From an uncultured Candidatus Saccharibacteria bacterium (GTDB lineage Bacteria; Patescibacteriota; Minisyncoccia; Phycocordibacterales; Zambryskibacteraceae), in contig CAYHLZ010000002.1 of NCBI GenBank assembly GCA_964357635.1, positions 513 to 64,512 of the forward strand: a DNA stretch of 64,000 bases, in the 5' to 3' direction. A program made the position numbers and the translations under genes. Of the stretch, positions 1 to 64,000 are shown one piece after another. Within the stretch, counting starts at the first letter, position 1; every line of letters begins with the position of its first letter. The notes under the pieces are model-generated. The model did not search any database and had not been told where the DNA came from. It was given only the letters and a program-made list of their open reading frames with translations.

Positions 1-1
1 A

Positions 2-433
2 TACTTGGCAGTAAGAGAGACGTCGCTTGAGCTTTTTGGTTTCTCGGACCAAGAAACTTTAAATGCTTTTGAACTTCTCATAACCATCTCCGGTATTGGG
101 CCAAAGACTGCTCTGGGCATACTAAACGTCGCCACCCCAGCCACCCTCCGACAAGCTGTGGTAAATAGAGACACCACTTACCTCACCCGCGTCTCTGGTA
201 TCGGCAAAAAGAATGCAGAGAAAATTGTCATGGAGCTCAAAGATAAATTGAAAGTCAGCAAAGAAGATAAGGGTGTTGATATGCGCTCTGAAGGTGATGC
301 GCTTGAGGCACTAGTGTCTTTGGGTTATAACGAGCGCGACGCCCGAGAAGCATTAAAGAGGGTGCCAAAAGAAGTTTTGGGGGCAAGCGAGCGCGTCAAG
401 GCTGCCTTGAAGCTTTTATCGCAACATGCCTGA
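2..433 (+). CDS. ruvA: Holliday junction DNA helicase RuvA, C-terminal portion (5' end cut by window edge)
   Basis: ORF runs in from the window start; HhH motif 'ISGIGPKTALGIL' and the short C-terminal domain typical of RuvA. Confidence 0.8.
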   Translation, partial: YLAVRETSLELFGFSDQETLNAFELLITISGIGPKTALGILNVATPATLRQAVVNRDTTYLTRVSGIGKKNAEKIVMELKDKLKVSKEDKGVDMRSEGDALEALVSLGYNERDAREALKRVPKEVLGASERVKAALKLLSQHA

Positions 434-1283
434 GCTACCAGAGGTCCAAACCACCGTTAACGGATTAAATAAAAGGGTTAAGGGAAGAAAAATTGTTGCG
501 GTAAAGACAAGTTACAATAGTTTGCATCATGCGGGCAAGGACAATATAAAGAACCAAAAGTTTTTTAAACTTTTTCAAAAAAGAGTTAGGGGAAGAAAAA
601 TTATAAAAGCAGAAAGACGAGCAAAAAATATTCTCATCCACCTCTCTGGAGGAGAAACTGTGCTTATCCATATGAAGATGACTGGACACTTCGTCTATGA
701 CCGTCCCGACTACCCTTTCACGAGACTTAATTTCAAACTAGATAACGGCAAATACTTGTCTTTGTCCGATATGCGTAAGTTTGCCAAGGTAACAATTTTC
801 CCGACTTCCCAACTTGAAAACTCTCTACACCTTAAAAACCTTGGCCCAGAACCTCTTCACAAAAAATTTCAATTCCCGCAATTTAAATCGCAAATACTCA
901 AGCGACCAAACGGTAAAATAAAACAAGTGCTTCTAGATCAGGGTCTTATATCTGGCATTGGCAACATTTATGCCGATGAGATTCTCTGGCGCGCAGGAGT
1001 TCACCCTCTCTCCAAAGCAGGAAAAATTCCAGAAAAAACTCTTAAAGAAATGTTTAGGGCGATGAAAATGCTTTTGACAAAGGGGGTTTCTTTGGGTGGA
1101 GACTCAATGTCTGACTATAGAAACATTGCGGGTGGTAAAGGTAAGTTTCAAGAACATCATCGCGCCTATCAGCGCACCGGCCTTTCTTGTGATAAGGTCG
1201 GTTGCCGAGGACATATCCGACGCACTCTTGTGGGTGCGCGTAGTGCTCACTTCTGCGATAGACACCAAAAACTGTATAAATGA
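426..1283 (+). CDS. fpg: Formamidopyrimidine-DNA glycosylase (Fpg/MutM family)
   Basis: N-terminus MPELPEV (catalytic Pro2/Glu3 of Fpg/Nei); Cys/His-rich C-terminal zinc-finger-like region; overlaps the ruvA stop by 8 nt. Confidence 0.85.
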   Translation: MPELPEVQTTVNGLNKRVKGRKIVAVKTSYNSLHHAGKDNIKNQKFFKLFQKRVRGRKIIKAERRAKNILIHLSGGETVLIHMKMTGHFVYDRPDYPFTRLNFKLDNGKYLSLSDMRKFAKVTIFPTSQLENSLHLKNLGPEPLHKKFQFPQFKSQILKRPNGKIKQVLLDQGLISGIGNIYADEILWRAGVHPLSKAGKIPEKTLKEMFRAMKMLLTKGVSLGGDSMSDYRNIAGGKGKFQEHHRAYQRTGLSCDKVGCRGHIRRTLVGARSAHFCDRHQKLYK

Positions 1284-1750
1284 AAAACAAAGCTTCTGTC
1301 TTAATCCTTGAAAACATTCGGAGTGTTGAGAACACCGCTTCCATCTTTCGCACCGCCGACAGATTCGGGGTCTCTAGAATAATACTTGTTGGTACCACAC
1401 CCGCCCCTCTTGACCGTTTTAAAAGAGAGAGAAAAGATTTTGTAAAAGTCTCGCTGGGAGCAGAGAAAAAAGTTTTCTGGGAACACAAGAAAAAAATTAA
1501 ATCCGTAATTAAAAGTTTAAGAAACGATAAATTTCAGATTATCTCACTTGAACAAACTCCGAAAGCCAAAAGTTTAAGAGGTTTTGTACCGCAAGACAGA
1601 TTTGCACTTATTGTTGGTAACGAAGTTTCTGGGATATCAAAAGATGCTCTTGAGACATCAGATGTTGTGGTTGAGATACCAACGGAAAGTAAAAAGGGGT
1701 CGCTCAATGTCTCTGTCGCCACAGGCATTGCGCTCTTTGTGCTAAAATAA
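1280..1750 (+). CDS. SpoU/TrmH-class RNA 2'-O-methyltransferase
   Basis: Motifs 'ASIFRTADRFGV', 'LIVGNEVSGIS' and 'NVSVATGIALF' typical of the SPOUT methyltransferase family. Confidence 0.7.
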   Translation: MKNKASVLILENIRSVENTASIFRTADRFGVSRIILVGTTPAPLDRFKRERKDFVKVSLGAEKKVFWEHKKKIKSVIKSLRNDKFQIISLEQTPKAKSLRGFVPQDRFALIVGNEVSGISKDALETSDVVVEIPTESKKGSLNVSVATGIALFVLK

Positions 1751-1751
1751 A

Positions 1752-2159
1752 GTGATGCTTAATCCATTTCCAGAACTCCTAATGTATTCAACACTTGGAC
1801 CACTTATCTTGCGCCTACTTTTAGGACTCATCTTCATAGATCTAGGAATCTTAAAATTTAAGAGTGAGAAAGAAAGGTGGCTTGATTCGTTTGAGACTCT
1901 AGGGCTTCGACCTGCGGGCCTGCTCCTGCCTCTATACGCTTCTCTTCAAATACTTGGCGGACTACTTCTACTCTTGGGTCTCTGGACTCAAGTGGCGGCC
2001 TTGGCGTTTGTCATCTTTAGCGGCGTAGAGCTCTTTGTAGAATGGAAGGCTCGTGAGATTCTTAAACGTGATTTAATTTTCTATCTCTTTATTTTCGTTA
2101 TCTCGCTTTCTCTTCTTGTAACTGGAGCTGGTGCCTACGCTCTAGATATCCCTCTTTAA
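1752..2159 (+). CDS. DoxX-like small integral membrane protein
   Basis: Four hydrophobic helices in 135 aa; DoxX-like pattern. Confidence 0.45.
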   Translation: MMLNPFPELLMYSTLGPLILRLLLGLIFIDLGILKFKSEKERWLDSFETLGLRPAGLLLPLYASLQILGGLLLLLGLWTQVAALAFVIFSGVELFVEWKAREILKRDLIFYLFIFVISLSLLVTGAGAYALDIPL

Positions 2160-2205
2160 TTGTTGTATATTTTGAAACTAGTTTCCCCGCCAAGGCGGGA
2201 TAAAT

Positions 2206-2278
2206 GCGCCCATAGCTCAGTTGGTAGAGCAGGTCCCTTTTAAGGACAAGGTCGTAGGTTCGATCCCTACTGGGCGCA
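2206..2278 (+). tRNA. tRNA-Lys (anticodon TTT)
   Basis: Cloverleaf read by eye: acceptor GCGCCCA/TGGGCGC, D-arm GCTCAGTTGGTAGAGC, anticodon loop CTTTTAA, T-arm GTAGGTTCGATCCCTAC; CCA not encoded. Confidence 0.85.
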
Positions 2279-2292
2279 CAAGTCGAGGAAGC

Positions 2293-2320
2293 AAGAAAAA
2301 GAATTTATTCTTTTTCTTAT
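2293..2320 (+). terminator. Hairpin AAGAAAAAGAAT/ATTCTTTTTCTT downstream of tRNA-Lys
   Basis: Perfect 12-bp inverted repeat with a 2-nt loop, followed by a T-rich run. Confidence 0.45.
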
Positions 2321-2365
2321 TTCCGAGCGCAGTCGCCCAGCACGACGGTACTGGGCGCACTACAC

Positions 2366-2394
2366 TTGACTTTTTCATTTGGTGTTGTTATTAA
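2366..2394 (+). promoter_or_regulatory. Putative sigma70-type promoter for the small ORF at 2438
   Basis: TTGACT (-35), 17-nt spacer, TATTAA (-10); AGGAG Shine-Dalgarno 8 nt before the ATG at 2438. Confidence 0.3.
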
Positions 2395-2437
2395 GTAGTC
2401 TGACTCTGGATTCCTAAGCCTATAAGGAGAGTTTATT

Positions 2438-2665
2438 ATGGAACGCGGTTTCGTGTGCTTGGGTGTAATCGTGGGATTTCTTTTCGGGGCCGTTTTTGCC
2501 CGAGGAGATGTCATTACAACGATTCCTGTGGAAAAAAATGGAAGCCAGATCGTTTACGACGGCAGGCTTTCACAAGAGGCAGTAGCGTTGCCGGCCGGCA
2601 AGTACACCTACGTTCGTAGGGCGCGGGGAGAGGTTGTCGAAGAACAATTTGTCCCGCGTAAATAA
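2438..2665 (+). CDS. Small secreted or membrane-anchored hypothetical protein (75 aa)
   Basis: Strong SD (TAAGGAGAG) upstream; N-terminal hydrophobic segment CLGVIVGFLFGAVFA; followed by a terminator. Confidence 0.55.
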   Translation: MERGFVCLGVIVGFLFGAVFARGDVITTIPVEKNGSQIVYDGRLSQEAVALPAGKYTYVRRARGEVVEEQFVPRK

Positions 2666-2688
2666 ACATGTTTCGCCCCAGCGTTCAA

Positions 2689-2718
2689 ACCCCGCGATTC
2701 CAAGCGGGGTTTTGTTTT
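2689..2718. terminator. Rho-independent terminator, likely bidirectional
   Basis: ACCCCGC-GATTCCAA-GCGGGGT hairpin followed by TTTGTTTT; lies between convergent genes. Confidence 0.7.
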
Positions 2719-2733
2719 ATGGAACAAGATTTT

Positions 2734-3180
2734 CTACAACTTTAAAAGCAGTTTTTCGATTAGGGTTTCTATCTCCCCCTCACCACGACGAGCGAGGATA
2801 AATCCTGTAACCAAGTCTTCTGAAATTTGTTCAAGTTCTTCTTGTTTAAAATTCTTTAAAAAACTCTTGGATTTATTATATGTAAACGGTTTCATGTCTG
2901 TTTCTGAAACTGTTTTCACTTTTGAAACAATAAGCATAGATTTCACTTGCCAAAATAGTTTAAAGAAAATTTCTTCAGGAGACACGCCAGCCAAAAGTGC
3001 TTTCTGATAAAGAGTCCACGCTTCTTTCTTGTTTTTTGCACCCAAGGCATCGGTTAAAAGAAAAATGTTAAATTCTTTACCACGTTTATCCAATGGCAAT
3101 TTCTCTTGGTCTTCGGGAGCATTAGGACTAGCATCAACTACCGCACCGAAAATATCTTTGTGGTAAAACTCGTCTTTCAT
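2734..3180 (-). CDS. Hypothetical alpha-helical protein; weak resemblance to the C-terminal domain of DNA polymerase III delta (HolA)
   Basis: 148-aa ORF whose start overlaps the polA stop by 4 nt, suggesting co-transcription; HolA-like resemblance is loose. Confidence 0.5.
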   Translation of the reverse strand: MKDEFYHKDIFGAVVDASPNAPEDQEKLPLDKRGKEFNIFLLTDALGAKNKKEAWTLYQKALLAGVSPEEIFFKLFWQVKSMLIVSKVKTVSETDMKPFTYNKSKSFLKNFKQEELEQISEDLVTGFILARRGEGEIETLIEKLLLKL

Positions 3181-5537
3181 ATTTTTTCCATCTCACCCCA
3201 ATTATCTCCTGCTTGTGCCTCAACAATTATCGGCACCTCTTGAGCTTTTTCCTTCGGTAGAGCTTGTTCCATAATATTTCTAAATTCTCCCACAACCTCG
3301 TCCACCAAAGAATCTTTTATCTCGTAAACCAGTTCATCGTGCACTTGAAGGATAAGATGAATTTTGTTCTCCAGATTTTTACTCTTCACATAATCATCAA
3401 TTCTCTTCATGGCAATTTTAGTAAGATCTGCTTGAGTGCCTTGTATGGGGGCGTTAATAGCCATTCTTTCTGCTTGTGCCTGCACGTATGGTAGAGGTGA
3501 GTTAAATCCGGCAAAGTAGCGCCTTCTGCCAAACATGGTTTCTGTGTATCCTTTGCGAGAAGCCTCCGCCTTAATTTTATCCAAGTACGACGCCAGTCCT
3601 GAAAAAGTTTTAAAATATTGATTATAAAACTCTTGCGCTTCTTTGCGGTCCACCCCAAGATTTGCTCTTAAAGCATTAACCCCCATGCCATATAGGATGC
3701 CGAAATTTATAGTCTTCGCCTTTATGCGCATACCCTTGTCCACCGCCTCTTTCGGAACTTTGAAAACTCTCATAGCCACTCCGGCGTGAGCATCAACTCC
3801 CGATTTAAATATTTCAATAAGTTTTTTATCCTTAGAAAGAATGGCGGCGATACGAAGCTCTATTTGTGAGTAGTCTAAAGAAACAAGTTTAAAACCTTTT
3901 TCTGCAACAAAAGCATTTCTGATTGCTCGACCTAGTGGAGTTTTATTCGGAATGTTTTGAAGATTTGGAGAGTTGGAGCCCATACGGCCAGTGGTGGTAC
4001 CCGCCTGAAGAAAGGTTGAGTGAAGGCGCGAGTTCTTGTCCAGAAGCGGTGGGATGGCATCAATATAAGTTGAGAGAAGTTTGGAGAGCTCACGATACTC
4101 AAGAATAGAACCAATAATTGGGTGTTTGTCCCGAAGCTTTTCCAGTTCAGATTCTTTGGTTGAGAGAGCGCCTGTCGGTGTTTTCTTTTGATATTTATCG
4201 GCAAGTTTGAGCTTATTAAATAAAATATCAGAGAGAATTTTAGGGGAATTAATGTTGAATTCTCCTCCAGCTTCCTTCCAAATCAGTTTTTGGAGACGTG
4301 TTAGCTCTTGGTGATATTTGATGGACAAATCTTTAAGCGCATCTTTATCTATCTTTACACCACGCGCATTCATCGCTTCCACAACAGATATAATTGGCTT
4401 CTCAATTTCTTCGAAAACTTTGCGCACCCCTCGCTTGTCAAGTTCTTTATCAATAATTTTTCTTGCCTCTTTTATGTCTTCTGTTTTACAAAATCTAAAC
4501 ACATCTTCCAAGTTCGGGTCTGATAAATTGGAGTCTATAACCCAGAGCGCAAGACAGAGTTCTTTGGTTTCTAAATTATCTTCCACGAACGATATGGTTT
4601 TTACTTCTTTTTTTTCTACTTCTTCGCCGTTGTTTAATAAATTTTTCACCTTCTGTTCCATGGTTCTGAATTCCAGTTCTTTAAATAAGTCGTAGAGTTT
4701 TTCTGGCTTTAAGTTTTCTCTCCACTCCTTCGGTAGGGTAAAATTTATAGGAGCATCAACTCTAATGGTCGCAAGCGTTTTGGAAAAGAGTGCTTCTTCT
4801 TCGTTCTCGAGCAATAGGTTTTTTATGCGCTCCGTAATTCCGGCTTTTTTGTAAGTGTCGTCTTTCTTTTTCAGAGCTTTGTAAATATCTTCCACGGAGC
4901 CAAAGGTAGTAATAAGAGATGTGGCGGTTTTTTCCCCAATACCTTTTACTCCGACAATATTATCAGATGGATCTCCTCGTAGACCCTTGTAGTCAACCAA
5001 AAGCTTTGACGGGAACCCAAAGCGTGCGCTCACCTTCTTCTCGTCATAAAGAATGACATCGTTAATCCCTTTTTTTAAAGTATAAACTTGCACATCTTTG
5101 TCGCGCACAAGTTGCAGAGCATCCATATCACCAGAGGCAATAACAATTTCAACACTTTTATCTTTTTCTAAATCATGGACAATTGTGCCAATGATATCGT
5201 CTGCTTCAAAGCCCTTATGAGAATATATAGGAATGCCAAATGCCTTGAAAACATCTTTAGCGCGCTCAAGTTGTAAGACCAAGTTGTCATCTGTCTTGGC
5301 GCGCCCCGCCTTGTAGCTCTCTAGTGCTTCGTGTCTGTGTGTTGGTCCAGGGAGGTCAAAACAGGCAACCAAAAAGTCGGGTTTAAGGTCAGAAATAATC
5401 TTTAAAAGCATTGCCGTTAGGCCATAAAGTGCACCGGTTGGCTCTCCTTTAGAGGTGGCGAAGTCTAGAGGTAGGGCGTGGTAAGCGCGGTGGATTATCG
5501 CGTGCGAGTCCAGAAGTATAAGTCTTTTAGTTTTCAT
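3177..5537 (-). CDS. polA: DNA polymerase I (5'-3' exonuclease plus polymerase domains; short form)
   Basis: N-terminal 5' nuclease region (LILLDSHAIIHRAYHA); polymerase motifs 'RRAAKTINFGILYGM' and 'QVHDELVYE'; 786 aa. Confidence 0.9.
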   Translation of the reverse strand: MKTKRLILLDSHAIIHRAYHALPLDFATSKGEPTGALYGLTAMLLKIISDLKPDFLVACFDLPGPTHRHEALESYKAGRAKTDDNLVLQLERAKDVFKAFGIPIYSHKGFEADDIIGTIVHDLEKDKSVEIVIASGDMDALQLVRDKDVQVYTLKKGINDVILYDEKKVSARFGFPSKLLVDYKGLRGDPSDNIVGVKGIGEKTATSLITTFGSVEDIYKALKKKDDTYKKAGITERIKNLLLENEEEALFSKTLATIRVDAPINFTLPKEWRENLKPEKLYDLFKELEFRTMEQKVKNLLNNGEEVEKKEVKTISFVEDNLETKELCLALWVIDSNLSDPNLEDVFRFCKTEDIKEARKIIDKELDKRGVRKVFEEIEKPIISVVEAMNARGVKIDKDALKDLSIKYHQELTRLQKLIWKEAGGEFNINSPKILSDILFNKLKLADKYQKKTPTGALSTKESELEKLRDKHPIIGSILEYRELSKLLSTYIDAIPPLLDKNSRLHSTFLQAGTTTGRMGSNSPNLQNIPNKTPLGRAIRNAFVAEKGFKLVSLDYSQIELRIAAILSKDKKLIEIFKSGVDAHAGVAMRVFKVPKEAVDKGMRIKAKTINFGILYGMGVNALRANLGVDRKEAQEFYNQYFKTFSGLASYLDKIKAEASRKGYTETMFGRRRYFAGFNSPLPYVQAQAERMAINAPIQGTQADLTKIAMKRIDDYVKSKNLENKIHLILQVHDELVYEIKDSLVDEVVGEFRNIMEQALPKEKAQEVPIIVEAQAGDNWGEMEKI

Positions 5538-5961
5538 AATTTATCTCTCTTGTTTTATCGTCAACAAATTTGAAAGAAATTTTTCTTGTATTTTTCGGAA
5601 TAATCTTTGCGACGTTTTCTGGCCATTCTATGAAAATTAAATTTTCTGGCTCTTTGATAATTTCTTCCCAGCCAAGATGCAAGAGTTCCGATTCTTTTTC
5701 AAGACGATAAGCGTCAATGTGTATTAGGCGCTTAAAGTTTTTAAAATTTATCGCATAAATTTTTTCTATAACAAAAGTTGGACTCTGCATGTTCTCTGTA
5801 ATACCTAAAACTTTGCCAACCTCTTGAGTAAAAGCTGTTTTACCAGCACCCAAATCTCCTTCTAGCGCTACCACTGTAGCATTTTTTCCATATTCAATGG
5901 TGTCTAAAAAATCTTTGGCAATGTTTCTTGTTTCCGGAAGACTCTTGGAGAAGTGGTGCAT
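5527..5961 (-). CDS. tsaE: tRNA threonylcarbamoyladenosine biosynthesis ATPase TsaE (YjeE)
   Basis: Walker A 'GDLGAGKTAFTQ'; size and motif pattern match the TsaE family; overlaps the polA start. Confidence 0.75.
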   Translation of the reverse strand: MHHFSKSLPETRNIAKDFLDTIEYGKNATVVALEGDLGAGKTAFTQEVGKVLGITENMQSPTFVIEKIYAINFKNFKRLIHIDAYRLEKESELLHLGWEEIIKEPENLIFIEWPENVAKIIPKNTRKISFKFVDDKTREINYEN

Positions 5962-5989
5962 TAATACATTTTAACATTAGAGCAATAAA

Positions 5990-6026
5990 AAAGGGCGGAG
6001 AGGGAAATGAATCCCTTCCTCCGCCC
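5990..6026 (-). terminator. Imperfect GC-rich hairpin followed by a T-run on the minus strand (terminator of the lipoprotein gene)
   Basis: GGGCGGAG...CTCCGCCC stem; the minus strand reads TTTTTTATTG immediately 3' of the stem. Confidence 0.45.
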
Positions 6027-6042
6027 TTCTCGGGGAAACACC

Positions 6043-6450
6043 TTAGCGCCCCGGACACTCGGCATCCTTTGGCGAATCGAGCTGGTCGATTGCCCAGATT
6101 TCTTCTTCCGAACCACGGTTCGTGTTTACCCGATACACCCTTGACGTCGAACCGATGTAGGCCCCCGGAGTATACGCTTCGTCAGTGTGGGTCCCAGGAG
6201 TGCTGTAGGCCTTGGCCGTGAGAGACATCTCGCGATGCCTTCCACCAAGCAACCTCGAGACGAGCACCGCAGTGTATGAGTCACCGAAAGCAAGGTTGGT
6301 GACCTTAAGACGATCAGGGCTCTCCAAGTCCATGTACGGCGAGCAGTTGTTCGTGACGTGAACAGTACTGCAAACCTGTACGCAAAGAGTCGAGCACCCG
6401 CTCACCAACATTGTGGCAAGCAAAATCACAACGAGCTTGAAACTGTTCAT
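6043..6450 (-). CDS. Hypothetical lipoprotein (signal peptide with lipobox LVSGC)
   Basis: N-terminus MNSFKLVVILLATMLVSGCS; the gene body is visibly more GC-rich than its neighbours. Confidence 0.6.
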   Translation of the reverse strand: MNSFKLVVILLATMLVSGCSTLCVQVCSTVHVTNNCSPYMDLESPDRLKVTNLAFGDSYTAVLVSRLLGGRHREMSLTAKAYSTPGTHTDEAYTPGAYIGSTSRVYRVNTNRGSEEEIWAIDQLDSPKDAECPGR

Positions 6451-6565
6451 GACGCCCTCCTTTGGGCTATCGTTTTTCCTATATCTATTATACCATAACT
6501 AGTGCCAGAAAGTCAAGTACTAAAATAAGCCCGAAATTAGAGCTAAAACCTGCCTAAAAGAGGTT

Positions 6566-8269
6566 TTGCTGGTGTATAATATAGCCATGGTTAAGTTCGA
6601 CGAAGAAAAGCAGAAAGATAGGATAAAGGCCCTTCTTCAGAAGGAAGAGGAAGACCTTGCCTCTGCCCTATCGGAGCATCACGGAGTGCCCTACATTGAC
6701 CTCTCAACACATTCGGTAAATATTGACGCCCTACGGGTCATAAAAGAAGCTGATGCGCGAGCCGCTGACTTGGCCGTCTTTAACTCTACGGACAAAAGGA
6801 TTAGTGTTGGCGTCCTTTCAACAAAAAACGAAAAAACTTTGGCCGCTATTGAAGACCTGAAGCTCCGAGGCTACCTCCCTGAAATTTATATGGTCTCACA
6901 CCAAAGCCTTGAGAAAGTTTGGGAGAGATACAAAGATCTTTCGTATTCTTTTGAAACTCAATCTGGCGCCCTTGATATCTCAAACGAAGAAATTCTTAAA
7001 ATAACCCAGAACGTTACCTCGCTTGAAGATATCAAGAAATTAATCTCAGGAGTACTCTCGGAGAAAAAAACTTATCGTATTTCAAAAATTTTAGAAATCA
7101 TTCTAGCTGGAGCTATTAGTTTGAAGGCTTCTGACATTCACCTAGAACCAGAAGAAAAAGATTTGCGTCTACGCTACCGACTGGATGGCGTGCTTACCGA
7201 CATTCTTCATTTTGACTCCGAAACATTTAAGTTGCTTCTCTCCCGCATCAAGCTTGTAAGCGAGCTTAAACTTAATGTTAAAGATAAGGCGCAGGACGGT
7301 CGTTTCTCTATTAAATTGTCCGATGTTGAAATTGAGGTGCGCACCTCGCTTTTACCTGGCCCTTATGGCGAGTCGGTGGTCTTGCGCGTCCTTAATCCAA
7401 ATGCAATTTCCGTTGAGCTTGAAAAACTTGGGATTCACCCACGCCTACTTGAGGCCCTAAGGAAAGAAATTGGAAAACCAAACGGCATGATTCTTACCAC
7501 CGGTCCAACAGGTTCCGGTAAGACCACAACGCTTTATGCTTTCTTAAAAAAGATTTACACACCCGATGTCAAAGTGGTTACCATTGAGAACCCTATTGAA
7601 TATCACCTTGAAGGTATCGTGCAGACCCAAGCAGAAACCGACAAGGGCTACACCTTTGCCGAAGGACTTAGAAGCGCACTTCGTCAGGACCCAGACGTCA
7701 TCATGGTGGGAGAAATTCGCGACAACGAGACTGCCACTGTGGCCATCAACGCAGCCCTCACTGGTCACTTGGTCTTTTCAACACTTCACACCAATAACGC
7801 CGCCGGTGCTTTCCCGCGACTTCTTGATCTTGGTGTCAATTCTAAAGTGATTAGTTCTGCTCTCAATGTTTCTATCGCTCAAAGATTGGTCCGCAAACTC
7901 TGTCAGGTGTGCAAAAAAGAGGCACCCCTAGAAGGTGCAGACAAAGAAACTGTCGCCAGAATTTTGGCCGGCGTCTCTGATCCGACTTATTTAGATAATA
8001 TCCAGAGAGAGCACGCCTGGACCACTGTTGGTTGTCCGGAATGTCTTGGTCTTGGATTTAGGGGACGAATTGGAGTATTTGAGGCGGTGCTGGTGGACCA
8101 CGAGATTGAAAAAGCGGTTATCACCAATCCTTCGGAACGCGACATCCGTGAAGCGGCCAAGAGTCAAAAACTTCTGACTTTGGCCCAAGACGGGGTTATC
8201 AAGGTGCTTACAGGGATCACCACGCTAAAAGAACTTGACCGTGTGGTAGACCTTTCGTCAATAGAATAA
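6566..8269 (+). CDS. GspE/PilB-family secretion ATPase (type II secretion / type IV pilus assembly ATPase); orphan copy
   Basis: Walker A 'GPTGSGKTTTLYAF', Walker B 'DPDVIMVGEIRD', C-terminal CxxC...CxxC tetracysteine; the true start may be GTG 6572 or ATG 6587 (SD AAGAGG lies at 6557-6563). Confidence 0.85.
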   Translation: MLVYNIAMVKFDEEKQKDRIKALLQKEEEDLASALSEHHGVPYIDLSTHSVNIDALRVIKEADARAADLAVFNSTDKRISVGVLSTKNEKTLAAIEDLKLRGYLPEIYMVSHQSLEKVWERYKDLSYSFETQSGALDISNEEILKITQNVTSLEDIKKLISGVLSEKKTYRISKILEIILAGAISLKASDIHLEPEEKDLRLRYRLDGVLTDILHFDSETFKLLLSRIKLVSELKLNVKDKAQDGRFSIKLSDVEIEVRTSLLPGPYGESVVLRVLNPNAISVELEKLGIHPRLLEALRKEIGKPNGMILTTGPTGSGKTTTLYAFLKKIYTPDVKVVTIENPIEYHLEGIVQTQAETDKGYTFAEGLRSALRQDPDVIMVGEIRDNETATVAINAALTGHLVFSTLHTNNAAGAFPRLLDLGVNSKVISSALNVSIAQRLVRKLCQVCKKEAPLEGADKETVARILAGVSDPTYLDNIQREHAWTTVGCPECLGLGFRGRIGVFEAVLVDHEIEKAVITNPSERDIREAAKSQKLLTLAQDGVIKVLTGITTLKELDRVVDLSSIE

Positions 8270-8310
8270 TTCTTGCGACAAAGTCTATTTCGTGAATAAT
8301 TGAGAGCAGA

Positions 8311-8470
8311 TCCAGCACATAAATCTCTAAGCAACACTTTCAGAATACACCAAAAGCTAAACGAATCTTTCAAGGATGGCTTCAGAAATCTTAAAAAGAC
8401 ACCAAGTGCGTCCTTAGAGAAAAGTCCAAATGCCCCGGAGGGCACGTTGCTTAGAGATTTATGCTCTGGA
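8311..8470. repeat. Long inverted-repeat element: arms of about 24 bp flanking a 110-nt interior
   Basis: Left arm GCACATAAATCTCTAAGCAAC (8315-8335) is the reverse complement of GTTGCTTAGAGATTTATG (8446-8463), an 18-nt perfect match extendable with two mismatches; the interior holds a GCCC-CGGA-GGGC hairpin. Confidence 0.6.
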
Positions 8471-8515
8471 AAAGAACTAAATGCTTCCTAAATAGTCTAT
8501 CACACAAAAACTTTT

Positions 8516-9547
8516 ATGTCAAGTAAGGTAAATAAAGAAAAAAAAGTAGGGGAAGAGACTGGGTTTGCCTCATTTCTAGACAACGAGCTTCGCCCTTCTA
8601 ACTGGCAGGACTATATCGGTCAAAAAGCTGTTAAAGATAATTTAAAAATTTTAATACAAGCAGCCCAAGAGCGCGGAGTTCCTCCAGAACACGTCTTGTT
8701 TTATGGCCCTCCAGGACTTGGCAAGACCACTCTTGCCCACTTGGTAGCCAAAGAGACGGGACGAGCCATTAAGATCACTTCGGGTCCTGCCATAGAGCGC
8801 GTAGGAGACCTTGCCTCAATACTGACAAACCTTGCTTCTGGTGACATTCTTTTTATAGACGAGATTCACAGACTAAACAAAACTATTGAAGAAGTGCTCT
8901 ACCCCGCCATGGAGTCTGGAGTCTTGGATATTATTATCGGCAAAGGTCCGTCGGCTCGCACTATTCAGTTGGAGCTCCCGCCGTTTACCTTACTTGCAGC
9001 CACCACGCGGGTGGCGATGATTTCTTCCCCTTTACGAAGCCGTTTCTCGGGCGGTGTGTTTAGATTAGAGTTTTATAGCGAAGATGAGATTGCAGAAATC
9101 TTGCGCAGGTCAGCAAAAATTATTGGCGTCAAAATTGAAAATGACGCTGAAAAAGAAATTGCCAAGCGTTCTCGCTTTACTCCGCGCACTGCTAATTACT
9201 TTTTGAAGCGTGCCCGAGACTTCGCTCAAGTTGGCGGCAAGCCTCTTAACAAAGAGACGGTGGAACACGCATTGAAACTTTTAGGTATTGATGAAAAAGG
9301 GCTCTCGCCTTCTGACAGAAAACTTTTGGAAATCATTGCTGAGAAATTTTCTGGCGGACCCGTGGGACTTTCCACTTTAGCCGCAGCGCTCTCCGAAGAA
9401 GAAGCTACTGTTGAAGAATTTAACGAACCGTATCTTTTGCAACTTGGTCTTCTTGAGCGCACCGCACGAGGTCGAGCGCTTACCCTCCACGCTTACACCC
9501 ATCTTGGTAAAACACCGCCAAAGAATCTTCAAAACAAATTGCTATGA
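8516..9547 (+). CDS. ruvB: Holliday junction branch-migration helicase RuvB
   Basis: Walker A 'GPPGLGKTTLA', 'ILFIDEIHRL', AAA+ plus winged-helix C-terminus. Confidence 0.9.
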   Translation: MSSKVNKEKKVGEETGFASFLDNELRPSNWQDYIGQKAVKDNLKILIQAAQERGVPPEHVLFYGPPGLGKTTLAHLVAKETGRAIKITSGPAIERVGDLASILTNLASGDILFIDEIHRLNKTIEEVLYPAMESGVLDIIIGKGPSARTIQLELPPFTLLAATTRVAMISSPLRSRFSGGVFRLEFYSEDEIAEILRRSAKIIGVKIENDAEKEIAKRSRFTPRTANYFLKRARDFAQVGGKPLNKETVEHALKLLGIDEKGLSPSDRKLLEIIAEKFSGGPVGLSTLAAALSEEEATVEEFNEPYLLQLGLLERTARGRALTLHAYTHLGKTPPKNLQNKLL

Positions 9548-10074
9548 GTGGGCACAACAAGTGGTCAAAGATTAAAAACAAGAAAGCAGTAACAGATGCC
9601 GCCAAATCAAAGATTTTCTCAAAGATGGCGCGCCTTATTTCTGTTGCCTCCAAACAAGTTAAGGGTGATGTCTCGTCTCCTATTCTAAGAGCAGCTATAG
9701 ACAAGGCGCGAGAATACAACATGCCCGCTGACAACATTGAACGAGCGGTAAAAAAAGGTGCGGGTTCAGATGCCGAAGCGCTTGAGCAAATTACTTACGA
9801 AGCCTATGGACCAGGTGGTTCAGCTTTAATTATTGACGCCTTAACAACCAACAGAAACAAAGCTGCTCAAGAAGTTAAATTTATTTTATCTAAACGCGGG
9901 GTTGCTCTTGCCACACCCGGCTCTGTCACGTGGGCATTCGTTAAGGAAGCAGGTGCGTGGAAACCGACAACAACCATAGAAATTTCTGAAGAAGATGGGC
10001 AGGTTTTGGAAAAATTAATTGAAGAGCTTGAAGATAATGATGAAGTCCAAGATGTCTATACCAATGCGCTCTGA
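9544..10074 (+). CDS. YebC/PmpR-family probable transcriptional regulator (short form, 176 aa)
   Basis: N-terminus 'MSGHNKWSKIKNKKA...KIFSKMARLI' is diagnostic of the YebC/TACO1 family. Confidence 0.75.
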   Translation: MSGHNKWSKIKNKKAVTDAAKSKIFSKMARLISVASKQVKGDVSSPILRAAIDKAREYNMPADNIERAVKKGAGSDAEALEQITYEAYGPGGSALIIDALTTNRNKAAQEVKFILSKRGVALATPGSVTWAFVKEAGAWKPTTTIEISEEDGQVLEKLIEELEDNDEVQDVYTNAL

Positions 10075-10555
10075 AATTGTTTTGGCAATTGACCCAGGTT
10101 TTGACCGAATTGGTGTGGCAGTACTGAAAACTGGCACAAATAATGTGGAGCTTCTTTTTTCAGAATGTTTGGAGACCAACCCGAAGGATAAAAGAGCCAA
10201 AAGACTTTTGGCTATAGGAGAAAGGGTAAAAAAAGTAATAAAAAAATGGAAACCAAGTGTTCTTGCAGTAGAGACTTTGTTTTTCAACACCAACACTACT
10301 AGCGCTATCGGGGTGGCAGAGGCAAGAGGTGTTGTTGTCTACGAGGGTACCCGGGCGGGCTTGGAGGTTTTTGAATATGGACCACAGGCGGTTAAGGTGG
10401 CAGTAACCGGCTACGGTAAGGCAGGTAAGGTTCAGATGGCAGATATGGTCAAAAGGCTTGTAAGACTACCTAAGCGGGGCGCCAAGAGGCTTGATGATGA
10501 GATGGACGCCATTGCCCTGGGGATTACTCATCTTGCAACAAAAAAGGGTATTTGA
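10064..10555 (+). CDS. ruvC: Crossover junction endodeoxyribonuclease RuvC
   Basis: 'IVLAIDPGFDRIGVAVL' with catalytic Asp near the N-terminus; ATG at 10064 overlaps the yebC stop; the ORF-track start at 10019 is probably an upstream extension. Confidence 0.8.
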   Translation: MRSEIVLAIDPGFDRIGVAVLKTGTNNVELLFSECLETNPKDKRAKRLLAIGERVKKVIKKWKPSVLAVETLFFNTNTTSAIGVAEARGVVVYEGTRAGLEVFEYGPQAVKVAVTGYGKAGKVQMADMVKRLVRLPKRGAKRLDDEMDAIALGITHLATKKGI

Positions 10556-10629
10556 TACAAATAGAGGCATTCAAAAATGCCCGTAAAAAAGCTCGAGCAT
10601 TTTTATTAGAAATAATTTAATTTTGAACC

Positions 10630-10797
10630 ATGTTAGAAGACGACATCATCAAGGATGAAGACGATGAACTTGATATAAAACTCCCCCCAGAGGTTGAAAA
10701 AGTTGGAGACGTGTTAGATGAGGAGCCGGAAAGTCTTGATGAGTTGGCAGAAGAGGAAGAAGAAGAGGAGCCGTTTGATGACGTTGACCCGATGTAG
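10630..10797 (+). CDS. Putative small, highly acidic protein (55 aa, D/E-rich)
   Basis: ATG...TAG ORF below the track's 60-aa cutoff; MLEDDIIKDEDDELDIKLPPEVEKVGDVLDEEPESLDELAEEEEEEEPFDDVDPM; a terminator follows directly; no clear SD. Confidence 0.3.
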   Translation: MLEDDIIKDEDDELDIKLPPEVEKVGDVLDEEPESLDELAEEEEEEEPFDDVDPM

Positions 10798-10801
10798 GAA
10801 A

Positions 10802-10831
10802 ACCCACCGCCAAGCGGTGGGTTTTGTTTAA
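10802..10831. terminator. Rho-independent terminator, bidirectional with the tyrS 3' end
   Basis: ACCCACCGC-CAA-GCGGTGGGT (9-bp perfect stem) followed by TTTTGTTT. Confidence 0.75.
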
Positions 10832-12240
10832 GAGATTTCTATTTTTATAAATCGGTGCTTACCAATCTTTAATGTGTTGCCACTTTTAGAGACCTCCTCG
10901 TCTGGAGATTCTATTTGTTTTTCTGTTTCCAAGTCAGTAACTGCCCCATCCTTAACTAGTCTTCTCCACTCGGTTTTAGAACTAACAATGCCTTGCCTAA
11001 CAAGGAGGTCAGAAAGCTTGTCGCCAATAGCCCCGGAAATTTTTTCTATATCCTTGGGGGTACCTTTTTTTGAAAAAGTTTCAATAAAATCTTTTTCTGC
11101 TTCTTTGGCTTTATCTTCACCGTGATAGATAGAGACAATTTCGTGTGCCAAACGCATCTTAATATCTTTTGGGTTGTGCTTTGTTTCTCCGAGCTTCTTT
11201 TCTATTTCTTTGATTTCTCCAAGCGAGGTATATGTGGCGAGTTTGAAGTATGTGGCAATAGCAGTGTCTGGAATTGACATGGTTTTGCCAAACATTTCGC
11301 CCGGCATATCGGTTATGGCAATGTAGTTATCCAAACTTTTAGACATTTTCTCTTTTCCATCAAGCCCAGGAAGAATTTCAAGAGAAAGCACTGCTTGTGG
11401 TGAAACTTTGTTGGCCTTCATAACATCCCTACCCATAAGCATGTTGAAGGTTTGGTCTGTTCCGCCAATTTCTAAATCGCAGGAACCATAAATCTGTGAG
11501 AGGACAAAAGAATCAATGCCTTGAAAGACTGGGTAGAGCATTTCGTGCATATAAAGTTCCTGCCCAGCCTTTATCCGTTCCTGAAACAAATCTCTGTCTA
11601 TAAGATGCGCGTGAGTAATGTGTCTAAGTCCCCAAAGCACGTTTAAAAGCGTTATTACCGAGATGTGGTTCTTAAGTCCTAAGTCTCTCACCTGCATGCG
11701 TGTTTGCTCAAAAACAACAGCTTTGCCAATAAATGAATTTGGAGGTATTTTAATTTTCGTGGTTTTGTTGTCGACCGTAACATCCATATTAACTTCGTAG
11801 TTATCTGGAAGGTGGAGGTCAGTAATGCTCGTAAACCAGTCAGAGTTTCTAATCCAAGAAAACAAATGTTTGTCGGTACGCAGGATTTTGCCGACTTGGT
11901 CAATATAAGTTTTGGCATTCTTATCTACTTCGGCTTGTTCAATTTCTGGTCTGGTTTTGCTCTTACCAGACGGGTCGCCAATACGTGCGGTAAAATCCCC
12001 AACCAAAAAAACCACCTTACAACCAAGATCTTGAAGTTGACGTAATTTTCTTAATATAACAGCGTGGCCTAGATGAATATCTGGACGAGACGGGTCAACG
12101 CCAAGTTTAATAACAATATCTTTTGAGTACTCGCCCTTAGACTTCTTAAGCAGTTTTTCTTTAAAGGCGTCGTCTGGGTCTGTAAAGGAGCCAACGCCAC
12201 GAGAAAGTATTTCCTCCACCTCTTTGTTCATACCAGTCAA
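10828..12240 (-). CDS. tyrS: Tyrosyl-tRNA synthetase with C-terminal S4 domain
   Basis: HIGH-class motif 'HLGH', 'GDFTARIGDPSGKSKTRP' (TyrS signature), 'KMSKS' present as KMSKSLDN. Confidence 0.85.
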   Translation of the reverse strand: MTGMNKEVEEILSRGVGSFTDPDDAFKEKLLKKSKGEYSKDIVIKLGVDPSRPDIHLGHAVILRKLRQLQDLGCKVVFLVGDFTARIGDPSGKSKTRPEIEQAEVDKNAKTYIDQVGKILRTDKHLFSWIRNSDWFTSITDLHLPDNYEVNMDVTVDNKTTKIKIPPNSFIGKAVVFEQTRMQVRDLGLKNHISVITLLNVLWGLRHITHAHLIDRDLFQERIKAGQELYMHEMLYPVFQGIDSFVLSQIYGSCDLEIGGTDQTFNMLMGRDVMKANKVSPQAVLSLEILPGLDGKEKMSKSLDNYIAITDMPGEMFGKTMSIPDTAIATYFKLATYTSLGEIKEIEKKLGETKHNPKDIKMRLAHEIVSIYHGEDKAKEAEKDFIETFSKKGTPKDIEKISGAIGDKLSDLLVRQGIVSSKTEWRRLVKDGAVTDLETEKQIESPDEEVSKSGNTLKIGKHRFIKIEIS

Positions 12241-12295
12241 TTTAACACGTTCGGTCTAAAAGTTAAATGTGCTAAAATAGACTTTCTAGAGAAAA

Positions 12296-14359
12296 ATGAT
12301 TAGGAAACTCCGTCATTCAAACCGCTTTTTAGTTGTAGTGGCTCTCGGGCTATTTCTCTTGGGTATTCTTATTTTATGGGCAGCCTCATTTCGTATCCCG
12401 GCGCTTGAGGACATTTCTGAACGCAGGGTAGACCAGTCCATTAAGATTTATGACCGTACAGGTACAATTCTTCTTTATGATACGTCTCGTGATGTTAGGA
12501 GGGCCCTTATACCTCTTGAAGAGATATCTCCTTACGCAAGAGCTGCCGCGCTTGCTATAGAAGACAGAACCTTTTACTCACACAAAGGATTCCGACCAAC
12601 ATCGTTCCTTAGGGCTGTTCTTGTAAACGTAACCAGTCTTTCATTTAGTCAGGGTGGTTCCACCATCACCCAGCAAGTGGTAAAAAACTCAATTCTTACC
12701 AAAGACAAAACTCCCGCAAGAAAATTAAAGGAATTAATTTTGGCACTTAAACTAGAAAGAGTTCTAACTAAAGATGAAATTCTATCTCTTTATTTGAATG
12801 AGATTCCTTACGGAGGAACCATTTACGGTATAGAGGAGGCGGCAAAAAACTTTTTTGGAAAACCGGCGCTTGAGTTAACTTTGGCAGAGTCCGCATACTT
12901 GGCAGCTCTACCAAAGGCGCCAACGTATTACTCTCCATATGGATTGCATAGAGAAGATTTGGAGAAGAGAAAAAACTTGGTTCTCCAAGAAATGCTTGAG
13001 AATGGATTTATTTCTCAAGAAGAACACGAGGGTGCCTTAAAAGAAGAGGTAGTATTTTTACCCAGACAAAATACTGGAGGTATAAAGGCACCACATTTTG
13101 TTTTTTTTGTTATTGAAAAGTTGGCAGAGAAATATGGTGAGGACACCATTATGGGTAGTGGTTTTAAGGTAATTACTACCCTTGATTACTCTATCCAACA
13201 AGAGGCTGAAGCGGTGGCAAAGAAATATGGAGTCATAAATAAAGAACGCTTTAATGGTGAAAATAATGCGATCGTGGTCATAGATCCAAAAAACGGAGAC
13301 ATCCTTGCTATGACTGGTTCTAAAGATTACTTTGACAAAGAAATTGACGGTAACTTTAACGCTGCTCTAGGACACAGGCAACCTGGTTCAACATTTAAAC
13401 CTTTTGTGTATTCCGTTTTGTTTAACAAAGGCTACACCGACGAAACTGTTCTTTTTGATGCACCTGTTCAGTTTTCTCCAGACTGCGCTCCAGACAACTT
13501 TACAACAGACGATGTTTGCTACTCCCCCGTTAACTACGACGACCATTTTAGGGGCCCCCTAACTATTAGAGAAGCTTTGGCACAGTCAATAAACATTCCG
13601 GCCGTAGAGGCACTCTATTTGGCAGGAGTGAGAGATTCTGTTGATTTGGCTAAAAGCCTTGGGGTTGAAAGTCTTACTGCCCTAGAAGACTATGGTCTCT
13701 CGCTTGTTTTGGGTGGTGGAGCAGTCTCTCTTCTTGACATGGTCTCTGCTTACTCGGTTTTTGCAAATGATGGTGTCCGTAACCCGTACAATCCAATTCT
13801 TTGGGTTGAGGACACTGACGGTAACGTAATAGATAGAAACATTGTCTTTCCTAATAGAGTGCTTCCAGAACAAACAGCAAGAACAATTTCAAGCATTCTT
13901 TCTGACAACGAGGCTCGTACTCCTGCGTATGGAGCAAATTCAACTCTCTATGTTCCATCAAGAGACGTGGCGGTAAAAACCGGTACTTCTAACGACTATC
14001 GCGATGCTTGGATTGTTGGATATTCTCCTAATGTTGTTATTGGTGCGTGGGTTGGAAACAACGACAACTCCCAAATGGCAAAGAAGGTGGCTGGTCTCAT
14101 CGTCTCTCCAATGTGGCGAGAACTTATGGATAAGGTTCTACCGATGCTCCCAGTAGAGTCGTTTATAGACCCAGAAACAGAAGACTCATTGGAACTTAAG
14201 CCAGTTATGCGTGGTGATTTTAGTAGTAGTAATCACTCAATTCTTTACTGGGTGGACAAAAACGACCCAAGAGGAGAGGCGCCCGGAGAATCGTCAACTG
14301 ACTCACAGTTTAAAAATTGGGAATACAGTGTAAAACTCTGGAAAAACGCCCACCCTTAA
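12296..14359 (+). CDS. Class A penicillin-binding protein (glycosyltransferase GT51 plus transpeptidase), PBP1A-like
   Basis: N-terminal TM anchor; GT51 motifs 'EDRTFYSHKGF' and 'GGSTITQQ'; transpeptidase SxxK 'GSTFKP', SxN and 'KTGT'. Confidence 0.85.
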   Translation: MIRKLRHSNRFLVVVALGLFLLGILILWAASFRIPALEDISERRVDQSIKIYDRTGTILLYDTSRDVRRALIPLEEISPYARAAALAIEDRTFYSHKGFRPTSFLRAVLVNVTSLSFSQGGSTITQQVVKNSILTKDKTPARKLKELILALKLERVLTKDEILSLYLNEIPYGGTIYGIEEAAKNFFGKPALELTLAESAYLAALPKAPTYYSPYGLHREDLEKRKNLVLQEMLENGFISQEEHEGALKEEVVFLPRQNTGGIKAPHFVFFVIEKLAEKYGEDTIMGSGFKVITTLDYSIQQEAEAVAKKYGVINKERFNGENNAIVVIDPKNGDILAMTGSKDYFDKEIDGNFNAALGHRQPGSTFKPFVYSVLFNKGYTDETVLFDAPVQFSPDCAPDNFTTDDVCYSPVNYDDHFRGPLTIREALAQSINIPAVEALYLAGVRDSVDLAKSLGVESLTALEDYGLSLVLGGGAVSLLDMVSAYSVFANDGVRNPYNPILWVEDTDGNVIDRNIVFPNRVLPEQTARTISSILSDNEARTPAYGANSTLYVPSRDVAVKTGTSNDYRDAWIVGYSPNVVIGAWVGNNDNSQMAKKVAGLIVSPMWRELMDKVLPMLPVESFIDPETEDSLELKPVMRGDFSSSNHSILYWVDKNDPRGEAPGESSTDSQFKNWEYSVKLWKNAHP

Positions 14360-15459
14360 GACTGATTCATCGGCATAACTAAATAGAGAAAACTTGTGTC
14401 CCCAACCCCGCGGACAATAATTGGCTTGGCCTGACCACTAAAATCAAGTGAAATACTGTCTGTGGTAATAGACTGAAAGCAATCTGTAAAATATTTATGG
14501 TTTATGTTTATTGACAAGTCACTTCCCTCAAGAACGGCGTCAAGGTTGTGGGTGTTTTCTCCCACAGACGAATTTTTGGACTCAATTTCAAAGTTTTTAG
14601 CCTTGGGGGAAAGTTTAAATGAAAGTTGATTAAAGGTGTCAGAGAAGATTAAGCTTGTTTTAAGAGAGTTTATTAAATCCTGCTTTAATAAAACTGCTTT
14701 GGAGGTAATTTCTTTAGGAATAATTTGTTTATAGTCAGGAAAGTTTCCCTCCACAACCCTAGATGTTAAATAAATATTTTGAGAGCGTAGTGCCATCTGG
14801 TGTTCTTCTAAAGAAACCGAGATTTCTTCCTCACCTTTATCAAAAATCTTTATTATCTCCGTGGCGTTTTTCTGTGGAATAAGTATGTGTTTGAAGTTGG
14901 GAGCTTTTTTTACCCTTATTTTCTTCTCTGCTAGTCGGAAAGAGTCTGTTGCCGCGAAAACAAGAAACTCTCCATCATATTTTACAGAAACAGAAGCTAG
15001 TTCTGGTTTTATACTCCCTACAGCGGCAGCATAAACAACCGATCTTATACCAAAAATAAGGTCCCTTGCTGGTATTAAAAAGCTCTTATCCTCATCTATT
15101 TCTGGAATAACTGGAAAATCTTCTCCGGAGAGCGTTTTTATACTGGTTTTATTGGAAGATGTCTTTACCTCCAACACCTGACCTTTAGTGTTTATAGTAA
15201 TGCTCCTGTCTTTTGATAAGGAGGAGATAAAAGAGGTAATAACTTGGGCAGGAACAACAACAATACCTGGTTCCACAACTTTCACTGGAATACTAATAGA
15301 TATACCAAGATCTAGGTTTGTTGCTTTTATTGAAAGAGAGTTTGCTCTCGCGTCCAAATAAAGACCAGAGAGGACGGGTAGGGTGATGTTCTTACCAGCA
15401 ATTTTATTTGCCTTATTTAGAGCTTCTTCTAGTTGTTCTTTAATACATTCTATTTTCAT
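14356..15459 (-). CDS. dnaN: DNA polymerase III beta sliding clamp
   Basis: Begins MKIECIKEQLEEALNKANKI...; three-domain length; sits downstream of dnaA; the true ATG (15457-15459) is internal to the track ORF. Confidence 0.85.
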   Translation of the reverse strand: MKIECIKEQLEEALNKANKIAGKNITLPVLSGLYLDARANSLSIKATNLDLGISISIPVKVVEPGIVVVPAQVITSFISSLSKDRSITINTKGQVLEVKTSSNKTSIKTLSGEDFPVIPEIDEDKSFLIPARDLIFGIRSVVYAAAVGSIKPELASVSVKYDGEFLVFAATDSFRLAEKKIRVKKAPNFKHILIPQKNATEIIKIFDKGEEEISVSLEEHQMALRSQNIYLTSRVVEGNFPDYKQIIPKEITSKAVLLKQDLINSLKTSLIFSDTFNQLSFKLSPKAKNFEIESKNSSVGENTHNLDAVLEGSDLSININHKYFTDCFQSITTDSISLDFSGQAKPIIVRGVGDTSFLYLVMPMNQS

Positions 15460-15662
15460 ATATAAAAAATTATTAATACTATTAGGGGTGTGGATATGTG
15501 TACGTCCAAACAAAAGACCCAGCTAAGCCGTTTTTTATATTTTTACATTTATTAACATGAGGACTACTTGTTTGGTAACTTAACAATTTGTAAAATGACA
15601 CCAAACTACCCCCTCTTTCCAACACCTTGTTAACAGTTTTTTCTTTGTTTCTCCACATAGTT
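15460..15662. other. Putative replication-origin region (AT-rich dnaA-dnaN intergenic spacer with DnaA-box-like 9-mers)
   Basis: TGTGGATAT (15489-15497, 8/9 to TGTGGATAA) and TTCTCCACA (15649-15657, 8/9 to TTATCCACA) flank an AT-rich stretch of about 150 bp; the flanking dnaA/dnaN and rpmH-rnpA-yidC genes give the canonical oriC context. Confidence 0.35.
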
Positions 15663-17009
15663 TTAAACAGTTAATAAGTTTCTAATCTGACCAACCTCTT
15701 CCAATAATGACTGGTCAACCTTAATGTCGCCTTTTATCTTTTCACACGAATGAATTACTGTGGTGTGGTCTCTACCGCCAAGCTTTTGTCCTATTGACGG
15801 GTAAGAAATATTAAAATCTTCTCGCAAGAGGTACATAACTATTTGTCTTGGTCTAATAACCTCTTTGTGTCTAGTTTTTTCATAAATACTATCCTCTTTA
15901 ATGTTATAGAAGTCAGAGACAATACGTACAACATCTTTAACTGCAATGGTTTTTTTAGGTTTAATGTTGTTTTTTATATAATTTCTAACATCAATCATTG
16001 TTATTTCCTTGTTTTTTAGCTGTGCGTGGCAGAGGAGAGTGTTGACGGCGCCCTCAAGGTCTCTAATGTTTCCATTTATAGTGTGAGCCAGGTAATCTAT
16101 TATCTCTGGAGAGAGGGGCACGCCCTGCTGTTTTGCTTTGGCGGAAATAATAGCAATTCTTGACTCTTTGTCTGGCGGAGGGATGTCAACCGTCATTCCC
16201 GCAGAAAGCCTTGATTTAAGCCTTTCTTCAAGCCCTGTAATGAAGTATGGGTGTTTATCAGAGGAAAATATAATCTGCTTATTACTATCATAAAGAGTGT
16301 TAAATAGGTGAAATAATTCTTCCTGAAACTTTTGTTTATCAGAGAAAAATTGAATGTCATCAACTATTAAAACGTCGTATTTTCTATATTTTTCTTTGAA
16401 AATAGTCATTTTCTGGTTTTGAAGAGCATTCATACAGTCCTGTCCGAACTGTTCAGATGTCATGTAATAAACCTTTTTATTCGGGTAAGTAGCCTTAATA
16501 TGGTTGCCTATTGCTTGTATTAGGTGTGTTTTACCGTGCCCAGTAGAACCATGTATGAAAAGTGGGTTGTAAGTAATACCAAGCTTTTTTATAACCGCTT
16601 GCGCTGCCGCATGAGCAAGCTCGTTGAATGGTCCGATAACAAAAGTTTCAAAAGTGTATCGCGGGTTTAGGTTGTCATCCTTGTTGACCTGGGTTTCTGG
16701 TAACGGAAGTTCTTTGGTATGTAGGTCTTGGGCCGTTTTTTCCTCCTTCCTTCTGGATTCCTCCTTGTTTACCACATACTCAATGGCGTGAATAGAGCCC
16801 TCTAGGCCACGAAGGCTTTTAAGAATAGTGTTGTGGTACTTAGTTAGAAGCCACTCCTTAACAAATGCGTTTGGCACCGAAAGGATCACTACTCCCCCAT
16901 CTTCCTTAACAATACGAGTGTCTTTAAACCAAGTTGTAAAGTTTGCACTGGAGATACTTAGCTCTATCTCCACTAAAACGCTTTGCCAGAGTTGCTTATA
17001 GTCAGTCAT
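15663..17009 (-). CDS. dnaA: Chromosomal replication initiator DnaA
   Basis: AAA+ Walker A 'GSTGHGKTHLIQAIGN', C-terminal DNA-binding helix-turn-helix, conserved neighbourhood. Confidence 0.9.
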   Translation of the reverse strand: MTDYKQLWQSVLVEIELSISSANFTTWFKDTRIVKEDGGVVILSVPNAFVKEWLLTKYHNTILKSLRGLEGSIHAIEYVVNKEESRRKEEKTAQDLHTKELPLPETQVNKDDNLNPRYTFETFVIGPFNELAHAAAQAVIKKLGITYNPLFIHGSTGHGKTHLIQAIGNHIKATYPNKKVYYMTSEQFGQDCMNALQNQKMTIFKEKYRKYDVLIVDDIQFFSDKQKFQEELFHLFNTLYDSNKQIIFSSDKHPYFITGLEERLKSRLSAGMTVDIPPPDKESRIAIISAKAKQQGVPLSPEIIDYLAHTINGNIRDLEGAVNTLLCHAQLKNKEITMIDVRNYIKNNIKPKKTIAVKDVVRIVSDFYNIKEDSIYEKTRHKEVIRPRQIVMYLLREDFNISYPSIGQKLGGRDHTTVIHSCEKIKGDIKVDQSLLEEVGQIRNLLTV

Positions 17010-17110
17010 GAAGGTTTGTTGCTACAATAGTATATCTTTTAGCAATTTAATAAGAACTTGTTAAAGTCGTAAAAAATGTTTATAATGTGTTTATAACTTG
17101 TTAATAAGAA

Positions 17111-17245
17111 ATGTCCACAACATATAAACCAAAAAGACGCAAACGAGCAAAAACTCACGGTTTTCTCTCAAGACAAAAAACTTCTACAGGAAGAAGAACC
17201 ATTAGAAACAGACGAAGAAAGGGACGAGCACGTCTCGCGGTTTAA
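17111..17245 (+). CDS. rpmH: 50S ribosomal protein L34
   Basis: 44-aa [47 protein letters not shown] not in the track; classic L34 sequence; stop is 1 nt before the rnpA ATG. Confidence 0.9.
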
Positions 17246-17246
17246 A

Positions 17247-17564
17247 ATGATTTCTAAAAACAGGAGGATTCCCAGATTACTTTTTAAACCCCTTCTTGAA
17301 TCAAAACGATATTTCAATTCACAAAATTTTTCTCTACGAGTAGCACAGGGAAAAGTGGCTAAAGTTGCCGTGTCTGTTTCTAAAAAAGTTTCTAAGCGAG
17401 CAGTTGTCCGCAACAGAATTCGTCGACGAACATATTCAGCCATTCGCAAGCTTTTACCCAATCTTTCTAACAATCTTTTTTTACTGATTGCTAAACCGAG
17501 GGCTGAAAATGTTCGGGGCGAGAAGCTTAAGAACGAACTCGCCGAACTCTTTAAAAAAGTATAG
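17247..17564 (+). CDS. rnpA: RNase P protein component
   Basis: Basic protein with an 'RNRIRR' (RNR-motif) region, in the conserved position between rpmH and yidC. Confidence 0.8.
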   Translation: MISKNRRIPRLLFKPLLESKRYFNSQNFSLRVAQGKVAKVAVSVSKKVSKRAVVRNRIRRRTYSAIRKLLPNLSNNLFLLIAKPRAENVRGEKLKNELAELFKKV

Positions 17565-17573
17565 AATTAACCG

Positions 17574-18290
17574 ATGTCTTCTTTCTACCACACGGTTTTC
17601 TTTGACCCACTATACAACGGGTTAGTTGTTTTGTTTAAGATTTTACCTTGGGCTGATGCTGGTATTATTGTTATTCTTCTAACTGTTCTGGTTCGTATTA
17701 TTATTTTTCCTCTTTCCAAAAAGGCTATACTTACTCAAGTTAAAATGGCTGAGATTAGCCCGGAACTAGCAAAAATTAAGGAGAAATATAAAGACAAAAC
17801 AGAAGAGCAGGCAAGACAAACCCTCGCTCTTTACAAGGAAAAAGGGGTTAACCCATTTTCTGGAATATTTGTCATTATTATTCAGATTCCTATTATCTTT
17901 GCGTTGTATCAAATCTTTCTTCATCTTCCTGAGGTTAATCCGACTTTTCTATACTCGTTTGTTACTGCGCCAGATTATATCAACACCACCTTTCTTGGGG
18001 TTCTAGACATCACAGCAAAAAGTTTTGCTATTGCAGCTCTGGCAGCAGTTTCAACATTTTTTCAGTTTAAAATTTCTATGAAAGGACAAACCCCGCCAAC
18101 AGGTAACTCCTTCGGCAACAACTTGGCCCGAAGTATGCAGACTCAGATGAAATACTTTTTCCCAGTAATAGTTTTCTTTGTTTCTTATAATATCTCTGGG
18201 GTAATTGCTCTCTACTGGCTTACTACAAATCTTTTTAGTATCGGACAAGAACTTTTTGTTCGTAAGAAAATTAGAGCTCCTCAAGCCTGA
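17574..18290 (+). CDS. yidC: Membrane protein insertase YidC (short Oxa1-like form)
   Basis: Five TM segments in 238 aa with a conserved 'IQIPIIFALYQ' helix; rpmH-rnpA-yidC synteny. Confidence 0.8.
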   Translation: MSSFYHTVFFDPLYNGLVVLFKILPWADAGIIVILLTVLVRIIIFPLSKKAILTQVKMAEISPELAKIKEKYKDKTEEQARQTLALYKEKGVNPFSGIFVIIIQIPIIFALYQIFLHLPEVNPTFLYSFVTAPDYINTTFLGVLDITAKSFAIAALAAVSTFFQFKISMKGQTPPTGNSFGNNLARSMQTQMKYFFPVIVFFVSYNISGVIALYWLTTNLFSIGQELFVRKKIRAPQA

Positions 18291-19515
18291 GTGCCCAGAG
18301 AGTTAGGTCAATTTTGTTTATAAAGATTAAGTAATCTTCGTTTGGAGAAAGTTTTGGCTCTATTACATCGATGCTTCCTAGCTCTGTAGGTAGTTCTAGG
18401 AGAACCTGAGCAACACCAGTGTCAGTGTCAAAAGACCAAACTCTGTCATAAAAAACGCTTACTCCTTTGTACCAGTTATCTGGTTCGTTTATACCAATTT
18501 TGTTTGATGGCACACCACAGAAGACTAACGCTGTGTTTTTTGTACTCCACACACACTTATCGGCAAGGGTGGTAGCCGAAAGTTCATTAATATCATCAGC
18601 AGGAATGTTTTTTACAAACGACAAAGTTTCATTGTTGACGGCGTATGAATACAGCACCCGACTTCCTTGTGTATTAGACAGGGCTGTTAAAGCATTAAAT
18701 GGTCCAAGAATTTTTGTAAATGCCCCACTTGAGGTGTTTAACGAGTATGCATAACCAGGGACACTAAAGCTTGCTTTGGTGTGGACAACCAAGCTGTTGC
18801 CCGAAGTCATAAGACGCCAATTGGTGAAAGGTGAACTGAAAAGAGTTTTGAGACCAGAGCCATTAAACGCAGAAGAAACTATTGAGAGTGAATCTTCCAG
18901 AGAATAGATGAGGTTATCACCAGAGCCAACAGTCACAGAACCAATGTCTCCACGTATTGGAGTTGAGACAACCGTATAAAGCATGTCGGTTTCTGGCGAA
19001 CTTGTTGCTGTTGGTTTTGGTAGAGACAAAGCAAAAGACAAATTTTCTACCAAATCAGTGTCATCTTTAAGAAATCTTACAAGAACAGCCTTACCGTCCG
19101 TCCTAAAGTATGCCTCATAAATCTTCGGCAAGGTTTGGTTGGTAATCTTTGTTTTTTTAAGTGTCAGCAAATCAATCTCATAAATATGACCTGTTGCACG
19201 GTCCACATATCTTGCAACAGTGGTTGATGAATTTTTATTCAGAACCACTGCTCCAGCAACCGGAACATCAGAGAGCTGAAAAAATGTTTTCTCTGAAGAA
19301 TCCTCTTCATTTGAAACAGGTTCTTCGGTGGTTTCTGATGGATTTTCTGTTTCGGTTGTTGAAGAAGGAAGGTCGTCTCCAGAACCAAAGGGCAGAAGCC
19401 CAGAAACTGTTTCACTAAAAGGGGTACCAGAGCTTTTAAGAAACAGATATCCCCCAACTAGCACAGCAAGAAGCAGGATAGAGGTGATTATTATAATTAA
19501 AAACTTTTTTGACAT
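18271..19515 (-). CDS. Hypothetical membrane-anchored beta-rich protein (N-terminal TM, acidic S/T/E-rich linker, propeller-like repeats); last gene of the T4SS-like operon
   Basis: MSKKFLIIIITSILLLAVLVGGYLFL anchor; start overlaps the upstream pilin-like gene region; no recognised catalytic motif. Confidence 0.5.
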   Translation of the reverse strand: MSKKFLIIIITSILLLAVLVGGYLFLKSSGTPFSETVSGLLPFGSGDDLPSSTTETENPSETTEEPVSNEEDSSEKTFFQLSDVPVAGAVVLNKNSSTTVARYVDRATGHIYEIDLLTLKKTKITNQTLPKIYEAYFRTDGKAVLVRFLKDDTDLVENLSFALSLPKPTATSSPETDMLYTVVSTPIRGDIGSVTVGSGDNLIYSLEDSLSIVSSAFNGSGLKTLFSSPFTNWRLMTSGNSLVVHTKASFSVPGYAYSLNTSSGAFTKILGPFNALTALSNTQGSRVLYSYAVNNETLSFVKNIPADDINELSATTLADKCVWSTKNTALVFCGVPSNKIGINEPDNWYKGVSVFYDRVWSFDTDTGVAQVLLELPTELGSIDVIEPKLSPNEDYLIFINKIDLTLWALRLEEL

Positions 19516-19533
19516 AATATTAATTACTCAATT

Positions 19534-20397
19534 CTACGTTTGTGCATGCCAGTGGTTACCACGAGATGTTACCTCGTAAGTAAGTATTCCGATTCCTGGC
19601 ACCAACACCCTTGTTCCGTTTCTAGGACCAGATGCTTCTGAATTAAATTGTGATAAATAAGTATGAAGTGCTTGAGATTGGCGAAGGTCAATTGCTGCTC
19701 GACCGGGACCGTGTGTTTCGTGCCCACCTTCAGAGCCGCCAGTTATTGTTAAAGGGCAACCACAGAGGGTTGCCAACTGCATCACATGAAGAATGGTGGT
19801 TGGTGGTAGACCAACAACGTTTGTGCATCCTTCGGTTTCTCCGTTAACACAAGGACCATTATTTACCGACACGGGAGGTATGTTTTGCCCAAGCACCTGT
19901 CTAATTTGAGCATCTGCTGCCACTTGTTCTGGTGTCAGTGGGTATCCTGGGAGTACGTTACCACCACCTCCTCCAACAACAGGGGCGGGTGCGGTTGGTC
20001 GCGGGGCGCTAAAATTAAAATTCACCAAATCAGGATTAATGCTATTTAGAATAACCCAAGCACCTAATGCTAAAAGTAATCCGCCTATGGCATTTTGAAT
20101 AGTGTTTTTTGCCTCACTTTTTCCGGAAAAGGCGTCAGTGGACATATATTTAATACCACCGACAATTATCATAATAACAGCAAGCACTCCGGCGATGCCG
20201 ATAAGTAGAGAAAAGACGCCGGTGATGTATGGCACAGGACTCGTTCTTCCGCTTCCTTGGGTTGTTTCTGTCCCGGGCAAGGGTGCCAAAAGCTGATAAT
20301 CGGTTTGAGCAAATACTGGCGCGTTGTTAGCAAGTAAAACCAGAACGGCAAATACAAAAGCAATAAAAGCAAATTTTTTCATATTAGTTGTTTTCAT
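19534..20397 (-). CDS. VirB2/TrbC-like pilin-type protein fused to a Cys/His-rich C-terminal domain
   Basis: Signal peptide, then two hydrophobic helices separated by a short charged loop (pilin topology), then about 150 aa containing 'CGCP', 'GGHETHGPGRAAIDL' and 'NHWH'. Confidence 0.5.
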   Translation of the reverse strand: MKTTNMKKFAFIAFVFAVLVLLANNAPVFAQTDYQLLAPLPGTETTQGSGRTSPVPYITGVFSLLIGIAGVLAVIMIIVGGIKYMSTDAFSGKSEAKNTIQNAIGGLLLALGAWVILNSINPDLVNFNFSAPRPTAPAPVVGGGGGNVLPGYPLTPEQVAADAQIRQVLGQNIPPVSVNNGPCVNGETEGCTNVVGLPPTTILHVMQLATLCGCPLTITGGSEGGHETHGPGRAAIDLRQSQALHTYLSQFNSEASGPRNGTRVLVPGIGILTYEVTSRGNHWHAQT

Positions 20398-21094
20398 ATT
20401 GTATTAAGAAATTTTTATTGGCAAACTGCGTAACCTGGTACGTGTTTGATACACGCGCACGTATACTTGAAGCTCCTTTGGCATCATCGGGGGTGCGATA
20501 CGTTACCGAACTCCCCGTGTCTGTGCCCCCAACATTAGTGCCCCATTCGTACTTCAAAACATCGTCAGTGCGATCAAAAACACTAAAGAAAAAAGGAAAA
20601 GCCGTAAAAGTAACTTCTTTCCCCTCTAATTTATAGGTATTACCTACCTCTTTGTTGAATTTAAATCCATAAAGAGGATTGTTTTCATATATATAAAGAG
20701 AGGGCGTTAACGGGGTAATCTTAGTGGAGGCGCTTGCCAACACCGTTTTTTGACCATACTCGTCTGAAGAAGAAGAGATGATTTCTACCTTGATGGTTTG
20801 GGGTTTTGAAAGAATTGAGTCAAGAAAAGATATAGTATTTTTGCCAATCCCGTTTAAATTACCCAAAACTGTGCCAGTTTTTGTCCACTTATAGTTTAAG
20901 CTAGCTGGGTTACCGAGGCCGTGAGGTATTGCTACAAGAGTAATCCTAGACTGGCTTGACCACAGTGTCCTGCCTTTATAAAACGGAGGAACATAATTTT
21001 CTCCTTGCCAAAGAAGATCTACTTCTTGAGCCTTTAGAAAAGTTGTTGGCAGGATAAGTAGAGCAAGTACCAAAAGGAGAAAGGTTTTCTTCAT
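20384..21094 (-). CDS. Secreted hypothetical protein (signal peptide MKKTFLLLVLALLILPTTFLKA), beta-rich
   Basis: ORF within the T4SS-like operon; probable start at the internal Met at 21094, which precedes the signal peptide. Confidence 0.5.
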   Translation of the reverse strand: MKKTFLLLVLALLILPTTFLKAQEVDLLWQGENYVPPFYKGRTLWSSQSRITLVAIPHGLGNPASLNYKWTKTGTVLGNLNGIGKNTISFLDSILSKPQTIKVEIISSSSDEYGQKTVLASASTKITPLTPSLYIYENNPLYGFKFNKEVGNTYKLEGKEVTFTAFPFFFSVFDRTDDVLKYEWGTNVGGTDTGSSVTYRTPDDAKGASSIRARVSNTYQVTQFANKNFLIQYENN

Positions 21095-21135
21095 CCCCTT
21101 ATTATAACGAATCCTTTGGCAATTTTCTTTTGACA

Positions 21136-23007
21136 TTATTGACTTGTTGCTCCGGCCTCTTTTAACTCTCTTTGAGCTGCCTCCACGGCTGTTTCTTGGT
21201 TTTCTTCCGCTTCTTGTTTTGCCTTTTTAATAGCAAGCACTTGCGAGGGGTCGGAAGTGATAATCTGGTCTTCTGTATATGAAGCGATGTTTTTTATGGC
21301 AACGTGTTTTAGTCCAGCAAAAAAGATTCCTTCTCCCCTATCTGACTCCAGAAGCAAATATTTTTCCTCGTCTGTGAGATTAAAGGTTTTTTGAAGCTCG
21401 TCTATGATGGTGGGAGACTGCTTCATGAGAATCTGTATAGAAGAGTTGGTAATAATTGGCAAACCATAAGGACTCTTCAAGAAGTCGCCGACATCTTGCG
21501 TTATTGTCGCAACACCGAGGAAATATTTTCTTCCTCGCTTGACGAGTCCCATGAGGAAGGAAGCAGTGTCTTCCGATTTCATCATCCACCACGCCTCGTC
21601 TATAACCAAGAGACGTTTTTTGAGTTCTTTTCTGATAACGTTCCAAATATAGTGGGTAACAATGTACATGGCGATGGGCTTGAGTTCATCCTCCATGTCT
21701 CGCAGAGAGAAGACCACAAACTTTTTATTTATATCAACATTTGATGGTCTGTTGATAAATCCGGACCAAGTGCCTTTCGTATATTTGGAAAGTCTTTGAG
21801 CAAGAGATTCTCCACCCTCCATACCAGCAAGCACCATTTCAAAGTCAGACATTAAAGGAGGTTCAATATTACGAAAGTCTGAATCGGCAGTAATATCCTT
21901 GAGAGCGTATGTTTCAGTGATGGCGCGGTCAATAATAGCGTCTTCCTCAGCAGTTAAGCCACCCATCATTAGTCGGAAAAGACCGACTAGGTTAATAATA
22001 TTTGAGCGAAGCACGTTTGCCGTGCTCTCGTCTGGTCCAGGTATCGGTAGGTCAAAAGGATTTATATGGTGTTCTGAGTTAAGAGAGATTTTAAAATATC
22101 TACCACCTGTTGCTTCTGCCATGTACTCATACTCTCGCTCCGGATCTATCACGATCACTTCCGTGTCAAACATCAAGGTACGCAATATCTCAAGTTTTGT
22201 GGCATAAGATTTACCAGCACCAGACTTGGCAAACATAATTGAGTTGTAGTTTTCAAGAGAGAAGCGGTCAAAGAGCACCAAAGATGAGTTGTGCCTATTG
22301 ATACCATAAAGAATTCCCTTGTCTGAAGTTAGGTCAAAGGAGGTGAATGGGAAAAGAGAGGAAAGTGGAGAGGAGTTGAGCTTAGAATGCACCTCAAGAA
22401 GGTCGTTGCCAAGAGGAATGGTGCTTTTGTATCCCTGTTCTTGTTGGAAAAGAGCCGGTTTTACATAAATAAGTTTTGCTTCAAGAATAGATTTAATTTC
22501 TGACTCAACCTTATCTAACTCTGCGGCACTATCACCATAAATAGTGATATAAAGACCGACGTCAAAAAGTTTTTCCTGTGCTTGTTGAAGCTGGTCTCGC
22601 AGATTCTCAAGGTCTTGATAGGCAACGTCAAGCACTGGGTCACGCACCAACCCCTTTTCTTCTCTGCCGTGGATCTGACTTTGCACCTCGGCAACTTTTC
22701 TCTGGAACTGGCGCAACACCTTTGAAGTCTCAATAGGGTGAACAAAGATTGAGACATCAAAAACCTTGTCCATGTTAATAATGGGAGAAAACCAACCCTC
22801 GGAAAGAAAACGCGGATACGAAATAACAAAGAAACTTCTTAAAACCTTCTCACCAAGATTAATCTCCTTAGGTGTGACCTTGAGGGCCGATGGCGCAATA
22901 ATATCTTTGAGCTCCAGCACCCCTGCTTCAAAAATTTCTTTAGGCAAAATAGAAGAAATATCAGTCTTTGTTTCTTTTTTCTTAAATAATGAATCAAAAA
23001 TTGCCAT
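21136..23007 (-). CDS. VirB4/TrbE/CagE-family conjugation-type ATPase, C-terminal ATPase portion (split gene)
   Basis: Walker A 'FAKSGAGKSYATK', Walker B 'LLVIDEAWWM'; N-terminal 'IAPSALKV...SYPRFLSEGWF' matches the segment that follows the VirB4 N-domain. Confidence 0.8.
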   Translation of the reverse strand: MAIFDSLFKKKETKTDISSILPKEIFEAGVLELKDIIAPSALKVTPKEINLGEKVLRSFFVISYPRFLSEGWFSPIINMDKVFDVSIFVHPIETSKVLRQFQRKVAEVQSQIHGREEKGLVRDPVLDVAYQDLENLRDQLQQAQEKLFDVGLYITIYGDSAAELDKVESEIKSILEAKLIYVKPALFQQEQGYKSTIPLGNDLLEVHSKLNSSPLSSLFPFTSFDLTSDKGILYGINRHNSSLVLFDRFSLENYNSIMFAKSGAGKSYATKLEILRTLMFDTEVIVIDPEREYEYMAEATGGRYFKISLNSEHHINPFDLPIPGPDESTANVLRSNIINLVGLFRLMMGGLTAEEDAIIDRAITETYALKDITADSDFRNIEPPLMSDFEMVLAGMEGGESLAQRLSKYTKGTWSGFINRPSNVDINKKFVVFSLRDMEDELKPIAMYIVTHYIWNVIRKELKKRLLVIDEAWWMMKSEDTASFLMGLVKRGRKYFLGVATITQDVGDFLKSPYGLPIITNSSIQILMKQSPTIIDELQKTFNLTDEEKYLLLESDRGEGIFFAGLKHVAIKNIASYTEDQIITSDPSQVLAIKKAKQEAEENQETAVEAAQRELKEAGATSQ

Positions 23008-23008
23008 A

Positions 23009-23665
23009 TTAGGTTACTTTAATCGGCTTCTCTGTCTCGCCCGGGTTAAATGCTTTGTAGAAAAGCTCAATAACTTCTTCTGTACCAAGACGAACCACAC
23101 GAATGCCGGTTCGTATTAGTCCTTGCTCTACCACTGACAAACGTTCTTCAAGCTGGCTTCTGTCCTCGTCAAAACTTGCTTCAGTCTTACTGGATTTATC
23201 ATTATCGGTACCAAGTCCTAGACGTGAAGTAATGCCACTGGCAATACCTCCGCTTGACTGGCTGGTTGATAAAATGGCGGGACTATAAGGCACCACGATA
23301 AAGAAGTGTTTGGTCATAATGTTTGTGTTCTCGGTGAAGTTTTTGATGAATTCAATGTATTCTCTCACCTGAATCTTCATTAAATTGTTCGTCTGGTTTT
23401 TCTCTTGTCCCTCTAGAAGAGCGATGTAGGGGCGGATATCAAGTTTGCGAGATTGCACCACTATCTCAATAGAGAAATCAAGAGAATTTAGAAAATCTTG
23501 GAATTGGAAGAGAATTGCCTGCTTCTCATCTTCCGATTTTAGAGAAAAGTTTAAGGACGAGCAGAGAAGGATAGAGCGCATGCCTCCGTCTTTGAGGATG
23601 ACAGTACCGTCCCGCACCTCTTTGATGGGAACAAATTCTTGGGTAGCGTTTGTAGTAGGAGCCAT
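23009..23665 (-). CDS. VirB4-family N-terminal domain (CagE/TrbE/VirB-type) encoded as a separate ORF
   Basis: 'VPIKEVRDGTVILKDGGMRSILLCSSLNFSLKSEDEKQAILFQFQDFLNSLDFSIEIVVQSRKLD' and '...EEVIELFYKAFNP' match the VirB4 N-domain; stop TAA and next ATG form TAAtATG, a 1-nt gap in a different frame. Confidence 0.65.
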   Translation of the reverse strand: MAPTTNATQEFVPIKEVRDGTVILKDGGMRSILLCSSLNFSLKSEDEKQAILFQFQDFLNSLDFSIEIVVQSRKLDIRPYIALLEGQEKNQTNNLMKIQVREYIEFIKNFTENTNIMTKHFFIVVPYSPAILSTSQSSGGIASGITSRLGLGTDNDKSSKTEASFDEDRSQLEERLSVVEQGLIRTGIRVVRLGTEEVIELFYKAFNPGETEKPIKVT

Positions 23666-23672
23666 GCCTCAA

Positions 23673-24104
23673 TTATACCTTATCCTCGGTGTTTTCCGTT
23701 GTAGGATTAACGTTTTCTTTAATATCTAGGCTCCAACTAAGATCTCTAAGCTTTGATTCCGATAGTTTGGGTACATAGACTTGGTCTAAAGGTTTTGCAT
23801 CTCTTGGTCCGGCAACTGGCTTCTTCTCTTCCTTCTTCCAGAGATAGAGCTTGTTGGTCAAGGTGTATTTAACAAAAGCTTCTACTACGTTTATAAACGG
23901 TTTGCCGTTGATTTTGTAAAACGCCAATGCTCCAGCGAAGGCAAGTATGGGTAATGCAATTAAAATCGCTAAAAATTTTGGTAAAAGAATGAACAAAACG
24001 ACAGCAATACCAGCTCCACCAGCAACATAAATAAATTGCTTAAAGGTCATAGGGCCAAAAATCTTGTCTTCAATCTCTATAAATTGTGGTACTTGAAAGC
24101 GCAT
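23673..24104 (-). CDS. PrgI/VirB3-like small membrane protein
   Basis: 'MRFQVPQFIEIEDKIFGPMTFKQFIYVAGG' followed by two TM helices; sits just upstream of VirB4 as in Gram-positive T4SS. Confidence 0.55.
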   Translation of the reverse strand: MRFQVPQFIEIEDKIFGPMTFKQFIYVAGGAGIAVVLFILLPKFLAILIALPILAFAGALAFYKINGKPFINVVEAFVKYTLTNKLYLWKKEEKKPVAGPRDAKPLDQVYVPKLSESKLRDLSWSLDIKENVNPTTENTEDKV

Positions 24105-24113
24105 AAATTTATT

Positions 24114-24647
24114 TTACACTAACGGCTCTCTATACGGATCCTTTCCTTCTCCATATCTATAATCTGGCAAAGACGTCTTCGTTTCTTTTGGTTTCGGCGG
24201 TTCTCCGCCCGACTCCAGCCCGACAAAGTCATTCTGGCGGGGAACGACTTCAGTCGTTCGGGCGGGCTCTACATGTGGCACGCTGTGCGCCACCTCACCC
24301 TCTTCTACCATGGGCAGGTTATCACCAGAAACTTTTTTCTCCCCAATACTTTTTTCCACAATTGGACCAAGAATTTTCTCAGCGACAGAGTCTCCAATTT
24401 TGTTGGCTGTTTCTTGGGACACACTAACTGCCCGTATAATGTTTTGTACAAAATCATCCGGGTTCTCAAACGCATATAGAACAAACATAGTTTCCTGTTC
24501 AAGAGAAACTATTTGTTCGGGGTCTAAAGCATTACTTTTACCAATTTCCTCTACCAACGCTTTCCAAGGCAGGGCACTAATTGCCTGTTGCAGATTGGAG
24601 GGCAACTTATCAAACTGTTCTTTTATAAGTTTTTCTTCTTCGTTCAT
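24114..24647 (-). CDS. Hypothetical acidic cytoplasmic protein in the T4SS-like operon
   Basis: 177-aa ORF overlapping the upstream gene by 4 nt; no known motif. Confidence 0.45.
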   Translation of the reverse strand: MNEEEKLIKEQFDKLPSNLQQAISALPWKALVEEIGKSNALDPEQIVSLEQETMFVLYAFENPDDFVQNIIRAVSVSQETANKIGDSVAEKILGPIVEKSIGEKKVSGDNLPMVEEGEVAHSVPHVEPARTTEVVPRQNDFVGLESGGEPPKPKETKTSLPDYRYGEGKDPYREPLV

Positions 24648-26830
24648 GGTGTAGATGTTGTTCCTCCGGAAGGTGGTGGGGGTGTTGATGGTGGAGTTGC
24701 TTCTGGCGTTTCTTCTTCAGGCAAATCTCCTGATTCTTTGGCAACATCTTTATATGCCTCGATTAATTTGTCTTTTTTACTCTTTCCTGTTCTTATTCGA
24801 GCTGCCGCAGCATAGTTATAACCAGCAAGTTTTGCCCAAGGGGATCTTTCCACCATATCTGCATATTTACCTTTTCGTATTTCTGCCGCTGGTTGTATTT
24901 CCTTCAGGCTTTCTATTTGTTTGTCATAAGCAGCGGATATTATCTTTGTGTCTTCCTCTATTTTTTCTCTTGCCCTAATCGTCTCTTTCTTTAATGTCTT
25001 AAGTTTTTCTCTTTCAATGTCCAATTCTTTTAACTTTTCTGTTTTGACTCCAAAGTCAGCTGTTTCTAGTTCTCCTTCTAGTTTAGATATGGCATCAGAT
25101 GATGCTTTTTCTTTTGCTTCAGTCGCCCTCAATTGCTCTTTATTTTTTTCTTCCTTTTTCTTTATATCCGCCTGTTTGTTTGTTTCCGCTTCCTGTCTTT
25201 TTTTCTTTATCTCCTCTTTGTTACCCAACAGATTATCAAGTTTTTGTTTAGCCTGAAGCGCCTGTGGCGAAGTTTCTCCAAATTTTGTTTTTGCGTTATC
25301 ATATTCAGCTTTTGCCTTAGCCCTTGCTTTATCTGATGGGGCATATGATTCCGCCACCTTTGCTGCTTTTTCAGATTGTGCTTTTCTGTATCCAGAAAAA
25401 CCATCTTTAGTACCCTTGAACACTTTAGAATCAGCATCAAGAACACCTCCCAATCCGCCAGGAGCATTTCTTGCATCATAGCTTGCTGACCCACCCTTTC
25501 TTCCTGCCCAAAGAGCAAGTCTTGCACTTCGACTACCCTCAGCAGCTTTTCCTTTAAAGTACTCGCTTTCAGATACTGCGGTTGCTGCTCTACCAACCGT
25601 TTGTCTACCAGCAAACGCCGCTGTTCCGACAACAGCACCAGTCAAGAATTTGGTTGCGTTCGTTACATTTGAACCAGCCTTGTTTGCCCACGATTTGGCG
25701 ATACTAAGAGCAGCAAGGAGAAAGACAATCACAATCATAAAGTTCATAAACATAGCAAACGCTCCACTGGAAAGGGCAACTATCTCCTGCCCCCGCTCAC
25801 CTACAGCCGCAAGAGCGCCAAACTCGGTAACGGCACCTCCCGCCGAACCCAAAGAGGTCCTAATACCCCTTAGAACCTCAACCGCAATCCAAAGAATCAT
25901 AAAAAATATAGGGGCAAAAAACGCTTGCCCCACCAGAGTTTCTTTCCACTTATCTGCTGCTCCGCGTAGTGCCGGTAAAACAAAGGCAATAAAAGCTATA
26001 GGAGAAAGAATTAATACCAAAATTAAAACCACATAACGCACAATAAGCATGATTGCCATAGAGAAGAAGACAAAGGCGGAAATGACAAGCATGATAGAGC
26101 CCATCATAGTTATAGTGAGTATGGTTCCATTGCCGAGAGTGCCTCCGCTAAAGCTGTAAAGACTTTGCAAATTTAATTGTTGCATAAAAGCGTTTGAAAG
26201 ACCGCGTGATGACAGGGCGGTTGTGAGGTCAGTTAGAGTTCCGGAAGGTATGATTAGATCGTGGAAAAAGAGAGCCAATATATTGGCGGCATCAATGACC
26301 AGTTTGGTGAAGAAGAGACTGAAGTTTATAAGTATGGCAACGATGATGACGTTAACAATTAGTTTCTTGGTATCGCTTCCTACTCCCAAGATGGTTCGTA
26401 TCGCTGCATACAGGAGGATAAATATAAAACCCATGTTGGCGAGGTCACGGACGGCATCCCATGCATTATTTATGGCGGTTTCGTTAGCAGCATAGTTGTC
26501 AGACATGCTGATGACTGTGAAATAGACCACTGCATTTAAAACAACTCCGGCCAGGCCTGTCAAAAATCCCATAAACTGAAGGATTGACTCTGCCAAGGGA
26601 ATGACAACCCATGACATTATTTCGCACCCAAAATCAAACACCTCTGGACACAGTCCCTCCGATGATGCCCCTGACGGTTGGTCAGGTATACAACCGGGCT
26701 GAGGATCGACAGAGCACGGTGGTGGGGCTTGAGCCAATGTTGTTTGAGGAGCAATAAATCCACTTGTAGTAAAAACAATTACAAGAACGAAAAATAAAGC
26801 CGAAAATTTTTTCCAATACTTTTTCATCAA
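24644..26830 (-). CDS. VirB6/TrbL-like polytopic membrane protein with a long C-terminal K/E-rich coiled-coil and Pro-rich tail
   Basis: Signal peptide, Cys-rich extracellular segment (CSVDPQPGCIPD...CPEVFDFGCE), at least six TM helices, then about 250 aa of lysine/glutamate-rich repeats ending TPPSTPPPPSGGTTSTP. Confidence 0.55.
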   Translation of the reverse strand: MMKKYWKKFSALFFVLVIVFTTSGFIAPQTTLAQAPPPCSVDPQPGCIPDQPSGASSEGLCPEVFDFGCEIMSWVVIPLAESILQFMGFLTGLAGVVLNAVVYFTVISMSDNYAANETAINNAWDAVRDLANMGFIFILLYAAIRTILGVGSDTKKLIVNVIIVAILINFSLFFTKLVIDAANILALFFHDLIIPSGTLTDLTTALSSRGLSNAFMQQLNLQSLYSFSGGTLGNGTILTITMMGSIMLVISAFVFFSMAIMLIVRYVVLILVLILSPIAFIAFVLPALRGAADKWKETLVGQAFFAPIFFMILWIAVEVLRGIRTSLGSAGGAVTEFGALAAVGERGQEIVALSSGAFAMFMNFMIVIVFLLAALSIAKSWANKAGSNVTNATKFLTGAVVGTAAFAGRQTVGRAATAVSESEYFKGKAAEGSRSARLALWAGRKGGSASYDARNAPGGLGGVLDADSKVFKGTKDGFSGYRKAQSEKAAKVAESYAPSDKARAKAKAEYDNAKTKFGETSPQALQAKQKLDNLLGNKEEIKKKRQEAETNKQADIKKKEEKNKEQLRATEAKEKASSDAISKLEGELETADFGVKTEKLKELDIEREKLKTLKKETIRAREKIEEDTKIISAAYDKQIESLKEIQPAAEIRKGKYADMVERSPWAKLAGYNYAAAARIRTGKSKKDKLIEAYKDVAKESGDLPEEETPEATPPSTPPPPSGGTTSTP

Positions 26831-26833
26831 TAA

Positions 26834-28273
26834 TTATCTTTGAACAGTGACATATTGTGTGGTCGCACCATTTCCGTTAGAACAAGTGAGAATGAAGGTC
26901 ATTATAGGGTCTGTTACTCGCACGGACTCTCCTCCACTAAGAGCCTTAGGACCACTCCAACCCCCAGAGGCTGTGCAGGAAGTAGCGTTGGTAGCTGTCC
27001 AGTCAAGCGAAGCGATGGTAAAGAACGGAAGTTCCAGACGCTCAGCACTAAAGGTAACTACAGGGAGCGCTCCTCCGCCCCCACCTCCGAAACCTCCTCC
27101 AGGGACGGCGACATTAACGGAACGAGAAGTCGGTCCATAAGTATTTGTGCATGTAATAGAATATGTCTGACTTGCCGTTAAACTTGGAGTTAACTCTGTT
27201 CCACTTAGTGCTCTGGGACCACTCCAGCCACCGGATGCGACACAGTAGCTGGCATTGGTGGAAGACCAGGTTATGGTTGCTGTGCCGTTAAGTGCCACTG
27301 TGGTTGGGAAAGCATTGAGAGTCACCGTGGGTGCCAGAGGGTTGCTACCCACTGGTGGTGGAACACCCCCACCTCCACCTCCACCTCCACCTCCACCCCC
27401 ACCACTTAAGAGTCCTTGGGCACCAAAGACAAATCTTTGCAGGAGTTGACCGATGAGCGCGCTCACAAGCTCGTCAAACTCGTCTGCCAACTCAAGCTGT
27501 CTCACGCCAGTTCCTAAAACATTTTCAAGTTGTTTCTCAATTACTACACCAGGTGTTTGGGCATCACCCCAATCTAGACATGTGTTTGTGCCGTCAGTAC
27601 TTCGCCTTTCACACGGAGCGAATGTTAAGAAACCACTGCTCCAACTAAGTTGTTCTTTCTGAAGACCCAAGGCCTCTCTAAGTCGGGAGTTAAGTTCAAT
27701 CCGAGCTTCAACATACGACCCATACGGGTTATTGGCCCTGTTTTGTGTCATGGAAAACCATCCGTCCCATCCTCCTTGGTCAAAATCATCGTAGAAACCT
27801 TCAATATTTCCAACTACGTCAGACAAAGTACATTGAAATTGATAGTCTGACGAACCGATTCCTCCGCTGTTATAGGAATTCCTAAGAGATAATCTAATTT
27901 GAGTTTGAAAAGGTGAGCAAAGAAAGTTAAGATCAGTACCGTCGATAAACTCTCCAGCAAGCCCATCAGCAAGGTTGGTGAAAAACTGTTCCGGATTTCT
28001 TACAAAGGCGGGGCTCCCTTCAAAACCTTCATTTATCCACTCAATAGTGGAGTTCAAAATGCTTTCTATCAGGGTTCTGGCAAGAGTTATCGCGACAAGG
28101 TCAAGAGTTAGTCCGGGGACAAAGTATCCGAACGCGGTTATGCCCACCTCTTTTACAGTATTTGCTTGGTCCACAGTGGGGATTCCATATTGCGCCCCGG
28201 TCTTAGTTGGTAGGATAGGAACAAAGAGTATTACGATTAGCAGGAGGGCCAAAATGCGATTTTTATAATTCAT
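26834..28273 (-). CDS. Secreted protein with poly-Gly linkers and two Ig-like repeats (shared with the protein at 50063)
   Basis: Signal peptide; 'GGGGGGGGGGGGG' tract; repeats 'TNASYCVASGGWSGPRALSG' and 'TNATSCTASGGWSGPKALSG'. Confidence 0.55.
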   Translation of the reverse strand: MNYKNRILALLLIVILFVPILPTKTGAQYGIPTVDQANTVKEVGITAFGYFVPGLTLDLVAITLARTLIESILNSTIEWINEGFEGSPAFVRNPEQFFTNLADGLAGEFIDGTDLNFLCSPFQTQIRLSLRNSYNSGGIGSSDYQFQCTLSDVVGNIEGFYDDFDQGGWDGWFSMTQNRANNPYGSYVEARIELNSRLREALGLQKEQLSWSSGFLTFAPCERRSTDGTNTCLDWGDAQTPGVVIEKQLENVLGTGVRQLELADEFDELVSALIGQLLQRFVFGAQGLLSGGGGGGGGGGGGGVPPPVGSNPLAPTVTLNAFPTTVALNGTATITWSSTNASYCVASGGWSGPRALSGTELTPSLTASQTYSITCTNTYGPTSRSVNVAVPGGGFGGGGGGALPVVTFSAERLELPFFTIASLDWTATNATSCTASGGWSGPKALSGGESVRVTDPIMTFILTCSNGNGATTQYVTVQR

Positions 28274-29064
28274 ATATTACTGTTAAACATTATACCATTC
28301 GTGATAAGCACACTCTGAATATTTGTGAGAATATCTGATTCTAACTTAGTATTTTTCGCATAGTGATTCAGAGCGGCGTATGCTTTCGCTGGGTTTTTGG
28401 AACTGTCACTAACTAGTTTCAACGCCTCGGCATTTTCTAAGTAGTTATTTATAAGATCAAGATGATAAGAAGATAGAGAAACCGGCACTCCCACCAAGAG
28501 AAGCTCACTTGCCGCTGCCTGGAAGAACTTAGAAGTGGCTGACATGAATGAAGAGAAAGCAGGACTCGAAATATCTGAAAAATCGCGACCAGAAGCTTGG
28601 GCTGCCACCAAATTTTTATACTTACTGCGGATTGCCGTTAAACTTGCGCCATATGCCGCCATATTTTCTTCGTTATCGGGTACTACTATAACTTGATTTA
28701 AAAGGACTTTTGGTGCGGACAACTTAAAGCTTAGGATATCTTCGGCGTATTTATCGGCAAGGTTTAAGATATTTTCTCCAGAGATCTGACCCTGGGACTT
28801 AAGTGACATGTAGTCGGTAAAAATTTGCCTGCTTAAGAGTTCTTCTTGTGAAAGAGTAGTGGTGGAAAAAGCTCTCGTGGGTGTCGTAGAAGAACTTAAA
28901 AAGTCTTTCAAAAAGGCGTCGTCGGATGCAAACTCTAGAGGAGCTTGAACAGAGACCAAGGTAGCGGAATAAGGAGGAATTTTTATAAATCTAAACCACA
29001 GTGCCCCACCGATAAGAGCAAGAGACAAGAAAAGGGCGCCGATAAGACGAATTGACGGCATCAT
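28270..29064 (-). CDS. Membrane-anchored hypothetical protein (possible VirB8-like bitopic component); first gene of the operon
   Basis: N-terminal TM 'LIGALFLSLALIGGALWF', about 230-aa periplasmic-type domain; no motif recognised. Confidence 0.4.
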   Translation of the reverse strand: MMPSIRLIGALFLSLALIGGALWFRFIKIPPYSATLVSVQAPLEFASDDAFLKDFLSSSTTPTRAFSTTTLSQEELLSRQIFTDYMSLKSQGQISGENILNLADKYAEDILSFKLSAPKVLLNQVIVVPDNEENMAAYGASLTAIRSKYKNLVAAQASGRDFSDISSPAFSSFMSATSKFFQAAASELLLVGVPVSLSSYHLDLINNYLENAEALKLVSDSSKNPAKAYAALNHYAKNTKLESDILTNIQSVLITNGIMFNSNI

Positions 29065-29120
29065 ATTCTAGTATATCAGAGAATATTTCGCTAATTTGTG
29101 CATAAGTGTATAATTAATCC

Positions 29121-30104
29121 ATGCGAAGCCTCCTTATTCTTACCACCTTCTCCTTAGTGCTTGCTCTCGGCTTGTTTAGTTCTACGACAAAGGCAGAAAT
29201 CTTCACCTCAAACCTCACTGTAGGAAGTAGAGGTGTTGAGGTTTCGGCACTTCAGCAAATTCTTGTATCTGAAGGATATTTGGTTATGCCGACAGGCGTT
29301 TCTTATGGCTACTTTGGACCACTTACAAAATCAGCGGTAGCAATGTGGCAGTCAGCCAATGGAGTCTTGCCCACCTTGGGCTACTTTGGTCCAATTTCCC
29401 GAGCAACCTTATCAGCAAAAACATCTGTCAAGAATCCCGAACCTCCGACTCAGCCGACCATGCCCGTAGAACCGCCGTCAACGCCAGTTTCGGATTTGTC
29501 TTCCGGCATTTCGGCAAATTCGGACACACCGTTTGCTTTGGGCATGAGAGCAAATCGCATCCTATTTTTCCGAGCATCACCACTGGAAGTAAAACCCGGG
29601 GATATAGTTACTCTTGATGGTTCTGGATTTAGTAAAACTTCAAACAAAGTTTATTTTAGTGGTGGCAATGCAGTCGTAGCCACTTCTACCAATGGTACGG
29701 TTATGAATGTTGTTGTACCTCCAGGTCTCTCAAACGGAGAACACGAGCTTACTGTAGAAAATGTTTTGGGTTCTTCCGCCAATCCAGATTTAAAAATTAT
29801 AATTAGAGTAACAGACAACCCACAGCCACCACCACAAATCACAAGCGCATCAATCTCCGGCGATACAGTCACTCTTATCGGTACTGGGTTTACTTCTTCC
29901 AACAATCTTTCCACCACCTTTGGCGACAACCCAAGCTCAATTTTGTCAAACGGGACTACTCTAACTTTTCGCATCACCGATCTTTCTATGTATGAGAAGA
30001 TTAAACAATTTACCCAAGGCAAGTATCAAACTAGTCTTTGGATTTACATCTACAATGAACACGGTGCTAGTAGAGAGCCTTATCAATTGAACGTAAATAT
30101 ATGA
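29121..30104 (+). CDS. Secreted protein with a peptidoglycan-binding domain (PG_binding_1-like) and IPT/TIG-like repeats
   Basis: Signal peptide; 'GSRGVEVSALQQILVSEGYL...GYFGPLTKSAVAMWQSANGV' is PGBD-like; two 'G..VTL.G.GF' beta-sandwich repeats. Confidence 0.55.
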   Translation: MRSLLILTTFSLVLALGLFSSTTKAEIFTSNLTVGSRGVEVSALQQILVSEGYLVMPTGVSYGYFGPLTKSAVAMWQSANGVLPTLGYFGPISRATLSAKTSVKNPEPPTQPTMPVEPPSTPVSDLSSGISANSDTPFALGMRANRILFFRASPLEVKPGDIVTLDGSGFSKTSNKVYFSGGNAVVATSTNGTVMNVVVPPGLSNGEHELTVENVLGSSANPDLKIIIRVTDNPQPPPQITSASISGDTVTLIGTGFTSSNNLSTTFGDNPSSILSNGTTLTFRITDLSMYEKIKQFTQGKYQTSLWIYIYNEHGASREPYQLNVNI

Positions 30105-30511
30105 CTAAGAAAAAATTTCTTGCCCTCATTGTTGCCCAAACTTTTTTCTGGCTTTTCGCACCACTGACGCCAGTTAGAGCGCAAGTATCACCCGTGCCAG
30201 GTTTTGGTGGACTTATGAATTTTGATATTGCTTGCACCTGTCCTGCTAACATCGGTAATCTCTGGGTTTGGCATACACCCCTCTTTCTAACAGTAAGTCC
30301 CAGTCCGCTTACGGGTCCTCTGGCGTGGTCACCCTTTTACACAATTCATTACCCCATGTTTTCTTTTGGTGTGCCCGGAGCATATGATTTGGGCGCTTAT
30401 CTTCCCGGAGTTCAGGCTTGTTGGATGTTGATACCCACCATACCACCATCTTGCCTTCCGTTGATAAACGCAGGGCTAATGACCCAAGATGGCACTAGTT
30501 TAAGTATTTAA
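30101..30511 (+). CDS. Secreted Cys-containing hypothetical protein
   Basis: Signal peptide MTKKKFLALIVAQTFFWLFAPLTPVRAQ; overlaps the upstream stop. Confidence 0.4.
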   Translation: MTKKKFLALIVAQTFFWLFAPLTPVRAQVSPVPGFGGLMNFDIACTCPANIGNLWVWHTPLFLTVSPSPLTGPLAWSPFYTIHYPMFSFGVPGAYDLGAYLPGVQACWMLIPTIPPSCLPLINAGLMTQDGTSLSI

Positions 30512-31282
30512 AAGCGCTGCAGAGATTTTTTTCCAATTTTCAAGAGAAACATCTTCGGCGCGTATGTTTTCATCAAGTCCGAGTGTATTGAATGTCTCTA
30601 GAATTTTTTCTTTTTTAAACAAAGTTGAAAGATTTGAAGAAAGTTTTTTGCGCTTAGACTTAAACCCGGCGTGAAGCATTTCAAAAAAGTCTTTTTCGGA
30701 GAAGTTGTCAAAAAACTTTTTAGAAATATCTTCTATGGCGATAATAGCCGAGTCTACTTTGGGCACAGGCGAAAAAGAGCCCGCCAAAACTTTCTCCACA
30801 AACCTCGGCTCTCCATAAGCTTTAACTGAAACAGAGAGAATGCTTTCCTTCCCGTTTCTTGCCACAATCCTCTCCGCCACTTCTTTTTGTACCAAAAGTA
30901 CCATTAGACTCGGCTGAAATTCGCTCTCAAGAAATTTTTTGAAAATAAGACCTGTAATGTTGTAAGGTATATTTGCTATCAGCTTATAACCCTTTTCTAA
31001 ATTAGAGAGATTAAACTCCAAAATATCCTCATTAATTATTTCAAACTTGCCATTTTCTATTTCTTTTTTATAAATTTCTTTCAAGAATAAAGAAAGTTCA
31101 TCGTCTTTCTCTACCGCCACTACTGTCGCACCAGTTTGTAGAAGTTTTCCCGTCAAAGCCCCTGTGCCTGGACCAATTTCAAGAATACAATCTGTGGACT
31201 CTATTTTTCCCGCTTCAACAATAGACTTCAAGGCCTTTTCTGATTTTAAGAAATGCTGACCCAGTGATTTTTTTGTTTTCAT
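30500..31282 (-). CDS. rsmA: 16S rRNA (adenine1518/1519-N6)-dimethyltransferase RsmA/KsgA
   Basis: 'GQHFLKSEKALKSIVEAG', SAM motif 'LEIGPGTGALT', 'NIPYNIT'. Confidence 0.85.
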   Translation of the reverse strand: MKTKKSLGQHFLKSEKALKSIVEAGKIESTDCILEIGPGTGALTGKLLQTGATVVAVEKDDELSLFLKEIYKKEIENGKFEIINEDILEFNLSNLEKGYKLIANIPYNITGLIFKKFLESEFQPSLMVLLVQKEVAERIVARNGKESILSVSVKAYGEPRFVEKVLAGSFSPVPKVDSAIIAIEDISKKFFDNFSEKDFFEMLHAGFKSKRKKLSSNLSTLFKKEKILETFNTLGLDENIRAEDVSLENWKKISAALLNT

Positions 31283-31284
31283 AT

Positions 31285-33270
31285 TTAAAATTCTATCTCA
31301 AGTAAGGGCTTTCTTCGGAAATTTGTCTCATCAAAAACTTCTTGTTCCATGAGATTTTCTGGTATATCAAAAATAAATTCAGAAGGCAGGTTTGTCTGTC
31401 TCCTACCAAACATGTTACGAGTTTCAGTATATGTTAGAAACACTTTTTTTCTTGCACGGGTGATGGCAACATAGAAAAGTCGTCTCTCTTCCTCTCTTTC
31501 TTCGGCAGTAATGTTGTCATTTATTTTCTGGTGAGGAAAAAGTCCATCTTCAAGCCCAGAAATGAAAACAAAATCAAACTCAAGACCCTTGGCGGAGTGT
31601 ACGGTCATAAGTCGTACAGAATTTTCTTCATCATTTAATTCATCTTGGTCACTCTGTAAACTTGCGTCTGTGAGGAAATTTAAAATACCCTCTTCTGGTG
31701 ACAAGGCATCGTACCTAGAAGCAAAATTGGCAAGCTCGAATGCGTTTTCAAGTCTAGCCAAACCATCTTCTCCACCCTCTTTCCACTCTTTTTCAAGTCC
31801 GGTTTGGTTGATGATGAAAGAAATTGTTTCGCTTGGTTTGTTCTCTTTCAAGAACCTTTCAATTTCCACAAGAAGGTTTCTAAAATTTTTAAGCTTCGTC
31901 TTCATTGCCGGCGGGAGAGCTTCTTCGTCGCCCATAACTATTTTTAGAGCAGTGGTTTTACCTATCCCGCGTGTGGGTGTATTAAGGATGCGTTTAAGAT
32001 CCGAGACACTGTCCGAGTTTAGTGCGGCTCGTATGTAAGAGATAATATCTTTAACTTCTTTGCGTTCAAAAAATCGTGTTCCTAGGAGCCTATATGGGAC
32101 ATTACGATTCATAAACGCTTCCTCAAGGGCTCGGGACTGAAAATTGGCTCTATAGAGCACCGAAATCTCTTTCGGAGGCACACCCTTTTTTATAAGACCT
32201 TCTGCTTTTGAGGCGATAAACTCCGCCTCGCTTACCTCGTCAAAACCACCGAAGACTCCAATCTTTTCGCCAAGAGCATTCTCGGTAAAAAGATTTTTCT
32301 CGCGTCTGATTTTATTTTTTTCTATCACTCTATTGGCAGCTTCAAGAATAGTTTTGGTAGAACGATAGTTTTCCTCTAAGATTATAACTTGCGCGTTGGG
32401 ATAATCTTTCTCAAAGTCAATAATATTTTTTATATCTGCCCCGCGCCACGAATAAATATTTTGGTCTATATCTCCCACCACACAAATGTTTTTATTTTTC
32501 CCCACCAACATTCGCGCGATTTCAAACTGGACGCGATTGGTGTCTTGGTATTCATCTATGTGAATATATTTCCAAACATTTTGGTAATATTCTCGCACGG
32601 ACACATCGTTACTTAACAAGTTCATCGTTTTTAAAAGCAAGTCATCAAAGTCAAGTGCATTGTCTCTTGCAAGTATTTTCTCGTATTCTGGCCAAACACT
32701 GTTTAAAACTTCTCGGAAGTAACCGTATTCTTTTTTTTCACCTACTTCTAGAACGTTTTTACCACCACCTTTTTCTTTAGATATGAGAGATAGGATGCGT
32801 CCAGGGTCATGAGTTTTTGGATCTAGGCCAAGAGTTAAGAGCGCTTCTTTAACCGCCTTTTTGCTATCATCTCGGTCAAAGATGGCGAAATGTTTTTTTA
32901 TACCAACCTTATCCGCATGTTCTCGCAAAATATGAACTCCAAGAGAATGAAAGGTGCTAACAAAAGGTCGCTCGCTTGTACCAACAGGTCTATTGAGTAT
33001 CAAACTTTCCTTGAGACCCGTCTCTATTCTCTCGCGCATCTCTTGCGCTGCCTTATTGGTAAAAGTTATAGCAAGAATCGCAGAGGCTTCCGTACCCATT
33101 TCAACAAGATGACGAATTCTCTCTGCAATAGTCTTGGTCTTGCCCGCCCCAGCGCCAGCCAAGACTAAGACGGGTCCTTCTGTGGAGACCACCGCCTTTT
33201 TTTGTTGAGAATTCAAGTTTGGAGAGTATTTTTGAGACATTTCAGACACTATAGCATATGTGGAGAGCAT
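31285..33270 (-). CDS. pcrA: UvrD/PcrA-type ATP-dependent DNA helicase
   Basis: Walker A 'GAGAGKTKTI', 'VDEYQDTN' motif II, 'VMTVHSAKGLEFD' and 'LFYVAITRA' helicase motifs. Confidence 0.85.
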   Translation of the reverse strand: MLSTYAIVSEMSQKYSPNLNSQQKKAVVSTEGPVLVLAGAGAGKTKTIAERIRHLVEMGTEASAILAITFTNKAAQEMRERIETGLKESLILNRPVGTSERPFVSTFHSLGVHILREHADKVGIKKHFAIFDRDDSKKAVKEALLTLGLDPKTHDPGRILSLISKEKGGGKNVLEVGEKKEYGYFREVLNSVWPEYEKILARDNALDFDDLLLKTMNLLSNDVSVREYYQNVWKYIHIDEYQDTNRVQFEIARMLVGKNKNICVVGDIDQNIYSWRGADIKNIIDFEKDYPNAQVIILEENYRSTKTILEAANRVIEKNKIRREKNLFTENALGEKIGVFGGFDEVSEAEFIASKAEGLIKKGVPPKEISVLYRANFQSRALEEAFMNRNVPYRLLGTRFFERKEVKDIISYIRAALNSDSVSDLKRILNTPTRGIGKTTALKIVMGDEEALPPAMKTKLKNFRNLLVEIERFLKENKPSETISFIINQTGLEKEWKEGGEDGLARLENAFELANFASRYDALSPEEGILNFLTDASLQSDQDELNDEENSVRLMTVHSAKGLEFDFVFISGLEDGLFPHQKINDNITAEEREEERRLFYVAITRARKKVFLTYTETRNMFGRRQTNLPSEFIFDIPENLMEQEVFDETNFRRKPLLEIEF

Positions 33271-33459
33271 GGTTGACTGGTGTCTCTTTGGGGGAGTAGA
33301 ATGGAGTAACAGGACGAAAGTACGCCGTAATATGGCTCAACAGAGCCATTTCTGATTGACAGACAGAGCCATGAGCAGTTTAACCACCCTATATTAGTAA
33401 AAGAAAGATAGTATTTAATAAGAAGAATTTTCAGGCGCTTCTGGTAGTTGCGCTTTTTA

Positions 33460-34400
33460 TCTTGGCGCCCCTCTCTATGAGGGCCTATATCCCAGGGCAG
33501 GCTGGCAAACTTGTTCGTATGCCTGAAGTAGTCGGGTCAGGTAACTCTCAAACCATGACTCTTCTGGAAGGCTATTTAAACATTAATCCTACTGGTACCG
33601 GTGGAGCAGAGATTGCCATAGTTGATCGCATGGCACTTGAATCAAGTGGTGGCGGGAGTGAGGTGTTTGTTGACCTCGGTAAATCTGGCACAGGACAAAT
33701 ATCCGTCTATGTTGTGCGTAAGGGTGATACTCTAAGCGAGATTGCAGAAATGTTTGGCGTCTCCACCAATACGATTCTCTGGGCCAACAACATTAAGGCC
33801 AATTCTATTAAAGAAGGACAAGAACTTGTCATCCTACCCATCTCTGGTGTGCGTCACGTTGTAAAGAGTGGTGATACCCTCAAGTCTCTTGCCACAAAAT
33901 ATAAAGCGGATCTTGGAGACATCCTTTCATACAACGGACTTTCAACCGATAGCAAAATAAAAGCAGGAGACATTGTAATTATTCCTGATGGTGTTATTAG
34001 TCAAACCCAAGGTTCCATAGCCAAACCGTCTGGTGGGACAAACTATCCAACCTACGCTGGTTATTATATGAGACCAATAGTTGGTGGCATGAAGAGTCAA
34101 GGAATTCACGGCAACAACGGTGTTGACTTGGCTGCCTCTGTTGGCACACCAGTTCTTGCTGCAGCAGATGGAAAAGTTATCGTCTCGCGCACAGGAGGAT
34201 ATAACGGTGGCTATGGTACCTACGTGGTCATTAGTCACTCAAACGGCACACAAACTCTCTATGCTCACATGAATGCAAACAGAGTTTCAGTTGGCGAACA
34301 AGTTAGCCAAGGACAAAACATTGGTTCGGTTGGTAAAACTGGCCGAGTCACGGGCGCACACCTCCACTTTGAAATCCGTGGTGCCAAAAATCCTTTCTAG
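33460..34400 (+). CDS. LysM-domain M23 metallopeptidase (peptidoglycan hydrolase)
   Basis: Two LysM repeats (YVVRKGDTLSEIA..., HVVKSGDTLKSLA...); M23 motifs 'HGNNGVDLAA' and 'GAHLHFEIR'; start codon ambiguous. Confidence 0.8.
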
Positions 34401-34452
34401 TTAAACATCAAACTTTTTTGGGCTAAAACCTACGGTTCGCCCGAAAATTCTA

Positions 34453-35982
34453 TTACACGTCGAATTTTTTAGGGCGATACTCAATTGCTTCTAAGATGTG
34501 ATTGTTGGTAATCTCTGGGGCACCTTCAAGATCAGCGATAGTTCGCGCCACTTTTATCATCCGGTGATAGACACGAGGAGAAAATCCGAGTCGCTCTGCA
34601 GCCAAGTCAAGAGTTTTTCTTGACTCTTTATCCAGGGCGACAAGAGAAACCATATCTCTGGCGCTCATTTCTGAGTTTCTTAATATTTTCTTACCTTTTT
34701 TACTGAAACGTTCTCTTTGTGCCTCTCGCGCTTTCTCCACTTTTGTTCTGAAAAACTCACTTTTCTCGCCTTCAGAGACGCCAGAGAGTTCAGACGGCAA
34801 AACCCTGTCTACCTCAAGCCAAATATCTATGCGGTCCATGATAGGACCCGACATTTTTCTTCTATATCTTGAAAGGGCGGAGGGTGTGCAGACACAAGGT
34901 TTGCCTCGGAAGCCAAAATTTCCGCAAGGGCATGGGTTCATCGCAGCCACAAGCGAGACATTTGCCGGAAACTGCGCCGTACCCTTGGCACGCGAGATAG
35001 ATATCACCTTGTCTTCTAGGGGCTGCCTCAAACTTTCTATAACCCTCCTTTCAAATTCTGGAAACTCATCCATAAAAAGTACTCCACAGTGAGCCAGAGT
35101 AATCTCTCCTGGTCTTGGTGTTGTTCCTCCTCCGACAAGTGAGACGTAAGAAGCAGTGTGATGCGGTGCGCGAAATGGCGGGTTAGTAATAAAGGTCTCT
35201 GAAAGAATGCCCGCAACAGAATGAATGCTCGTTGCCTCAAGCCCTTCTTCAAAAGTAAGTTCTGGTAAGATGCCAGCAAAAGCTTTGGCAAGCATGGTTT
35301 TACCTGTGCCTGGTGGACCATACATTGCGCAATTGTGTCCTCCGGCTGCCGCGATGAGAAGTCCGCGTTTGGCTCTCTCCTGGCCTCTAATATCTGAAAA
35401 ATCTATGCTCGCGATTGATTTTATTTTATCTACAACAGTTAACTCTGCTTGCGGGAGTTTAGTAGTACCAGAAAGATGTTTGATTAAATCTTCAAGTGAG
35501 GAGACTCCAAAAATACTTACGCCATCAATAATGGCTGCTTCACGAACGTTATCCGTCGGCACATAAAGTTCTTTGAAATCATTTTGCTTTGCAAATCTGG
35601 CAATTGGTAAAACTCCGGGTACTTTACGAACCTTACCATCCAGAGACAATTCGCCCAAGAATAACTTTTTCTCTGGGTCAAAAGAAATATCTTTATTAGC
35701 GACAAGATATGAGAGAGCAATTGCTACGTCAAACGAAGTTCCTTCTTTCCTCTGATCTGCTGGAGCGAGTGAAATAACAACCTTATGATTCTTTGATTTT
35801 GGAGAATCTAGACCGGAGTTTTTAATAGCTGCCGAGACGCGGTCACGTGCTTCTTCTACTGCTTTGTCTGGGAGACCAACGATAGTGAAAGCATTAAGAC
35901 CACGAGAAATATCGGTTTCTACGGAAACAGGAATTACAGATAAAAGATTTGTTTGTGCGCTGTAGACCCTTGAGAAACTCAT
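34453..35982 (-). CDS. comM: YifB/ComM-family Mg-chelatase-like AAA+ protein
   Basis: N-terminal Lon-like domain, Walker A 'GPPGTGKTMLA', C-terminal ChlI-type region. Confidence 0.85.
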   Translation of the reverse strand: MSFSRVYSAQTNLLSVIPVSVETDISRGLNAFTIVGLPDKAVEEARDRVSAAIKNSGLDSPKSKNHKVVISLAPADQRKEGTSFDVAIALSYLVANKDISFDPEKKLFLGELSLDGKVRKVPGVLPIARFAKQNDFKELYVPTDNVREAAIIDGVSIFGVSSLEDLIKHLSGTTKLPQAELTVVDKIKSIASIDFSDIRGQERAKRGLLIAAAGGHNCAMYGPPGTGKTMLAKAFAGILPELTFEEGLEATSIHSVAGILSETFITNPPFRAPHHTASYVSLVGGGTTPRPGEITLAHCGVLFMDEFPEFERRVIESLRQPLEDKVISISRAKGTAQFPANVSLVAAMNPCPCGNFGFRGKPCVCTPSALSRYRRKMSGPIMDRIDIWLEVDRVLPSELSGVSEGEKSEFFRTKVEKAREAQRERFSKKGKKILRNSEMSARDMVSLVALDKESRKTLDLAAERLGFSPRVYHRMIKVARTIADLEGAPEITNNHILEAIEYRPKKFDV

Positions 35983-36338
35983 TTCATATGTTTACGACAC
36001 CCCCTAGCAGACGGATTTGCTTCAAGTCTTTTTTCATCTATTTCTTCGCCACAAGTTTCGCACAAACCATATTTGCCGTTCTTAATCTTGTCTAAAGCGA
36101 CTCGAAGGTCTTGGTAGCGGGTCTCTAGAGTATTAACGATTGCCAGGTTTTCCTCATATTCTTCAATGCTGTCAGCCATCGTGTTTTCATCAGCTTGAGA
36201 ACTATCTTTATCAGTCGGAGTAGCCTCCCAATCAGAAAGATTATCGGGATTTCGTCTGCCAACTTTTGCCAACTCTTCTCTCAAGAGTTCCTTTTCTCCT
36301 TCCAGCTTCTTTTTAAAGTATTCAGTGTCTATTGCCAT
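35979..36338 (-). CDS. DksA/TraR-family C4 zinc-finger protein
   Basis: C-terminal 'CETCGEEIDEKRLEANPSARGCRKH' (CxxC-x17-CxxH-like); coiled-coil N-terminus. Confidence 0.7.
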   Translation of the reverse strand: MAIDTEYFKKKLEGEKELLREELAKVGRRNPDNLSDWEATPTDKDSSQADENTMADSIEEYEENLAIVNTLETRYQDLRVALDKIKNGKYGLCETCGEEIDEKRLEANPSARGCRKHMK

Positions 36339-36362
36339 GCCACCATCTTAGCAGACCGAGCT

Positions 36363-37220
36363 CTAACGGGAAAGTTTCTCTTGAGTTAGGCGATCAATAA
36401 GCGTTCTTAAGGTCTCTAAACCATCTGTAATAATGAGCGTGTCATTATCAAAAAACGAATAAAGAATAACCGGCTGGCTCTCAAAGTAAAGCATTCTAAT
36501 ATCTTTGTTTCTGTCAGTTAAGTCCGCAAATACTGGCTCTTGTGGTAGTCCTCCCAAGTATTCTCTGGAAGCAAACAAGGGTAAGATATCTTGGCTCAAA
36601 TTTTTCTCCCAATTAAGCATGCCGGCAAAAGCATTTTCAAACGATGAGAGTTTGATTATAAGAAAGATACTGTTCCCCAAGGCTCCATACATAAAGAGCG
36701 GGTCAAATGATCTGACTAAACTACCAGGAGCTCGGCTTTCAAGCATTTTAAGAAATTCGCTTATTGAAAGAAGCTCTGTTTCTTCTCCAATAATTTTATT
36801 CAAAACCACGTGCTTGAGTTCTCCGCGAGGTGTTCCTTCTGTTGCCCCATTTAAGGAGCTTATGAGAGTCTCACGAGAGGCACCGAAGACGTCAATCCTC
36901 ATTTCGGTGTTGGCAGAGAGGAATCTGTTTTCTGGCGCAGCAATTTCTGGCGCAGCAGTTTTTCTCAAAAACTCGTTATAGGCATATTTGGCCCCAAACC
37001 CACCAAGGACCAAGAAGAAAAGACTGCCCAACAAAAGATAGAAAAACTGCTTTCTTTTCGCAATGATTTCTGGTGTGGCGGGGGTCCTTGCGCCAGAACC
37101 TTTTTTTAATTGTTCTGCTCGCTGAATAGAGACAAGAGACTCCCTCTGTTTCTCAAGGGCTTCCGCCACATCCCCTTGGAAAGTGCGGATTTGTTTCAGA
37201 GGAGTCTCTTTTTTGTCCAT
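36363..37220 (-). CDS. Hypothetical single-pass membrane protein
   Basis: TM 'FFYLLLGSLFFLVLGGFGA'; no known motif. Confidence 0.45.
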   Translation of the reverse strand: MDKKETPLKQIRTFQGDVAEALEKQRESLVSIQRAEQLKKGSGARTPATPEIIAKRKQFFYLLLGSLFFLVLGGFGAKYAYNEFLRKTAAPEIAAPENRFLSANTEMRIDVFGASRETLISSLNGATEGTPRGELKHVVLNKIIGEETELLSISEFLKMLESRAPGSLVRSFDPLFMYGALGNSIFLIIKLSSFENAFAGMLNWEKNLSQDILPLFASREYLGGLPQEPVFADLTDRNKDIRMLYFESQPVILYSFFDNDTLIITDGLETLRTLIDRLTQEKLSR

Positions 37221-37257
37221 CTCTCTATTTTAACCTACTTGTAGTGAGTTGGTCGAA

Positions 37258-37800
37258 CTATCGAGGGTTTTGTTCACGAACTTTTCCGCCACCCGTGTTG
37301 AGAAGATATTTTTTTGGACTCTGGTCTAGGTCAAGAAAATCATCAGCCGCCTCAATCAAGCGTGCAGAAGAAGATTTACCAAAGGCAACAACCTCTACTT
37401 GGCAACCATGAGTGTTTTGAAGATATTTGACTAGAGGCACATAGTCTCCGTCTCCAGAGAGAAGGACAATGCTGTCTAATTTTGGTGCCATGATGATGGC
37501 GTCAATTGCAAGTCCCACATCCCAATCTGCTTTCTTGGCTCCACCTAGGAATATTTGTAAGGGTTTTGAGCGGATTTCAATTCCGGCTTTACCTAAGGCG
37601 CCGAAAAAGGCGTTTTCTTCGCCAGATTCTGTGGTGACCACGTAGGCCATGGCGCGAATAAGAACCCTGCCGTCAAGAGCATCTCTTACTATTGCGGCAA
37701 AATTTGCTTTAGCATGATGAAGATTTTTGGCACTGTGATAAATGTTTTGCGTGTCTATAAAAATGCCGACCCGCTGGGCTTTATGTTTTATTACTGTCAT
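37258..37800 (-). CDS. NYN-domain (LabA-like / DUF88) protein
   Basis: 'VGIFIDTQNIYHS', 'LLSGDGDYVPLV' PIN-like acidic motifs. Confidence 0.65.
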   Translation of the reverse strand: MTVIKHKAQRVGIFIDTQNIYHSAKNLHHAKANFAAIVRDALDGRVLIRAMAYVVTTESGEENAFFGALGKAGIEIRSKPLQIFLGGAKKADWDVGLAIDAIIMAPKLDSIVLLSGDGDYVPLVKYLQNTHGCQVEVVAFGKSSSARLIEAADDFLDLDQSPKKYLLNTGGGKVREQNPR

Positions 37801-37848
37801 TAAATTTTCTAATCTATTAAAACTACTTCTAGTAGTGAGCTAGTCGAA

Positions 37849-38115
37849 CTATTTCTTCAAACCAAGTTTCTTTTGTAGAGTTGAAGCACGCTTCGGACTC
37901 TTCTTTTCCAAATATTTCATATGCGCCTGACGATCTGCCACCATGGCAAGTAGTCCTCGGCGTGAGTGATTATCTTTGGCATGCGTTTTGAGATGCTTTG
38001 CGAGCTCCTCTATCCGCTTTGTCAATATGGAAATTTGCACTTCAGGAGAGCCGGTATCTTTATCGTGTACAGCTACCTCCTTAATGAGTTTAAGTTTTCT
38101 GGTTTTAGAAATCAC
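37849..38115 (-). CDS. rpsO: 30S ribosomal protein S15
   Basis: 88 aa; 'HLKTHAKDNHSRRGLL...' is the S15 signature. Confidence 0.9.
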   Translation of the reverse strand: MISKTRKLKLIKEVAVHDKDTGSPEVQISILTKRIEELAKHLKTHAKDNHSRRGLLAMVADRQAHMKYLEKKSPKRASTLQKKLGLKK

Positions 38116-38144
38116 TTAATAATAATAGCACACGGAGACGCGGA

Positions 38145-39086
38145 TTGCAAGAGTGTGGTATAATGTCGCACAACATGAGCCAAGTTAGCGAACTAGAACA
38201 ATTAAAGCGAGAATTCCTTGAATATACCGAAATTGAGAAGGGACGCAGTCTCAAAACTGTTGAAAATTATGACCGATATTTAACTAGATTTCTTGAGTAT
38301 TCTAAGGCGAGAAAAGCGGGCGATATCAAAGATGACACAGTGAGAGAGTACCGGCTTTGGCTTAATAGGCAGGCTACCAAAGGAGGCACCCTAAAGAAGA
38401 AAACTCAAAATTACTATCTTATTGCTCTCAGAGCCTTTCTCAAGTATTTGGCAAAACGTGGAGAAAAAACCTTGTCGCCGGAAGTTATAGAGCTTGCCAA
38501 AGTTGGTGAACGCTCCATAGACCTCATTACTCCAGAAGAGCTCTCACGACTTCTTGATGCTCCAGACACAACAGAGCTTTCTGGTCTGCGGGACAAGGCA
38601 ATACTAGAAACCCTTTTCTCAACAGGACTGCGCGTTTCAGAAATCTGTGGTTTGCCGAGAGATTTGGATCTCTCTAGTGAAGAATTTTCCGTGCGTGGCA
38701 AAGGAGAGAAGGTGCGAGTAGTATTTCTCTCCCCCGAGGCAAAAAGCACAATAAAAAAATATCTGGAAAAGACCACCGCCTATGGCGGGGCCCCGCAGAA
38801 AGCGGTGGGAAAAGAAATCTATGATGAAAGATTGTTCCCAGTCACAACACGCTCTGTTCAGAGAATTATCAAACACTATGCTATCAAAGCTGGTATTTCC
38901 AAGAAAGTTACTCCTCACGTGGTACGCCATATGTTTGCAACAGACCTCCTTTCAAATGGTGCCGACCTGCGCAGTGTCCAAATGCTTTTGGGGCATGCCA
39001 ATATTGCCACCACCCAGATTTATACCCACGTCACAGACAAGCAACTAAAAGAAGCGCACAAAAAGTTTCATTCTAGGAGGAAATAG
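38145..39086 (+). CDS. Tyrosine site-specific recombinase, XerC/XerD family
   Basis: C-terminal catalytic motifs 'HVVRHMFATDLL', 'LLGHANIATTQIYTHV' (R-H-R-Y pentad); core-binding N-domain. Confidence 0.85.
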   Translation: MQECGIMSHNMSQVSELEQLKREFLEYTEIEKGRSLKTVENYDRYLTRFLEYSKARKAGDIKDDTVREYRLWLNRQATKGGTLKKKTQNYYLIALRAFLKYLAKRGEKTLSPEVIELAKVGERSIDLITPEELSRLLDAPDTTELSGLRDKAILETLFSTGLRVSEICGLPRDLDLSSEEFSVRGKGEKVRVVFLSPEAKSTIKKYLEKTTAYGGAPQKAVGKEIYDERLFPVTTRSVQRIIKHYAIKAGISKKVTPHVVRHMFATDLLSNGADLRSVQMLLGHANIATTQIYTHVTDKQLKEAHKKFHSRRK

Positions 39087-39188
39087 GCACTCATTTGACA
39101 AAATTGAGGCGATTTGCTATGCTTAGGGAGTAATAGTTTCCAGGAGTGGGTTCGCCGCAAGGCGAACCCATTTCGTAACCAAAACAAT

Positions 39189-40343
39189 ATGTTTGATTTA
39201 AAAGTCATCAATTCAGTACTAGGCGAACTTGAAGAAGTGCGCGGTATTCCCCGTGCCTCTATTGTTGAAGCCATAGAAGCCGCCCTCGCCACAGCTTATA
39301 AGAAAGAATATGGCAAGAAGGGACAAATAATCCGCACCACCTTTGACCCAAACACAGGGGAAACTAACTTTTTCCAAGTAAAGATTGCAGTAGATGATTC
39401 ACGCGTCATTTTTGACGAAAACGACCTGCCCGACGGCAAGGCGGGGGAGATAAAAGAAGGTGACGAGCGCGATATATATAATGCCGAGCACCATATTCTT
39501 CTTGAAGACGCCCGTAAGATTAAGAAAGATGCTCAACTTGATGAGGAGATAATCTTTCCCATTGAATCTAAAGGGGATTATGGTCGCATTGCTGCTCAGA
39601 CCGCTAAACAAGTTATAACTCAGAAAATTCGTGAAGCAGAAAAGACTTCCGTGGTTGCTGAATTCGGCAAACGGGAAGGTCAGATTGTAAATGGTTCTGT
39701 TCAACGCCTTGAGCGTGGCAATATTTTCGTAGACATGGGTAGAGCCACTGGCCTTCTTCCATATGAAGAACAGATTCCTGGAGAAAGATTTGGTCAAGGA
39801 GAGCGAGTGAGAGCATATCTTTATAGAGTGGAGGAAAGTCCTAGAGGAGTATTCCTTCGTCTCTCACGCTCACATCCAAAATTTATTGAAAAACTTTTTG
39901 AGGCCGAAGCACCAGAACTCGCAAACGGCACTGTGGTTATAAAGGCTATTGCCAGAGAAGCCGGTTATCGCTCCAAAATTGCTGCCCTTGCCATAGACAG
40001 TCACATTGATCCAGTTGGTGCACTTGTCGGTCAGCGCGGAGTGAGAGTTTCTACTGTGATGTCAGAATTACGCGGAGAAAAGATAGACATTATTGAATGG
40101 TCGGCAGAACCGAAAAAATTTATTGAAGAAGCCCTTTCTCCTGCAAAAATTCTTAACATTGAGATTAATGAAGCGGAGAAGTCCGCAGTCGTTAATGTCT
40201 CAGAAGACCAACAGTCTCTTGCTATAGGCAAGGGCGGGCAAAATGTGCGCCTAGCAGCCAAGCTTACTGGCTGGAGGATAGACATCCAGTCTGCCAAAGG
40301 CGAAGAGCTTGCGGTTGCCGATGTTTCCGCTGATAATAAATAA
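39189..40343 (+). CDS. nusA: Transcription termination/antitermination factor NusA
   Basis: Starts MFDLKVINSVLGELEE...; S1 domain and two KH domains; the ATG at 39189 is internal to the track ORF. Confidence 0.85.
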   Translation: MFDLKVINSVLGELEEVRGIPRASIVEAIEAALATAYKKEYGKKGQIIRTTFDPNTGETNFFQVKIAVDDSRVIFDENDLPDGKAGEIKEGDERDIYNAEHHILLEDARKIKKDAQLDEEIIFPIESKGDYGRIAAQTAKQVITQKIREAEKTSVVAEFGKREGQIVNGSVQRLERGNIFVDMGRATGLLPYEEQIPGERFGQGERVRAYLYRVEESPRGVFLRLSRSHPKFIEKLFEAEAPELANGTVVIKAIAREAGYRSKIAALAIDSHIDPVGALVGQRGVRVSTVMSELRGEKIDIIEWSAEPKKFIEEALSPAKILNIEINEAEKSAVVNVSEDQQSLAIGKGGQNVRLAAKLTGWRIDIQSAKGEELAVADVSADNK

Positions 40344-40344
40344 T

Positions 40345-40878
40345 ATGAATCTCTGGCACGACATAGAACCAGGAAACTTTGAAGCGATGAACGTCATCGT
40401 GGAGATAAATAAGGGTTCTAAAAATAAATACGAGATAGACAAGAGAACAGGACTTATTGCCCTTGACCGAGTACTTCATAGCTCGCAGGACTTCCCTTTT
40501 GACTACGGTTTTATCCCTCAATCACTTTGGCACGACAAAGATCCTCTTGATGTGATTTTACTAACTACTTATCCTCTTGTTCCTGGGGTTATGGTACGAG
40601 CACGACCAGTGGCACTTATGAACATGATAGACAGCGGTGAAGGAGACGATAAAATTATCGCCGTACCAACGGACGACCCTCGTTTCAACACAGTTAAAGA
40701 TTTGAAAGATATTAACCCTCACACCCTTAAAGAGATTGAGCATTTTTACTCTACATATAAGAAACTTCAGAACAAAGAGGTCAGGGTAGAAGGTTTTAAG
40801 GGCAAAGAAGACGCAGAAAAAGTCTTTGAAGAGGGTCTTAAACTCTATCAGAAAGAGCATTCGCAGGGCACAAAATAG
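40345..40878 (+). CDS. ppa: Inorganic pyrophosphatase (family I)
   Basis: 'IVEINKGSKNKYE', 'DPLDVILL', 'GEGDDKIIAV' motifs. Confidence 0.85.
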   Translation: MNLWHDIEPGNFEAMNVIVEINKGSKNKYEIDKRTGLIALDRVLHSSQDFPFDYGFIPQSLWHDKDPLDVILLTTYPLVPGVMVRARPVALMNMIDSGEGDDKIIAVPTDDPRFNTVKDLKDINPHTLKEIEHFYSTYKKLQNKEVRVEGFKGKEDAEKVFEEGLKLYQKEHSQGTK

Positions 40879-40934
40879 TTCGCTATAATTAAAGCCTACG
40901 GAAACGGCTGAAATTAAGAACTAATTAGATATAA

Positions 40935-41591
40935 ATGAAGCATAGAAGAATTGTTGTTTCTGGCATTGTACTTGCTCTCGTTTTTCTCTCAACCCCAGCC
41001 CTTGCTGAGGAAGGAGCAAACGCTGGCTTTAGTGCCGGAGGAAGTACGACACCACTTAAGGTGAAAGCAGAGATGAGGGCAAACATTGAAGCCAAGCGAG
41101 CTTCAAGTACAGAACGCCGAGAGGACACGCGTGAGAAAATGCTTGAGCGCAAGGCTTCAACCACTGAGCGCATACAGGAACGCAAGGCTTCCAGTACTGC
41201 CCGTAGAGTTGAATTCCAACAAAATCTTGCCAAGCGCCAAGTAGAACACGTTACGAAAGTAATGCTCGCCACCATTGAACGCCTTGAAAAGATTATTGTA
41301 AGAATTGAATCAAGAATTGCTAAAATTGAGGCTGAAGGTGGCAATACAGAAGAAGCAGAAGGATTTGTCGCTGATGCAAAAGTAAACCTAACTGACGCCG
41401 AAGCCTCTGTCAACGCTTTTGCCAGCATTGAACTTACTAGCGATAAGGCCAAAGAGAACTTTGAGAAGGTTCGTAATGCCGCAGCAGAGGCTCGGGAACA
41501 TATTCGTATGGCGAGAGAGAATCTTATGAAAGCCATACGTTCACTGGGTTCTGTAAAGGCTAGTGTAAGATCAGATAATTCCGTGGAGTAA
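40935..41591 (+). CDS. Secreted alpha-helical coiled-coil protein with 'ERKAS' repeats
   Basis: Signal peptide ending STPALA; repeated 'E(R/A)KAS(S/T)TER' units. Confidence 0.45.
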   Translation: MKHRRIVVSGIVLALVFLSTPALAEEGANAGFSAGGSTTPLKVKAEMRANIEAKRASSTERREDTREKMLERKASTTERIQERKASSTARRVEFQQNLAKRQVEHVTKVMLATIERLEKIIVRIESRIAKIEAEGGNTEEAEGFVADAKVNLTDAEASVNAFASIELTSDKAKENFEKVRNAAAEAREHIRMARENLMKAIRSLGSVKASVRSDNSVE

Positions 41592-41615
41592 ATTATTGAC
41601 TAACCAGTAACCAAC

Positions 41616-41876
41616 ATGGATGGAGAAAATAACCTAAATTCTGGAGAAAAAAATGGTGGAGCTGGGCCAATCATTGCTGTAATCATTATTCTTGCTCTTG
41701 TTATTTTGGGAGCTCTCTATTTTTGGGGAGAGCGCAATGACAGGGACGAGTTACTTAACGATGATGCGCTTGAAGCCATAGAAATGCAGAGCACTTCAGA
41801 CGAGACTGACTCTATTGAGGCAGATCTAGATGCGACAGATGTAGACAGTCTTGATAGCGAGATAAACGCTTCCTAA
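41616..41876 (+). CDS. Small single-pass membrane protein with an acidic C-terminal tail
   Basis: TM '[20 protein letters not shown]' then D/E-rich tail. Confidence 0.4.
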
Positions 41877-41891
41877 CCATAAGTTTCTTAG

Positions 41892-41938
41892 ATATAACAA
41901 AGAGTCCCAGAGTTGCACTCTGGGACTCTTTGTTATAT
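41892..41938. promoter_or_regulatory. Perfect 22-bp stem / 3-nt loop hairpin 13 nt upstream of the clpP start codon
   Basis: ATATAACAAAGAGTCCCAGAGT-TGC-ACTCTGGGACTCTTTGTTATAT; no downstream T-run. Confidence 0.7.
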
Positions 41939-41950
41939 CGTAAGTCCAAT

Positions 41951-42526
41951 ATGGGTTATTTAATACCAACAGTTATAGAAAAAAGTCAGTTTGGGGAGCG
42001 AGCATACGACATTTACTCGCGACTTTTGCGCGAGCGCATTATTTTTCTCGGTGGGAGGATAGATGATGATTCTGCCAATATTGTTATCGCCCAACTTCTT
42101 TTTCTTCAATTTGAGGATCCAAAAAAAGATATTTCTCTCTATATTAACTCTCCCGGAGGTTCTGCTTCTGCAACTCTTGCGATGATAGATACTATGAATC
42201 ACATTAAACCAGATGTTTCTACTGTCTGTGTTGGTCTTGCGGCATCGGGTGGTGCGTGGCTTCTTTCTGCTGGCGCCAAAGGCAAGCGATTTGCCCTACC
42301 TAATGCTGAGATTATGATTCACCAACCTCTTGGTGGCGCAGAAGGTCAAGCAACTGATATTGAGATACAGGCCAAACAAATCCTTCGTCTTCGCGAAACT
42401 CTTGTTAAAATTATGGCTAAAAATACAGGGCAAACCGTCGCCCAAGTTCAAAGAGATATTGACCGAGACTTCTTTATGAATGCGGAGGAAGCCAAAAAAT
42501 ACGGCATCGTAGACAAGATTCTATAG
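41951..42526 (+). CDS. clpP: ATP-dependent Clp protease proteolytic subunit
   Basis: '[10 protein letters not shown]...ERIIFLGG'; catalytic Ser 'GLAASGGA', His 'MIHQPLGG'. Confidence 0.9.
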
Positions 42527-42619
42527 CTGTAGTAGAATAACAAAGTTCATCTTGTAAAGAATTATTGAAACGTTTCATAACTCCCGTCTGACCTAAACGA
42601 CCGCTCGGTTCCGGAAAAC

Positions 42620-44149
42620 ATGTCTGTTAAATTAGCTTTACTTTTAGCATTGCTTGCCGCATCTGCCGGTATCGGCTTCGGTTATTTGCTGCGTCTTCTA
42701 ATCTCTCTTGGTAAGAAGGGCTCGATGGAGCTTGATATTAAGGAGATGGAGCTTTCTTCCAAGGAGGAGGCGCAGAGAATTATCTTGGAAGCAGAAGCTC
42801 GTAGGGATGAGATTATTCAAAAGACCCAAAAAGATGTTAAAGAACGCGAAGAGAGGGCGAAAAAGACTGAAGACAGGCTTGTTACAAAGGAAGAATTTTT
42901 AGATAAACGCCAACTTGATTTGGATAAGGAAGCAGATGTTGCCGAAAGGAAAATTTCTGAAGCAGCTTCTCTTAAAGAAAAGGCAGAAAAGCTTGTTCTG
43001 TCGCGCCAAGTAGAACTTGCCAAGGTCTCCGGGCTATCTCATGCGGAAGCCAAGAAAGAGCTCTTAAAAATTGTAGAAAAAGAAGCCGAAGAAGACATCC
43101 TTGTGCGCACCCAAAAACTTGAGGCCGAAGGAGAAGCTCGTCTTGAGTCCAGAGCCAAAGAAATTCTTGCCACAGCGATTCAAAGGCTTGCTGTATCAAC
43201 TTCAAGTTCAATGATGGGTACCACTGTAAACCTACCTTCCGATGAACTGAAAGGAAAGATTATCGGCAAAGAAGGGAGAAATATCAAAGCTTTTGAACGT
43301 GCCACCGGTGTTGAGGTGATTGTAGATGATACACCAAACTCCATTACTCTTTCTTCTTTTGACCCTGTGCGTCGAGCGATAGCTAAACTGGCACTAGAAA
43401 CTCTGATTGCTGACGGTAGAATTCAACCGGCCAAAATTGAAGAGCTTGTAGAGAAAGCTACCAATGAAACCAATAAAATTATTAAAGAAAAAGGTGAGCA
43501 AGCCGCTATTGAGTGTGAAGTTTACAATCTTGACCCCAAATTAATCTCACTTCTTGGACGCCTGCACTTCCGTTCTAGTTATAGCCAAAACGTTTTGGAC
43601 CATTCTATAGAAATGAGTCATTTGGCAGGCATGATGGCCAAAGAGCTGGGAGCAGACGTCGCAGTTGCTCGAGCCGGTGCCCTACTTCACGACATTGGCA
43701 AGGCACTTGACCACGAAGTTTCTGGTACTCATGTTGAGATTGGTAGAAAAATTTTAGCCAAGTTTAATGTTTCCGAAGAAGTTATCAAGGCGATGCAGTC
43801 GCATCATGAGGAATACCCGTACGAAACCATTGAGTCTGTTATCGTTCAAACTGCCGACACTATATCGGGCGGAAGACCTGGGGCTCGTCGAGACACCGCA
43901 GAGCGTTATCTCAAGCGCCTTACTGACTTGGAAAACATTGCTCTTTCCTTTGACGGTGTGGAGAAGGCTTATGCTCTTGCTGCCGGTAGGGAGGTTCGGG
44001 TCTTTGTTACCCCAGACAAGATTTCTGACTTGGAGGCCAAAAAAATGGCTAGAAATATAGCCTTAAGAATTGAGAGCGAACTTAAGTATCCAGGTGAAAT
44101 CAAAGTTAATGTTATCCGTGAGGCAAGGTCTATAGAATTTGCCCGCTAG
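42620..44149 (+). CDS. rny: Ribonuclease Y
   Basis: N-terminal TM, long coiled coil, KH domain (GKIIGKEGRNIK), HD domain (HSIEMSHLAGMMA...LLHDIGK). Confidence 0.85.
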   Translation: MSVKLALLLALLAASAGIGFGYLLRLLISLGKKGSMELDIKEMELSSKEEAQRIILEAEARRDEIIQKTQKDVKEREERAKKTEDRLVTKEEFLDKRQLDLDKEADVAERKISEAASLKEKAEKLVLSRQVELAKVSGLSHAEAKKELLKIVEKEAEEDILVRTQKLEAEGEARLESRAKEILATAIQRLAVSTSSSMMGTTVNLPSDELKGKIIGKEGRNIKAFERATGVEVIVDDTPNSITLSSFDPVRRAIAKLALETLIADGRIQPAKIEELVEKATNETNKIIKEKGEQAAIECEVYNLDPKLISLLGRLHFRSSYSQNVLDHSIEMSHLAGMMAKELGADVAVARAGALLHDIGKALDHEVSGTHVEIGRKILAKFNVSEEVIKAMQSHHEEYPYETIESVIVQTADTISGGRPGARRDTAERYLKRLTDLENIALSFDGVEKAYALAAGREVRVFVTPDKISDLEAKKMARNIALRIESELKYPGEIKVNVIREARSIEFAR

Positions 44150-44252
44150 AGAGCACCTTTCCCAACCAATGGCGTAAAAAAATGGCTTGGTATATAATCA
44201 TATGAGTCTAAAGGTATTGTGTAGTCAGATTTATCAAATAAAACTATGAGTT

Positions 44253-44525
44253 ATGAATAAGATAGATATTGCAAACGCAGTGCATGGGAAGCTCGGTGGC
44301 ACCAAGGTGCAGGCTGAGGGAGTTGTCGATACAGTTATCGACTCAATCGTCTCCACTCTTAAAAAGGGTGGCGAGGTCTCCATTGCTGGTCTTGGTATCT
44401 TCTCAACCAAGGTTCGCGCAGCACGTCAGGCCAGAAATCCTCGTACAGGCGCATCCATCTCGGTTCCGTCTATGCGAGTGCCAAAGTTTCGACCAGCCAA
44501 AGCATTAAAAGAAGCAGTTAAGTAA
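44253..44525 (+). CDS. hup: DNA-binding protein HU
   Basis: 90 aa; 'MNKIDIANAV' start, 'GLGIFSTKVRAARQARNPRTG' beta-arm. Confidence 0.9.
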   Translation: MNKIDIANAVHGKLGGTKVQAEGVVDTVIDSIVSTLKKGGEVSIAGLGIFSTKVRAARQARNPRTGASISVPSMRVPKFRPAKALKEAVK

Positions 44526-44551
44526 ATAAAACTTAAAACTTCAATAACAAA

Positions 44552-44576
44552 AACCCGCGCATGCGCGGGTTTTTGT
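44552..44576. terminator. Palindromic GC hairpin plus T-run, bidirectional between hup and cca
   Basis: AAACCCGCGCATGCGCGGGTTTTTG. Confidence 0.7.
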
Positions 44577-44594
44577 TACCCTCCTATGAAACGT

Positions 44595-46070
44595 TTATTC
44601 TACTTTATACTCTTCTCTGATTTTACCAATCTCTTTTTCTTCCTCACCTTCATTTTTATCTTTTGCAATTTTACCGAATTTAAAGAGTTCTTGGGGTGGG
44701 AGGGCGTGTAACTCCAGCACTCTTTTTTCTAAGTGTTCTTTGGTATTGAGTTCGGGTTTTTCAAGCACTTCCGACAAAAGAATTTCTAATATGAAACCAA
44801 TTTTTGGTCCTGCTTCAATTTTAACGAGCTTCATTATATCTGCTCCATTGAGGGCAAGTTGTTTTACAGAAATTGGGTCGCGTAAAACCTCCTCAATCAT
44901 TGATTTATATTTACGCAGACGATAAGGTGTTTCTTTCGGCCTGCCGGTGCCAATGCGGTCAGAGGTGCGTAAGTCAACAAGATCCCAAATTAAATCTACT
45001 CCAACATTGCGCACGATGCGACGTACTGCGCTGGGTGTTATTTTTTCTGTGTCAGAAAAGAACATGTGCCAGCGCACTAGTTTAGCTGTTTTATCTATAG
45101 TTTCCTTAGGGAATTTGAGGGTTTCAAGAATCTGTTTGGCAAGCCGTGTACCCACCACCTCATGACCATAGAAGGTCCATTGGTTGTTTTTCCGAGCCCT
45201 GGTATGTGGTTTGGCCACGTCATGTAGGAGAGCGGCCAGACGGACATGGAAAGGAAACTTTTTCTTGGCGGAATGATTAAGTGTTCTTAGAATATGTTCC
45301 CAAACCGTATAAGCATGGGCCTGATTTTGTTCCATGCCTATCCCCTTCTCAAATTCAGGTGAAATAAATTTCAAAAGACCGAGACGAGCCGCCAAGTCTA
45401 AAGCAAGCGCCGGTTCATCAGAAATAATAATTTTACTAAACTCATCACGAATACGTTCTTTAGAGATATGTTCCAAGAGTGAAGCATTTTTTGTTATTGC
45501 TTCTTGAGTCTCATGCTCTATGGCAAAGTTTAATTCACTTGCAAAACGAAGAGCGCGCAGCATTCTAAGCGCATCTTCTCCAAATCTTTCCTCTGGGTTT
45601 CCCACAGTGCGAATAAGTTTTTTCTCAATATCAACTTGACCTTGAAATGGGTCAAGCAGGTCTCCAGTTTCTACATTGTAAGCAAGTGCATTCATGCTGA
45701 AGTCTCGGCGTGCCAAGTCTTCTTGTATGGTTTTGCCCCAATGCACCTCGTCTGGTCTGCGAAAATCTGAATACCCTGACTCAAGACGATAAGGTGTCAC
45801 TTCAATTGTTTTGAGACGCACATCTTCTGTCCCCTCATTAACAACTCCAACGGTACCGTATTCATTTTCGTAAAATGTTTTTGGAAAAATCTTTATTATC
45901 TCTTCTGGTTTGGCACTTGTGGCAATATCCCAGTCTTTGGGATCCCTACCCATGACCAAGTCACGGACACAGCCTCCGACCAAAAAGTTTTCAAATCCGG
46001 CGCGTGAAAGTACGTGCGAAACACTTTTCACCTCTTCGGGGACCTCAAATTTTTGTTTTGTTTTAGACAT
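44595..46070 (-). CDS. cca: tRNA nucleotidyltransferase (CCA-adding enzyme) with HD domain
   Basis: 'GGCVRDLVMGRDPKDWDIAT' polymerase-beta-type head; HD motif 'LLHDVAKP'. Confidence 0.8.
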   Translation of the reverse strand: MSKTKQKFEVPEEVKSVSHVLSRAGFENFLVGGCVRDLVMGRDPKDWDIATSAKPEEIIKIFPKTFYENEYGTVGVVNEGTEDVRLKTIEVTPYRLESGYSDFRRPDEVHWGKTIQEDLARRDFSMNALAYNVETGDLLDPFQGQVDIEKKLIRTVGNPEERFGEDALRMLRALRFASELNFAIEHETQEAITKNASLLEHISKERIRDEFSKIIISDEPALALDLAARLGLLKFISPEFEKGIGMEQNQAHAYTVWEHILRTLNHSAKKKFPFHVRLAALLHDVAKPHTRARKNNQWTFYGHEVVGTRLAKQILETLKFPKETIDKTAKLVRWHMFFSDTEKITPSAVRRIVRNVGVDLIWDLVDLRTSDRIGTGRPKETPYRLRKYKSMIEEVLRDPISVKQLALNGADIMKLVKIEAGPKIGFILEILLSEVLEKPELNTKEHLEKRVLELHALPPQELFKFGKIAKDKNEGEEEKEIGKIREEYKVE

Positions 46071-46087
46071 AAATTAGGAGTTTAGAA

Positions 46088-46162
46088 TGGTGCCCCCAGC
46101 AGGAATCGAACCCACATCACCTGTTCCGAAGACAGGCACTTTATCCATTAAGCTATGGGGGC
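46088..46162 (-). tRNA. tRNA-Arg (anticodon TCG), CCA encoded
   Basis: Reverse complement GCCCCCATAGCTTAATGGATAAAGTGCCTGTCTTCGGAACAGGTGATGTGGGTTCGATTCCTGCTGGGGGCACCA folds as a cloverleaf; anticodon loop CTTCGGA. Confidence 0.8.
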
Positions 46163-46192
46163 GTTGAATTTATCGTACAAGAGATTTATCTG

Positions 46193-46263
46193 TGCGACTA
46201 GGGAGAATCGAACTCCCATCTCGTCCTTGGCAAGGACGCATTCTACCACTAAACCATAGTCGC
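46193..46263 (-). tRNA. tRNA-Gly (anticodon GCC)
   Basis: Reverse complement GCGACTATGGTTTAGTGGTAGAATGCGTCCTTGCCAAGGACGAGATGGGAGTTCGATTCTCCCTAGTCGCA; anticodon loop TTGCCAA. Confidence 0.8.
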
Positions 46264-46343
46264 AAGTGAAGAGATAATAACTTATTTGGGGAAAAAAATC
46301 GAGATTTTGAAATCACATCTTCGCGTGATAGGATGGACGATTA

Positions 46344-46369
46344 CGGGCTGTATGAGTACATCAGCCCGA
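46344..46369 (+). other. tRNA-Pro acceptor-stem minihelix (internally deleted tRNA-Pro-like element), copy 1
   Basis: CGGGCTG-TATGAGTACAT-CAGCCCG-A: acceptor stem and discriminator identical to the neighbouring tRNA-Pro genes, with the body replaced by an 11-nt loop. Confidence 0.55.
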
Positions 46370-46416
46370 GCATTCAGAACGATAAGTTATGCTAGCATAA
46401 CTTCTGTTCTTCATTA

Positions 46417-46487
46417 CGGGCTGTAGTACAGCGGTAGTATACACGCTTCGGGAGTGTGAGACCCGAGTTCGATTCTCGGCAGCCCGA
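46417..46487 (+). tRNA. tRNA-Pro (anticodon CGG)
   Basis: C1-G72 acceptor CGGGCTG/CAGCCCG (bacterial tRNA-Pro hallmark); anticodon stem-loop CACGC-TTCGGGA-GTGTG; T-arm CCGAGTTCGATTCTCGG. Confidence 0.8.
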
Positions 46488-46528
46488 TGCCAAATAAAGT
46501 GTGTTAGCATAATTTCTGTTCCTAACTA

Positions 46529-46599
46529 CGGGCCGTAGTATATCGGTAGTATGCATGCTTTGGGAGCATGAGGGCCGAGTTCGATTCTCGGCGGCCCGA
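46529..46599 (+). tRNA. tRNA-Pro (anticodon TGG)
   Basis: CGGGCCG...CGGCCCG acceptor; anticodon loop TTTGGGA; same T-arm as the other Pro copies. Confidence 0.8.
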
Positions 46600-46616
46600 A
46601 AGAACGTTTCTCACTA

Positions 46617-46642
46617 CGGGCTGTATGATTACATCAGCCCGA
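46617..46642 (+). other. tRNA-Pro acceptor-stem minihelix, copy 2
   Basis: CGGGCTG-TATGATTACAT-CAGCCCG-A; preceded by the same leader (TTCTCACTA) as the tRNA-Pro(GGG) gene. Confidence 0.55.
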
Positions 46643-46689
46643 GCGCTCGAAGCCCGTGCCCATGTAAACATGGTCACGACTTCTCACTA

Positions 46690-46760
46690 CGGGCTGTAGT
46701 ATAGCGGTAGTATTTGCCCATGGGGTGGGTAAGGCCCGGGTTCAATTCCCGGCAGCCCGA
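46690..46760 (+). tRNA. tRNA-Pro (anticodon GGG)
   Basis: CGGGCTG/CAGCCCG acceptor; anticodon stem-loop TGCCC-ATGGGGT-GGGTA; T-arm CCCGGGTTCAATTCCCGG. Confidence 0.75.
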
Positions 46761-46769
46761 AAGTAAGTT

Positions 46770-46843
46770 GCGGGATTAGTTTAGTGGTAAAACGACAGTT
46801 TTCCAAACTGTAGTTGGGAGTTCGATTCCCCCATCCCGCACCA
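46770..46843 (+). tRNA. tRNA-Gly (anticodon TCC), CCA encoded
   Basis: GCGGGAT...ATCCCGCACCA; anticodon stem-loop ACAGT-TTTCCAA-ACTGT. Confidence 0.8.
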
Positions 46844-46862
46844 GAGTGCGGTCTAAAATTAT

Positions 46863-47447
46863 CTAAATATATTTAAGTATTCCAGCTTTTTTCATTTCCT
46901 CTAGGGCTAAGTTAAACAGTTTTACAATCTTTTTCTCACGATAGTGAACCATAAGTATAAAAATGGTATTAGCTGGTATCAGGTTGAGACCAGGTATAAG
47001 TTCAATACACATAGCTAATGCATATCTAATCCACAGATATCTTATGATTTTTTTCTTCCACCAACCACCACTTGATTTACTAAAACACCACATAAACAGG
47101 GCAAGTGCCAAGACTAGTCCCACAATATAAACAAAAATCCAAACAATAATTCCAATAATCGTAAGAGCAAGGGCGGTTCCCACCCAGTCCAAAGTATCCT
47201 TAGCCATGGCCACCACAAGTATCATAAACGGGAAGTCGGAGTGTTGAGGAGGATCTTCAACCAAACGCTTCGCATCACCATCCTCAAACGTCTCACCTTC
47301 TTTACGAAATATTTTTCTCGATTTTTCCATAACATCACCCACAGCCCTTTCAATTTCGCGCGCCCCTTTCTCTAAGGCAATGCGACTTATACGCTGTGCT
47401 TGTTCCAGCTCTTTTTGTTCTAATAATCGTTCGGCTTCTTCATTCAT
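46863..47447 (-). CDS. Hypothetical membrane protein (N-terminal coiled-coil, three or four TM helices), likely co-transcribed with the ion channel gene
   Basis: Start lies 4 nt after the channel gene stop; hydrophobic helices 'FMILVVAMA', 'ALALTIIGIIVWIFVYIVGLVLALALFMW' and 'LIPANTIFILMV'. Confidence 0.5.
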   Translation of the reverse strand: MNEEAERLLEQKELEQAQRISRIALEKGAREIERAVGDVMEKSRKIFRKEGETFEDGDAKRLVEDPPQHSDFPFMILVVAMAKDTLDWVGTALALTIIGIIVWIFVYIVGLVLALALFMWCFSKSSGGWWKKKIIRYLWIRYALAMCIELIPGLNLIPANTIFILMVHYREKKIVKLFNLALEEMKKAGILKYI

Positions 47448-47450
47448 AAA

Positions 47451-48212
47451 TTAAGGCTTATCCTCGGTCACTCTGTCAGTTTTCTTGCCGAGCAAAAGGT
47501 GAGAAACTGCTGTGCCAATAATGTGAATTAAGAATCCAAGGAGAATAAAGCTAACAAACCTAGCAACCATAAAAATGATTATACCTGCATATGTTTGAGG
47601 CATGGTGGTAGAGATAGAGCCACCCAAGAGTGCCTCCAGAATCCAGAGCATGCTTAAGGGAATGTTTTCAAAATTTGGATGTCCGTGTTCAAAGACATAT
47701 ACAAGCGTTCCAAGTGTCGTGATGGTGAAAATGAGTGCAGAAAAATAAATTTGGATATTTAAGCGGAGGATGGCAGACTTATCTTCTGCTGACTGTCTTT
47801 CTAAGTGTTCAAAGCGAACTACTTTAGCCAAGCGTATCATTCTCAAGAAACGAAGTATTCGCAGAGCCCTTATTGATTTGAAGAATGATAGGTTTGAAAT
47901 ACCTAATAAAGTCGGAAGTATTGATATTAAATCCACCAACCCAAAGAAACTGAAAATGTATGAAAGTTTTTTATGACTACCAATGATTCGGCAAATGTAT
48001 TCAATAGAGAAAATAAAAACAGCCGTATACTCAATGACCAAGAAATATTGATTATAGTGAGAAAATTTGGATACAGACTCAAAGATGATTGCCAGAATTG
48101 AAATAACTATAACAATAGATAGAAAATCATTAACTCTAAGAAAAAATTTTGAGTTTGTTTCATAAAATGCTTTTTGGCAAAAGAGAGTTATAGGGTTAGA
48201 GAGCGCTTTCAT
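47451..48212 (-). CDS. Voltage-gated ion channel superfamily protein (single 6-TM domain with S4 voltage sensor; selectivity unclear)
   Basis: S4-like helix 'IRALRILRFLRMIRLAKVVRF' with Arg at every third position; S1-S3, pore loop and S6 are readable; no GYG potassium filter. Confidence 0.65.
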   Translation of the reverse strand: MKALSNPITLFCQKAFYETNSKFFLRVNDFLSIVIVISILAIIFESVSKFSHYNQYFLVIEYTAVFIFSIEYICRIIGSHKKLSYIFSFFGLVDLISILPTLLGISNLSFFKSIRALRILRFLRMIRLAKVVRFEHLERQSAEDKSAILRLNIQIYFSALIFTITTLGTLVYVFEHGHPNFENIPLSMLWILEALLGGSISTTMPQTYAGIIIFMVARFVSFILLGFLIHIIGTAVSHLLLGKKTDRVTEDKP

Positions 48213-48244
48213 GTAAGTTTTATTATACCAAGAATTTTTAGGCT

Positions 48245-48649
48245 CTAAATAATAATATTTTCGATTATTTCCGCTCTCGCTTGCCTATTTTTCTGGTCAA
48301 TTTTTACCGTTATAAGATCAAGTTGCCAGTCTTGGTCCAGTTTTTTCTCCAACAAATATGTCTGGATAACTCTGGAGAGTCGTTTCAATTTCCACGGATG
48401 CATGTTGTCTTCTGGTCTAAATCCTCCATCTGTTCCATGGGAAACATTGCCAAAAGTTACACACGAAACGCTTTTTACCTCTATAAAGTGAATAATATTA
48501 GACTTTGTGGCGACAATATCTATCTCGCCCCACTTTCTAAGATAGTTTCTCTCTTTAACTTCAAATCCCCTTTTCTTTAGAAAATCACAGGCAACATTCT
48601 CTCCGATATCTCCCAATTTTCTCTTTTCCGTTCTATTATCAGCTTTCAT
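48245..48649 (-). CDS. YraN-family (UPF0102) predicted endonuclease
   Basis: 'GENVACDFLKKRGFEV...EIDIVA...IHFIEVKS' PD-(D/E)xK-like core typical of the YraN family. Confidence 0.7.
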   Translation of the reverse strand: MKADNRTEKRKLGDIGENVACDFLKKRGFEVKERNYLRKWGEIDIVATKSNIIHFIEVKSVSCVTFGNVSHGTDGGFRPEDNMHPWKLKRLSRVIQTYLLEKKLDQDWQLDLITVKIDQKNRQARAEIIENIII

Positions 48650-49196
48650 TACAATATATTAAATAAGTTTCATATGAAACGTATAAGAGTATGAAATGGC
48701 TATAATTAAGGACATTTAAGTATTATGCCCTTTAAATATATGTCTTTTAATACCCACTTTCCACATAATTATCCACAGATTACCTAATTTATGGTCTAAT
48801 CGTCTTTAAAATAAAGACTTTTTTACTTTTGGCCATATTTGTTTGATAATCAATAAAAGACTTTTTCTAAGACATTGAAACAAAAAACCGCCACGGGTTT
48901 CCGCAGCGGTTTCCCCGCCGAAGCGGAGTGAAAGATCATTCCAGAGAAGAGGTCGGGCTTACAGAATGCACGAGACCAAAAATAAAAAAAGTTGGGGGTT
49001 CGTCATCCTTATCCGAACCACTAAACCAGAATCATCTTCCGGTAGTTGGAACGGCCTCCCATGAACTATACTCGAACTCAAATCTCAATTAGAGAACCAA
49101 GAATATCTGTCCGAGCGTCTGCAAGTATTGTACTTTATAAAGGACAAATTTAGAAGTTGAAATCTGGGGATAAGAGTGTCCTTTTGTTTTATGGCT

Positions 49197-49967
49197 CTAT
49201 TTAAGGGTTAATTTGATGGGGCAATGATCAGAGCCCAAAATATTGTCAAGTATTTCTATAGATTTAACTTTACTTAATATTTCTTTTGAAGAGAAAAAAT
49301 AATCAATTCTCCAACCAACATTTCTTTCACGAGCAAAAGTTTTCATGTCCCAATAAGTATAAACCCCTGCTTTTTCAGGGTAAAAATGTCTGAAAATGTC
49401 TATCCAGCCATAAGAGACAAGTTTATCCATCCACGCCCTCTCTATGGGCAAGAAACCGACATGAGTCTCATTTTCCTTTGGTCTAGCTAGGTCTATTGGT
49501 TTGTGGGCCACATTTATATCTCCGCAAAGGATTATATTGGAATGTTTCGTGTGTAACTTATTTATGAATTCTAGGAAGTAATCATAGAAATCAAGCTTGT
49601 ATCGCAACCTTTCTGGCGCACCACCACCATTCGGAAAATAGCCATTTATAAGGATAAAATCCTTATATTCAGCCATAATTAGGCGTCCTTCTTTATCAAG
49701 CCTATCTATTCCTATGTCACGTGAAACTTTTATAGGTTTCTCCTTAGAGTATATGGCTACACCACTATAACCCTTTTTTTCTGTGGGGAAGTGAAAATAG
49801 GCGTGATATCCGTCTGGAGCGCTTAATTCAGGAGGAAGTTGGCCGGGAAGTGACTTTGTCTCTTGAAGACAGAGAAGGTCTGGTTTCATGTCAAACACTT
49901 CTTTGATGTTTCCCTTGCGGTGTGCGGCTCTAAGTCCATTGACGTTCCAAGAAATGATGGTTTTCAT
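49197..49967 (-). CDS. xth: Exodeoxyribonuclease III (Xth/APE1 family)
   Basis: 'IISWNVNGLRA', 'CLQETK', C-terminal 'SDHCPI' motif. Confidence 0.85.
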   Translation of the reverse strand: MKTIISWNVNGLRAAHRKGNIKEVFDMKPDLLCLQETKSLPGQLPPELSAPDGYHAYFHFPTEKKGYSGVAIYSKEKPIKVSRDIGIDRLDKEGRLIMAEYKDFILINGYFPNGGGAPERLRYKLDFYDYFLEFINKLHTKHSNIILCGDINVAHKPIDLARPKENETHVGFLPIERAWMDKLVSYGWIDIFRHFYPEKAGVYTYWDMKTFARERNVGWRIDYFFSSKEILSKVKSIEILDNILGSDHCPIKLTLK

Positions 49968-50062
49968 GTATTTTCTAATTCTAATCTATGCTGTGGGGAT
50001 AACAAGTTTGCGATTATTCAATTTTGCTTTAGAATCTCAGGTATAAGCATCCTCTTAAATTA

Positions 50063-51187
50063 ATGGCAATTGTAAACATAAAGGGGGTTATTAAAATACT
50101 TGGTATCGGACTTGTCTCTCTTTGCTTTTTTCCTTCAATAAGTTATGCAGATTTTAATTGGGTTCAGGTTGGCTCCAATAGTGGTAACGGATTTGGGGAA
50201 TGTGTTTCTGAAAATATATCATGTGATTTTGGTGTCCCAATAGCCTCTTGTCTTCACAGTAACAACATAAGTCCTACATACACCACAACGCATGCGTGTG
50301 ATGCTGCGAATTTTGGTAATTATATAACCGAGGCGAATGGCACTCTTTGTTTCCCCGGCGAAGACACAGGATCGTGGGGCGAGGAATATTATGAATGTCA
50401 GTGGATTGGACCTGTGACTTTGAATGTTTCCATAAATTCTGGGCAGGGGACAATTTCCGCACCCGGCATTAGCTGTCCAGGGGACTGTAGTCAGAATTTT
50501 ACATACGGAGATTGGGTGACAATTCTCGCGACACCAAATAGCGCTGGCGGTTTTAGTTTTGGTTCTTGGAGTGGAGCATGTCTCGGACAAACATCAAGTT
50601 GTTCTATACAAATGAATGGTAGTCAAAACACAAGTGTTAGTTTTAATGCGCCGTCGGCGCCAACTGTTAGTTTAAACGCAAGTCCCAATCCAGTTGTTTA
50701 CAACACCGCAAGTTCTCTTTCTTGGTCCTCCACCAACGCAACATCTTGCACAGCCTCTGGGGGTTGGAATGGTCCTAAGGCTCTTAGTGGAACTCAATCA
50801 ACCGGCAACTTAACTTCTAACCAAACCTACACTCTTGACTGTATCGGTCCAGGGGGTTCTGCCAATCGTTCTGTAACAGTGGCAGTTTCGCCGAGTAGCG
50901 CAATGTCTGTATCTTGTGTCGGTAGTCCTTCTGTTGCATTACTCGGACAAAACATAACTTGGACTGCCAGCGTAGATTCTGGTGGTGTGCCACCCTTCAC
51001 TTACTCATGGAGTGGGACAAATATTCCCACAAGCCCTGCACCTACGACTAACCCGTATGTAAAAAGCTACAGCACTATTGGAGAAAAAACTGCTACCGTC
51101 ACAGTGACGGGAGGGAATTCGGCCGAAGCCACTTGTTCTCCCGCAAGAGTTCAGATTAATTTTGACCCGGACTTTGAAGAATTTTAA
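50063..51187 (+). CDS. Secreted Cys-rich protein with an Ig-like repeat, a PKD-like domain and a conserved C-terminal tail ...VQINFDPDFEEF
   Basis: Signal peptide; 'STNATSCTASGGWNGPKALSG' repeat; PKD-like 'FTYSWSG...YVKSYSTIGEKTATVTVT'. Confidence 0.6.
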   Translation: MAIVNIKGVIKILGIGLVSLCFFPSISYADFNWVQVGSNSGNGFGECVSENISCDFGVPIASCLHSNNISPTYTTTHACDAANFGNYITEANGTLCFPGEDTGSWGEEYYECQWIGPVTLNVSINSGQGTISAPGISCPGDCSQNFTYGDWVTILATPNSAGGFSFGSWSGACLGQTSSCSIQMNGSQNTSVSFNAPSAPTVSLNASPNPVVYNTASSLSWSSTNATSCTASGGWNGPKALSGTQSTGNLTSNQTYTLDCIGPGGSANRSVTVAVSPSSAMSVSCVGSPSVALLGQNITWTASVDSGGVPPFTYSWSGTNIPTSPAPTTNPYVKSYSTIGEKTATVTVTGGNSAEATCSPARVQINFDPDFEEF

Positions 51188-51199
51188 TAATCTAAAAAT

Positions 51200-53245
51200 A
51201 TGACAGATACACTACAAATAAATTGGAAGGTAAAAATAATTTTTCTTGCTATCCTTGTGACCTTGGGTTTATTTTCTCTAACAAACACTTCTTTTGCCGG
51301 AACATGGGGAGCTCCAGTACAGCACCCAAGCTATCCCACATCTGGAGCACAATGCGAACCGTTCCCCATCGGTCCGGGAAGTCCGTTTACAACAAATAGT
51401 TCGTGTATGACTGGAGCTGTACATGACTACGGCACAGTAAGCAATAGCACAACTCAGTGCGGCGGTTTTTCTAGTGAACCTGCGCAAGTTATGGCGAATA
51501 ACTCCATAAAGCGACAAACGTGTAATCCGTCTCCAAACAATCCGCCTAATGCCAATGCCGGTATTGACCGCTCAGTCACTCAACCAGCTAGCTCTGTTGT
51601 AATAAGCGGCGCATCAGCGAGCGACCCAGATGGCGGTGTCTCCTCTACAGTTTGGTCTTTTACAGGCGGGCCCGGACCGAACCCAAGCATAACAAACAGC
51701 ACAACTCTCACCCCCACCTTCTCAAACATGACTATGGATGGCGTCTACACTTTCCGTTTGCGGGTTACAGACACGGGCGGTCTGGTTACTACCGACACTA
51801 TGACGGTCACAGTAAACTTGGCAGTTACACAATGTAATGATGCCCAAGAAAATGACTCCCCAACTGATAATCGTACAGACTCAGGAGACTGGGGCTGTCA
51901 CTCAGATGGCGATGCTACAAACAGCTTCACCTATGTTCCCACGGACAACAGTGAAAGCAATACTTACTGCCTTTCTCCAGGGTGGGATACTCCGAGCGAT
52001 TCAGCTTACGATGGAGACATAGACGGGCCAGCTGCTAATTATTGGTGTAGCAACCAAGCTCCTGGTGGACCATGTCCCTCTAATTTGTCCGGCGGACCAA
52101 CTTCAGTGAGTGCAAAGGGGAGCGCCACAGTATGTTGTTATGTGGACTCAGTTGACTCTTATACTGGATATCTAAGACAGTGTGCCGGCTCATCACCTAC
52201 ACCAACCCCCGCTATTTGTGGGTCAGATAATGGGCAAACAATTTCCTCAGAACCAGTTGGTGGATCGTCAGCCTGTTACAGTGGAACTTATGTAAATAGC
52301 CCCGCAGATAATTCGACCACATGGAACTGGACTTGCGATGGTTTAAATAACGGCACCGACGCACCCTGTTCAGCAACCAAACTTACATACACTCTTACTA
52401 CTGCAGTTAGCCCTGGCGGTTCTGCTGGAACTGTTTCTGCACCAGGTATAACTTGTGGGGCAGATTGTAGTGAAGTTTTTACAGCTGGCGCCCAACCGAC
52501 GCTTATGGCAACGCCGACGGATCCTGGCTACGACTTTGTCAATTGGACTGGTGGGGATTGCGACGGACTTACCACAACCTCATGTCTAGTCACCTTGAAC
52601 AGTAATCAAAGCATAACTGCTAACTTTGTTCCAGAACCCCCAGCATTTGATTACAGTCTTACGCCCAACACTCAAGTAAATACAACTCAAAATTCGACCG
52701 CCCAGAAGGTTGTGAGCAAAAATCTTATTTCTGGCTCTGGATCAGTTACTTTATCTGTCGGAGCCCTACCTACAGGAGTTTCTGTCTCTGGTATATCTGG
52801 CCAAGGCGCACCTCTTCCTAACTCCTCAACCATAACTTTTAGTATCTCCCCAACCGCCACAGTTGGGAATCACCCGATAACCATCACCGGGAATCCACTA
52901 AACAAACAACTAACCTTCAATCTGAATATTTCTCCCAGCACCAGTCTTTCAGTCTCGTGCTCTGGAAATCCTCCAACAGCGTTACTTGGTCAGAACGTAA
53001 CTTGGACAGCTGTTCCAAGTGGAGGTACTCCGCCGTACTTCTACTCTTGGAGTGGCGATAATATTCCGACGAGCCCTGCTCCCACCGGTAGCACTTATGT
53101 AAAAAGTTACAGCACTGTTGGTTTAAAGAGAGCCAATGTTACGGCCACTGATAGCAGCCTTCCTACTGCCCAAACAACCCCATCCTGCGCTCCGGCCGCC
53201 GCAGAGGTACAGATTAACTTTGACCCCTCATTTGAGGAATTTTAA
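51200..53245 (+). CDS. Large secreted protein with PKD-like domains; paralogous C-terminal module ending ...VQINFDPSFEEF
   Basis: Signal peptide; PKD-like 'SASDPDGGVSSTVWSFTGGPG...GVYTFRLRVTDTGG'; the C-terminal roughly 100 aa align with the end of the preceding gene product. Confidence 0.6.
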   Translation: MTDTLQINWKVKIIFLAILVTLGLFSLTNTSFAGTWGAPVQHPSYPTSGAQCEPFPIGPGSPFTTNSSCMTGAVHDYGTVSNSTTQCGGFSSEPAQVMANNSIKRQTCNPSPNNPPNANAGIDRSVTQPASSVVISGASASDPDGGVSSTVWSFTGGPGPNPSITNSTTLTPTFSNMTMDGVYTFRLRVTDTGGLVTTDTMTVTVNLAVTQCNDAQENDSPTDNRTDSGDWGCHSDGDATNSFTYVPTDNSESNTYCLSPGWDTPSDSAYDGDIDGPAANYWCSNQAPGGPCPSNLSGGPTSVSAKGSATVCCYVDSVDSYTGYLRQCAGSSPTPTPAICGSDNGQTISSEPVGGSSACYSGTYVNSPADNSTTWNWTCDGLNNGTDAPCSATKLTYTLTTAVSPGGSAGTVSAPGITCGADCSEVFTAGAQPTLMATPTDPGYDFVNWTGGDCDGLTTTSCLVTLNSNQSITANFVPEPPAFDYSLTPNTQVNTTQNSTAQKVVSKNLISGSGSVTLSVGALPTGVSVSGISGQGAPLPNSSTITFSISPTATVGNHPITITGNPLNKQLTFNLNISPSTSLSVSCSGNPPTALLGQNVTWTAVPSGGTPPYFYSWSGDNIPTSPAPTGSTYVKSYSTVGLKRANVTATDSSLPTAQTTPSCAPAAAEVQINFDPSFEEF

Positions 53246-53272
53246 TCTGCCTTGTTATATAATTAAACCACT

Positions 53273-53812
53273 ATGCCACCAACACAAACACAAAACCCAA
53301 CACCAGTACAAGGACAAACACCAAACAAAAAAACCTTTTTGGCGATACTTGTTATTATGGCGCTTCTCGCCCTAGGATATTTCTTGTCTCAAAAGTATTC
53401 TCTAGACAAAGGCCCAACTTCGCCAGAGGAGACCAATGAAGCCCTTCCCATGGAAGTGGTCGTGGAACACACACAAGCAGTCAACGGAGTACTGCCCACA
53501 CCAAAAGATTTCCCCAAAGACATACCAGTTGAGAAATTTGACATCACAGAAAGCGCGACAACGGTCTACCCAAGCATAGGTGCCAAGCAGTTAAATATTA
53601 GTTATCAAAGCAACAAGTCATTAGATGTTAAATATAAAGAATATAAAGACTACATGACCAAAGCAGGCTACACTCTCTCTGAAGGCGGTACCGGCGCTAA
53701 CCTAAAAGCTATCTTTGGTACCAAAGAAAAAGAGAATTTGTCTGTAGTTGTAAGCTCTGCGGGGGGTGGTTCTCTTGTTCAGGTTGCTTATCTTCTGAAA
53801 TCTAGCAAATAG
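53273..53812 (+). CDS. Membrane-anchored hypothetical protein
   Basis: Pro/Thr/Gln-rich N-terminus then TM 'FLAILVIMALLALGYFL'. Confidence 0.4.
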   Translation: MPPTQTQNPTPVQGQTPNKKTFLAILVIMALLALGYFLSQKYSLDKGPTSPEETNEALPMEVVVEHTQAVNGVLPTPKDFPKDIPVEKFDITESATTVYPSIGAKQLNISYQSNKSLDVKYKEYKDYMTKAGYTLSEGGTGANLKAIFGTKEKENLSVVVSSAGGGSLVQVAYLLKSSK

Positions 53813-53909
53813 CCCAAGCGTGCCCACTTGTTTTGTCATGGTTCGACGTCGCTCACCATGACCCTGAGTATGTCGAACGGGTCATTCTCGTGATAAAATA
53901 AAGTGAAGT

Positions 53910-55664
53910 ATGCATATTGACGAATCTAAGCTTGAGAGTTTTATGGTTGACTCTGGACTTGTCTCCAAGAAGGAGATTGAGCTTGCCAGAAGTGAGGCTA
54001 AGAAGAAAGACGTAAGTATCGGAACAGTACTTGTAAACAAAGGGTCACTGACAGAAGATGATCTTCGTCGGATGCAAGCCTACATTCTTGGCATTCCTTT
54101 TGTTGACCTAAAGAATCAGAAATTGGATTTCTCCGTGCTTTCTTTGATACCTGAACCAATTGCGAGAAATCACAATATTGTCGCCTTTAAAAAGATTAAT
54201 GACCACCTTGAAGTGGCGATGCTTGATACCGAGGACCTGACTGCCATAGATTTCGTTAAGAAAAAGGTCGGATTAAGGATTTTGCCGCGCCTGACAGATG
54301 ACGAGTCTATGAAGTGGGCACTCCTTTCTTATCAAAAAACTCTTAAGGCAGAATTTGGAGATATTATTCAAAAAGAAGCGGGCTCACTTACAGCTCTAAG
54401 TGACGGGACAGGTGACGAAGATCTTGCCGAAGGAGATTTGAAAAAACTAGCAACCGATATCCCCGTAGTTCGCATTGTTGACACTCTACTCAAGCACGCC
54501 ATCATTCAAGATGCTTCCGATATTCACATTGAACCACAGGAGGATAGAGTCTTGGTGCGGTACCGTATAGACGGCATACTGCGTGACGCCATGATTCTAC
54601 CGAAAAATACTGGTCCAGGTATCACCGCTCGTCTCAAGGTTCTCTCTAGTCTTAAACTAGACGAGAAACGTCTTCCTCAAGATGGGCGATTTAAAATTGA
54701 TGTTGAAGGAGAAAAAGTTTCTTTCAGAGTCTCAACTCTACCAACTTATTATGGAGAGAAAACTGTGATGAGGCTTCTGCGCGAGACCGTTTCTGGCTTT
54801 ACCTTAGAGAGTCTCGGGTTTCACAGTAGGGGACTTGAACAACTGCACAAGGCGCTCAAGGTTACAACGGGCATGATTCTTGCCACTGGTCCGACAGGTT
54901 CTGGTAAGACCACAACTCTCTACACCATGCTTGATATTGTTAATACTCCCAACGTTAACATCTCAACCATAGAAGACCCTGTTGAATACCAAATGACCCG
55001 CGTAAACCAAACGCAGGTGCATCCAGAGATTGGACTTACTTTTGCTAACGGTCTTAGGACCCTAGTGCGTCAAGATCCAGATATAATTATGGTCGGAGAA
55101 ATCCGAGACAACGAGACCGCAGCGCTCGCTATTAACGCTTCGCTTACTGGTCACCTTGTACTTTCAACTCTTCACACTAACTCTGCTGCAGGGGCCATAC
55201 CAAGACTTCTAGACATGAAGGTGGAGCCGTTTCTTTTGGTTTCTACCCTAGATATTGTTATTGCCCAACGTCTCATAAGGAAACTTGCTTCATCCAAGAC
55301 CAAATATTTCTTGAACAAAGAAGAGCTTGCATCCCTTGGCAACGCTGTTTCTTTAGACAGAGTTTTGGGATTTCTTAGAGAAGAAAAAATTATAGACAAA
55401 AAAGATGATTGGGACAAAATTACTTTTTGGAAACCAAATCCGGGCAAGGATTCTGAAGACGGGTACGCCAGTCGTATTGGTATACATGAAGTATTAAATG
55501 TTACTCCAACTATTAAAAGCCTGATTATGAAAGGAGCCACGGCGGGGGAGATAGAAGAACAGGCAAAATCAGAAGGCATGATGACCATGATTGAAGATGG
55601 CATTTTCAAGGCAGCACAAGGCATCACCACTATTGAAGAAGTCCTAAGAGTAGTTTCCGAATAA
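53910..55664 (+). CDS. pilB: Type IV pilus assembly ATPase PilB (GspE family)
   Basis: Walker A 'GPTGSGKTTTLYTM'; GspE N-domains; immediately followed by pilC and pilin genes. Confidence 0.85.
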   Translation: MHIDESKLESFMVDSGLVSKKEIELARSEAKKKDVSIGTVLVNKGSLTEDDLRRMQAYILGIPFVDLKNQKLDFSVLSLIPEPIARNHNIVAFKKINDHLEVAMLDTEDLTAIDFVKKKVGLRILPRLTDDESMKWALLSYQKTLKAEFGDIIQKEAGSLTALSDGTGDEDLAEGDLKKLATDIPVVRIVDTLLKHAIIQDASDIHIEPQEDRVLVRYRIDGILRDAMILPKNTGPGITARLKVLSSLKLDEKRLPQDGRFKIDVEGEKVSFRVSTLPTYYGEKTVMRLLRETVSGFTLESLGFHSRGLEQLHKALKVTTGMILATGPTGSGKTTTLYTMLDIVNTPNVNISTIEDPVEYQMTRVNQTQVHPEIGLTFANGLRTLVRQDPDIIMVGEIRDNETAALAINASLTGHLVLSTLHTNSAAGAIPRLLDMKVEPFLLVSTLDIVIAQRLIRKLASSKTKYFLNKEELASLGNAVSLDRVLGFLREEKIIDKKDDWDKITFWKPNPGKDSEDGYASRIGIHEVLNVTPTIKSLIMKGATAGEIEEQAKSEGMMTMIEDGIFKAAQGITTIEEVLRVVSE

Positions 55665-55673
55665 TTTAAAAAC

Positions 55674-56885
55674 ATGACTCTCTACAAATATAAAGCGAAG
55701 GATAAGGATGGCAACATCTACGAACGCAGTCTTGATGTAAAAAACCGTTTTGACATCTATAACGTTATTCGTGAGGAGGGCGGAAGCGTGGTCTCTATCC
55801 AGGAAGTCAAAAACTTTTTGTCTGCCATTGCCCTTGACCGGCTTTTCAGTGGCATACCAACACACCAAAAAATTACCTTCGCCAAAAACCTTGGGTTAAT
55901 GATGAATGCCGGCTTGTCAGTAACGAGAGCTCTTGCCGTTATGGGCAAACAGACCAAGAGTAAACCACTCAAGAAACTACTTTCCGACCTTGAAGCCGAT
56001 GTAAGTCACGGCCAGACACTCTCAGAGTCGTTGCTCAAACACCCAAAAGCATTTTCTCCTCTCTTTGTGTCAATGATAAAAGCAGGTGAAGAGTCTGGTA
56101 ACGTCTCTGGCGCTCTCGCCATTGTTTCTAGTCAAATGGAGAAAACCTATCTTCTGACGAAGAAGGTGCGTGGCGCACTAATTTATCCTTCTGTCATTAT
56201 TACCGTAATGATAGTTCTTGCCATTCTTCTTCTTATTTTCATGGTGCCAACTCTTACTGCCACTTTTGAAGGTCTTGGGGTCAAACTGCCTCTTCCGACA
56301 CGTGTTCTTATAGCTGCCAGCGATTTTCTTATTGAAAATACTCTTGCTGTCCTTGTTGGGATAGGTTTTCTTATAACGGTATCAATTATGTTTTTAAAAA
56401 GCAGGGTTGGTAGAAATTTTTCTGATGCTGTCTTTATCCGGCTTCCTCTTATTGGCGAGATGGTCAAGGAGTTTGAATCTGCTCGCAGTGCTCGCACCCT
56501 ATCTTCTCTACTTTCTGCGGGTGTAGAAATTATTGTTGCGATTGATGTCACTATTGATGTTTTACAAAACCACTTATACAAAGATGTGCTTAAACGCGCC
56601 CGCACCGCCATTGAAAAGGGCGAGCCGATGTCTAGAGTGTTTGTTGAGAACGACAAACTTTATCCGATATTTGTTGGAGAAATGGTTGCGGTGGGCGAGG
56701 AGACAGGCAAGATTTCAGAAATGCTTATGGGTGTAGCAAATTATTATGAAGAAGAGGTTGACCAGAAAACTAAGGACCTCTCCACCATCATTGAGCCCAT
56801 ATTAATGATTATTATTGGTGTTGGAGTAGGAATCTTTGCTGTCTCAATGCTTGGTCCGACATACTCTCTCGTAGATTATATTTAA
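55674..56885 (+). CDS. pilC: Type IV pilus inner-membrane platform protein PilC (GspF family)
   Basis: Two GspF repeats, three TM helices, 403 aa. Confidence 0.8.
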   Translation: MTLYKYKAKDKDGNIYERSLDVKNRFDIYNVIREEGGSVVSIQEVKNFLSAIALDRLFSGIPTHQKITFAKNLGLMMNAGLSVTRALAVMGKQTKSKPLKKLLSDLEADVSHGQTLSESLLKHPKAFSPLFVSMIKAGEESGNVSGALAIVSSQMEKTYLLTKKVRGALIYPSVIITVMIVLAILLLIFMVPTLTATFEGLGVKLPLPTRVLIAASDFLIENTLAVLVGIGFLITVSIMFLKSRVGRNFSDAVFIRLPLIGEMVKEFESARSARTLSSLLSAGVEIIVAIDVTIDVLQNHLYKDVLKRARTAIEKGEPMSRVFVENDKLYPIFVGEMVAVGEETGKISEMLMGVANYYEEEVDQKTKDLSTIIEPILMIIIGVGVGIFAVSMLGPTYSLVDYI

Positions 56886-56891
56886 TTATTC

Positions 56892-57362
56892 ATGAAACAA
56901 AGAGGCTTCACTCTCATAGAAATTGTAATTGCGACCGCAATTTTTCTTCTTTTTGCTATCGGGGTCTACCAAGCCTATACCACCATATTTAATGCCATTG
57001 CCAATGCGCACAACAGAGCTCTCGCCACCGACCTTGCCAATGTGAGATTTGAAGTTATCAAGAACCTACCGTACTCAAGCGTTGGTACAGTCGGCGGAAC
57101 CCCCAGCGGACTAATTGCCGTGTCAGAGACTGTTACGAGTGACAATGTTTCATTTACTGTTGCGACAACAATCATGAACGTTGACGATCCTTTTGACGGA
57201 CTTCTTGGTGGTGGAGATATTTTTCCTGCTGACTATAAACTTGTTGAAATAAGTATCACTTGTAACGGCTGTAAGAACCTTCCTCCAGTAGTGATTACAG
57301 GAAGAGTCGCCCCAAAAAATCTGGAAACTAGTCTTAAATGGATAAAATCAAATATCACATGA
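56892..57362 (+). CDS. Prepilin-type pilin (type IV pilin or pseudopilin)
   Basis: Class III signal 'MKQRG|FTLIEIVIATAIFLL' (Gly-1, Glu+5). Confidence 0.75.
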   Translation: MKQRGFTLIEIVIATAIFLLFAIGVYQAYTTIFNAIANAHNRALATDLANVRFEVIKNLPYSSVGTVGGTPSGLIAVSETVTSDNVSFTVATTIMNVDDPFDGLLGGGDIFPADYKLVEISITCNGCKNLPPVVITGRVAPKNLETSLKWIKSNIT

Positions 57363-57964
57363 AAAAAAACGGCTACAGTCTCGTAGAATTTGTTTTCGCG
57401 GTGGTTATGGCAACAGTTATTGTTTTTATCGTCACTATCTTTGCTAAAAATGCCATAAATTTTAACTCCTCGTCGCAGTCAAGCATGAACGCCATCTTTG
57501 AAAGTAGAAAAATACTAAGCACCATGGTCTCGGAACTTCGTTCAACCGCTCCTTCTGCGATGGGTTCTTATTCTATTGAGTCTGCCGCTACTAGTTCAAT
57601 CGTTTTTTTTGCTGATGTTAATTCAGACGATATTTCAGACCGCATTCGTTATTTTCTAGATCCGAACACGCGCGCTGTTCAGAGAGGCGTAATACTCGCA
57701 ACAGGTGAACCACCTGGTTATACCGTAGCTGAAACATTTTCAACCATTGTTTCTGACATAGGGAACGGCGCTTCAACAGCACTTTTTGATTATTATGACG
57801 GCAATTATGCAGGCACCACAAGCCCATTATCAATACCGGTAAATATTGCTTCCATCAGAATGGTTAAAATCACCATTAAGGTTGAACGAGACCCAAACAA
57901 GCCATCTGAACTTATGACATTTTCATCTCAAGCGTCTCTAAGAAACCTTAAAGATAATTTATGA
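57359..57964 (+). CDS. Prepilin-type pilin-like protein
   Basis: 'MKKNG|YSLVEFVFAVVMATVIVFI' prepilin leader; the ATG at 57359 overlaps the previous stop. Confidence 0.65.
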   Translation: MKKNGYSLVEFVFAVVMATVIVFIVTIFAKNAINFNSSSQSSMNAIFESRKILSTMVSELRSTAPSAMGSYSIESAATSSIVFFADVNSDDISDRIRYFLDPNTRAVQRGVILATGEPPGYTVAETFSTIVSDIGNGASTALFDYYDGNYAGTTSPLSIPVNIASIRMVKITIKVERDPNKPSELMTFSSQASLRNLKDNL

Positions 57965-59433
57965 GAAAAAAAACTTTACAGAGCGACGGATATCTTTTGT
58001 TAGAAGTGCTGGTCTTTGGTGCGGCAGCAGTAGTCGTTATCATCGGGCTCATTGCTTTTGCTGCCACCAACGTCAAGATTGGCCGACGTGTTGTATTGTC
58101 AGAACAAGCTTTTCAGATGGCTGAAGCAGGTCTTGAATATTATCGTTGGCACTTAGCACACGATCCAACGGACTATACAGATGACACAGGACTCCCTGGT
58201 CCTTATGTTAAAAATTTCTATGATAGAAACGGAGTTCTCTTGGGTACCTTCACCCTCACGATAACTCCTCCTCCACTTGGTTCAACTCTCGTGACCCTAG
58301 AGTCAGTCGGTACTTCCGCAGTAGATCCTGCCGTTTCAAGAACCCTTGTTTCTAGACTTGCTGTGCCTTCTTTTGCCAATTTTGCTGCTGTTGCTAATGC
58401 TATTATGCGTTTCGGAAGTGGCACAGAAGTGTTTGGTCCAATTCATTCCAACAACGGTGTACGCTTTGATGGTCTTACGCACAATCTTGTTACCAGTTTT
58501 CTATCAAACTATGACGACCCAATACATACAGGTAGTAATGAATTCGCCGTGCATACGCACGTTAATCCTCCTCCAGGTAGTGGACTCAATAACAGCTTTC
58601 GTCCCTTAGAAGCTCCGCCAACGAGTCCTGTGCCCTCAAGAACAGATGTCTTTATTGCCGGAAGGTCATTCCCAGCTCCGGAAGTTGATTTTGACACCAT
58701 CACAAACGACTTGGTCCAGATGAAAGCTGATGCGGAATCAGCCGGACTGTATTTCGCCTCCTCAACCCTAAGTGGCTACCGAATTGTGTTGAAAACCGAT
58801 GATACCCTTGATCTTTATAGAGTAAACAGCTTGAGAGCCGTACCAAACAATTGTACTGGTTCTGGAACTGGGTGGGGTTCGTGGACTGCTAGTTCTACAG
58901 ACCAAACATCACTTGGCACTTATCCTTTTCCCGCAAACGGTTTAATTTTTCTTGATGACAATGTCTGGGTTGAAGGAACAATTGACGGGGCACGTCTAAC
59001 CATTGTTGCCGCTCGCATACCAGATGACGATGTCAACCAAAGAAGATCAATGACGATTAATAACGATGTTATGTATACTCACTACGACGGTACGGATGTA
59101 GTTGCTCTCATTGGTCAGAACAATGTTAATGCTGGTCTTTACAGCGAAGATGATTTGAGAATTGACGCCGCACTTGTCGCACAGAACGGCCGAGTCGGTA
59201 GATATAGCTACAGTGATAACGATTGCGCTCCATATAAAAATCGAAATAGCATCACGCTCTATGGCACTATCGTGACTGCTCTACAATACGGTTTTGCCTA
59301 CGGAGATCCTGTTACCAATGGATACTCTTTTAGAAATCTTATCTATGACTCATTCCTACTATATAACCCTCCACCATTTTTCCCGGAAACTGAAGATTTC
59401 CACGAAGTTATTTCTTGGAAAGAAATAGAGTAA
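57961..59433 (+). CDS. Large pilus-associated protein with a pilin-like N-terminus (candidate minor pilin or tip protein)
   Basis: '...QSDG|YLLLEVLVFGAAAVVVIIGL' then 450 aa of beta-rich sequence; overlaps the previous gene by 4 nt. Confidence 0.55.
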   Translation: MRKKTLQSDGYLLLEVLVFGAAAVVVIIGLIAFAATNVKIGRRVVLSEQAFQMAEAGLEYYRWHLAHDPTDYTDDTGLPGPYVKNFYDRNGVLLGTFTLTITPPPLGSTLVTLESVGTSAVDPAVSRTLVSRLAVPSFANFAAVANAIMRFGSGTEVFGPIHSNNGVRFDGLTHNLVTSFLSNYDDPIHTGSNEFAVHTHVNPPPGSGLNNSFRPLEAPPTSPVPSRTDVFIAGRSFPAPEVDFDTITNDLVQMKADAESAGLYFASSTLSGYRIVLKTDDTLDLYRVNSLRAVPNNCTGSGTGWGSWTASSTDQTSLGTYPFPANGLIFLDDNVWVEGTIDGARLTIVAARIPDDDVNQRRSMTINNDVMYTHYDGTDVVALIGQNNVNAGLYSEDDLRIDAALVAQNGRVGRYSYSDNDCAPYKNRNSITLYGTIVTALQYGFAYGDPVTNGYSFRNLIYDSFLLYNPPPFFPETEDFHEVISWKEIE

Positions 59434-59443
59434 GATAAGAGCT

Positions 59444-60208
59444 ATGGCAAAACCAGTTTTAATAGCGAATTGGAAAAATTACCCAAGCTCTTTCTCTGAA
59501 GCAAAGAACCTCTTGGGTCAATTATCGCGAGATCGCAAGTTTTACAAAAAACTTTCTCTTTTTATCGCCCCACCATTGCCATATCTAGAGTCAGTGGCTC
59601 TTAAGTCAAAGGGTTTTGCTCGCCTAGCCATCCAAGATACCACAAATCTTTCAGGTGGGACTTATACCGGCGTGGTAACTCCAGATATTTTAAAAAGTTT
59701 CGGAGTCGGTCTTGTTATATTGGGTCACAGTGAACAGCGCGCACTTGGTGAGACGAACGAGGCCGTTTCACAAAAAGTTATTACCGCTCTTCGTTCTGGT
59801 TTTACACCTTTAGTTTGCGTCGGAGAGTTATCTCGAGACCAAGAGGGTAGACACTTTGAATTTCTGCGAGAACAACTCAAATCCTCGCTTGCTGGTCTAA
59901 ACAAGAAAACTCAAGCTGCCAAACTTGCTATCGCTTATGAGCCAGTGTGGGCTATCGGCAAAAGCGCGATTGAAGCTATCGGTCCATCTGATTTATCTGA
60001 ATCAACTATTTTTATCAAAAAAGTTTTGAGCGACATGTTTGGGCGCTCAACCGCTGACCGCATCCCGATTCTCTATGGTGGCTCTGTTGAGCCAGCTAAT
60101 GCCAAAACGCTCTTTAGTAAAACTGGCGTCAAGGGATACCTTGTCGGACACGCCTCACTTAGTGCTAAAAATTTTAAGGCCATAGCCATAGCACTTACTT
60201 CAAAATGA
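59444..60208 (+). CDS. tpiA: Triosephosphate isomerase
   Basis: 'IANWKNY', 'VILGHSEQR', 'AYEPVWAIGK', 'ILYGGSV' motifs. Confidence 0.85.
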   Translation: MAKPVLIANWKNYPSSFSEAKNLLGQLSRDRKFYKKLSLFIAPPLPYLESVALKSKGFARLAIQDTTNLSGGTYTGVVTPDILKSFGVGLVILGHSEQRALGETNEAVSQKVITALRSGFTPLVCVGELSRDQEGRHFEFLREQLKSSLAGLNKKTQAAKLAIAYEPVWAIGKSAIEAIGPSDLSESTIFIKKVLSDMFGRSTADRIPILYGGSVEPANAKTLFSKTGVKGYLVGHASLSAKNFKAIAIALTSK

Positions 60209-61230
60209 AATCCATTACCGAAATTAAGGATTTGAAGGGTAAACGCGCCCTAGTAAGAGTTGACTGGAGTGTACCTATTAACTCTGGCGAAGTTTCTAAT
60301 GACTATCAAATAATAAAATCCTTTCCTACCATAGAATATTTACAAAAAGCAGGCGCCAAAGTAGTTCTTATTAGTCATGGGGAAAAAGATGATGATTCTC
60401 TAGAGCCAATATATAAGTATGTTAAAAAATTTCTTCCGCAACTAACATTTATTAAGCCAAGTGATCTGGTGCTCCTAGAAAATCTTCGCCAAAACAAGGG
60501 TGAGAAAGAAAATTCAGAACAATTTGCGAAAGAACTTGCTAGTCTTGGAGACATTTTTGTAAACGATGCCTTTCCAGTTTCTCATAGAAAGCATGCTTCA
60601 ATTGTGGGTGTGCCCAAATTCTTGCCAAGTTTTGCCGGCATTCAGCTCAATCTTGAGATTGAAGCGCTTTCCAAAGCTTTTTATCCAAAGAGACCGTTTT
60701 TCTTCATTTTGGGTGGCGCTAAGTTTGATACTAAGTTGCCACTTCTGAAGAAATTTATTCATATTGCTGACAGTATTTTTGTGGGTGGAGCGTTGGCACA
60801 CAATTTTTTTGTGGTGCTTGGCAGAGATATTGGAGACTCATTAGTAAGTGGCGGGGACTTTGGCCTAAGAGAGTTATTAAATACGGGTAAAATCATTCTC
60901 CCAGAAGATACCATTGTGGAGGATAAAAAAATTATGGATGCCGGACCAGTTACAATGGAAAATCTTAAGTCAAAAATAGCGAGCTCAAATCTAGTTTTAT
61001 GGAATGGTCCCTTGGGCACCTACGAAAGAGGCTATAGAGTTGCCACGCTAGAGCTAGCAAGAATCATTGCTGATTCTGGAAAGGAGTCAATAATTGGTGG
61101 AGGCGACACTCTTTCTGCTGTAAATGAATTAAATCTTTTTGATAAATTCTCTTTTGTCTCTACTGGTGGTGGCGCGATGCTAGATTTTCTAGCTACAGGT
61201 ACGTTGCCGGGCATTGAAGCGCTCAAGTAA
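60205..61230 (+). CDS. pgk: Phosphoglycerate kinase (short form, 341 aa)
   Basis: 'KGKRALVRVDWSVPI' N-terminal motif, 'FILGGAKFDTK', C-terminal 'STGGGAMLDFLATGTLPGIEAL'. Confidence 0.8.
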   Translation: MKSITEIKDLKGKRALVRVDWSVPINSGEVSNDYQIIKSFPTIEYLQKAGAKVVLISHGEKDDDSLEPIYKYVKKFLPQLTFIKPSDLVLLENLRQNKGEKENSEQFAKELASLGDIFVNDAFPVSHRKHASIVGVPKFLPSFAGIQLNLEIEALSKAFYPKRPFFFILGGAKFDTKLPLLKKFIHIADSIFVGGALAHNFFVVLGRDIGDSLVSGGDFGLRELLNTGKIILPEDTIVEDKKIMDAGPVTMENLKSKIASSNLVLWNGPLGTYERGYRVATLELARIIADSGKESIIGGGDTLSAVNELNLFDKFSFVSTGGGAMLDFLATGTLPGIEALK

Positions 61231-61597
61231 TAAACTTAAGAATTTTCTCTGCGTTTATCTTAAAATCTTTTGGATTACCAGAGACGTTTGAGTTTGGGAA
61301 TACCCAGATATGGGCGTGTTCTACTTCGTCGCCTATTATTTTTGAAAGGATAAAGTCAGTGTCAAAAGCCTTTCTTTGGGCTTGGGCTATTTTTTTTACC
61401 ACCTCAAAATACTCTCCTACGTTTGGCGCATCCCAGACCCATCGATAGTGTTCTTTAGGAATAACTTGGGCATGTCCCGGAGATTGTGGGTTAATATCCA
61501 AGAATGCTAAGAATTTTTTATCCTCATATACCTTATGTGATGGTATTTCTCCTTTAACAATCTTACAAAAAACGCAATTTTCTTTTGTCATGATCAT
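61223..61597 (-). CDS. HIT-family (histidine triad) nucleotide hydrolase
   Basis: 'CVFCKIV' and the histidine triad 'HAHIWVF'. Confidence 0.8.
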   Translation of the reverse strand: MIMTKENCVFCKIVKGEIPSHKVYEDKKFLAFLDINPQSPGHAQVIPKEHYRWVWDAPNVGEYFEVVKKIAQAQRKAFDTDFILSKIIGDEVEHAHIWVFPNSNVSGNPKDFKINAEKILKFIT

Positions 61598-61598
61598 G

Positions 61599-62522
61599 TT
61601 AGTAGGTGCGTGACTTTACCAGCTGACCGTATTGGTCAAAAAGTTCAATTGTCTCGTATTCTTTGGCCCACATCTCCCAACCATGGCCAAGGAAAATTCG
61701 CCAAGTTTTACCATAGAAATTTTCGTCATTTACATGGTTGGCGATACAAGCGTCGTAACTATAATGACTCTTGATAAACGTTACACAAGCGCTTGAAAGC
61801 GGTTTGCCATTTACACAATTACGACAGATTTCTCCATCTCTATCTCTTGTATCAAACTCCGGTTTCTGGCAACTCGGCATTTTTTCTATAAATTTTCTGC
61901 ACTCGGTATCAAGAGAGCTAACCCCCAACTCATTTTCTGGTTGAGGGCAATTGCGTTTAAGTGCTGGAGTAAATTTGTATTCTTCTAAATTCTCCAAATA
62001 ACCGCTACAGATATTTTCCTTGAAACTTACGATTTTATATGGCGTTTGGGCACCCATTCTACCCGTGGTGATAATCGCTTTTTCGCCTGGTTCAAGCACT
62101 ATATTGTGAAGCACGTTATATCCACTAGGAGATATAAAGAGTGCTGCCCGCCCAATCGTTGCAATGTCGGAAGCAAAGTACTTTAACTGTCCGCCAAGAT
62201 TATAGGCTCGTTTATCTTTTCCATTTTTCAAATACCAATTGGTGATAGTAACAGGTTCTTTTCCTCTGTTGTCTATACTGATGTATTCCTCAAATGACTG
62301 GTAAGCGCGGGATGCGTTACCAGTAGTAAGCGAAATATTTGGCGTATTTGAAGTGCTTGATGACTTTGAGGTAGAAATATTTTGTGTTTTTATACCAGTA
62401 TCATCTTGAGAATTAACTTTGCTTTCTCCAGAGTCGAGTTTATCTCCCAACCTAGACACAAATAAGACAATAAGAACCGCCAAAACTGCGATAACTTGTA
62501 GGGCGCCATTACCTTTCTTCAT
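61599..62522 (-). CDS. Membrane-anchored Ser/Thr-rich, Cys-rich hypothetical protein
   Basis: TM 'LQVIAVLAVLIVLFV', S/T-rich linker, C-terminal domain with 10 Cys. Confidence 0.45.
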   Translation of the reverse strand: MKKGNGALQVIAVLAVLIVLFVSRLGDKLDSGESKVNSQDDTGIKTQNISTSKSSSTSNTPNISLTTGNASRAYQSFEEYISIDNRGKEPVTITNWYLKNGKDKRAYNLGGQLKYFASDIATIGRAALFISPSGYNVLHNIVLEPGEKAIITTGRMGAQTPYKIVSFKENICSGYLENLEEYKFTPALKRNCPQPENELGVSSLDTECRKFIEKMPSCQKPEFDTRDRDGEICRNCVNGKPLSSACVTFIKSHYSYDACIANHVNDENFYGKTWRIFLGHGWEMWAKEYETIELFDQYGQLVKSRTY

Positions 62523-62556
62523 AAACCTATCTTAATACGCATGCTAGAATAGTCCA

Positions 62557-64000
62557 ATGCAGCATTTCCCCGAAATTTTTGAAACCTTGCTTAAGGAAAG
62601 AGGTATTACTAAAGAGGAAGAGGCTAATTTCTTAAGTCCAGACTACGAAAAACTTCATAACCCCCTACTTCTACCAGATATGGAGAAGGCTCGTGATAGG
62701 GTTATTCTCGCAATTAAAAATAACGAACACATTACTGTTTTTTCTGACTACGACGCCGATGGTATACCTGGGGCTGTCGTTCTCTCTGATTTTTTTAGAA
62801 GGTCAAAGTATGAAAATGTTTCTTTCTACATACCTCACAGGCACAATGAAGGCTTTGGCTTGAGTTTAGAAGCAGTAGAAGAGTTTCTAAAAAGGAATTC
62901 TAAGGTTGTTATCACCATTGATTGTGGCATTACGGATATAGAAGAAGTTAAATATGCCCAAGAGCAAGGCATAGACATAATCATCACAGACCACCACAAA
63001 CCAAAAGCTACGTTACCCAACGCTTGGGCAGTGGTTAATCCAAATAGAGAGGATTCTCAATACGAATTTAAAAGTCTTTGTGGTTCTGCGGTGGTCTTTA
63101 AATTAGTTCAAGCTGTAGTTCTCAAAGAATCTTTTGGCGCAAAGCCGGGTATGGAAAAATGGTCTCTTGATATGGTTGCCATTGCCACTCTCTCTGACAT
63201 GGTGCCACTGGTGGGGGAGAATAGAACTCTGGCACGTTTTGGTCTTGAAGTTTTACGTAAATCTCCAAGGTTGGGACTCGCAGCACTTTTTAAAAGGATG
63301 AACTTGAATCAACAAAATCTATCTGAAGATGATGTTGTTTTTATGATTACTCCGCGTATTAACGCCGCCTCAAGGATGGGAGTATCAGAAGATGCTTTTA
63401 AACTTTTAAGAACTCTTGACTATTTAGAAGCAGAAAGATTGGCGCTTCATTTAGAGAAAATTAATAACCAAAGAAAAGGAGTGGTAGCAAGCATTGTTAA
63501 AGATGCCAAGGCGCACTTATCTAGTCGTGAAGAAGTAAATGATGTTATCGTCGTCGGCAATCCAGATTGGCGACCAGGACTTCTCGGGCTTGTGGCCAAT
63601 TCACTTGTGGAAGAATACAGTCGACCAGCATTTGTCTGGGGGAGAGACGGAAACGGCATACTGAAGGGCTCTTGTCGCTCGTGCAATGGTTATGATCTTG
63701 TGGCCCTGATGAACGTGGCCAAAGATTCTTTTATAGAGTTTGGAGGGCACTCTGGTGCCGGTGGATTTGCTGTTGATTTGGAAAATATTACTACTCTTGA
63801 AGAGAAACTTTCAAAAGCACTATCTTCGCTTGAGAGCAACGATGAAGAACAAGAAGAAGAAAAAGGTTTAGTTATAAAAACCTCTGACATTGGAGAAAAT
63901 CTTTGGAATACAATTTCTCAATTTGCTCCATTTGGAATGGGAAATAAAAAACCTGTCTTTAAAATTCCAAAAGCAGAAATAAAATCAGTAAAAAAGTTCG
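62557..64000 (+). CDS. recJ: Single-stranded-DNA-specific exonuclease RecJ (DHH family), 3' end beyond the window
   Basis: Read manually (absent from the track because it has no in-window stop): 'VFSDYDADGI', 'ITDHHKP' (DHH), 'GGHSGAGGF' (DHHA1); continuous frame from the ATG at 62557 to the window end. Confidence 0.8.
   Translation, partial: MQHFPEIFETLLKERGITKEEEANFLSPDYEKLHNPLLLPDMEKARDRVILAIKNNEHITVFSDYDADGIPGAVVLSDFFRRSKYENVSFYIPHRHNEGFGLSLEAVEEFLKRNSKVVITIDCGITDIEEVKYAQEQGIDIIITDHHKPKATLPNAWAVVNPNREDSQYEFKSLCGSAVVFKLVQAVVLKESFGAKPGMEKWSLDMVAIATLSDMVPLVGENRTLARFGLEVLRKSPRLGLAALFKRMNLNQQNLSEDDVVFMITPRINAASRMGVSEDAFKLLRTLDYLEAERLALHLEKINNQRKGVVASIVKDAKAHLSSREEVNDVIVVGNPDWRPGLLGLVANSLVEEYSRPAFVWGRDGNGILKGSCRSCNGYDLVALMNVAKDSFIEFGGHSGAGGFAVDLENITTLEEKLSKALSSLESNDEEQEEEKGLVIKTSDIGENLWNTISQFAPFGMGNKKPVFKIPKAEIKSVKKF

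Follow-up and report, generated by a model that had tools for sequence, protein, structure and literature searches.

The 64-kb stretch of DNA analysed here (the window) comes from an ultrasmall Paceibacteria (Zambryskibacteria-like) Patescibacterium from Hainich groundwater. Ten long minus-strand ORFs, extending from 29064 down to 18271 in the ORF listing of the window, form a type IV secretion system (T4SS) operon, given below in transcription order (g1 to g10) and followed by two divergent ORFs.

28270–29064, minus strand: g1, first gene of the operon, bitopic membrane protein of 264 aa (hydrophobic segment)
26834–28273, minus strand: g2, secreted protein of 479 aa (signal-like segment, alignment)
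24644–26830, minus strand: g3, polytopic membrane protein of 728 aa, candidate 'extended VirB6-like' protein (topology, weak TrbL match)
24114–24647, minus strand: g4, acidic protein (pI 4.6) of 177 aa without membrane segment (composition)
23673–24104, minus strand: g5, small membrane protein of the PrgI/VirB3 family, 143 aa (PF12666)
23009–23665, minus strand: g6, TrsD-like VirB4 N-terminal domain, 218 aa (NCBIfam VirB4_plasma, TrsD)
21136–23007, minus strand: g7, VirB4-type ATPase, 623 aa (NCBIfam conju_CD1110, PF19044)
20384–21136, minus strand: g8, secreted or anchored protein of 250 aa (N-terminal hydrophobic segment)
19534–20397, minus strand: g9, VirB2-like T4SS pilin with a fused C-terminal domain (T4SS_pilin profile)
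18271–19515, minus strand: g10, membrane-anchored protein of 414 aa (membrane segment, alignment)
29121–30511, plus strand: two divergent ORFs, a PG_binding_1 and TIG domain protein (327 aa) and a secreted 136-aa protein (Pfam)

The stop-to-start gaps from g1 to g10 are −4, +3, −4, +9, +7, +1, −1, −14 and +18 nt, which fits a single transcription unit, as the preliminary description of this DNA had supposed from the overlapping or near-abutting genes. The same ten genes were predicted by an independent gene caller (ENA contig ERZ1292619 Hain_H41_01um). In a consensus scan, promoter-like sites were no more frequent than in shuffled sequence. Terminator-like sites were somewhat in excess (20 vs 13.7 after shuffling, sd 3.6), none of them being convincing inside the operon. 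The ten-gene type IV secretion operon is thus confirmed, and the preliminary interpretation is supported overall. Its gene order and domains (bitopic, secreted poly-Gly/Ig-repeat, VirB6-like, acidic and PrgI proteins, N- and C-terminal parts of VirB4, secreted protein, pilin and, last, a membrane-anchored product showing weak β-propeller signals) agree with our domain calls. The range first given, 18271–30511, also takes in the two plus-strand ORFs (29121–30511), which lie outside the operon. The first of these (29121–30104; Pfam TIG 2.5e-13, PG_binding_1 3.2e-8) had been proposed to anchor the system to the wall. Each of the two (the second at 30101–30511) is present in just 13 of 80 related loci, so both are variable neighbours and probably not components.

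The energising and membrane core was recognised by profile searches. The g7 product matched NCBIfam conju_CD1110 (E=1.7e-112, 377 bits, cut-off 325) and P-loop_TraG (PF19044, 5e-26), and both nucleotide-binding motifs are intact, Walker A reading AKSGAGKS in the translation and Walker B LLVIDE at residue 466, as required of the VirB4-family ATPase of a T4SS. No paralogue of it was found by phmmer among window ORFs of at least 40 aa. Its N-terminal part is encoded separately by g6, which matched NCBIfam VirB4_plasma (positions 101–233, E=4.7e-13), TrsD (E=1.7e-5) and CD1110 (positions 2–118), and is annotated in precomputed data as TraC-like (PF26593). The counterpart of g6 is an ORF of its own, 210–216 aa long, in 77 of the 80 loci; the split between g6 and g7 is therefore not a frameshift. 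Two genes upstream of g7, with only g6 between them, g5 encodes a PrgI/VirB3 protein (PF12666, E=5e-13, 49.8 bits, cut-off 27) with a hydrophobic hairpin at about residues 25–65, found in 77 of 80 loci at a median identity of 55%.

The assignment of g3 is less firm. At least seven hydrophobic segments across residues 75–375 precede a C-terminal half of about 300 aa with a charged coiled coil and a Pro/Thr-rich composition. The gene lies upstream of the PrgI-VirB4 genes and is present in 61 of 80 loci; topology and gene position both fit VirB6/TrbL. The match to TrbL/VirB6 (PF04610; E=3e-3) scored 17.7 bits, below the cut-off of 25.9, and such weak matches were seen in two of 11 family members (the window copy and one of ten orthologues). 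A full-length hhalign alignment with PrgH was not significant in a comparison made insensitive by single-sequence templates, and a sequence-profile search of the PDB gave nothing meaningful. Of the HMM checks proposed in the preliminary description, those for VirB4, PrgI/VirB3 and the pilin thus came out above curated cut-offs, whereas the one for VirB6 fell short, leaving g3 weakly VirB6-like.

The pilin, g9, combines a signal peptide and a two-helix hydrophobic hairpin with a T4SS_pilin profile match of 31.2 bits (cut-off 26.6), as in VirB2/TrbC-type pilins. Its structure model contains a confident helical hairpin similar to a solved conjugative pilin, and no meaningful hit was obtained in a PDB sequence-profile search. 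After the pilin part (residues ~1–125) and a linker comes a conserved C-terminal domain (~150–287), which is confidently folded in the model and has invariant Cys, His and Asp residues. Hundreds of protein clusters combine such a domain with a pilin. The domain of the window copy is metal-site-like, and positional orthologues elsewhere match SLT, CHAP or M15-like domains. An assignment of the window domain to the LAS/peptidase M15 zinc hydrolases failed all tests; the zinc site H-x(3-6)-D ... H-x-H on a Hedgehog/DD-peptidase fold, as expected of that group, was not found. An apparent relative of the domain, P0399 (1359 aa), proved to be a spurious, repeat-driven match. Another protein, P0415, has an apparent cell-wall '3D' domain, by eye only.

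No family could be assigned to five products, g1, g2, g4, g8 and g10, in line with the five or six members without recognisable domain counted before; N-terminal signal or anchor segments occur on g1, g2, g8, g9 and g10. The secreted g2 protein (signal-like segment at residues 7–25) consists of a conserved N-module of about 290 aa followed by two poly-Gly linkers, each placed before an Ig-like repeat of ~80 aa. Invariant positions of the N-module include W79, G83, C119, C148, N156, P183 and T240-P241-G242. Many homologues have nothing but this module (~285 aa); in others it is extended by Flg_new_2, SdrD_B, Bact_surface_Ig-like, F5/8 type C or fn3 domains, and two of 36 match DUF4141 at 1.3e-5. 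A VirB5-like identity of the N-module was considered but gained no support: the AF2 model from a 65-sequence alignment was unusable (pLDDT 49.8), and the PDB profile search returned low-complexity matches only. The DUF4141 matches are a possible lead. In g10, which occurs in 62 of 80 loci, a membrane segment (residues 6–24) and an acidic linker are combined with a conserved domain on the outside of the cell. Over 36 orthologues the mean column identity is 39%, and C321, C333 and several tryptophans do not vary. Weak matches to PD40, DPPIV_N or DUF5050 in up to five of the 36 members suggest that this domain is possibly a β-propeller; the PDB profile search gave no sequence match.

The g1, g4 and g8 products matched no Pfam or NCBIfam family, nor did Pfam recognise any in their orthologues. 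In 74 of 80 loci, g8 (hydrophobic segment at residues 18–36) is the gene that immediately follows VirB4; its product appears β-rich by eye and, in the window, is about 85 aa shorter than most of its orthologues (~335 aa). For the presumably cytoplasmic g4, homologues at ~31% identity could be detected in 29 of 80 loci, each time between g3 and g5; g1, with a single N-terminal hydrophobic segment (residues 4–22), was detectable in only 18 of 80 at ~26% identity, its position being constant.

No gene specific to conjugation was found among the ORFs scanned. Pfam detected neither a relaxase nor a VirD4/TcpA-type coupling protein in 38 window ORFs, namely all of at least 300 aa and several shorter ones, with a dozen or so of 150–250 aa outside the set; within it the absence of VirD4 and relaxase noted in the preliminary description holds, and the complete relaxase plus VirD4 module which would speak for an ordinary ICE was sought and not found there. 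Nor is either of the two PF00437 ATPases (6566–8269 and 53910–55664) a VirB11: both are long, PilB-type ATPases of type IV pili, the second adjoining PilC. No operon protein matched VirB8-like or VirB1-like components in Pfam or NCBIfam. Comparison by hhalign of all operon families with pCF10 PrgC–PcfC produced nothing for PrgK or PrgL, at a sensitivity so low with single-sequence templates that g5 against PrgI scored only 1%. A coupling protein may lie outside the 64-kb window: according to PMC12102498, most Patescibacteria genomes encode VirD4 homologues at other places, so 'stripped-down', the word used in the preliminary description, says more than a single window can show.

The operon is located between ksgA-uvrD and the origin-region genes yidC-rnpA-rpmH-dnaA-dnaN, and the order uvrD-ksgA-[T4SS]-yidC-rnpA-rpmH-dnaA-dnaN is kept in ~50 species-level genomes, which argues against an ICE remnant. 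The identities of VirB4 and DnaA are correlated (Spearman 0.65), and VirB4 is the more conserved of the two in 53 of 53 loci (median identity 82% vs 62%), pointing to vertical descent under very strong constraint. The closest listed Zambryskibacteria, Parcubacteria and Paceibacterota MAG proteins share 79–93% identity with g7. All of the best 120 VirB4 matches listed and the 80 loci are metagenomic, with at least 79% identity; where a taxon is named, they are Patescibacteria MAGs or unclassified 'bacterium', some of the MAGs being labelled 'uncultured Candidatus Saccharibacteria'. These relatives bear out the reduced-genome host assumed at the outset. The window has 24 DnaA-box matches against 14.6 expected; they do not cluster beside dnaA and thus did not reveal the position of the origin.

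We consider it fairly probable (about 0.7) that the locus is a chromosomal, vertically inherited Patescibacteria-type T4SS which serves contact of an epibiont with its host and not the conjugation of plasmids or ICEs. The preliminary guess of a function different from conjugation matches the prevailing view in the literature; for this locus it is a prediction. Most likely, we infer, a host-contact pilus is assembled independently of a coupling protein. The g7 ATPase with its g6 N-domain would dock on the membrane via g5 and g3; the g9 pilin, once inserted by Sec, would be pulled from the membrane and polymerised into a surface filament; and the Sec-exported g2, with its variable adhesin-like ends, g8 and g10 would assemble or decorate the structure outside the cell and touch the host cell. 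Counted against this reading are the VirB6 score below the Pfam threshold, the lack of a VirB8-like and of a confirmed VirB1-like component, and the chance of a distant coupling protein. A further objection is that a domain of ~140 aa on each subunit might not fit the helical packing of VirB2-type pili, in which case g9 would act as an enzyme or receptor held in the membrane instead of forming the filament.

Two readings that differ in what is transported are possible, though unlikely. By analogy with ComB and Ced, the machine might mainly supply the epibiont with imported host DNA, RNA or other macromolecules. The missing coupling protein and relaxase in the scanned ORFs would suit this, as would a weak match of g7 to the archaeal DNA importer CedB (1.1e-9), far under the cut-off at 37.5 bits vs 700. 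The T4SS was proposed as a route of nucleotide acquisition because S. epibionticum can dispense with competence (PMC11665869), and host-RNA uptake together with possible T4SS pili was described in a cultured relative; the latter preprint (10.64898/2026.06.21.733656), however, itself leaves the uptake mechanism unresolved. Furthermore, the sequence fixes no direction, and Pfam and NCBIfam identified no nuclease among the operon products, nor any protein that binds DNA or RNA.

The converse, improbable to a similar degree, is export of proteins to the surface or the interior of the host cell; these might be effectors or, as in the case of Bordetella Ptl, periplasmic substrates delivered by Sec. 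The five signal or anchor segments and the variable adhesin- or lectin-type ends of g2 orthologues are compatible with this, and effector delivery is cited as speculation in PMC10633639 and PMC11665869. However, the locus offers no candidate effector and no coupling protein, and its secreted products keep their positions and resemble structural parts rather than cargo.

Less likely still is a role of the Paceibacteria 'pilin' as carrier, each subunit of which would display an enzymatic or binding domain: the metal-site-like one in the window, those with SLT, CHAP or M15-like matches in other lineages. The pilus or its membrane base might then cut the cell wall, the host's or its own, and open a coupling-protein-independent conduit for the import of host macromolecules such as RNA.

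That the locus is the core or remnant of an ordinary conjugative ICE or plasmid is close to refuted: its parts do descend from Gram-positive conjugation genes (CD1110-type VirB4, PrgI, TrsD) and a tyrosine recombinase lies 9 kb off (38145–39086), but ksgA, uvrD and other core genes separate the two, composition shows no break (GC 0.41–0.46 vs 0.36–0.47 for the window), relaxase and coupling protein are absent from the scanned ORFs, the site between core genes recurs in ~50 species, and VirB4 co-varies with DnaA and exceeds it in conservation.

At the end of 2024, the role of the Patescibacteria T4SS was described as 'completely unknown' (PMC11665869). The system is essential in the single species tested and occurs in ~80% of the genomes of a very diverse phylum, and the locus represents it in the class Paceibacteria in clean and compact form. 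Three leads arise, which leave the published picture of these systems unchanged and concern an uncultured organism: a VirB4 more strongly constrained than DnaA, the initiator of replication, the conserved extracellular partners g2, g8 and g10 as obvious candidates for host recognition, and the domain fused to pilins in so many protein clusters.

The coupling-protein-independent host-contact system favoured here resembles Helicobacter pylori ComB, archaeal Ced and Bordetella Ptl in being a VirB4-centred machine without a nearby coupling protein or relaxase. ComB and Ced import DNA without a coupling protein, and Ptl exports Sec-delivered periplasmic substrates. Membership at sequence level is lacking, as the CedB score (37.5 bits, cut-off 700) illustrates.

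Published work places the Patescibacteria T4SS lineage within the Gram-positive/archaeal MPF-FATA conjugation machinery. Against pCF10 Prg/Pcf, pGO1 Trs, Clostridioides difficile CTn2 and a Mycoplasma ICE, the best NCBIfam models are CD1110-type VirB4, Mbov_0397 VirB4, TrsD and Mbov_0395 pilin-like, and g3-g5-g6/g7 are collinear with PrgH-PrgI-PrgJ of pCF10 (VirB6-like, VirB3, VirB4). In contrast to these systems, the window has no recognised PcfC/VirD4, relaxase, PrgK-type hydrolase, PrgL/VirB8-like protein or LPXTG adhesin, and the locus is fixed in the chromosome. It also possesses a VirB2-type pilin, normally absent from Gram-positive conjugation systems.

The closest counterpart is the Patescibacteria T4SS clade, for which the TrsD split, VirB2-like pilins, lack of relaxase and, in Paceibacteria, proximity to dnaA and ksgA were described (PMC12102498, Quinonero-Coronel et al. 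2025). In a Saccharibacterium, the T4SS and its pilins are essential (PMC10633639, Wang et al. 2023), the system of 'Ca. Southlakia epibionticum' being SEML1_0006-0019 (PMC10633639), and tubular structures were seen where a cultured relative meets its host (bioRxiv 10.64898/2026.06.21.733656). The window locus shares with this clade VirB4 with a separate TrsD-like N-domain, PrgI/VirB3, a VirB2-like pilin, the absence of a relaxase and of a nearby coupling protein (among the ORFs scanned), and the site beside dnaA, dnaN, rnpA, rpmH and ksgA, syntenic in ~50 loci; for the clade's VirB6-like protein, g3 is a candidate. It differs in having one pilin gene, where Saccharimonadia and Microgenomatia carry arrays of 2–11, and in g1, g2, g4, g8 and g10, which lack a family match. 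The system, its chromosomal site and the missing conjugation genes are thus already known for Patescibacteria from publications of 2023–2026, whereas the C-terminal domain of the pilin (not mentioned in PMC12102498), the predicted architecture of g2 as a conserved N-module with variable adhesin-like ends, and the conservation of VirB4 beyond DnaA may be new details.

Ten long ORFs, all on the minus strand, follow each other from position 29064 down to 18271 in the ORF listing of the region (g1 to g10, in transcription order). Their stop-to-next-start spacings are -4, +3, -4, +9, +7, +1, -1, -14 and +18 nt, and junctions within this range (-14 to +18 nt) are the signature of a single transcription unit, as the ten genes probably are. 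The same ten genes were predicted by an independent gene caller on the contig with identical VirB4 in ENA ERZ1292619 ('Hain_H41_01um', a 0.1-um groundwater fraction). A consensus scan found promoter-like sites at a count not above that of shuffled sequence, and somewhat more terminator-like sites (20 vs 13.7, sd 3.6), none of them convincing as a terminator within the operon. The convergent genes g10 (minus) and yidC (plus) overlap at their 3' ends by 20 nt (18271-18290), with no space for a terminator between them.

With a probability of about 0.9, the locus is a member of the type IV secretion systems (T4SS) known from Patescibacteria. The following components were assigned:

24644-26830, minus strand: g3, polytopic VirB6-like protein with seven or more hydrophobic segments; C-terminal half long and charged
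23673-24104, minus strand: g5, PrgI/VirB3 (49.8 bits, cut-off 27)
23009-23665, minus strand: g6, VirB4 N-terminal part/TrsD (VirB4 models, 4.7e-13; TrsD, 1.7e-5)
21136-23007, minus strand: g7, VirB4-type ATPase (NCBIfam CD1110, 377 bits, cut-off 325; PF19044, 5e-26)
19534-20397, minus strand: g9, T4SS_pilin domain (31.2 bits, cut-off 26.6)

Three members, g7, g5 and g9, score above curated thresholds. The g7 Walker A motif (AKSGAGKS, read from the translation) and Walker B motif (LLVIDE) are intact. Since g6 is an ORF of its own (210-216 aa) in 77/80 related species-level loci, the 'split VirB4' is the normal state and no frameshift. The TrbL/VirB6 match of g3 (17.7 bits) is below the cut-off of 25.9, with a similar weak match in only 1/10 orthologues; its identity as VirB6 is likely but not demonstrated. 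The preliminary description of a ten-gene minus-strand operon is borne out by the ORF listing, the tight junctions and the independent gene calls, as are its VirB3/PrgI, VirB2-like pilin and VirB4 in N- and C-terminal parts. Its VirB6-like protein is polytopic as described but scores below the cut-off, and of its range (18271-30511) only 18271-29064 is operon, the plus-strand genes at 29121-30104 and 30101-30511 lying outside.

No family was found for g1, g2, g4, g8 and g10; orthologues of g10, a membrane-anchored protein, have scattered, weak beta-propeller matches. The secreted or anchored g8 (20384-21136) has 250 aa here vs ~330-345 aa for the majority of orthologues; ~85 residues are missing from the window protein and from those most closely related to it. 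The secreted g2 has a conserved N-terminal module (~290 aa), often found alone; in other species, Flg_new_2, SdrD_B, Ig-like, discoidin or fn3 domains come after it. An adhesin anchored to the machine would be expected to have this layout, and g2 may be one; its structure prediction failed (pLDDT 49.8). A hexanucleotide tandem repeat within g2, (CACCTC) x 6.7 at 27364-27403, encodes, as read from coordinates, a 13-glycine run joining the N-module to the first Ig-like repeat, and could change in length by slippage. Elsewhere, at 50063-53245 (plus strand), two neighbouring genes encode proteins of 374 and 681 aa with PKD/K319L-like and Flg_new_2 (InlB B-repeat) domains, the latter being the repeat type seen on many g2 orthologues.

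In Gram-negative T4SSs, the VirB2/VirB3/VirB4/VirB6 set removes pilin from the membrane and assembles it into a pilus, and pilus biogenesis is independent of the coupling protein. The conserved core here comprises VirB2, VirB3, VirB4 (with TrsD) and the VirB6-like protein, and every non-cytoplasmic operon product has a Sec-type signal or anchor. Both observations point, with slightly better than even odds in our estimate, to a host-contact pilus or stalk that assembles without a coupling protein: pilin would be pulled from the membrane and polymerised by the VirB3/VirB4/TrsD/VirB6-like core, with g2, g8 and g10 as putative extracellular partners. Import of host nucleic acid, proposed for the T4SS in PMC11665869 and suggested by a 2026 preprint on strain OT8, seems unlikely as the primary role, and protein export is about equally doubtful; the sequence favours neither direction over the other.

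The main internal objection to a pilus comes from g9, the single pilin gene in the window (there is no array). Its C-terminal domain of 140 aa (~95 pLDDT, AlphaFold2 model), present once per subunit, may clash with a VirB2-type lattice; if unfit for it, g9 would be an enzyme or receptor anchored in the membrane and not a filament subunit. The domain has invariant C212, C214, H226, H229, D237 and H282 and an HW[H/D] motif, and 663 clusters (50% identity, E<=1e-3) contain it; among the matches listed, most have it as the C-terminal part of proteins of 270-330 aa. The residue pattern prompted assignment to LAS/M15 zinc peptidases, and an enzyme of this kind would have taken the place of the missing VirB1. 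The assignment was unsupported in every test run and was withdrawn; the fold searches among these tests are weakened by their two-domain model, in which the helical hairpin dominates. Sporadic C-terminal domains among 62 positional orthologues (SLT, 4.3e-6; CHAP, 2.4e-3; M15_4, 2.6e-3; He_PIG, 1.2e-11) give a hint, no more, that the pilin C-terminus may be a slot for wall-active or binding modules. The g9-type domain also ends a 611-aa non-pilin protein (P0415), where the preceding segment resembles by eye a '3D'/MltA-like domain of the cell-wall type; sequence comparison with the PDB did not support this.

Genes for type IV pili are also present:

6566-8269, plus strand: second long T2SSE ATPase
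53910-55664, plus strand: PilB-type ATPase with MshEN domain
55674-56885, plus strand: PilC/T2SSF, directly after the PilB-type ATPase and followed by several small ORFs
57961-59433, plus strand: 490-aa protein without family assignment, after PilC and the small ORFs

With these genes (53910-59433 and 6566-8269) and the T4SS operon, the window encodes both surface-filament systems reported essential in Saccharibacteria. A six-tRNA cluster at 46088-46843, on both strands, comprises Arg-TCG, Gly-GCC, Pro-CGG, Pro-TGG, Pro-GGG and Gly-TCC, with all three tRNA-Pro isoacceptors in tandem.

The operon is flanked by the core genes dnaN, dnaA, rpmH, rnpA and yidC on one side and by ksgA, uvrD/pcrA and a LysM-M23 peptidase on the other. 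In tblastn of every window gene against the 80 loci, the order uvrD-ksgA-[g1..g10]-yidC-dnaA-dnaN was found in essentially all sufficiently long ones, and GC content continues across the operon without break. Neither the relaxase nor the VirD4-type coupling protein of a conjugative module, named in the preliminary description as the alternative, was found by Pfam among 38 window ORFs (all of at least 300 aa and several shorter, a dozen or so of 150-250 aa being outside the scan). VirB11 was likewise absent from these, as described: both ATPases with PF00437 are long and of the PilB type (motors of type IV pili), and one lies beside PilC. Fixed gene order, unbroken GC content and the missing relaxase and coupling protein among scanned ORFs make an ICE or plasmid remnant very unlikely. 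No VirB4 paralogue was found by phmmer among all window ORFs of at least 40 aa. A PG_binding_1+TIG protein and a small Cys/Pro/Trp-rich secreted protein (29121-30511, plus strand) co-occur between ksgA and the operon in only 13/80 loci, so the pair is, on this distribution, evidently a small insertion, variable between loci, at the upstream end of the operon. Two genes lie just past uvrD. One encodes the LysM-LysM-M23 peptidase (33462-34400, plus strand), found in the corresponding place in 7 related loci, and the other a ComM/YifB-type Mg-chelatase-like ATPase (34453-35982, minus strand).

The window VirB4 has an identical counterpart at NCBI in a 'Patescibacteria group bacterium' MAG and shares 79-93% identity with proteins of Zambryskibacteria, Taylorbacteria, Parcubacteria and Paceibacterota MAGs. 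Compared with L001-L080 (the 80 loci), VirB4 (21136-23007) was closer than DnaA (15663-17009) to the window protein in 53/53 loci with both genes, at a median of 82% vs 62%, the VirB4 figure being somewhat inflated as loci were picked by VirB4 similarity. Both identities co-vary (Spearman 0.65). DnaN, YidC, KsgA and UvrD (48-55%) are all below VirB4, g6 is at about the DnaA level, and extracellular and membrane partners reach 26-40%. This pattern fits vertical inheritance of a probably very constrained motor with fast-evolving surface parts.

The preliminary description of a T4SS-like operon and its interpretation are correct and match the published Patescibacteria T4SS. Given earlier papers they are not new: the locus is genuine, its limits are clear, and it belongs to a system already described. 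The pilin-fused domain, the conserved family-less partners and the exceptional VirB4 conservation are leads worth keeping. In a cultured Saccharibacterium, both the T4SS and the pilins proved essential (Wang et al. 2023; PMC10633639), and a 2025 review counts the Patescibacteria systems as established, if recent, additions to the T4SS superfamily (PMC12857230). In the survey of 3,035 Patescibacteria genomes by Quinonero-Coronel et al. (2025), the VirB4 clade is monophyletic and nested in MPF-FATA, TrsD is the commonest partner, PrgI/VirB3, VirB6 and VirB2-like pilins lie near virB4, relaxases are almost absent and coupling-protein genes are distant from virB4 (PMC12102498). In Paceibacteria and Microgenomatia the T4SS lies near dnaA, dnaN, rnpA, rpmH and ksgA, and the window operon resembles these systems in the same proximity (PMC12102498).

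Follow-up and report, generated by a model that had tools for sequence, protein, structure and literature searches.

Two open reading frames in the window, a 64,000-nucleotide stretch of DNA from an uncultured Candidatus Saccharibacteria bacterium, together resemble one VirB4 ATPase, and the question is whether they are a single gene interrupted by error or decay, or two genes that each encode part of the protein.

The junction between the two reading frames

The upstream frame, ORF1 (218 aa; 23665..23009, minus strand), has the C-terminal end IELFYKAFNPGETEKPIKVT followed by its stop codon, and the downstream frame, ORF2 (623 aa; 23007..21136, minus strand), starts with MAIFDSLFKKKETKTDISSILPKEIFEAGVLELKDIIAPSALKV. 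The junction reads GTA ACC TAA t ATG GCA, in which TAAtATG (23005..23011, minus strand) comprises the ORF1 stop codon, a 1-nt spacer and the ORF2 start codon; ORF2 is therefore in the +1 frame relative to ORF1, and in that frame no start codon stands between the upstream stop and its ATG. The description given in the earlier note on this DNA, of two abutting ORFs in different frames that together make up a full VirB4, was borne out by the sequence. The same junction was found in the Logan assemblies ERR3858120 and ERR3858121, which derive from separate sequencing runs and showed 0 mismatches to the window over 2582 and 1998 nt, respectively, junction included. The NCBI annotation also treats ORF1 and ORF2 as separate genes (MEK7176987.1 and MEK7176988.1), and in the genome their labels are 'hypothetical protein' (218 aa) and 'DUF87 domain-containing protein' (623 aa). 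When the 55 genes of the window were analysed for Shine-Dalgarno sequences, a match of at least 5 nt was found for only 4 and none was found before ORF2; because such matches are so rare here, this absence is uninformative on translational coupling.

Identity of the two halves and position of the break

ORF2 is a short-form VirB4 in which the latter half of the N-terminal domain is joined to the RecA-like ATPase domain, as judged from NCBIfam, Pfam and alignments to 4AG5 and TrwK. Its score against NCBIfam NF045971 (conju_CD1110) was 377.1 bits, above the cut-off of 325 and sufficient for membership of this family; ORF2 residues 29-573 corresponded to profile positions 183-736 of 752, and positions 1-182 were absent from ORF2. 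The Pfam families P-loop_TraG (91.7 bits), AAA_10 and DUF87 also matched, and the crystallised C-terminal ATPase domain of VirB4 (4AG5) aligned to residues 227-584 (E 4.6e-41). Both Walker motifs read in this ORF by the earlier note are intact: Walker A, AKSGAGKS (residues 260-267; 22207..22230, minus strand), aligns with that of 4AG5, and Walker B, LLVIDEAW (residues 466-473; 21589..21612, minus strand), was placed by motif and the 4AG5 alignment, so the C-terminal RecA-like ATPase domain expected of a VirB4 is present in ORF2. The segment IAPSALKV, with which ORF2 had been said to begin, is indeed there, but 35 residues precede 'IIAPSALKV'.

ORF1 is predicted to be a TraC-like (PF26593) protein and a remote homologue of TrsD, corresponding to a detached stretch of ~200 residues from the start of the VirB4 N-terminal domain, on the combined evidence of Pfam, NCBIfam and fold search. 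Precomputed Pfam assignments placed PF26593 'TraC-like' on ORF1 (P0001) and on all listed homologues. A local Pfam scan of ORF1 returned nothing even at E up to 10, and the local copy evidently does not contain the PF26593 model, because P0215, a relative with a precomputed PF26593 match, was also unmatched there. The CagE/TrbE/VirB domain previously named for ORF1 (PF03135) was detected by Pfam scan neither in ORF1 (E up to 10) nor in ORF2 (E up to 0.01), PF26593 standing in its place in the precomputed assignments. The NCBIfam profile VirB4_plasma matched ORF1 at positions 101-233 of 894 (E 4.7e-13) and CD1110 at positions 2-118 of 752, both of which fall on N-terminal positions of full-length VirB4 families, and the TrsD/TraD profile NF041427 scored 24.8 bits (E 1.7e-5), below its cut-off of 200 bits, so that ORF1 does not qualify as a member of that family. 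Among 78 diverse members of the ORF1 family, VirB4_plasma matched all 78 and TrsD matched 66.

Pairwise BLASTP of ORF1 against pSK41 TrsD was not significant (E 0.34) and profile methods were needed; hhalign of the ORF1-family profile against pSK41 TrsD aligned 175 columns, taking in the C-terminal FYxxY motif, with E 1.3e-4 and a probability of only 54%. A PDB sequence search with ORF1 gave no meaningful match, and VirB4 was found only by fold search, in which the AlphaFold model of ORF1 (pLDDT 79) matched significantly only TrwK/VirB4 chains (14 chains, probability 0.99-1.00); the fold match was moderate (TM 0.34-0.52), and the matched TrwK residues are not given by the search. Residues 132-153 of ORF1 form a variable disordered insert, and its C-terminal motif ELFYxxYNP is shared by split, fused and pSK41 forms. 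ORF1 does reach '...FYKAFNP', and 10 more residues follow. Some ORF1-family representatives carry unrelated C- or N-terminal extensions. For representatives whose match started at residue 58-146, a PrgI-TrsD fusion was considered and rejected, no PrgI similarity being found by BLASTP or Pfam.

The earlier note had placed the split exactly at the boundary between the N-terminal and ATPase domains. The break falls instead midway along the classical VirB4 N-terminal domain, within a variable linker and some 225 residues ahead of the ATPase domain. The N-terminal domain of TrwK spans residues 15-400 (PMC9259494); TrwK 292-735 aligns to ORF2 117-551, with Walker A at 260, and the C-terminal domain of 4AG5 starts only at ORF2 227, so the split lies within the N-terminal domain. 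On these alignments it falls at roughly TrwK residue 175-200, which leaves the latter half of the domain in ORF2. In the AlphaFold model of a fused relative, a lower-confidence linker at 208-235 marks the split site, and the true break between N-terminal and ATPase domains is at 422-452. A complete VirB4 N-terminal domain is obtained only from ORF1 and ORF2 together, ORF2 1-226 being the remainder. A profile of the fused forms gave no mapping of the split site, because only its ATPase domain aligned to TrwK among PDB sequences.

Conservation of the split and the fused relatives

The two ORFs were kept, and the halves were adjacent, in all 79 related genome loci examined. The spacing between them ranged from -4 to +491 nt and lay within -4..+6 nt in 57 relatives; relative frames 0, 1 and 2 were found in 16, 37 and 26 loci, and all three types of stop codon were in use. 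Seven relatives carried a junction insert of 420-490 nt with a small 23S_rRNA_IVP gene between the two cistrons. The top 120 ORF1 homologues were all 212-230 aa in length, and the ATPase part was absent from 149 of the top 150 ORF1-family representatives (50% clustering). The two cistrons are separate and conserved, and usually abut. A coupled restart, as previously suggested, fits the tight junction of most relatives but cannot be required, given the seven with the long insert. Across several lineages, IVS-like 23S_rRNA_IVP cassettes flanked by inverted repeats have landed repeatedly between the cistrons.

Amino-acid identity to the relatives (n=79) was 63-86% for ORF1 and 65-94% for ORF2. 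In both halves dN was 0.05-0.18 and synonymous sites (dS) were saturated, with omega ~0.04 where calculable; ORF1 evolves faster than ORF2, its dN being about twice as high. Substitution patterns of this kind show strong purifying selection on both halves.

Single-chain VirB4 proteins of ~790 aa were found in Candidatus Colwellbacteria. In one of these, P0215 (797 aa), ORF1 7-214 aligned to residues 7-215 and ORF2 28-598 to residues 225-796, so against a full-length VirB4 no residues are lost at the junction. The model of the fused Colwellbacteria protein matched full-length TrwK end to end (TM 0.66, about 870 columns). In a rough NJ tree the single-chain proteins were nested among split forms in 96/100 bootstraps, and the Colwellbacteria single chain looks like a secondary fusion. 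Within the fused clade, the ~600-aa relative P0411 was considered as a fresh re-split and rejected as an artefact, because its contig has a 100-N scaffold gap inside the fused gene. P0507 is another ~600-aa relative in this clade that looked like a re-split.

The split is natural, and is not a frameshift, an assembly error or a pseudogene. The earlier note had favoured a natural division into two polypeptides, and this stands: the halves are separate in every relative, strong purifying selection acts on both, and nothing is missing. Its other options do not survive the comparison. The 1-nt spacer and the change of frame resemble a single-base indel, and single-chain relatives of about 790 aa exist, as would be expected if a sequencing or assembly frameshift had cut one virB4 gene artificially; however, this reading is already effectively refuted by the identical junction in two run assemblies (0 mismatches over 2.0-2.6 kb), by the differing spacings, frames and stop codons of 79/79 split relatives, by the whole extra gene between the halves in 7 of them, and by the ORF2 N-terminus (MGIF/MSIF...), which is conserved exactly at the start codon, and we give it virtually no credence. 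A recently broken, decaying virB4 would likewise show an interrupted reading frame, the only feature in its favour, but 79/79 relatives have both halves intact (63-94% amino-acid identity), each half has a dN far lower than its saturated dS, 32 columns are invariant across 145 ORF1 homologues and Walker A and B are preserved; a pseudogene is almost certainly not what this locus represents. Programmed recoding, by +1 frameshift or stop read-through, could in principle produce a single-chain VirB4 from ORFs that abut, and the fused proteins of Colwellbacteria accord with such a product. Because frame (0/1/2 = 16/37/26), distance (4-nt overlap to 491 nt) and stop codon vary among the relatives, no single recoding mechanism could be conserved, and no conserved slippery sequence was visible at the listed junctions of relatives, which makes recoding highly improbable.

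ORF1 might also have descended from the VirB4 N-terminus and become an independent accessory protein, for example an adaptor or regulator that has partners or a stoichiometry of its own. This would agree with the faster evolution of ORF1, with its variable disordered insert at 132-153, with the unrelated terminal extensions of some representatives and with two statements in the consulted passages of PMC12102498, namely that TrsD has no assigned function in any system and that Gracilibacteria TrsD homologues mostly do not adjoin virB4. The adjacency of ORF1 and ORF2 in 79/79 loci, the re-fusion in Colwellbacteria, which preserves co-linearity and a full TrwK-like fold, and the conservation of ELFYxxYNP in split, fused and pSK41 forms argue against it, and we consider an independent role unlikely.

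The locus is thus very probably a conserved natural two-gene VirB4 of a known layout, in which the N-terminal domain is begun by ORF1 (~200 residues) and completed by ORF2, which also provides the ATPase domain. By Rosetta-stone reasoning, the fused Colwellbacteria gene points to physical interaction of the two parts, and the ORF1 and ORF2 chains would associate non-covalently as a VirB4-like unit. The ORF1 module may belong to the membrane-proximal N-terminal layer. In R388 this layer, around which VirB3 (here presumably PrgI) is wrapped, mediates VirB4 dimer contacts, and PMC9259494 describes the N-terminal domain of VirB4 as wrapped by VirB3. ORF2 would form the hexameric motor. The tight spacing probably aids co-expression, yet would be dispensable.

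It is conceivable, although we lean against it, that the two-gene state is ancestral for the whole Patescibacteria/pGO1-type VirB4 lineage, the ~200-residue N-terminal module being an autonomous subunit whose covalent link to the motor was regained at least once. The nesting of the Colwellbacteria fusion among split forms and the recurrent landing of 23S_rRNA_IVP cassettes in the gap would support such a history; if it were true, the module might not be a fixed part of VirB4 but an exchangeable adaptor that connects PrgI/VirB3 with the ATPase.

The chromosomal locus and known systems

ORF1 and ORF2 lie in a tightly packed cluster of ten genes (18271..29064, minus strand; intergenic distances -14 to +18 nt), which also holds PrgI, VirB6-like and pilin-like genes. 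Immediately upstream of ORF1 is a PrgI family (VirB3-like) membrane protein of 143 aa (23673..24104, minus strand; PF12666, E 5e-13, 49.8 bits against a cut-off of 27). A polytopic membrane protein of 728 aa (24644..26830, minus strand) is tentatively regarded as weakly VirB6/TrbL-like (Pfam TrbL, E 0.0031, 17.7 bits, below the cut-off of 25.9). The T4SS pilin-like protein of 287 aa (19534..20397, minus strand) has a VirB2-like N-terminal part and a further C-terminal part. It passed the cut-off of Pfam T4SS_pilin (31.2 bits; cut-off 26.6) and stayed under that of NCBIfam Mbov_0395 pilin-like (E 1e-7, 31.5 bits; cut-off 40). A PDB sequence search with its C-terminal half (19534..20010) gave no match. 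The inner-membrane components expected beside a VirB4 are therefore co-encoded, PrgI and the pilin-like protein above cut-off and the VirB6/TrbL-like protein weakly. Promoter-like and terminator-like sites inside the cluster did not exceed chance, with no signal at the ORF1-ORF2 junction. The cluster is flanked by yidC, dnaA and dnaN on one side and by ksgA and uvrD on the other, and is probably one operon, a chromosomal T4SS locus. The 28 window ORFs that were scanned against Pfam showed neither a relaxase nor a VirD4 domain.

The two-gene layout of a TrsD-like gene and a short virB4 is already known, having been published for Patescibacteria and pGO1/pSK41. In the passages of the survey by Quinonero-Coronel et al. 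2025 (PMC12102498) drawn on here, TrsD homologues are the most abundant T4SS component of Patescibacteria (n=2,272, of which 1,664 are near virB4), and TrsD is described as a remote homologue of the VirB4 N-terminus. According to the same passages, Ca. S. epibionticum has a TrsD homologue listed as essential, the T4SS is reported to be essential for epibiotic growth in a cultivated relative, and Patescibacteria T4SS are often near dnaA, dnaN and ksgA and lack a relaxase. The co-linearity of TrsD plus short VirB4 with a full-length VirB4 is not stated explicitly in these passages, nor is a single-chain Colwellbacteria form mentioned there. With the layout in print, the locus opens no new question, and its importance is mainly for annotation: the 218-aa and 623-aa genes are best interpreted jointly, as the VirB4 unit of a chromosomal T4SS. 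Modest additions are the strict co-linearity with full VirB4, the placement of the break within an N-terminal-domain linker, and the fused form in Colwellbacteria, which is a reason to model the TrsD-like proteins of monoderm T4SS as a VirB4 subdomain that has become detached; the 23S_rRNA_IVP gene in the junction of 7/79 relatives is a small one.

As in the window, the chromosomal T4SS of Patescibacteria, as those passages describe them (PMC12102498), have TrsD beside virB4 together with PrgI/VirB3, a VirB6-like protein and a VirB2-like pilin; we see no substantive difference, and the locus is one more example. In the staphylococcal plasmids pSK41/pGO1 (TrsD and TrsE, or TraD and TraE; MPF_FATA, pGO1 subclass), the same order is found of a VirB3/PrgI-like protein, a ~220-aa TrsD and a ~620-670-aa VirB4-like ATPase. 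The break in the window is the TrsD|TrsE break of these plasmids, at a homologous position, because ORF2 aligns with TrsE from its very first residues (co-linear, ORF2 residue 8 being TrsE residue 5; 22% identical). The sequence similarity is nevertheless very remote, the link between ORF1 and TrsD being seen only by profiles, and the locus in the window is chromosomal and adjoins dnaA, whereas pSK41 is a conjugative plasmid with a relaxase and VirD4. Besides pSK41, the order PrgI, TrsD-like protein and VirB4 was found in C. perfringens pJFP838A and a Pontibacillus plasmid, and the same gene order is present in Firmicutes megaplasmids. Single-chain VirB4 proteins (TrwK of R388, the TraC type and the Colwellbacteria protein of ~790 aa) share the overall fold and domain order of ORF1 plus ORF2 but are one polypeptide, not two, and the linker measures 17-30 residues in the fused forms against about 40 over the two chain ends in the window. 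The VirB3-VirB4 fusion proteins of some conjugative systems, described in the same source (PMC12102498) and, according to its passages, not found by the survey in Patescibacteria, likewise vary the covalent linkage within the VirB3/VirB4 inner-membrane unit, but in the opposite direction, neighbours being fused there rather than one protein divided as it is here.

Two abutting cistrons and the conservation of their split

On the minus strand of the window, which belongs to a Patescibacteria MAG, a gene for a 218-aa TraC-like/TrsD-like protein (ORF1, 23665..23009) is followed by one for a 623-aa short VirB4 ATPase (ORF2, 23007..21136), whose Walker A motif is AKSGAGKS (residues 260-267) and whose Walker B motif is LLVIDEAW (residues 466-473). 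The junction reads ...GTA ACC TAA t ATG GCA..., with a 1-nt spacer between the ORF1 stop and the ORF2 start; the latter lies in the +1 frame and is the earliest start codon past the upstream stop in that frame. These positions agree with the earlier note, which had described abutting 218-aa and 623-aa ORFs in different frames, 1 nt apart, with both Walker motifs in the longer one. NCBI also annotates them as separate genes, ORF1 being MEK7176987.1 ('hypothetical protein') and ORF2 being MEK7176988.1 ('DUF87 domain-containing protein').

Such a junction could come from a frameshift mutation or assembly error, from recoding of a single gene, or from a pseudogene, and we weighed these against two genuine cistrons by comparing relatives. 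ORF1 has at least 8000 homologues among the 5.8 billion proteins searched, and the best 120 are all 212-230 aa long. Eighty loci from related genomes (63-86% identity to ORF1) were compared, 79 of them scorable, and in 79/79 the ORF1 homologue ends at a stop and a separate ORF2 homologue (65-94% identity) follows; the split is thus completely conserved within the sample examined, with no single intact gene in that set. The geometry of the junction varies: the spacing is -4 to +6 nt in 57 of the 79 loci and wider in the others (7-80 nt in 14, 113 nt in one and 421-491 nt in seven), ORF2 lies in frame 0, 1 or 2 relative to ORF1 (16, 37 and 26 loci, respectively), and all three stop codons are in use.

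A constant split with variable spacing, frame and stop codon indicates two long-established cistrons, and the same variability excludes a frameshift error common to all loci as well as recoding by any one mechanism. An error in this assembly is further ruled out by Logan assemblies of two separate runs, which span the junction and match the window without a mismatch over 2582 nt (ERR3858120) and 1998 nt (ERR3858121). Decay of a pseudogene is excluded by low dN (0.08-0.18 for ORF1 and 0.05-0.09 for ORF2) against synonymous sites saturated in both halves. The natural two-polypeptide VirB4 favoured by the earlier note is therefore upheld.

Identity of the two products and position of the break

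ORF2 scored 377 bits against the NCBIfam 'VirB4-like conjugal transfer ATPase, CD1110 family' (curated cut-off, 325), covering only positions 183-736 of 752, and contains the Pfam domains P-loop_TraG, AAA_10 and DUF87. ORF1 had no match in our local Pfam copy; its family is PF26593, named 'TraC-like', in precomputed tables. With NCBIfam, ORF1 residues 5-125 map near the N-terminus of full-length VirB4 families, at positions 101-233 of 894 in VirB4_plasma (E 4.7e-13) and 2-118 of 752 in CD1110, and the TrsD/TraD family was matched at E 1.7e-5, with a score far under its cut-off. Among 78 diverse ORF1 homologues, VirB4_plasma was matched by all 78, TrsD/TraD by 66, CD1110 by 57 and TIGR00929 VirB4_CagE by 27; some homologues are labelled 'type IV secretory pathway VirB4 component' by JGI, and one 'TraC family protein' by NCBI. 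The ORF1 AlphaFold model (pLDDT 79; core >90; disorder at 132-153 and 210-218) gave 14 matches in a fold search of the PDB, all to TrwK/VirB4 chains of the R388 type IV secretion system (T4SS; probability 0.99-1.00, TM 0.34-0.52), with nothing at E <0.1 outside these chains.

Residues 132-153 of ORF1 (window 23207-23272, minus), which separate the last strand of the core from a long C-terminal helix, form a Ser/Gly-rich insert predicted to be disordered (pLDDT <50). Disorder recurs at the corresponding segment of a fused relative (131-156), and conservation of the segment is poor family-wide. Among TraC-like/TrsD-like representatives (P0232, P0182, P0238 and P0218), some have N-terminal extensions of 60-145 residues and others C-terminal extensions of 100-220 residues, none with a Pfam match or similarity to PrgI or the VirB4 ATPase part.

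The earlier note had placed the split exactly at the boundary between the N-terminal and ATPase domains, which proved wrong. The C-terminal ATPase domain of T. pseudethanolicus VirB4, known from a crystal structure (4AG5), aligns with ORF2 residues 227-584, and ORF2 residues 117-551 match 292-735 of TrwK, the R388 VirB4, whose N-terminal domain comprises residues 15-400 (Mace et al. 2022, PMC9259494). About 225 residues of the N-terminal domain are accordingly retained in ORF2, and the alignments place the break mid-domain, at roughly TrwK residue 175-200. In P0215, a single-chain relative of 797 aa from Candidatus Colwellbacteria, ORF1 7-214 aligns with 7-215 and ORF2 28-598 with 225-796, no residues being missing at the junction, which is bridged there by Pfam TraC_F_IV (169-394). 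The P0215 AlphaFold model (pLDDT 75; TM 0.66 to full-length TrwK over ~870 columns) shows the secondary-structure elements of ORF1 again within residues 1-207 and has lower confidence at the site of the split (208-235), a second module at 239-420, a low-confidence break at 422-452 and then the ATPase domain. The linker between the modules, ~40 residues divided between two chain ends in the window, is of differing length and composition in the fused and the split proteins, and the motifs beside it are conserved (ELFYxxYNP...EK before, D-I/V-I/V-AP after). ORF1 and ORF2 are thus two conserved, co-located cistrons, together co-linear with VirB4 and broken in a linker.

The structure of the R388 system shows the N-terminal domain of VirB4 wrapped by VirB3, with VirB4 dimer contacts mediated by the N-terminal domains (PMC9259494). 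By analogy, and by a Rosetta-stone argument from the Colwellbacteria fusion, ORF1 would bind ORF2 non-covalently, the pair would complete a membrane-proximal N-terminal layer docking onto the VirB3-like PrgI, and ORF2 would form the hexameric motor.

Junction inserts, gene fusion and translation

In 7/79 relatives, 420-490 nt are inserted on the same strand between the TrsD-like gene and virB4 (L002:4640-5107, L025:4637-5127, L030:4643-5093, L047:4637-5100, L058:4640-5060, L071:4640-5086 and L075:4315-4756, all in related loci outside the window). Each insert encodes one four-helix-bundle protein of 114-125 aa; the two products scanned belong to Pfam PF05635 23S_rRNA_IVP (E 1.8e-24 and 5.9e-33), and the other five were assigned by sequence resemblance by eye. 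A repeat scan, which covered the inserts of L002, L025 and L058 and, among the spacers of 62-74 nt (74 nt in L077), those of L065 and L074, found 34-nt imperfect inverted repeats on both sides of the L025 and L058 inserts and no flanking pair at L002, where repeats were noticed by eye alone; the L065 and L074 spacers (62-72 nt) held only palindromes like those beside inserts. Because the inserts are of several divergent sequence types, they suggest repeated arrival at one intergenic point.

Translational coupling of ORF1 and ORF2 is plausible given the 1-nt spacer, and is dispensable in the seven relatives with an inserted gene. In the 20 nt before the start codon, 4/55 window genes have a Shine-Dalgarno-like match of at least 5 nt, and 22/55 lack even one of at least 3 nt; initiation in this genome seems largely independent of such sites.

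Fusion of the two cistrons is tolerated in one clade. Single-chain VirB4 proteins (775-807 aa, PF26593 plus ATPase domains) form a large clade whose members mostly bear the label Candidatus Colwellbacteria (P0215 and P0393-P0511, ~790 aa), encoded directly after PrgI and near dnaA, as at L085:544-2937. A rough neighbour-joining tree built on the N-module (220 columns, rooted on two Firmicutes sequences) kept the clade compact in 92/100 bootstraps and placed it within the split forms in 96/100, a nesting that suggests secondary gene fusion, as a lead from a distance tree. P0411 (600 aa) looks like a 're-split' VirB4 in this clade, but that appearance is artefactual and stems from a 100-N scaffold gap within a fused gene (L084:1545-1647); surveys that tell split from fused forms by length should allow for such cases.

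Gene neighbourhood and comparison with known systems

The two cistrons lie among ten minus-strand genes (29064 to 18271) spaced by -14 to +18 nt, flanked by yidC, dnaA, dnaN, ksgA and uvrD. A PrgI-family gene (23673..24104, minus) is directly upstream of ORF1, a polytopic, weakly VirB6/TrbL-like protein (24644..26830, minus) is encoded further upstream, and a T4SS pilin-like protein (19534..20397, minus) downstream. Pfam detected neither a relaxase nor a VirD4 domain in the 28 window ORFs scanned. The pilin-like protein has a C-terminal extension of ~150 residues with GGHETHGPGRAAIDLR and a terminal HWH, which by eye we take to be like metallopeptidase (cell-wall hydrolase) motifs; the extension matched no Pfam or NCBIfam family and no PDB sequence, and the protein could be a putative pilin-hydrolase fusion in place of VirB1. 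Two T2SSE-family ATPases of the type II secretion/type IV pilus type are encoded on the plus strand (6566-8269 and 53910-55664), one with an MshEN domain; their presence with a T4SS in one 64-kb window fits reports of type IV pili plus T4SS in Patescibacteria.

In plasmid pSK41, a CagC/VirB2-like gene, a 135-aa gene and trsD (227 aa) precede the 672-aa DUF87 ATPase TrsE. TrsE aligns with ORF2 from residue 5 (ORF2 residue 8) through to the end (E 7e-33), which places the pSK41 break at the homologous position. TrsD and the ORF1-family profile share an alignment of 175 columns at E 1.3e-4 (probability 54%), and pairwise BLASTP of ORF1 against TrsD was not significant. Searching plasmids with tblastn found 'hypothetical proteins' ~25-31% identical to ORF1 on Firmicutes megaplasmids; on both C. 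perfringens pJFP838A and a Pontibacillus plasmid, the ORF1-like protein precedes a VirB4-like ATPase (621-641 aa across the two). The gene before it belongs to the PrgI family in pJFP838A, and in the Pontibacillus plasmid that position is taken by a small ORF that is not annotated.

In a Patescibacteria T4SS survey (Quinonero-Coronel et al. 2025, PMC12102498), TrsD is described as distantly homologous to the VirB4 N-terminus and is the most abundant T4SS component, with 2,272 homologues, 1,664 of them associated with virB4; the Ca. S. epibionticum homologue is listed as essential, and T4SS loci are frequently near dnaA, dnaN and ksgA. The window locus is a textbook case of that description. 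The arrangement is already known from these sources, as TrsD/TrsE in pGO1/pSK41 and as TrsD with VirB4 in Patescibacteria; relative to the literature found, the single-chain Colwellbacteria clade and the junction inserts are small additions.

What the first reader, a model, noticed from the sequence alone, without database searches (positions are those of the whole stretch)
46863..48649. Voltage-sensor-containing ion channel apparently co-transcribed with a YraN-family nuclease and a coiled-coil membrane protein
A 253-aa six-TM channel protein with a textbook S4 helix (IRALRILRFLRMIRLAKVVRF, Arg every third residue) is unexpected in a reduced genome. Its pore loop lacks the potassium-channel GYG motif (sequence ...LWILEALLGGSISTTMPQ...), so selectivity is unclear; a NaChBac-like or non-selective pore is possible. 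It sits 33 nt downstream of yraN, a PD-(D/E)xK-like endonuclease, and 4 nt upstream of a 194-aa membrane protein with an N-terminal coiled coil, all on the minus strand. This could be a channel plus an auxiliary subunit. More speculatively, pairing a nuclease with a membrane-depolarising component resembles some abortive-infection systems.
Basis: partly seen in the sequence, partly recalled or inferred. Interest (0 to 1): 0.55.

Follow-up and report, generated by a model that had tools for sequence, protein, structure and literature searches.

The report
Voltage-sensor channel plus T4SS-cluster partner
A tiny-genome Patescibacteria bacterium encodes a potassium-channel-like voltage-sensing channel that has lost the potassium filter; it is recurrently paired with a small membrane protein that normally sits in the type IV secretion gene cluster, and the neighbouring YraN nuclease is unrelated.

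Summary
The three minus-strand ORFs exist as described: YraN 48649..48245, a 253-aa channel 48212..47451, and a 194-aa membrane protein 47447..46863.

**Channel.** It is a true Ion_trans protein with a complete, highly conserved voltage sensor. It belongs to a Patescibacteria clade derived from Kv-type K+ channels, not NaChBac. TTVGYGD is replaced in register by LGGSIST/LGG-I, so a K+-selective filter is not possible.

**YraN.** The link is not supported. No related locus has yraN nearby, there are no defence-family hits, and the best promoter-like site lies in the 32-nt gap.

**Auxiliary subunit.** This idea is supported and sharpened.
- A partner-type gene adjoins the channel in 5 of 12 channel-first loci, in at least four genomic contexts and once in reversed order.
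- Two close relatives carry different partner types, swapped exactly at the junction.
- The partner family normally sits directly after virB4 in the Patescibacteria T4SS-like cluster (17 of 24 loci).
- In two lineages the channel is inserted between virB4 and the partner.
- In this window the T4SS cluster (18.3-26.8 kb) lacks the partner, and the only copy sits beside the channel.

**Unproven.** Function is inferred only: probably a voltage-gated, non-K+-selective channel with an accessory protein, possibly tied to the T4SS-like machine.

The parts
47451..48212 (-). 253-aa six-TM voltage-sensor channel of a Patescibacteria-specific, Kv-derived clade (Ion_trans)
   Evidence: ORF. Pfam Ion_trans 3.6e-18. 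AF2 model pLDDT 83 with S1-S6 and a pore helix. Foldseek and PDB profile searches give Kv channels as best matches. About 93 clade clusters found.
47814..47888 (-). S4 voltage-sensor helix (residues 109-133), with basic residues K112, R115, R118, R121, R124, R127, K130 and R133
   Evidence: K112, R115, R121, R127 and K130 are invariant and R118 and R124 are at least 90% conserved across 87 clade members. S4 is the most conserved segment at 0.92 bits entropy. The countercharges E61, F68, E71, R75 (S2) and D94 (S3) are invariant and align with the Kv3.1 charge-transfer residues.
47583..47663 (-). Pore helix and degenerate selectivity-filter loop (residues 184-210: IPLSMLWILEALLGGSISTTMPQTYAG)
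   Evidence: LGGSIST aligns in register with TTVGYGD of canonical relatives. W190 is present in 87/87, P205 in 85/87, T207 in 80/87 and G210 in 87/87. The G-G pair is present in 75/87 each, and the rest of the filter is variable. Filter entropy is 2.05 bits.
46863..47447 (-). 194-aa small membrane protein ('partner', type A). It has a long N-terminal helix followed by four helices, two of them strongly hydrophobic, and carries the motifs FP..I..A..KD.LD, SGGWWKKKII.WLW and IE.IP...IPANTIF
   Evidence: ORF. Its start codon lies 3 nt after the channel stop. It has 23 homologs, with no Pfam, NCBIfam, PHROG or PADLOC hit. AF2 pLDDT is 86, with no significant PDB fold match. The family's usual position is directly after virB4.
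48222..48249 (-). Promoter-like site in the yraN-channel gap (TTTAGA-16 nt-TGgTATAAT). The -10 box ends 10 nt before the channel ATG and no Shine-Dalgarno sequence is visible
   Evidence: Best match of the region, 10/12 with an extended -10; sequence. Comparable -10 boxes lie 7-13 nt before the channel ATG in L081, L082 and L086. This is a consensus match only.
48245..48649 (-). YraN/UPF0102 family protein (134 aa); a neighbour, not part of the module
   Evidence: Pfam UPF0102 3.3e-17. NCBIfam YraN scores 95.7 bits, below the equivalog cut-off of 111. It was never found near a channel or partner homolog in other loci.
18271..26830 (-). The window's own T4SS-like cluster: VirB6-like 728 aa, a 177-aa gene, PrgI/VirB3, TrsD-like 218 aa, VirB4-like 623 aa (23007..21136), a 250-aa gene, a VirB2-pilin-like 287 aa and a 414-aa gene. 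It lies next to yidC/rnpA. The slot after virB4, where the partner family normally sits, is empty
   Evidence: tblastn against the L089 cluster proteins, ORFs, Pfam and NCBIfam TrsD. The VirB4 stop overlaps the next gene's start at 21136. The window holds only one partner-type gene.
46088..46843 (.). tRNA cluster that bounds the module downstream. On the + strand, Pro-CGG, Pro-TGG, Pro-GGG and Gly-TCC converge on the partner stop with a 19-nt gap; Arg and Gly lie on the - strand
   Evidence: ARAGORN, Rfam, gap size.

Best explanation
The unit is a two-gene module (channel, then 194-aa membrane protein) with its own promoter. YraN is an unrelated housekeeping neighbour.

The channel is a tetrameric six-TM voltage-sensing channel descended from Kv-type K+ channels. 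Its voltage sensor is fully intact and is the most strongly conserved part. The K+ filter TTVGYGD has been replaced by LGGSIST, with both filter glycines and the key threonine lost. It therefore cannot form the four-site K+ filter and most likely conducts cations without K+ selectivity, as NaK and NirBac channels do.

The downstream protein is a small membrane protein that acts with the channel as an accessory or adaptor subunit. Its family is otherwise a fixed component of the Patescibacteria T4SS-like gene cluster, directly after virB4. The pair therefore probably ties membrane voltage or ion flux to that host-interaction machine.

Shown: gene anatomy, family membership, filter replacement, conservation pattern, and the recurrent channel-partner and partner-virB4 adjacencies. 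Inferred: conduction, selectivity, physical interaction, and any coupling to the T4SS.
For: **Channel identity**
- Ion_trans 66 bits.
- AF2 gives a 6TM fold.
- Kv channels are the best fold and profile matches.

**Voltage sensor**
- The S4 basic residues, S2 E61/F68/E71/R75 and S3 D94 are invariant or at least 90% conserved.
- They align with the Kv3.1 charge-transfer residues.
- S3 and S4 have the lowest entropy, 0.95 and 0.92 bits.

**Filter**
- There is an in-register replacement of TTVGYGD, with the scaffold residues W190, P205, T207 and G210 kept.
- As a precedent, NirBac channels keep K+-channel architecture with replaced P-loops and are experimentally non-selective (PMC4607889).

**Module**
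- The gap is 3 nt in the window, and 2-5 nt in L082, L084, L095, L113 and L116.
- A partner-type gene is adjacent in 5/12 channel-first loci, and in 5/8 of those at least 47% identical to the window's channel.
- 5/24 partner-first loci carry a channel directly upstream.
- The contexts differ: inside the T4SS cluster (L082, L106), next to yraN and tRNAs (window), near a Na/H exchanger (L084), and after murE (L116).
- The order is reversed in L086.
- L095 and L116 share 84% DNA identity up to the junction, then carry different partner types.

**T4SS link**
- The partner sits directly after virB4, or among T4SS genes, in 17/24 partner-first loci plus L089-L091.
- The window's T4SS cluster lacks it.

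**Own promoter:**
Against: - No functional data exist for any member.
- 7 of 12 channel-first loci have no partner nearby, including the close relatives L081 (70% identity), L118 (58%) and L083 (55%). The channel can therefore exist without an adjacent partner.
- Most partner genes have no channel.
- The filter region is variable (LGG, LGS, LGD, LED), which could mean the pore is not the selected function.
- The partner has no recognisable fold or family.
- Homology between partner types A and B is only suggestive (hhalign E 2.2e-4, probability 45%).
- The trees are unbootstrapped NJ trees.
- The promoter is a consensus match in a scan that is not significantly enriched overall (17 sites found against 11.3 +/- 3.6 expected).
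- The partner's role in the T4SS rests on gene position alone.
Confidence: 0.5

Rival explanations
1. Historical hitch-hiking. A channel gene once inserted into the T4SS operon between virB4 and the partner gene, and later rearrangements carried the two genes along together. They do not interact, and the channel is a stand-alone ion channel.
For: The in-cluster arrangement virB4-channel-partner exists in L082 and L106. Many channels lack a partner (L081, L083, L087, L088, L118, L001, L002). Most partners lack a channel.
Against: Adjacency survives in at least four unrelated contexts and with reversed gene order in L086. Close relatives swap partner type yet still keep a partner-type gene at the same junction. 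Channel-linked partners are scattered through the partner tree. In this window the partner left the T4SS cluster together with the channel rather than staying behind.
Confidence: 0.25
2. Pore-dead voltage sensor. The protein no longer conducts ions, and its conserved voltage-sensing domain reports membrane potential to the partner and the T4SS machinery.
For: S3 and S4 and all gating charges are far more conserved than the filter (entropy 0.92-0.95 against 2.05 bits). The filter sequence drifts among LGG, LGS, LGD and LED.
Against: The pore helix, W190, P205, T207, G210, S5 E175, the S6 glycine G226 and the G-G pair (75/87) remain conserved. That would be unexpected for a vestigial pore. The S4-S5 linker, which would transmit sensor movement, is the least conserved segment (2.98 bits).
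Confidence: 0.12
3. An ordinary voltage-gated K+ channel, as some automatic annotations name clade members.
For: JGI labels several members 'voltage-gated potassium channel'. The closest solved structures are Kv channels.
Against: None of the clade members examined has TxGYG. Both filter glycines and the threonine are replaced. The clade lacks the Ion_trans_2 Pfam hit that the canonical relatives have.
Confidence: 0.04
4. One reading: a YraN nuclease plus a membrane-depolarising channel acting as an abortive-infection or defence system.
For: There is only physical proximity in this one genome (a 32-nt gap on the same strand), with no terminator-like site between the genes.
Against: No YraN hit in 37 related loci or in the gene tables of L116-L119. 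No PADLOC hits for any of the three proteins. A promoter-like site separates the genes. YraN/UPF0102 is a widespread housekeeping-type family (established knowledge).
Confidence: 0.02

Closest known systems
Prokaryotic and eukaryotic Kv-type voltage-gated K+ channels (KvAP; Kv1/Shaker, Kv2, Kv3, Kv4)
   Same: Six-TM architecture. S4 has basic residues at every third position. The S2 E-x6-F-x2-E-x3-R and S3 D charge-transfer set is present. The pore-helix Trp and the P-x-T-x-x-G after the filter are retained, and the W-to-P distance is the same as in canonical relatives. Kv channels are the best sequence, profile and fold matches.
   Different: TTVGYGD is replaced by LGGSIST or a one-residue-shorter LGG-I[PS]. 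There is no Ion_trans_2 hit, no T1 domain and no C-terminal domain. R218-F219 in S6 is a clade-specific conserved pair. The filter is less conserved than the sensor.
Non-selective relatives of K+ channels with altered P-loops (NirBac, PMC4607889; NaK, CNG and HCN as discussed there)
   Same: The K+-channel scaffold is kept while the filter is changed. This is the functional analogy used to predict loss of K+ selectivity.
   Different: NirBac and NaK are 2-TM channels without a voltage sensor, and their filter sequences are unrelated to LGGSIS. Selectivity of the present clade has not been measured.
Bacterial voltage-gated Na+ channels (NaChBac, NavAb, NavRh)
   Same: They are single-domain six-TM voltage-gated channels of similar size in bacteria.
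   Different: The match is much weaker: NavRh 4dxw scores E 3.4e-4 against 1.9e-8 for Kv, and none appears among the 60 best profile hits. No (T/S)LESW-type filter or conserved acidic filter residue is present.
Patescibacteria T4SS-like cluster (MPF_FATA-related; PMC12102498)
   Same: The window has the described cluster (VirB6-like, PrgI/VirB3, TrsD, VirB4, VirB2-like pilin) beside yidC/rnpA near the origin. The partner family occupies the +1 position after virB4, which that paper's Table S3 example leaves unassigned.
   Different: Neither the partner family nor any ion channel is mentioned in that paper or its held supplements. In this window the partner gene lies 24 kb from the cluster, attached to the channel.
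Accessory subunits of eukaryotic Kv channels (KCNE, DPP6, KChIP)
   Same: Conceptually similar: a small protein encoded or assembled with a Kv-type channel (from general knowledge).
   Different: There is no sequence or fold similarity, and no interaction has been shown here.

Membership tests
Voltage-gated ion channel superfamily (Pfam Ion_trans PF00520) | Match to the Ion_trans model above the gathering score | tested here: met
   66.1 bits against a cut-off of 25, residues 30-237
Voltage-gated ion channel superfamily (Pfam Ion_trans PF00520) | S4 with basic residues every third position, plus S2/S3 countercharges and the charge-transfer Phe | tested here: met
   K112, R115, R118, R121, R124, R127, K130; E61, F68, E71, R75; D94. 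All are invariant or at least 90% conserved in 87 sequences and align with the Kv3.1 residues
Voltage-gated ion channel superfamily (Pfam Ion_trans PF00520) | S5, pore helix, loop and S6 pore module; tetrameric assembly | tested here: inconclusive
   The monomer AF2 model shows S5, a pore helix (184-195) and S6. Oligomeric state could not be modelled with these tools
K+-selective channels (Kv) | T-x-G-[YF]-G signature filter | tested here: not met
   LGGSIST occupies the position of TTVGYGD. G-G-x occurs in 75/87 clade members and no TxGYG was seen
K+-selective channels (Kv) | Closest overall sequence and fold relatives are Kv channels | tested here: met
   Profile against PDB: Kv2.1 1.3e-26, Kv4, Kv1.2, Shaker, KvAP 4.7e-17. 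Foldseek top hits are Kv4, Kv1 and Kv3
Bacterial Nav (NaChBac-like) | Filter with a conserved acidic residue, (T/S)-L-E-S-W-type | tested here: not met
   No conserved acidic residue in the filter columns. E193 alternates with K (37 E against 35 K). NavRh scores only E 3.4e-4
Non-selective tetrameric cation channels (works like NaK or NirBac) | Measured lack of K+/Na+ discrimination | not testable with these tools
   Inferred from loss of the filter Thr and both Gly and from the NirBac precedent
YraN / UPF0102 | Match to Pfam UPF0102 above the gathering score | tested here: met
   63.1 bits against 23.6. The best NCBIfam YraN equivalog scores 95.7 bits, below its cut-off of 111
Anti-phage defence or abortive-infection system (nuclease plus membrane effector) | Components match known defence families | tested here: not met
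   PADLOC gives 0 hits for all three proteins
Anti-phage defence or abortive-infection system (nuclease plus membrane effector) | Conserved co-occurrence of the nuclease and effector genes | tested here: not met
   No YraN hits in 37 loci holding channel or partner homologs, and none in the gene tables of L116-L119
Patescibacteria T4SS-like cluster component (the 194-aa partner family) | Conserved position within the virB4 gene cluster | tested here: met
   Directly after virB4 in 14 of 24 partner-first loci, with 3 more flanked by cluster genes, plus L089-L091 with 4-12 nt gaps
Patescibacteria T4SS-like cluster component (the 194-aa partner family) | Homology to a named T4SS component (VirB, Prg or Trs) | tested here: not met
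   No Pfam, NCBIfam or PHROG hit and no PDB fold match. CONJScan/MPF profiles were not available
Patescibacteria T4SS-like cluster component (the 194-aa partner family) | Physical or functional participation in the secretion machine | not testable with these tools
   Inference from gene position only

The most novel reading that the evidence does not exclude
The channel is a voltage-dependent control element of the Patescibacteria T4SS-like host-interaction machine. Through the small partner protein, which is otherwise a fixed virB4-adjacent cluster component, changes in the epibiont's membrane potential or ion flux would gate or trigger secretion or uptake. This would be a direct electrical input to a type IV secretion system, which has not been described before.
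Probability: 0.15. Interest if true: 0.85.

Novelty: new variant of a known kind. Interest (0 to 1): 0.55.

Why it matters
Patescibacteria have minimal genomes, so genes they keep tend to be important.

Their T4SS-like system is essential for epibiotic growth in the one species tested, and its role is described as completely unknown (PMC11665869; PMC12102498). A voltage-sensing channel that repeatedly travels with, or inserts next to, a conserved but unassigned gene of that cluster gives a concrete and testable lead on how the machine might be regulated. It also flags the +1 gene after virB4 as a component worth studying.

For ion-channel biology, the clade is a natural experiment. A Kv-type voltage sensor is kept under strong constraint while the K+ filter has been replaced and is allowed to drift. 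In addition, this may be the first prokaryotic Kv-type channel with a dedicated accessory membrane protein.

If the pairing turns out to be only historical, the finding reduces to an unusual but unremarkable channel subfamily.

Tried and rejected
- **Genome-contig scan.** The scan with the channel alignment chose an S3 motif shared with ordinary K+ channels. 78 of the 80 loci returned were canonical channels and only L001 and L002 were useful. I switched to exact-protein look-ups instead.
- **Exhaustive HMM search.** The count at E<=1e-30 (279) is not a clean clade size. Tandem two-domain and eukaryote-type four-domain channels add up their domain scores.
- **Family searches for both partner types.** Pfam, NCBIfam, PHROGs and PADLOC all gave nothing.
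- **NaChBac-like pore:** rejected.
- **Defence or Abi reading:** rejected.
- **Phage origin:** only a generic Ion_trans PHROG of unknown function hit the channel.
- **Rfam on the 550-nt region upstream of yraN:** nothing credible.
- **Literature.** No paper combines Patescibacteria with voltage-gated ion channels, and the two papers from the 'Candidate Phyla Radiation' plus 'potassium channel' search were irrelevant. The Patescibacteria T4SS paper and its held supplements do not mention a channel.
- **Homology between partner types A and B.** It remains only suggestive: hhalign E 2.2e-4, tblastn 2.7e-5 and 0.01.
Full report
**1. Observation**

ORF listing confirms three consecutive minus-strand genes:
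- 48649..48245, 134 aa
- 48212..47451, 253 aa
- 47447..46863, 194 aa

The gaps are 32 nt and 3 nt.

Pfam places the first gene in UPF0102/YraN (63.1 bits) and the second in Ion_trans (66.1 bits, cut-off 25). The third has no Pfam or NCBIfam hit.

Downstream, the module is bounded by a tRNA cluster and the CCA-adding enzyme gene. Upstream of yraN lies a gene-free stretch of about 550 nt and then an ExoIII-like gene.

The exact channel protein is on record as 'MAG: ion transporter [Patescibacteria group bacterium]'.

**2. The channel**

*Clade.* A database search returned about 93 clusters (P0001-P0093) of 39-100% identity and mostly 230-265 aa that carry only Ion_trans. There is then a sharp drop to proteins of at most about 37% identity that also carry Ion_trans_2, which are canonical K+ channels. 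Named members come from Parcubacteria-group/Minisyncoccota lineages.

*Filter.* In a joint alignment, the canonical TTVGYGD is replaced in register by LGGSIST in the window's protein. In more distant members it is replaced by a one-residue-shorter LGG-I[PS]. The pore-helix Trp (W190), P205, T207 and G210 are retained. Across 87 members the two glycines are each present in 75, and the following positions are variable. A wider sample shows LGG, LGS, LGD and LED variants.

*Voltage sensor.* The sensor is complete. S4 has K112, R115, R118, R121, R124, R127 and K130. S2 has E61, F68, E71 and R75, and S3 has D94. All are invariant or at least 90% conserved, and they align residue for residue with the Kv3.1 S2 and S4.

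*Conservation pattern.* S3 and S4 are the most conserved segments (0.95 and 0.92 bits entropy). The filter scores 2.05 bits. This is the reverse of canonical K+ channels, where the filter is the most conserved element (established knowledge).

*Structure and nearest relatives.*
- AlphaFold2 with the clade alignment gives pLDDT 83 and the expected S1-S6 plus pore helix.
- Foldseek finds Kv4, Kv1, Kv3 and KCNQ.
- The clade profile's 60 best PDB matches are all Kv-type channels: Kv2.1 1.3e-26 and KvAP 4.7e-17.
- The only BacNav-like entry reached E 3.4e-4 with the single sequence.

The channel is therefore Kv-derived, not NaChBac-like. The Thr and both Gly that build the four-site K+ filter are gone. 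By analogy with NaK and the experimentally non-selective NirBac channels (PMC4607889), I infer a non-K+-selective cation pore. This has not been measured.

**3. YraN is a bystander**

- tblastn with the window's YraN found only itself among 37 loci that carry channel or partner homologs.
- The gene tables of L116-L119 show no UPF0102 gene.
- The closest relatives with usable upstream sequence have other DNA upstream: L095 (72% identity), L116 (72%) and L113 (63%).
- The strongest sigma-70-like match in 46.0-50.2 kb lies inside the 32-nt gap: TTTAGA-16-TGgTATAAT, with the -10 box ending 10 nt before the ATG and no Shine-Dalgarno sequence.
- Similar -10 boxes sit 7-13 nt before the channel ATG in L081, L082 and L086. 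This is consensus-level evidence only.
- PADLOC gives no hit for any of the three proteins.

The abortive-infection idea is not supported.

**4. The downstream protein and its real home**

The 194-aa protein has 23 homologs, all unannotated; those that carry a source name are from Patescibacteria/Parcubacteria MAGs. They share a strongly conserved core with the motifs FP..I..A..KD.LD, SGGWWKKKII.WLW.RY and IE.IP...IPANTIFILMAHYREKKIVKLFNLALEEL. The N-terminus varies in both length and sequence.

AF2 (pLDDT 86) predicts a long N-terminal helix followed by four helices. Only residues 84-126 are strongly hydrophobic. No PDB fold match is significant.

Context look-ups of three homologs all gave the same arrangement: a large protein, a 190-270-aa protein, PrgI, TraC-like/TrsD, the VirB4-like ATPase, THIS FAMILY (4-12 nt after virB4), then proteins of about 330, 400 and 400 aa, followed by yidC, in two of the three rnpA, and dnaA.

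A metagenome scan with the partner alignment gave 24 loci:

| Context of the partner gene | Loci |
|---|---|
| virB4 directly upstream, no channel | 14 |
| Other T4SS cluster genes downstream (upstream not covered) | 3 |
| virB4 downstream on the opposite strand | 1 |
| A channel-clade gene directly upstream | 5 |
| No informative neighbour | 1 |

This cluster is the Patescibacteria T4SS described in PMC12102498: MPF_FATA-related, near dnaA and without a relaxase. In that paper's Table S3 example, the gene after VirB4 is not assigned to any component. Neither that paper nor its held supplements mention an ion channel.

**5. The channel-partner module**

Partner-type genes lie next to the channel in these loci:

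| Locus | Arrangement and context |
|---|---|
| Window | 3-nt gap; yraN and tRNA context |
| L084/L085 | 2-nt gap; Colwellbacteria; Na/H-exchanger context |
| L086 | partner upstream of the channel, 58-nt gap |
| L095, L096, L113 | channel directly upstream of the partner |
| L082 | inside the T4SS cluster, order virB4-channel-partner |
| L106 (and L107) | L106: inside the T4SS cluster, order virB4-channel-partner; L107: channel-partner only (channel cut at the locus start) |
| L116/L117 | after murE |

The downstream genes in L082 and L116 form a second type, type B. It has 8 clusters (P0291-P0298), and its soluble helical part is C-terminal. Type B is only weakly related to type A: hhalign E 2.2e-4 over the membrane core, and tblastn 2.7e-5 and 0.01.

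L095 and L116 are 84% identical in DNA from the leader through the whole channel gene. Identity ends a few codons into the downstream gene. One locus then carries type A and the other type B. A partner-type gene is thus kept at a fixed junction even when it is exchanged.

In an unbiased, channel-first sample, 5 of 12 loci have an adjacent partner-type gene. That is 5 of 8 for channels at least 47% identical to the window's and 0 of 4 for the more distant subclade. Channel-linked partners are scattered among virB4-linked ones in a poorly resolved NJ tree.

**6. The situation in this window**

The window contains its own T4SS-like cluster on the minus strand at 18271-26830:
- VirB6-like (weak TrbL hit)
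- PrgI (5e-13)
- TrsD-like
- VirB4-like, 23007..21136 (73% identical to the L089 VirB4)
- a 250-aa gene
- a T4SS_pilin-containing gene
- a 414-aa gene

The cluster lies next to yidC and rnpA.

The VirB4 stop overlaps the start of the next gene, so the usual partner slot is empty. The only partner-type gene in the 64 kb is the one beside the channel. The cluster gene has in effect moved 24 kb away together with the channel.

**7. Interpretation**

*Best supported.* This is a two-gene module that encodes a Kv-derived voltage-gated channel with a non-K+ pore and a small membrane protein acting with it. The partner's normal membership of the T4SS gene cluster suggests that the pair links membrane voltage or ion flux to that machine. 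The T4SS is essential for epibiotic growth in S. epibionticum, and its role is called completely unknown (PMC11665869; PMC12857230).

*Shown:* anatomy, families, filter replacement, conservation pattern and adjacencies.

*Inferred:* conduction, selectivity, physical interaction and T4SS coupling.

*Main rivals:*
- A purely historical linkage after one insertion into the operon.
- A non-conducting voltage sensor.

*Caveats:*
- Adjacency is not universal.
- The trees are unbootstrapped.
- The promoter is a consensus match only.
- The AF2 models are monomers.

**8. Novelty and score**

Pipelines annotate the channel clade only as 'ion transporter' or 'voltage-gated potassium channel'. I found no description of its filter, of the partner family, or of the channel-T4SS-cluster link.

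I rate it a new variant of a known kind, with interest 0.55. It is a solid, unexpected genomic association and a clear hypothesis, but there are no functional data.

Noticed in passing
window 48650-49196 (minus-strand sense): A gene-free stretch of about 550 nt lies between the ExoIII-like gene and yraN. It has two terminator-like hairpins with T-runs, at about 49020-48985 and 48934-48888, so it may hold an unannotated small RNA. The fold z-score is -2.6. Rfam gives nothing credible (ncS54, E 0.1), and no similar DNA occurs in the fetched loci.
   Followed up: partly
window 50063-51187 and 51200-53245 (+): Two adjacent Ser/Thr/Gly-rich, secreted-looking proteins (the first carries an InlB B-repeat-like domain) both end with the same C-terminal tag, VQINFDP[DS]FEEF-stop. 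These are the only two occurrences in the window. It may be a shared sorting, anchoring or processing signal.
   Followed up: partly
window 18271-26830 (-) and 17247-18290 (+): A complete Patescibacteria T4SS-like cluster lies next to yidC and rnpA, in the replication-origin neighbourhood. The gene that usually follows virB4 is missing from its slot and sits at 47447..46863 instead.
   Followed up: yes
L095 1-1045 versus L116 4744-5776: Two close relatives share 84% DNA identity through the leader and the channel gene. Homology stops a few codons into the downstream gene, after which one carries a type A partner and the other a type B partner. This looks like a cassette-like replacement at a fixed junction.
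   Followed up: yes
L113 1398-1933: The partner gene downstream of a channel 63% identical to the window's is split into two overlapping frames (121 aa and 71 aa). This is either a frameshift or pseudogene, or an assembly error.
   Followed up: no
window 46417-46843 (+): Three tRNA-Pro genes that between them cover the CGG, TGG and GGG anticodons lie in a row, followed by tRNA-Gly(TCC). They converge on the partner gene's stop codon with a 19-nt gap.
   Followed up: no
proteins P0144-P0147: These high-GC proteins of about 570 aa are tandem two-domain (2 x 6TM) channels. Some have canonical TTGYGD filters in both halves. Others have THGSPY or THGSAF in one half and T[TS]GSG in the other. They are unrelated to the finding but are unusual two-pore-like bacterial channels.
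   Followed up: no
channel residues R218-F219 (window 47556-47561): An Arg-Phe pair in the middle of S6 is at least 90% conserved in the clade, where canonical relatives have hydrophobic residues. Its role is unexplained.
   Followed up: no
protein P0064: A clade member is labelled Candidatus Heimdallarchaeota on a 1457-bp contig. This is most likely mis-binned Patescibacteria DNA.
   Followed up: no
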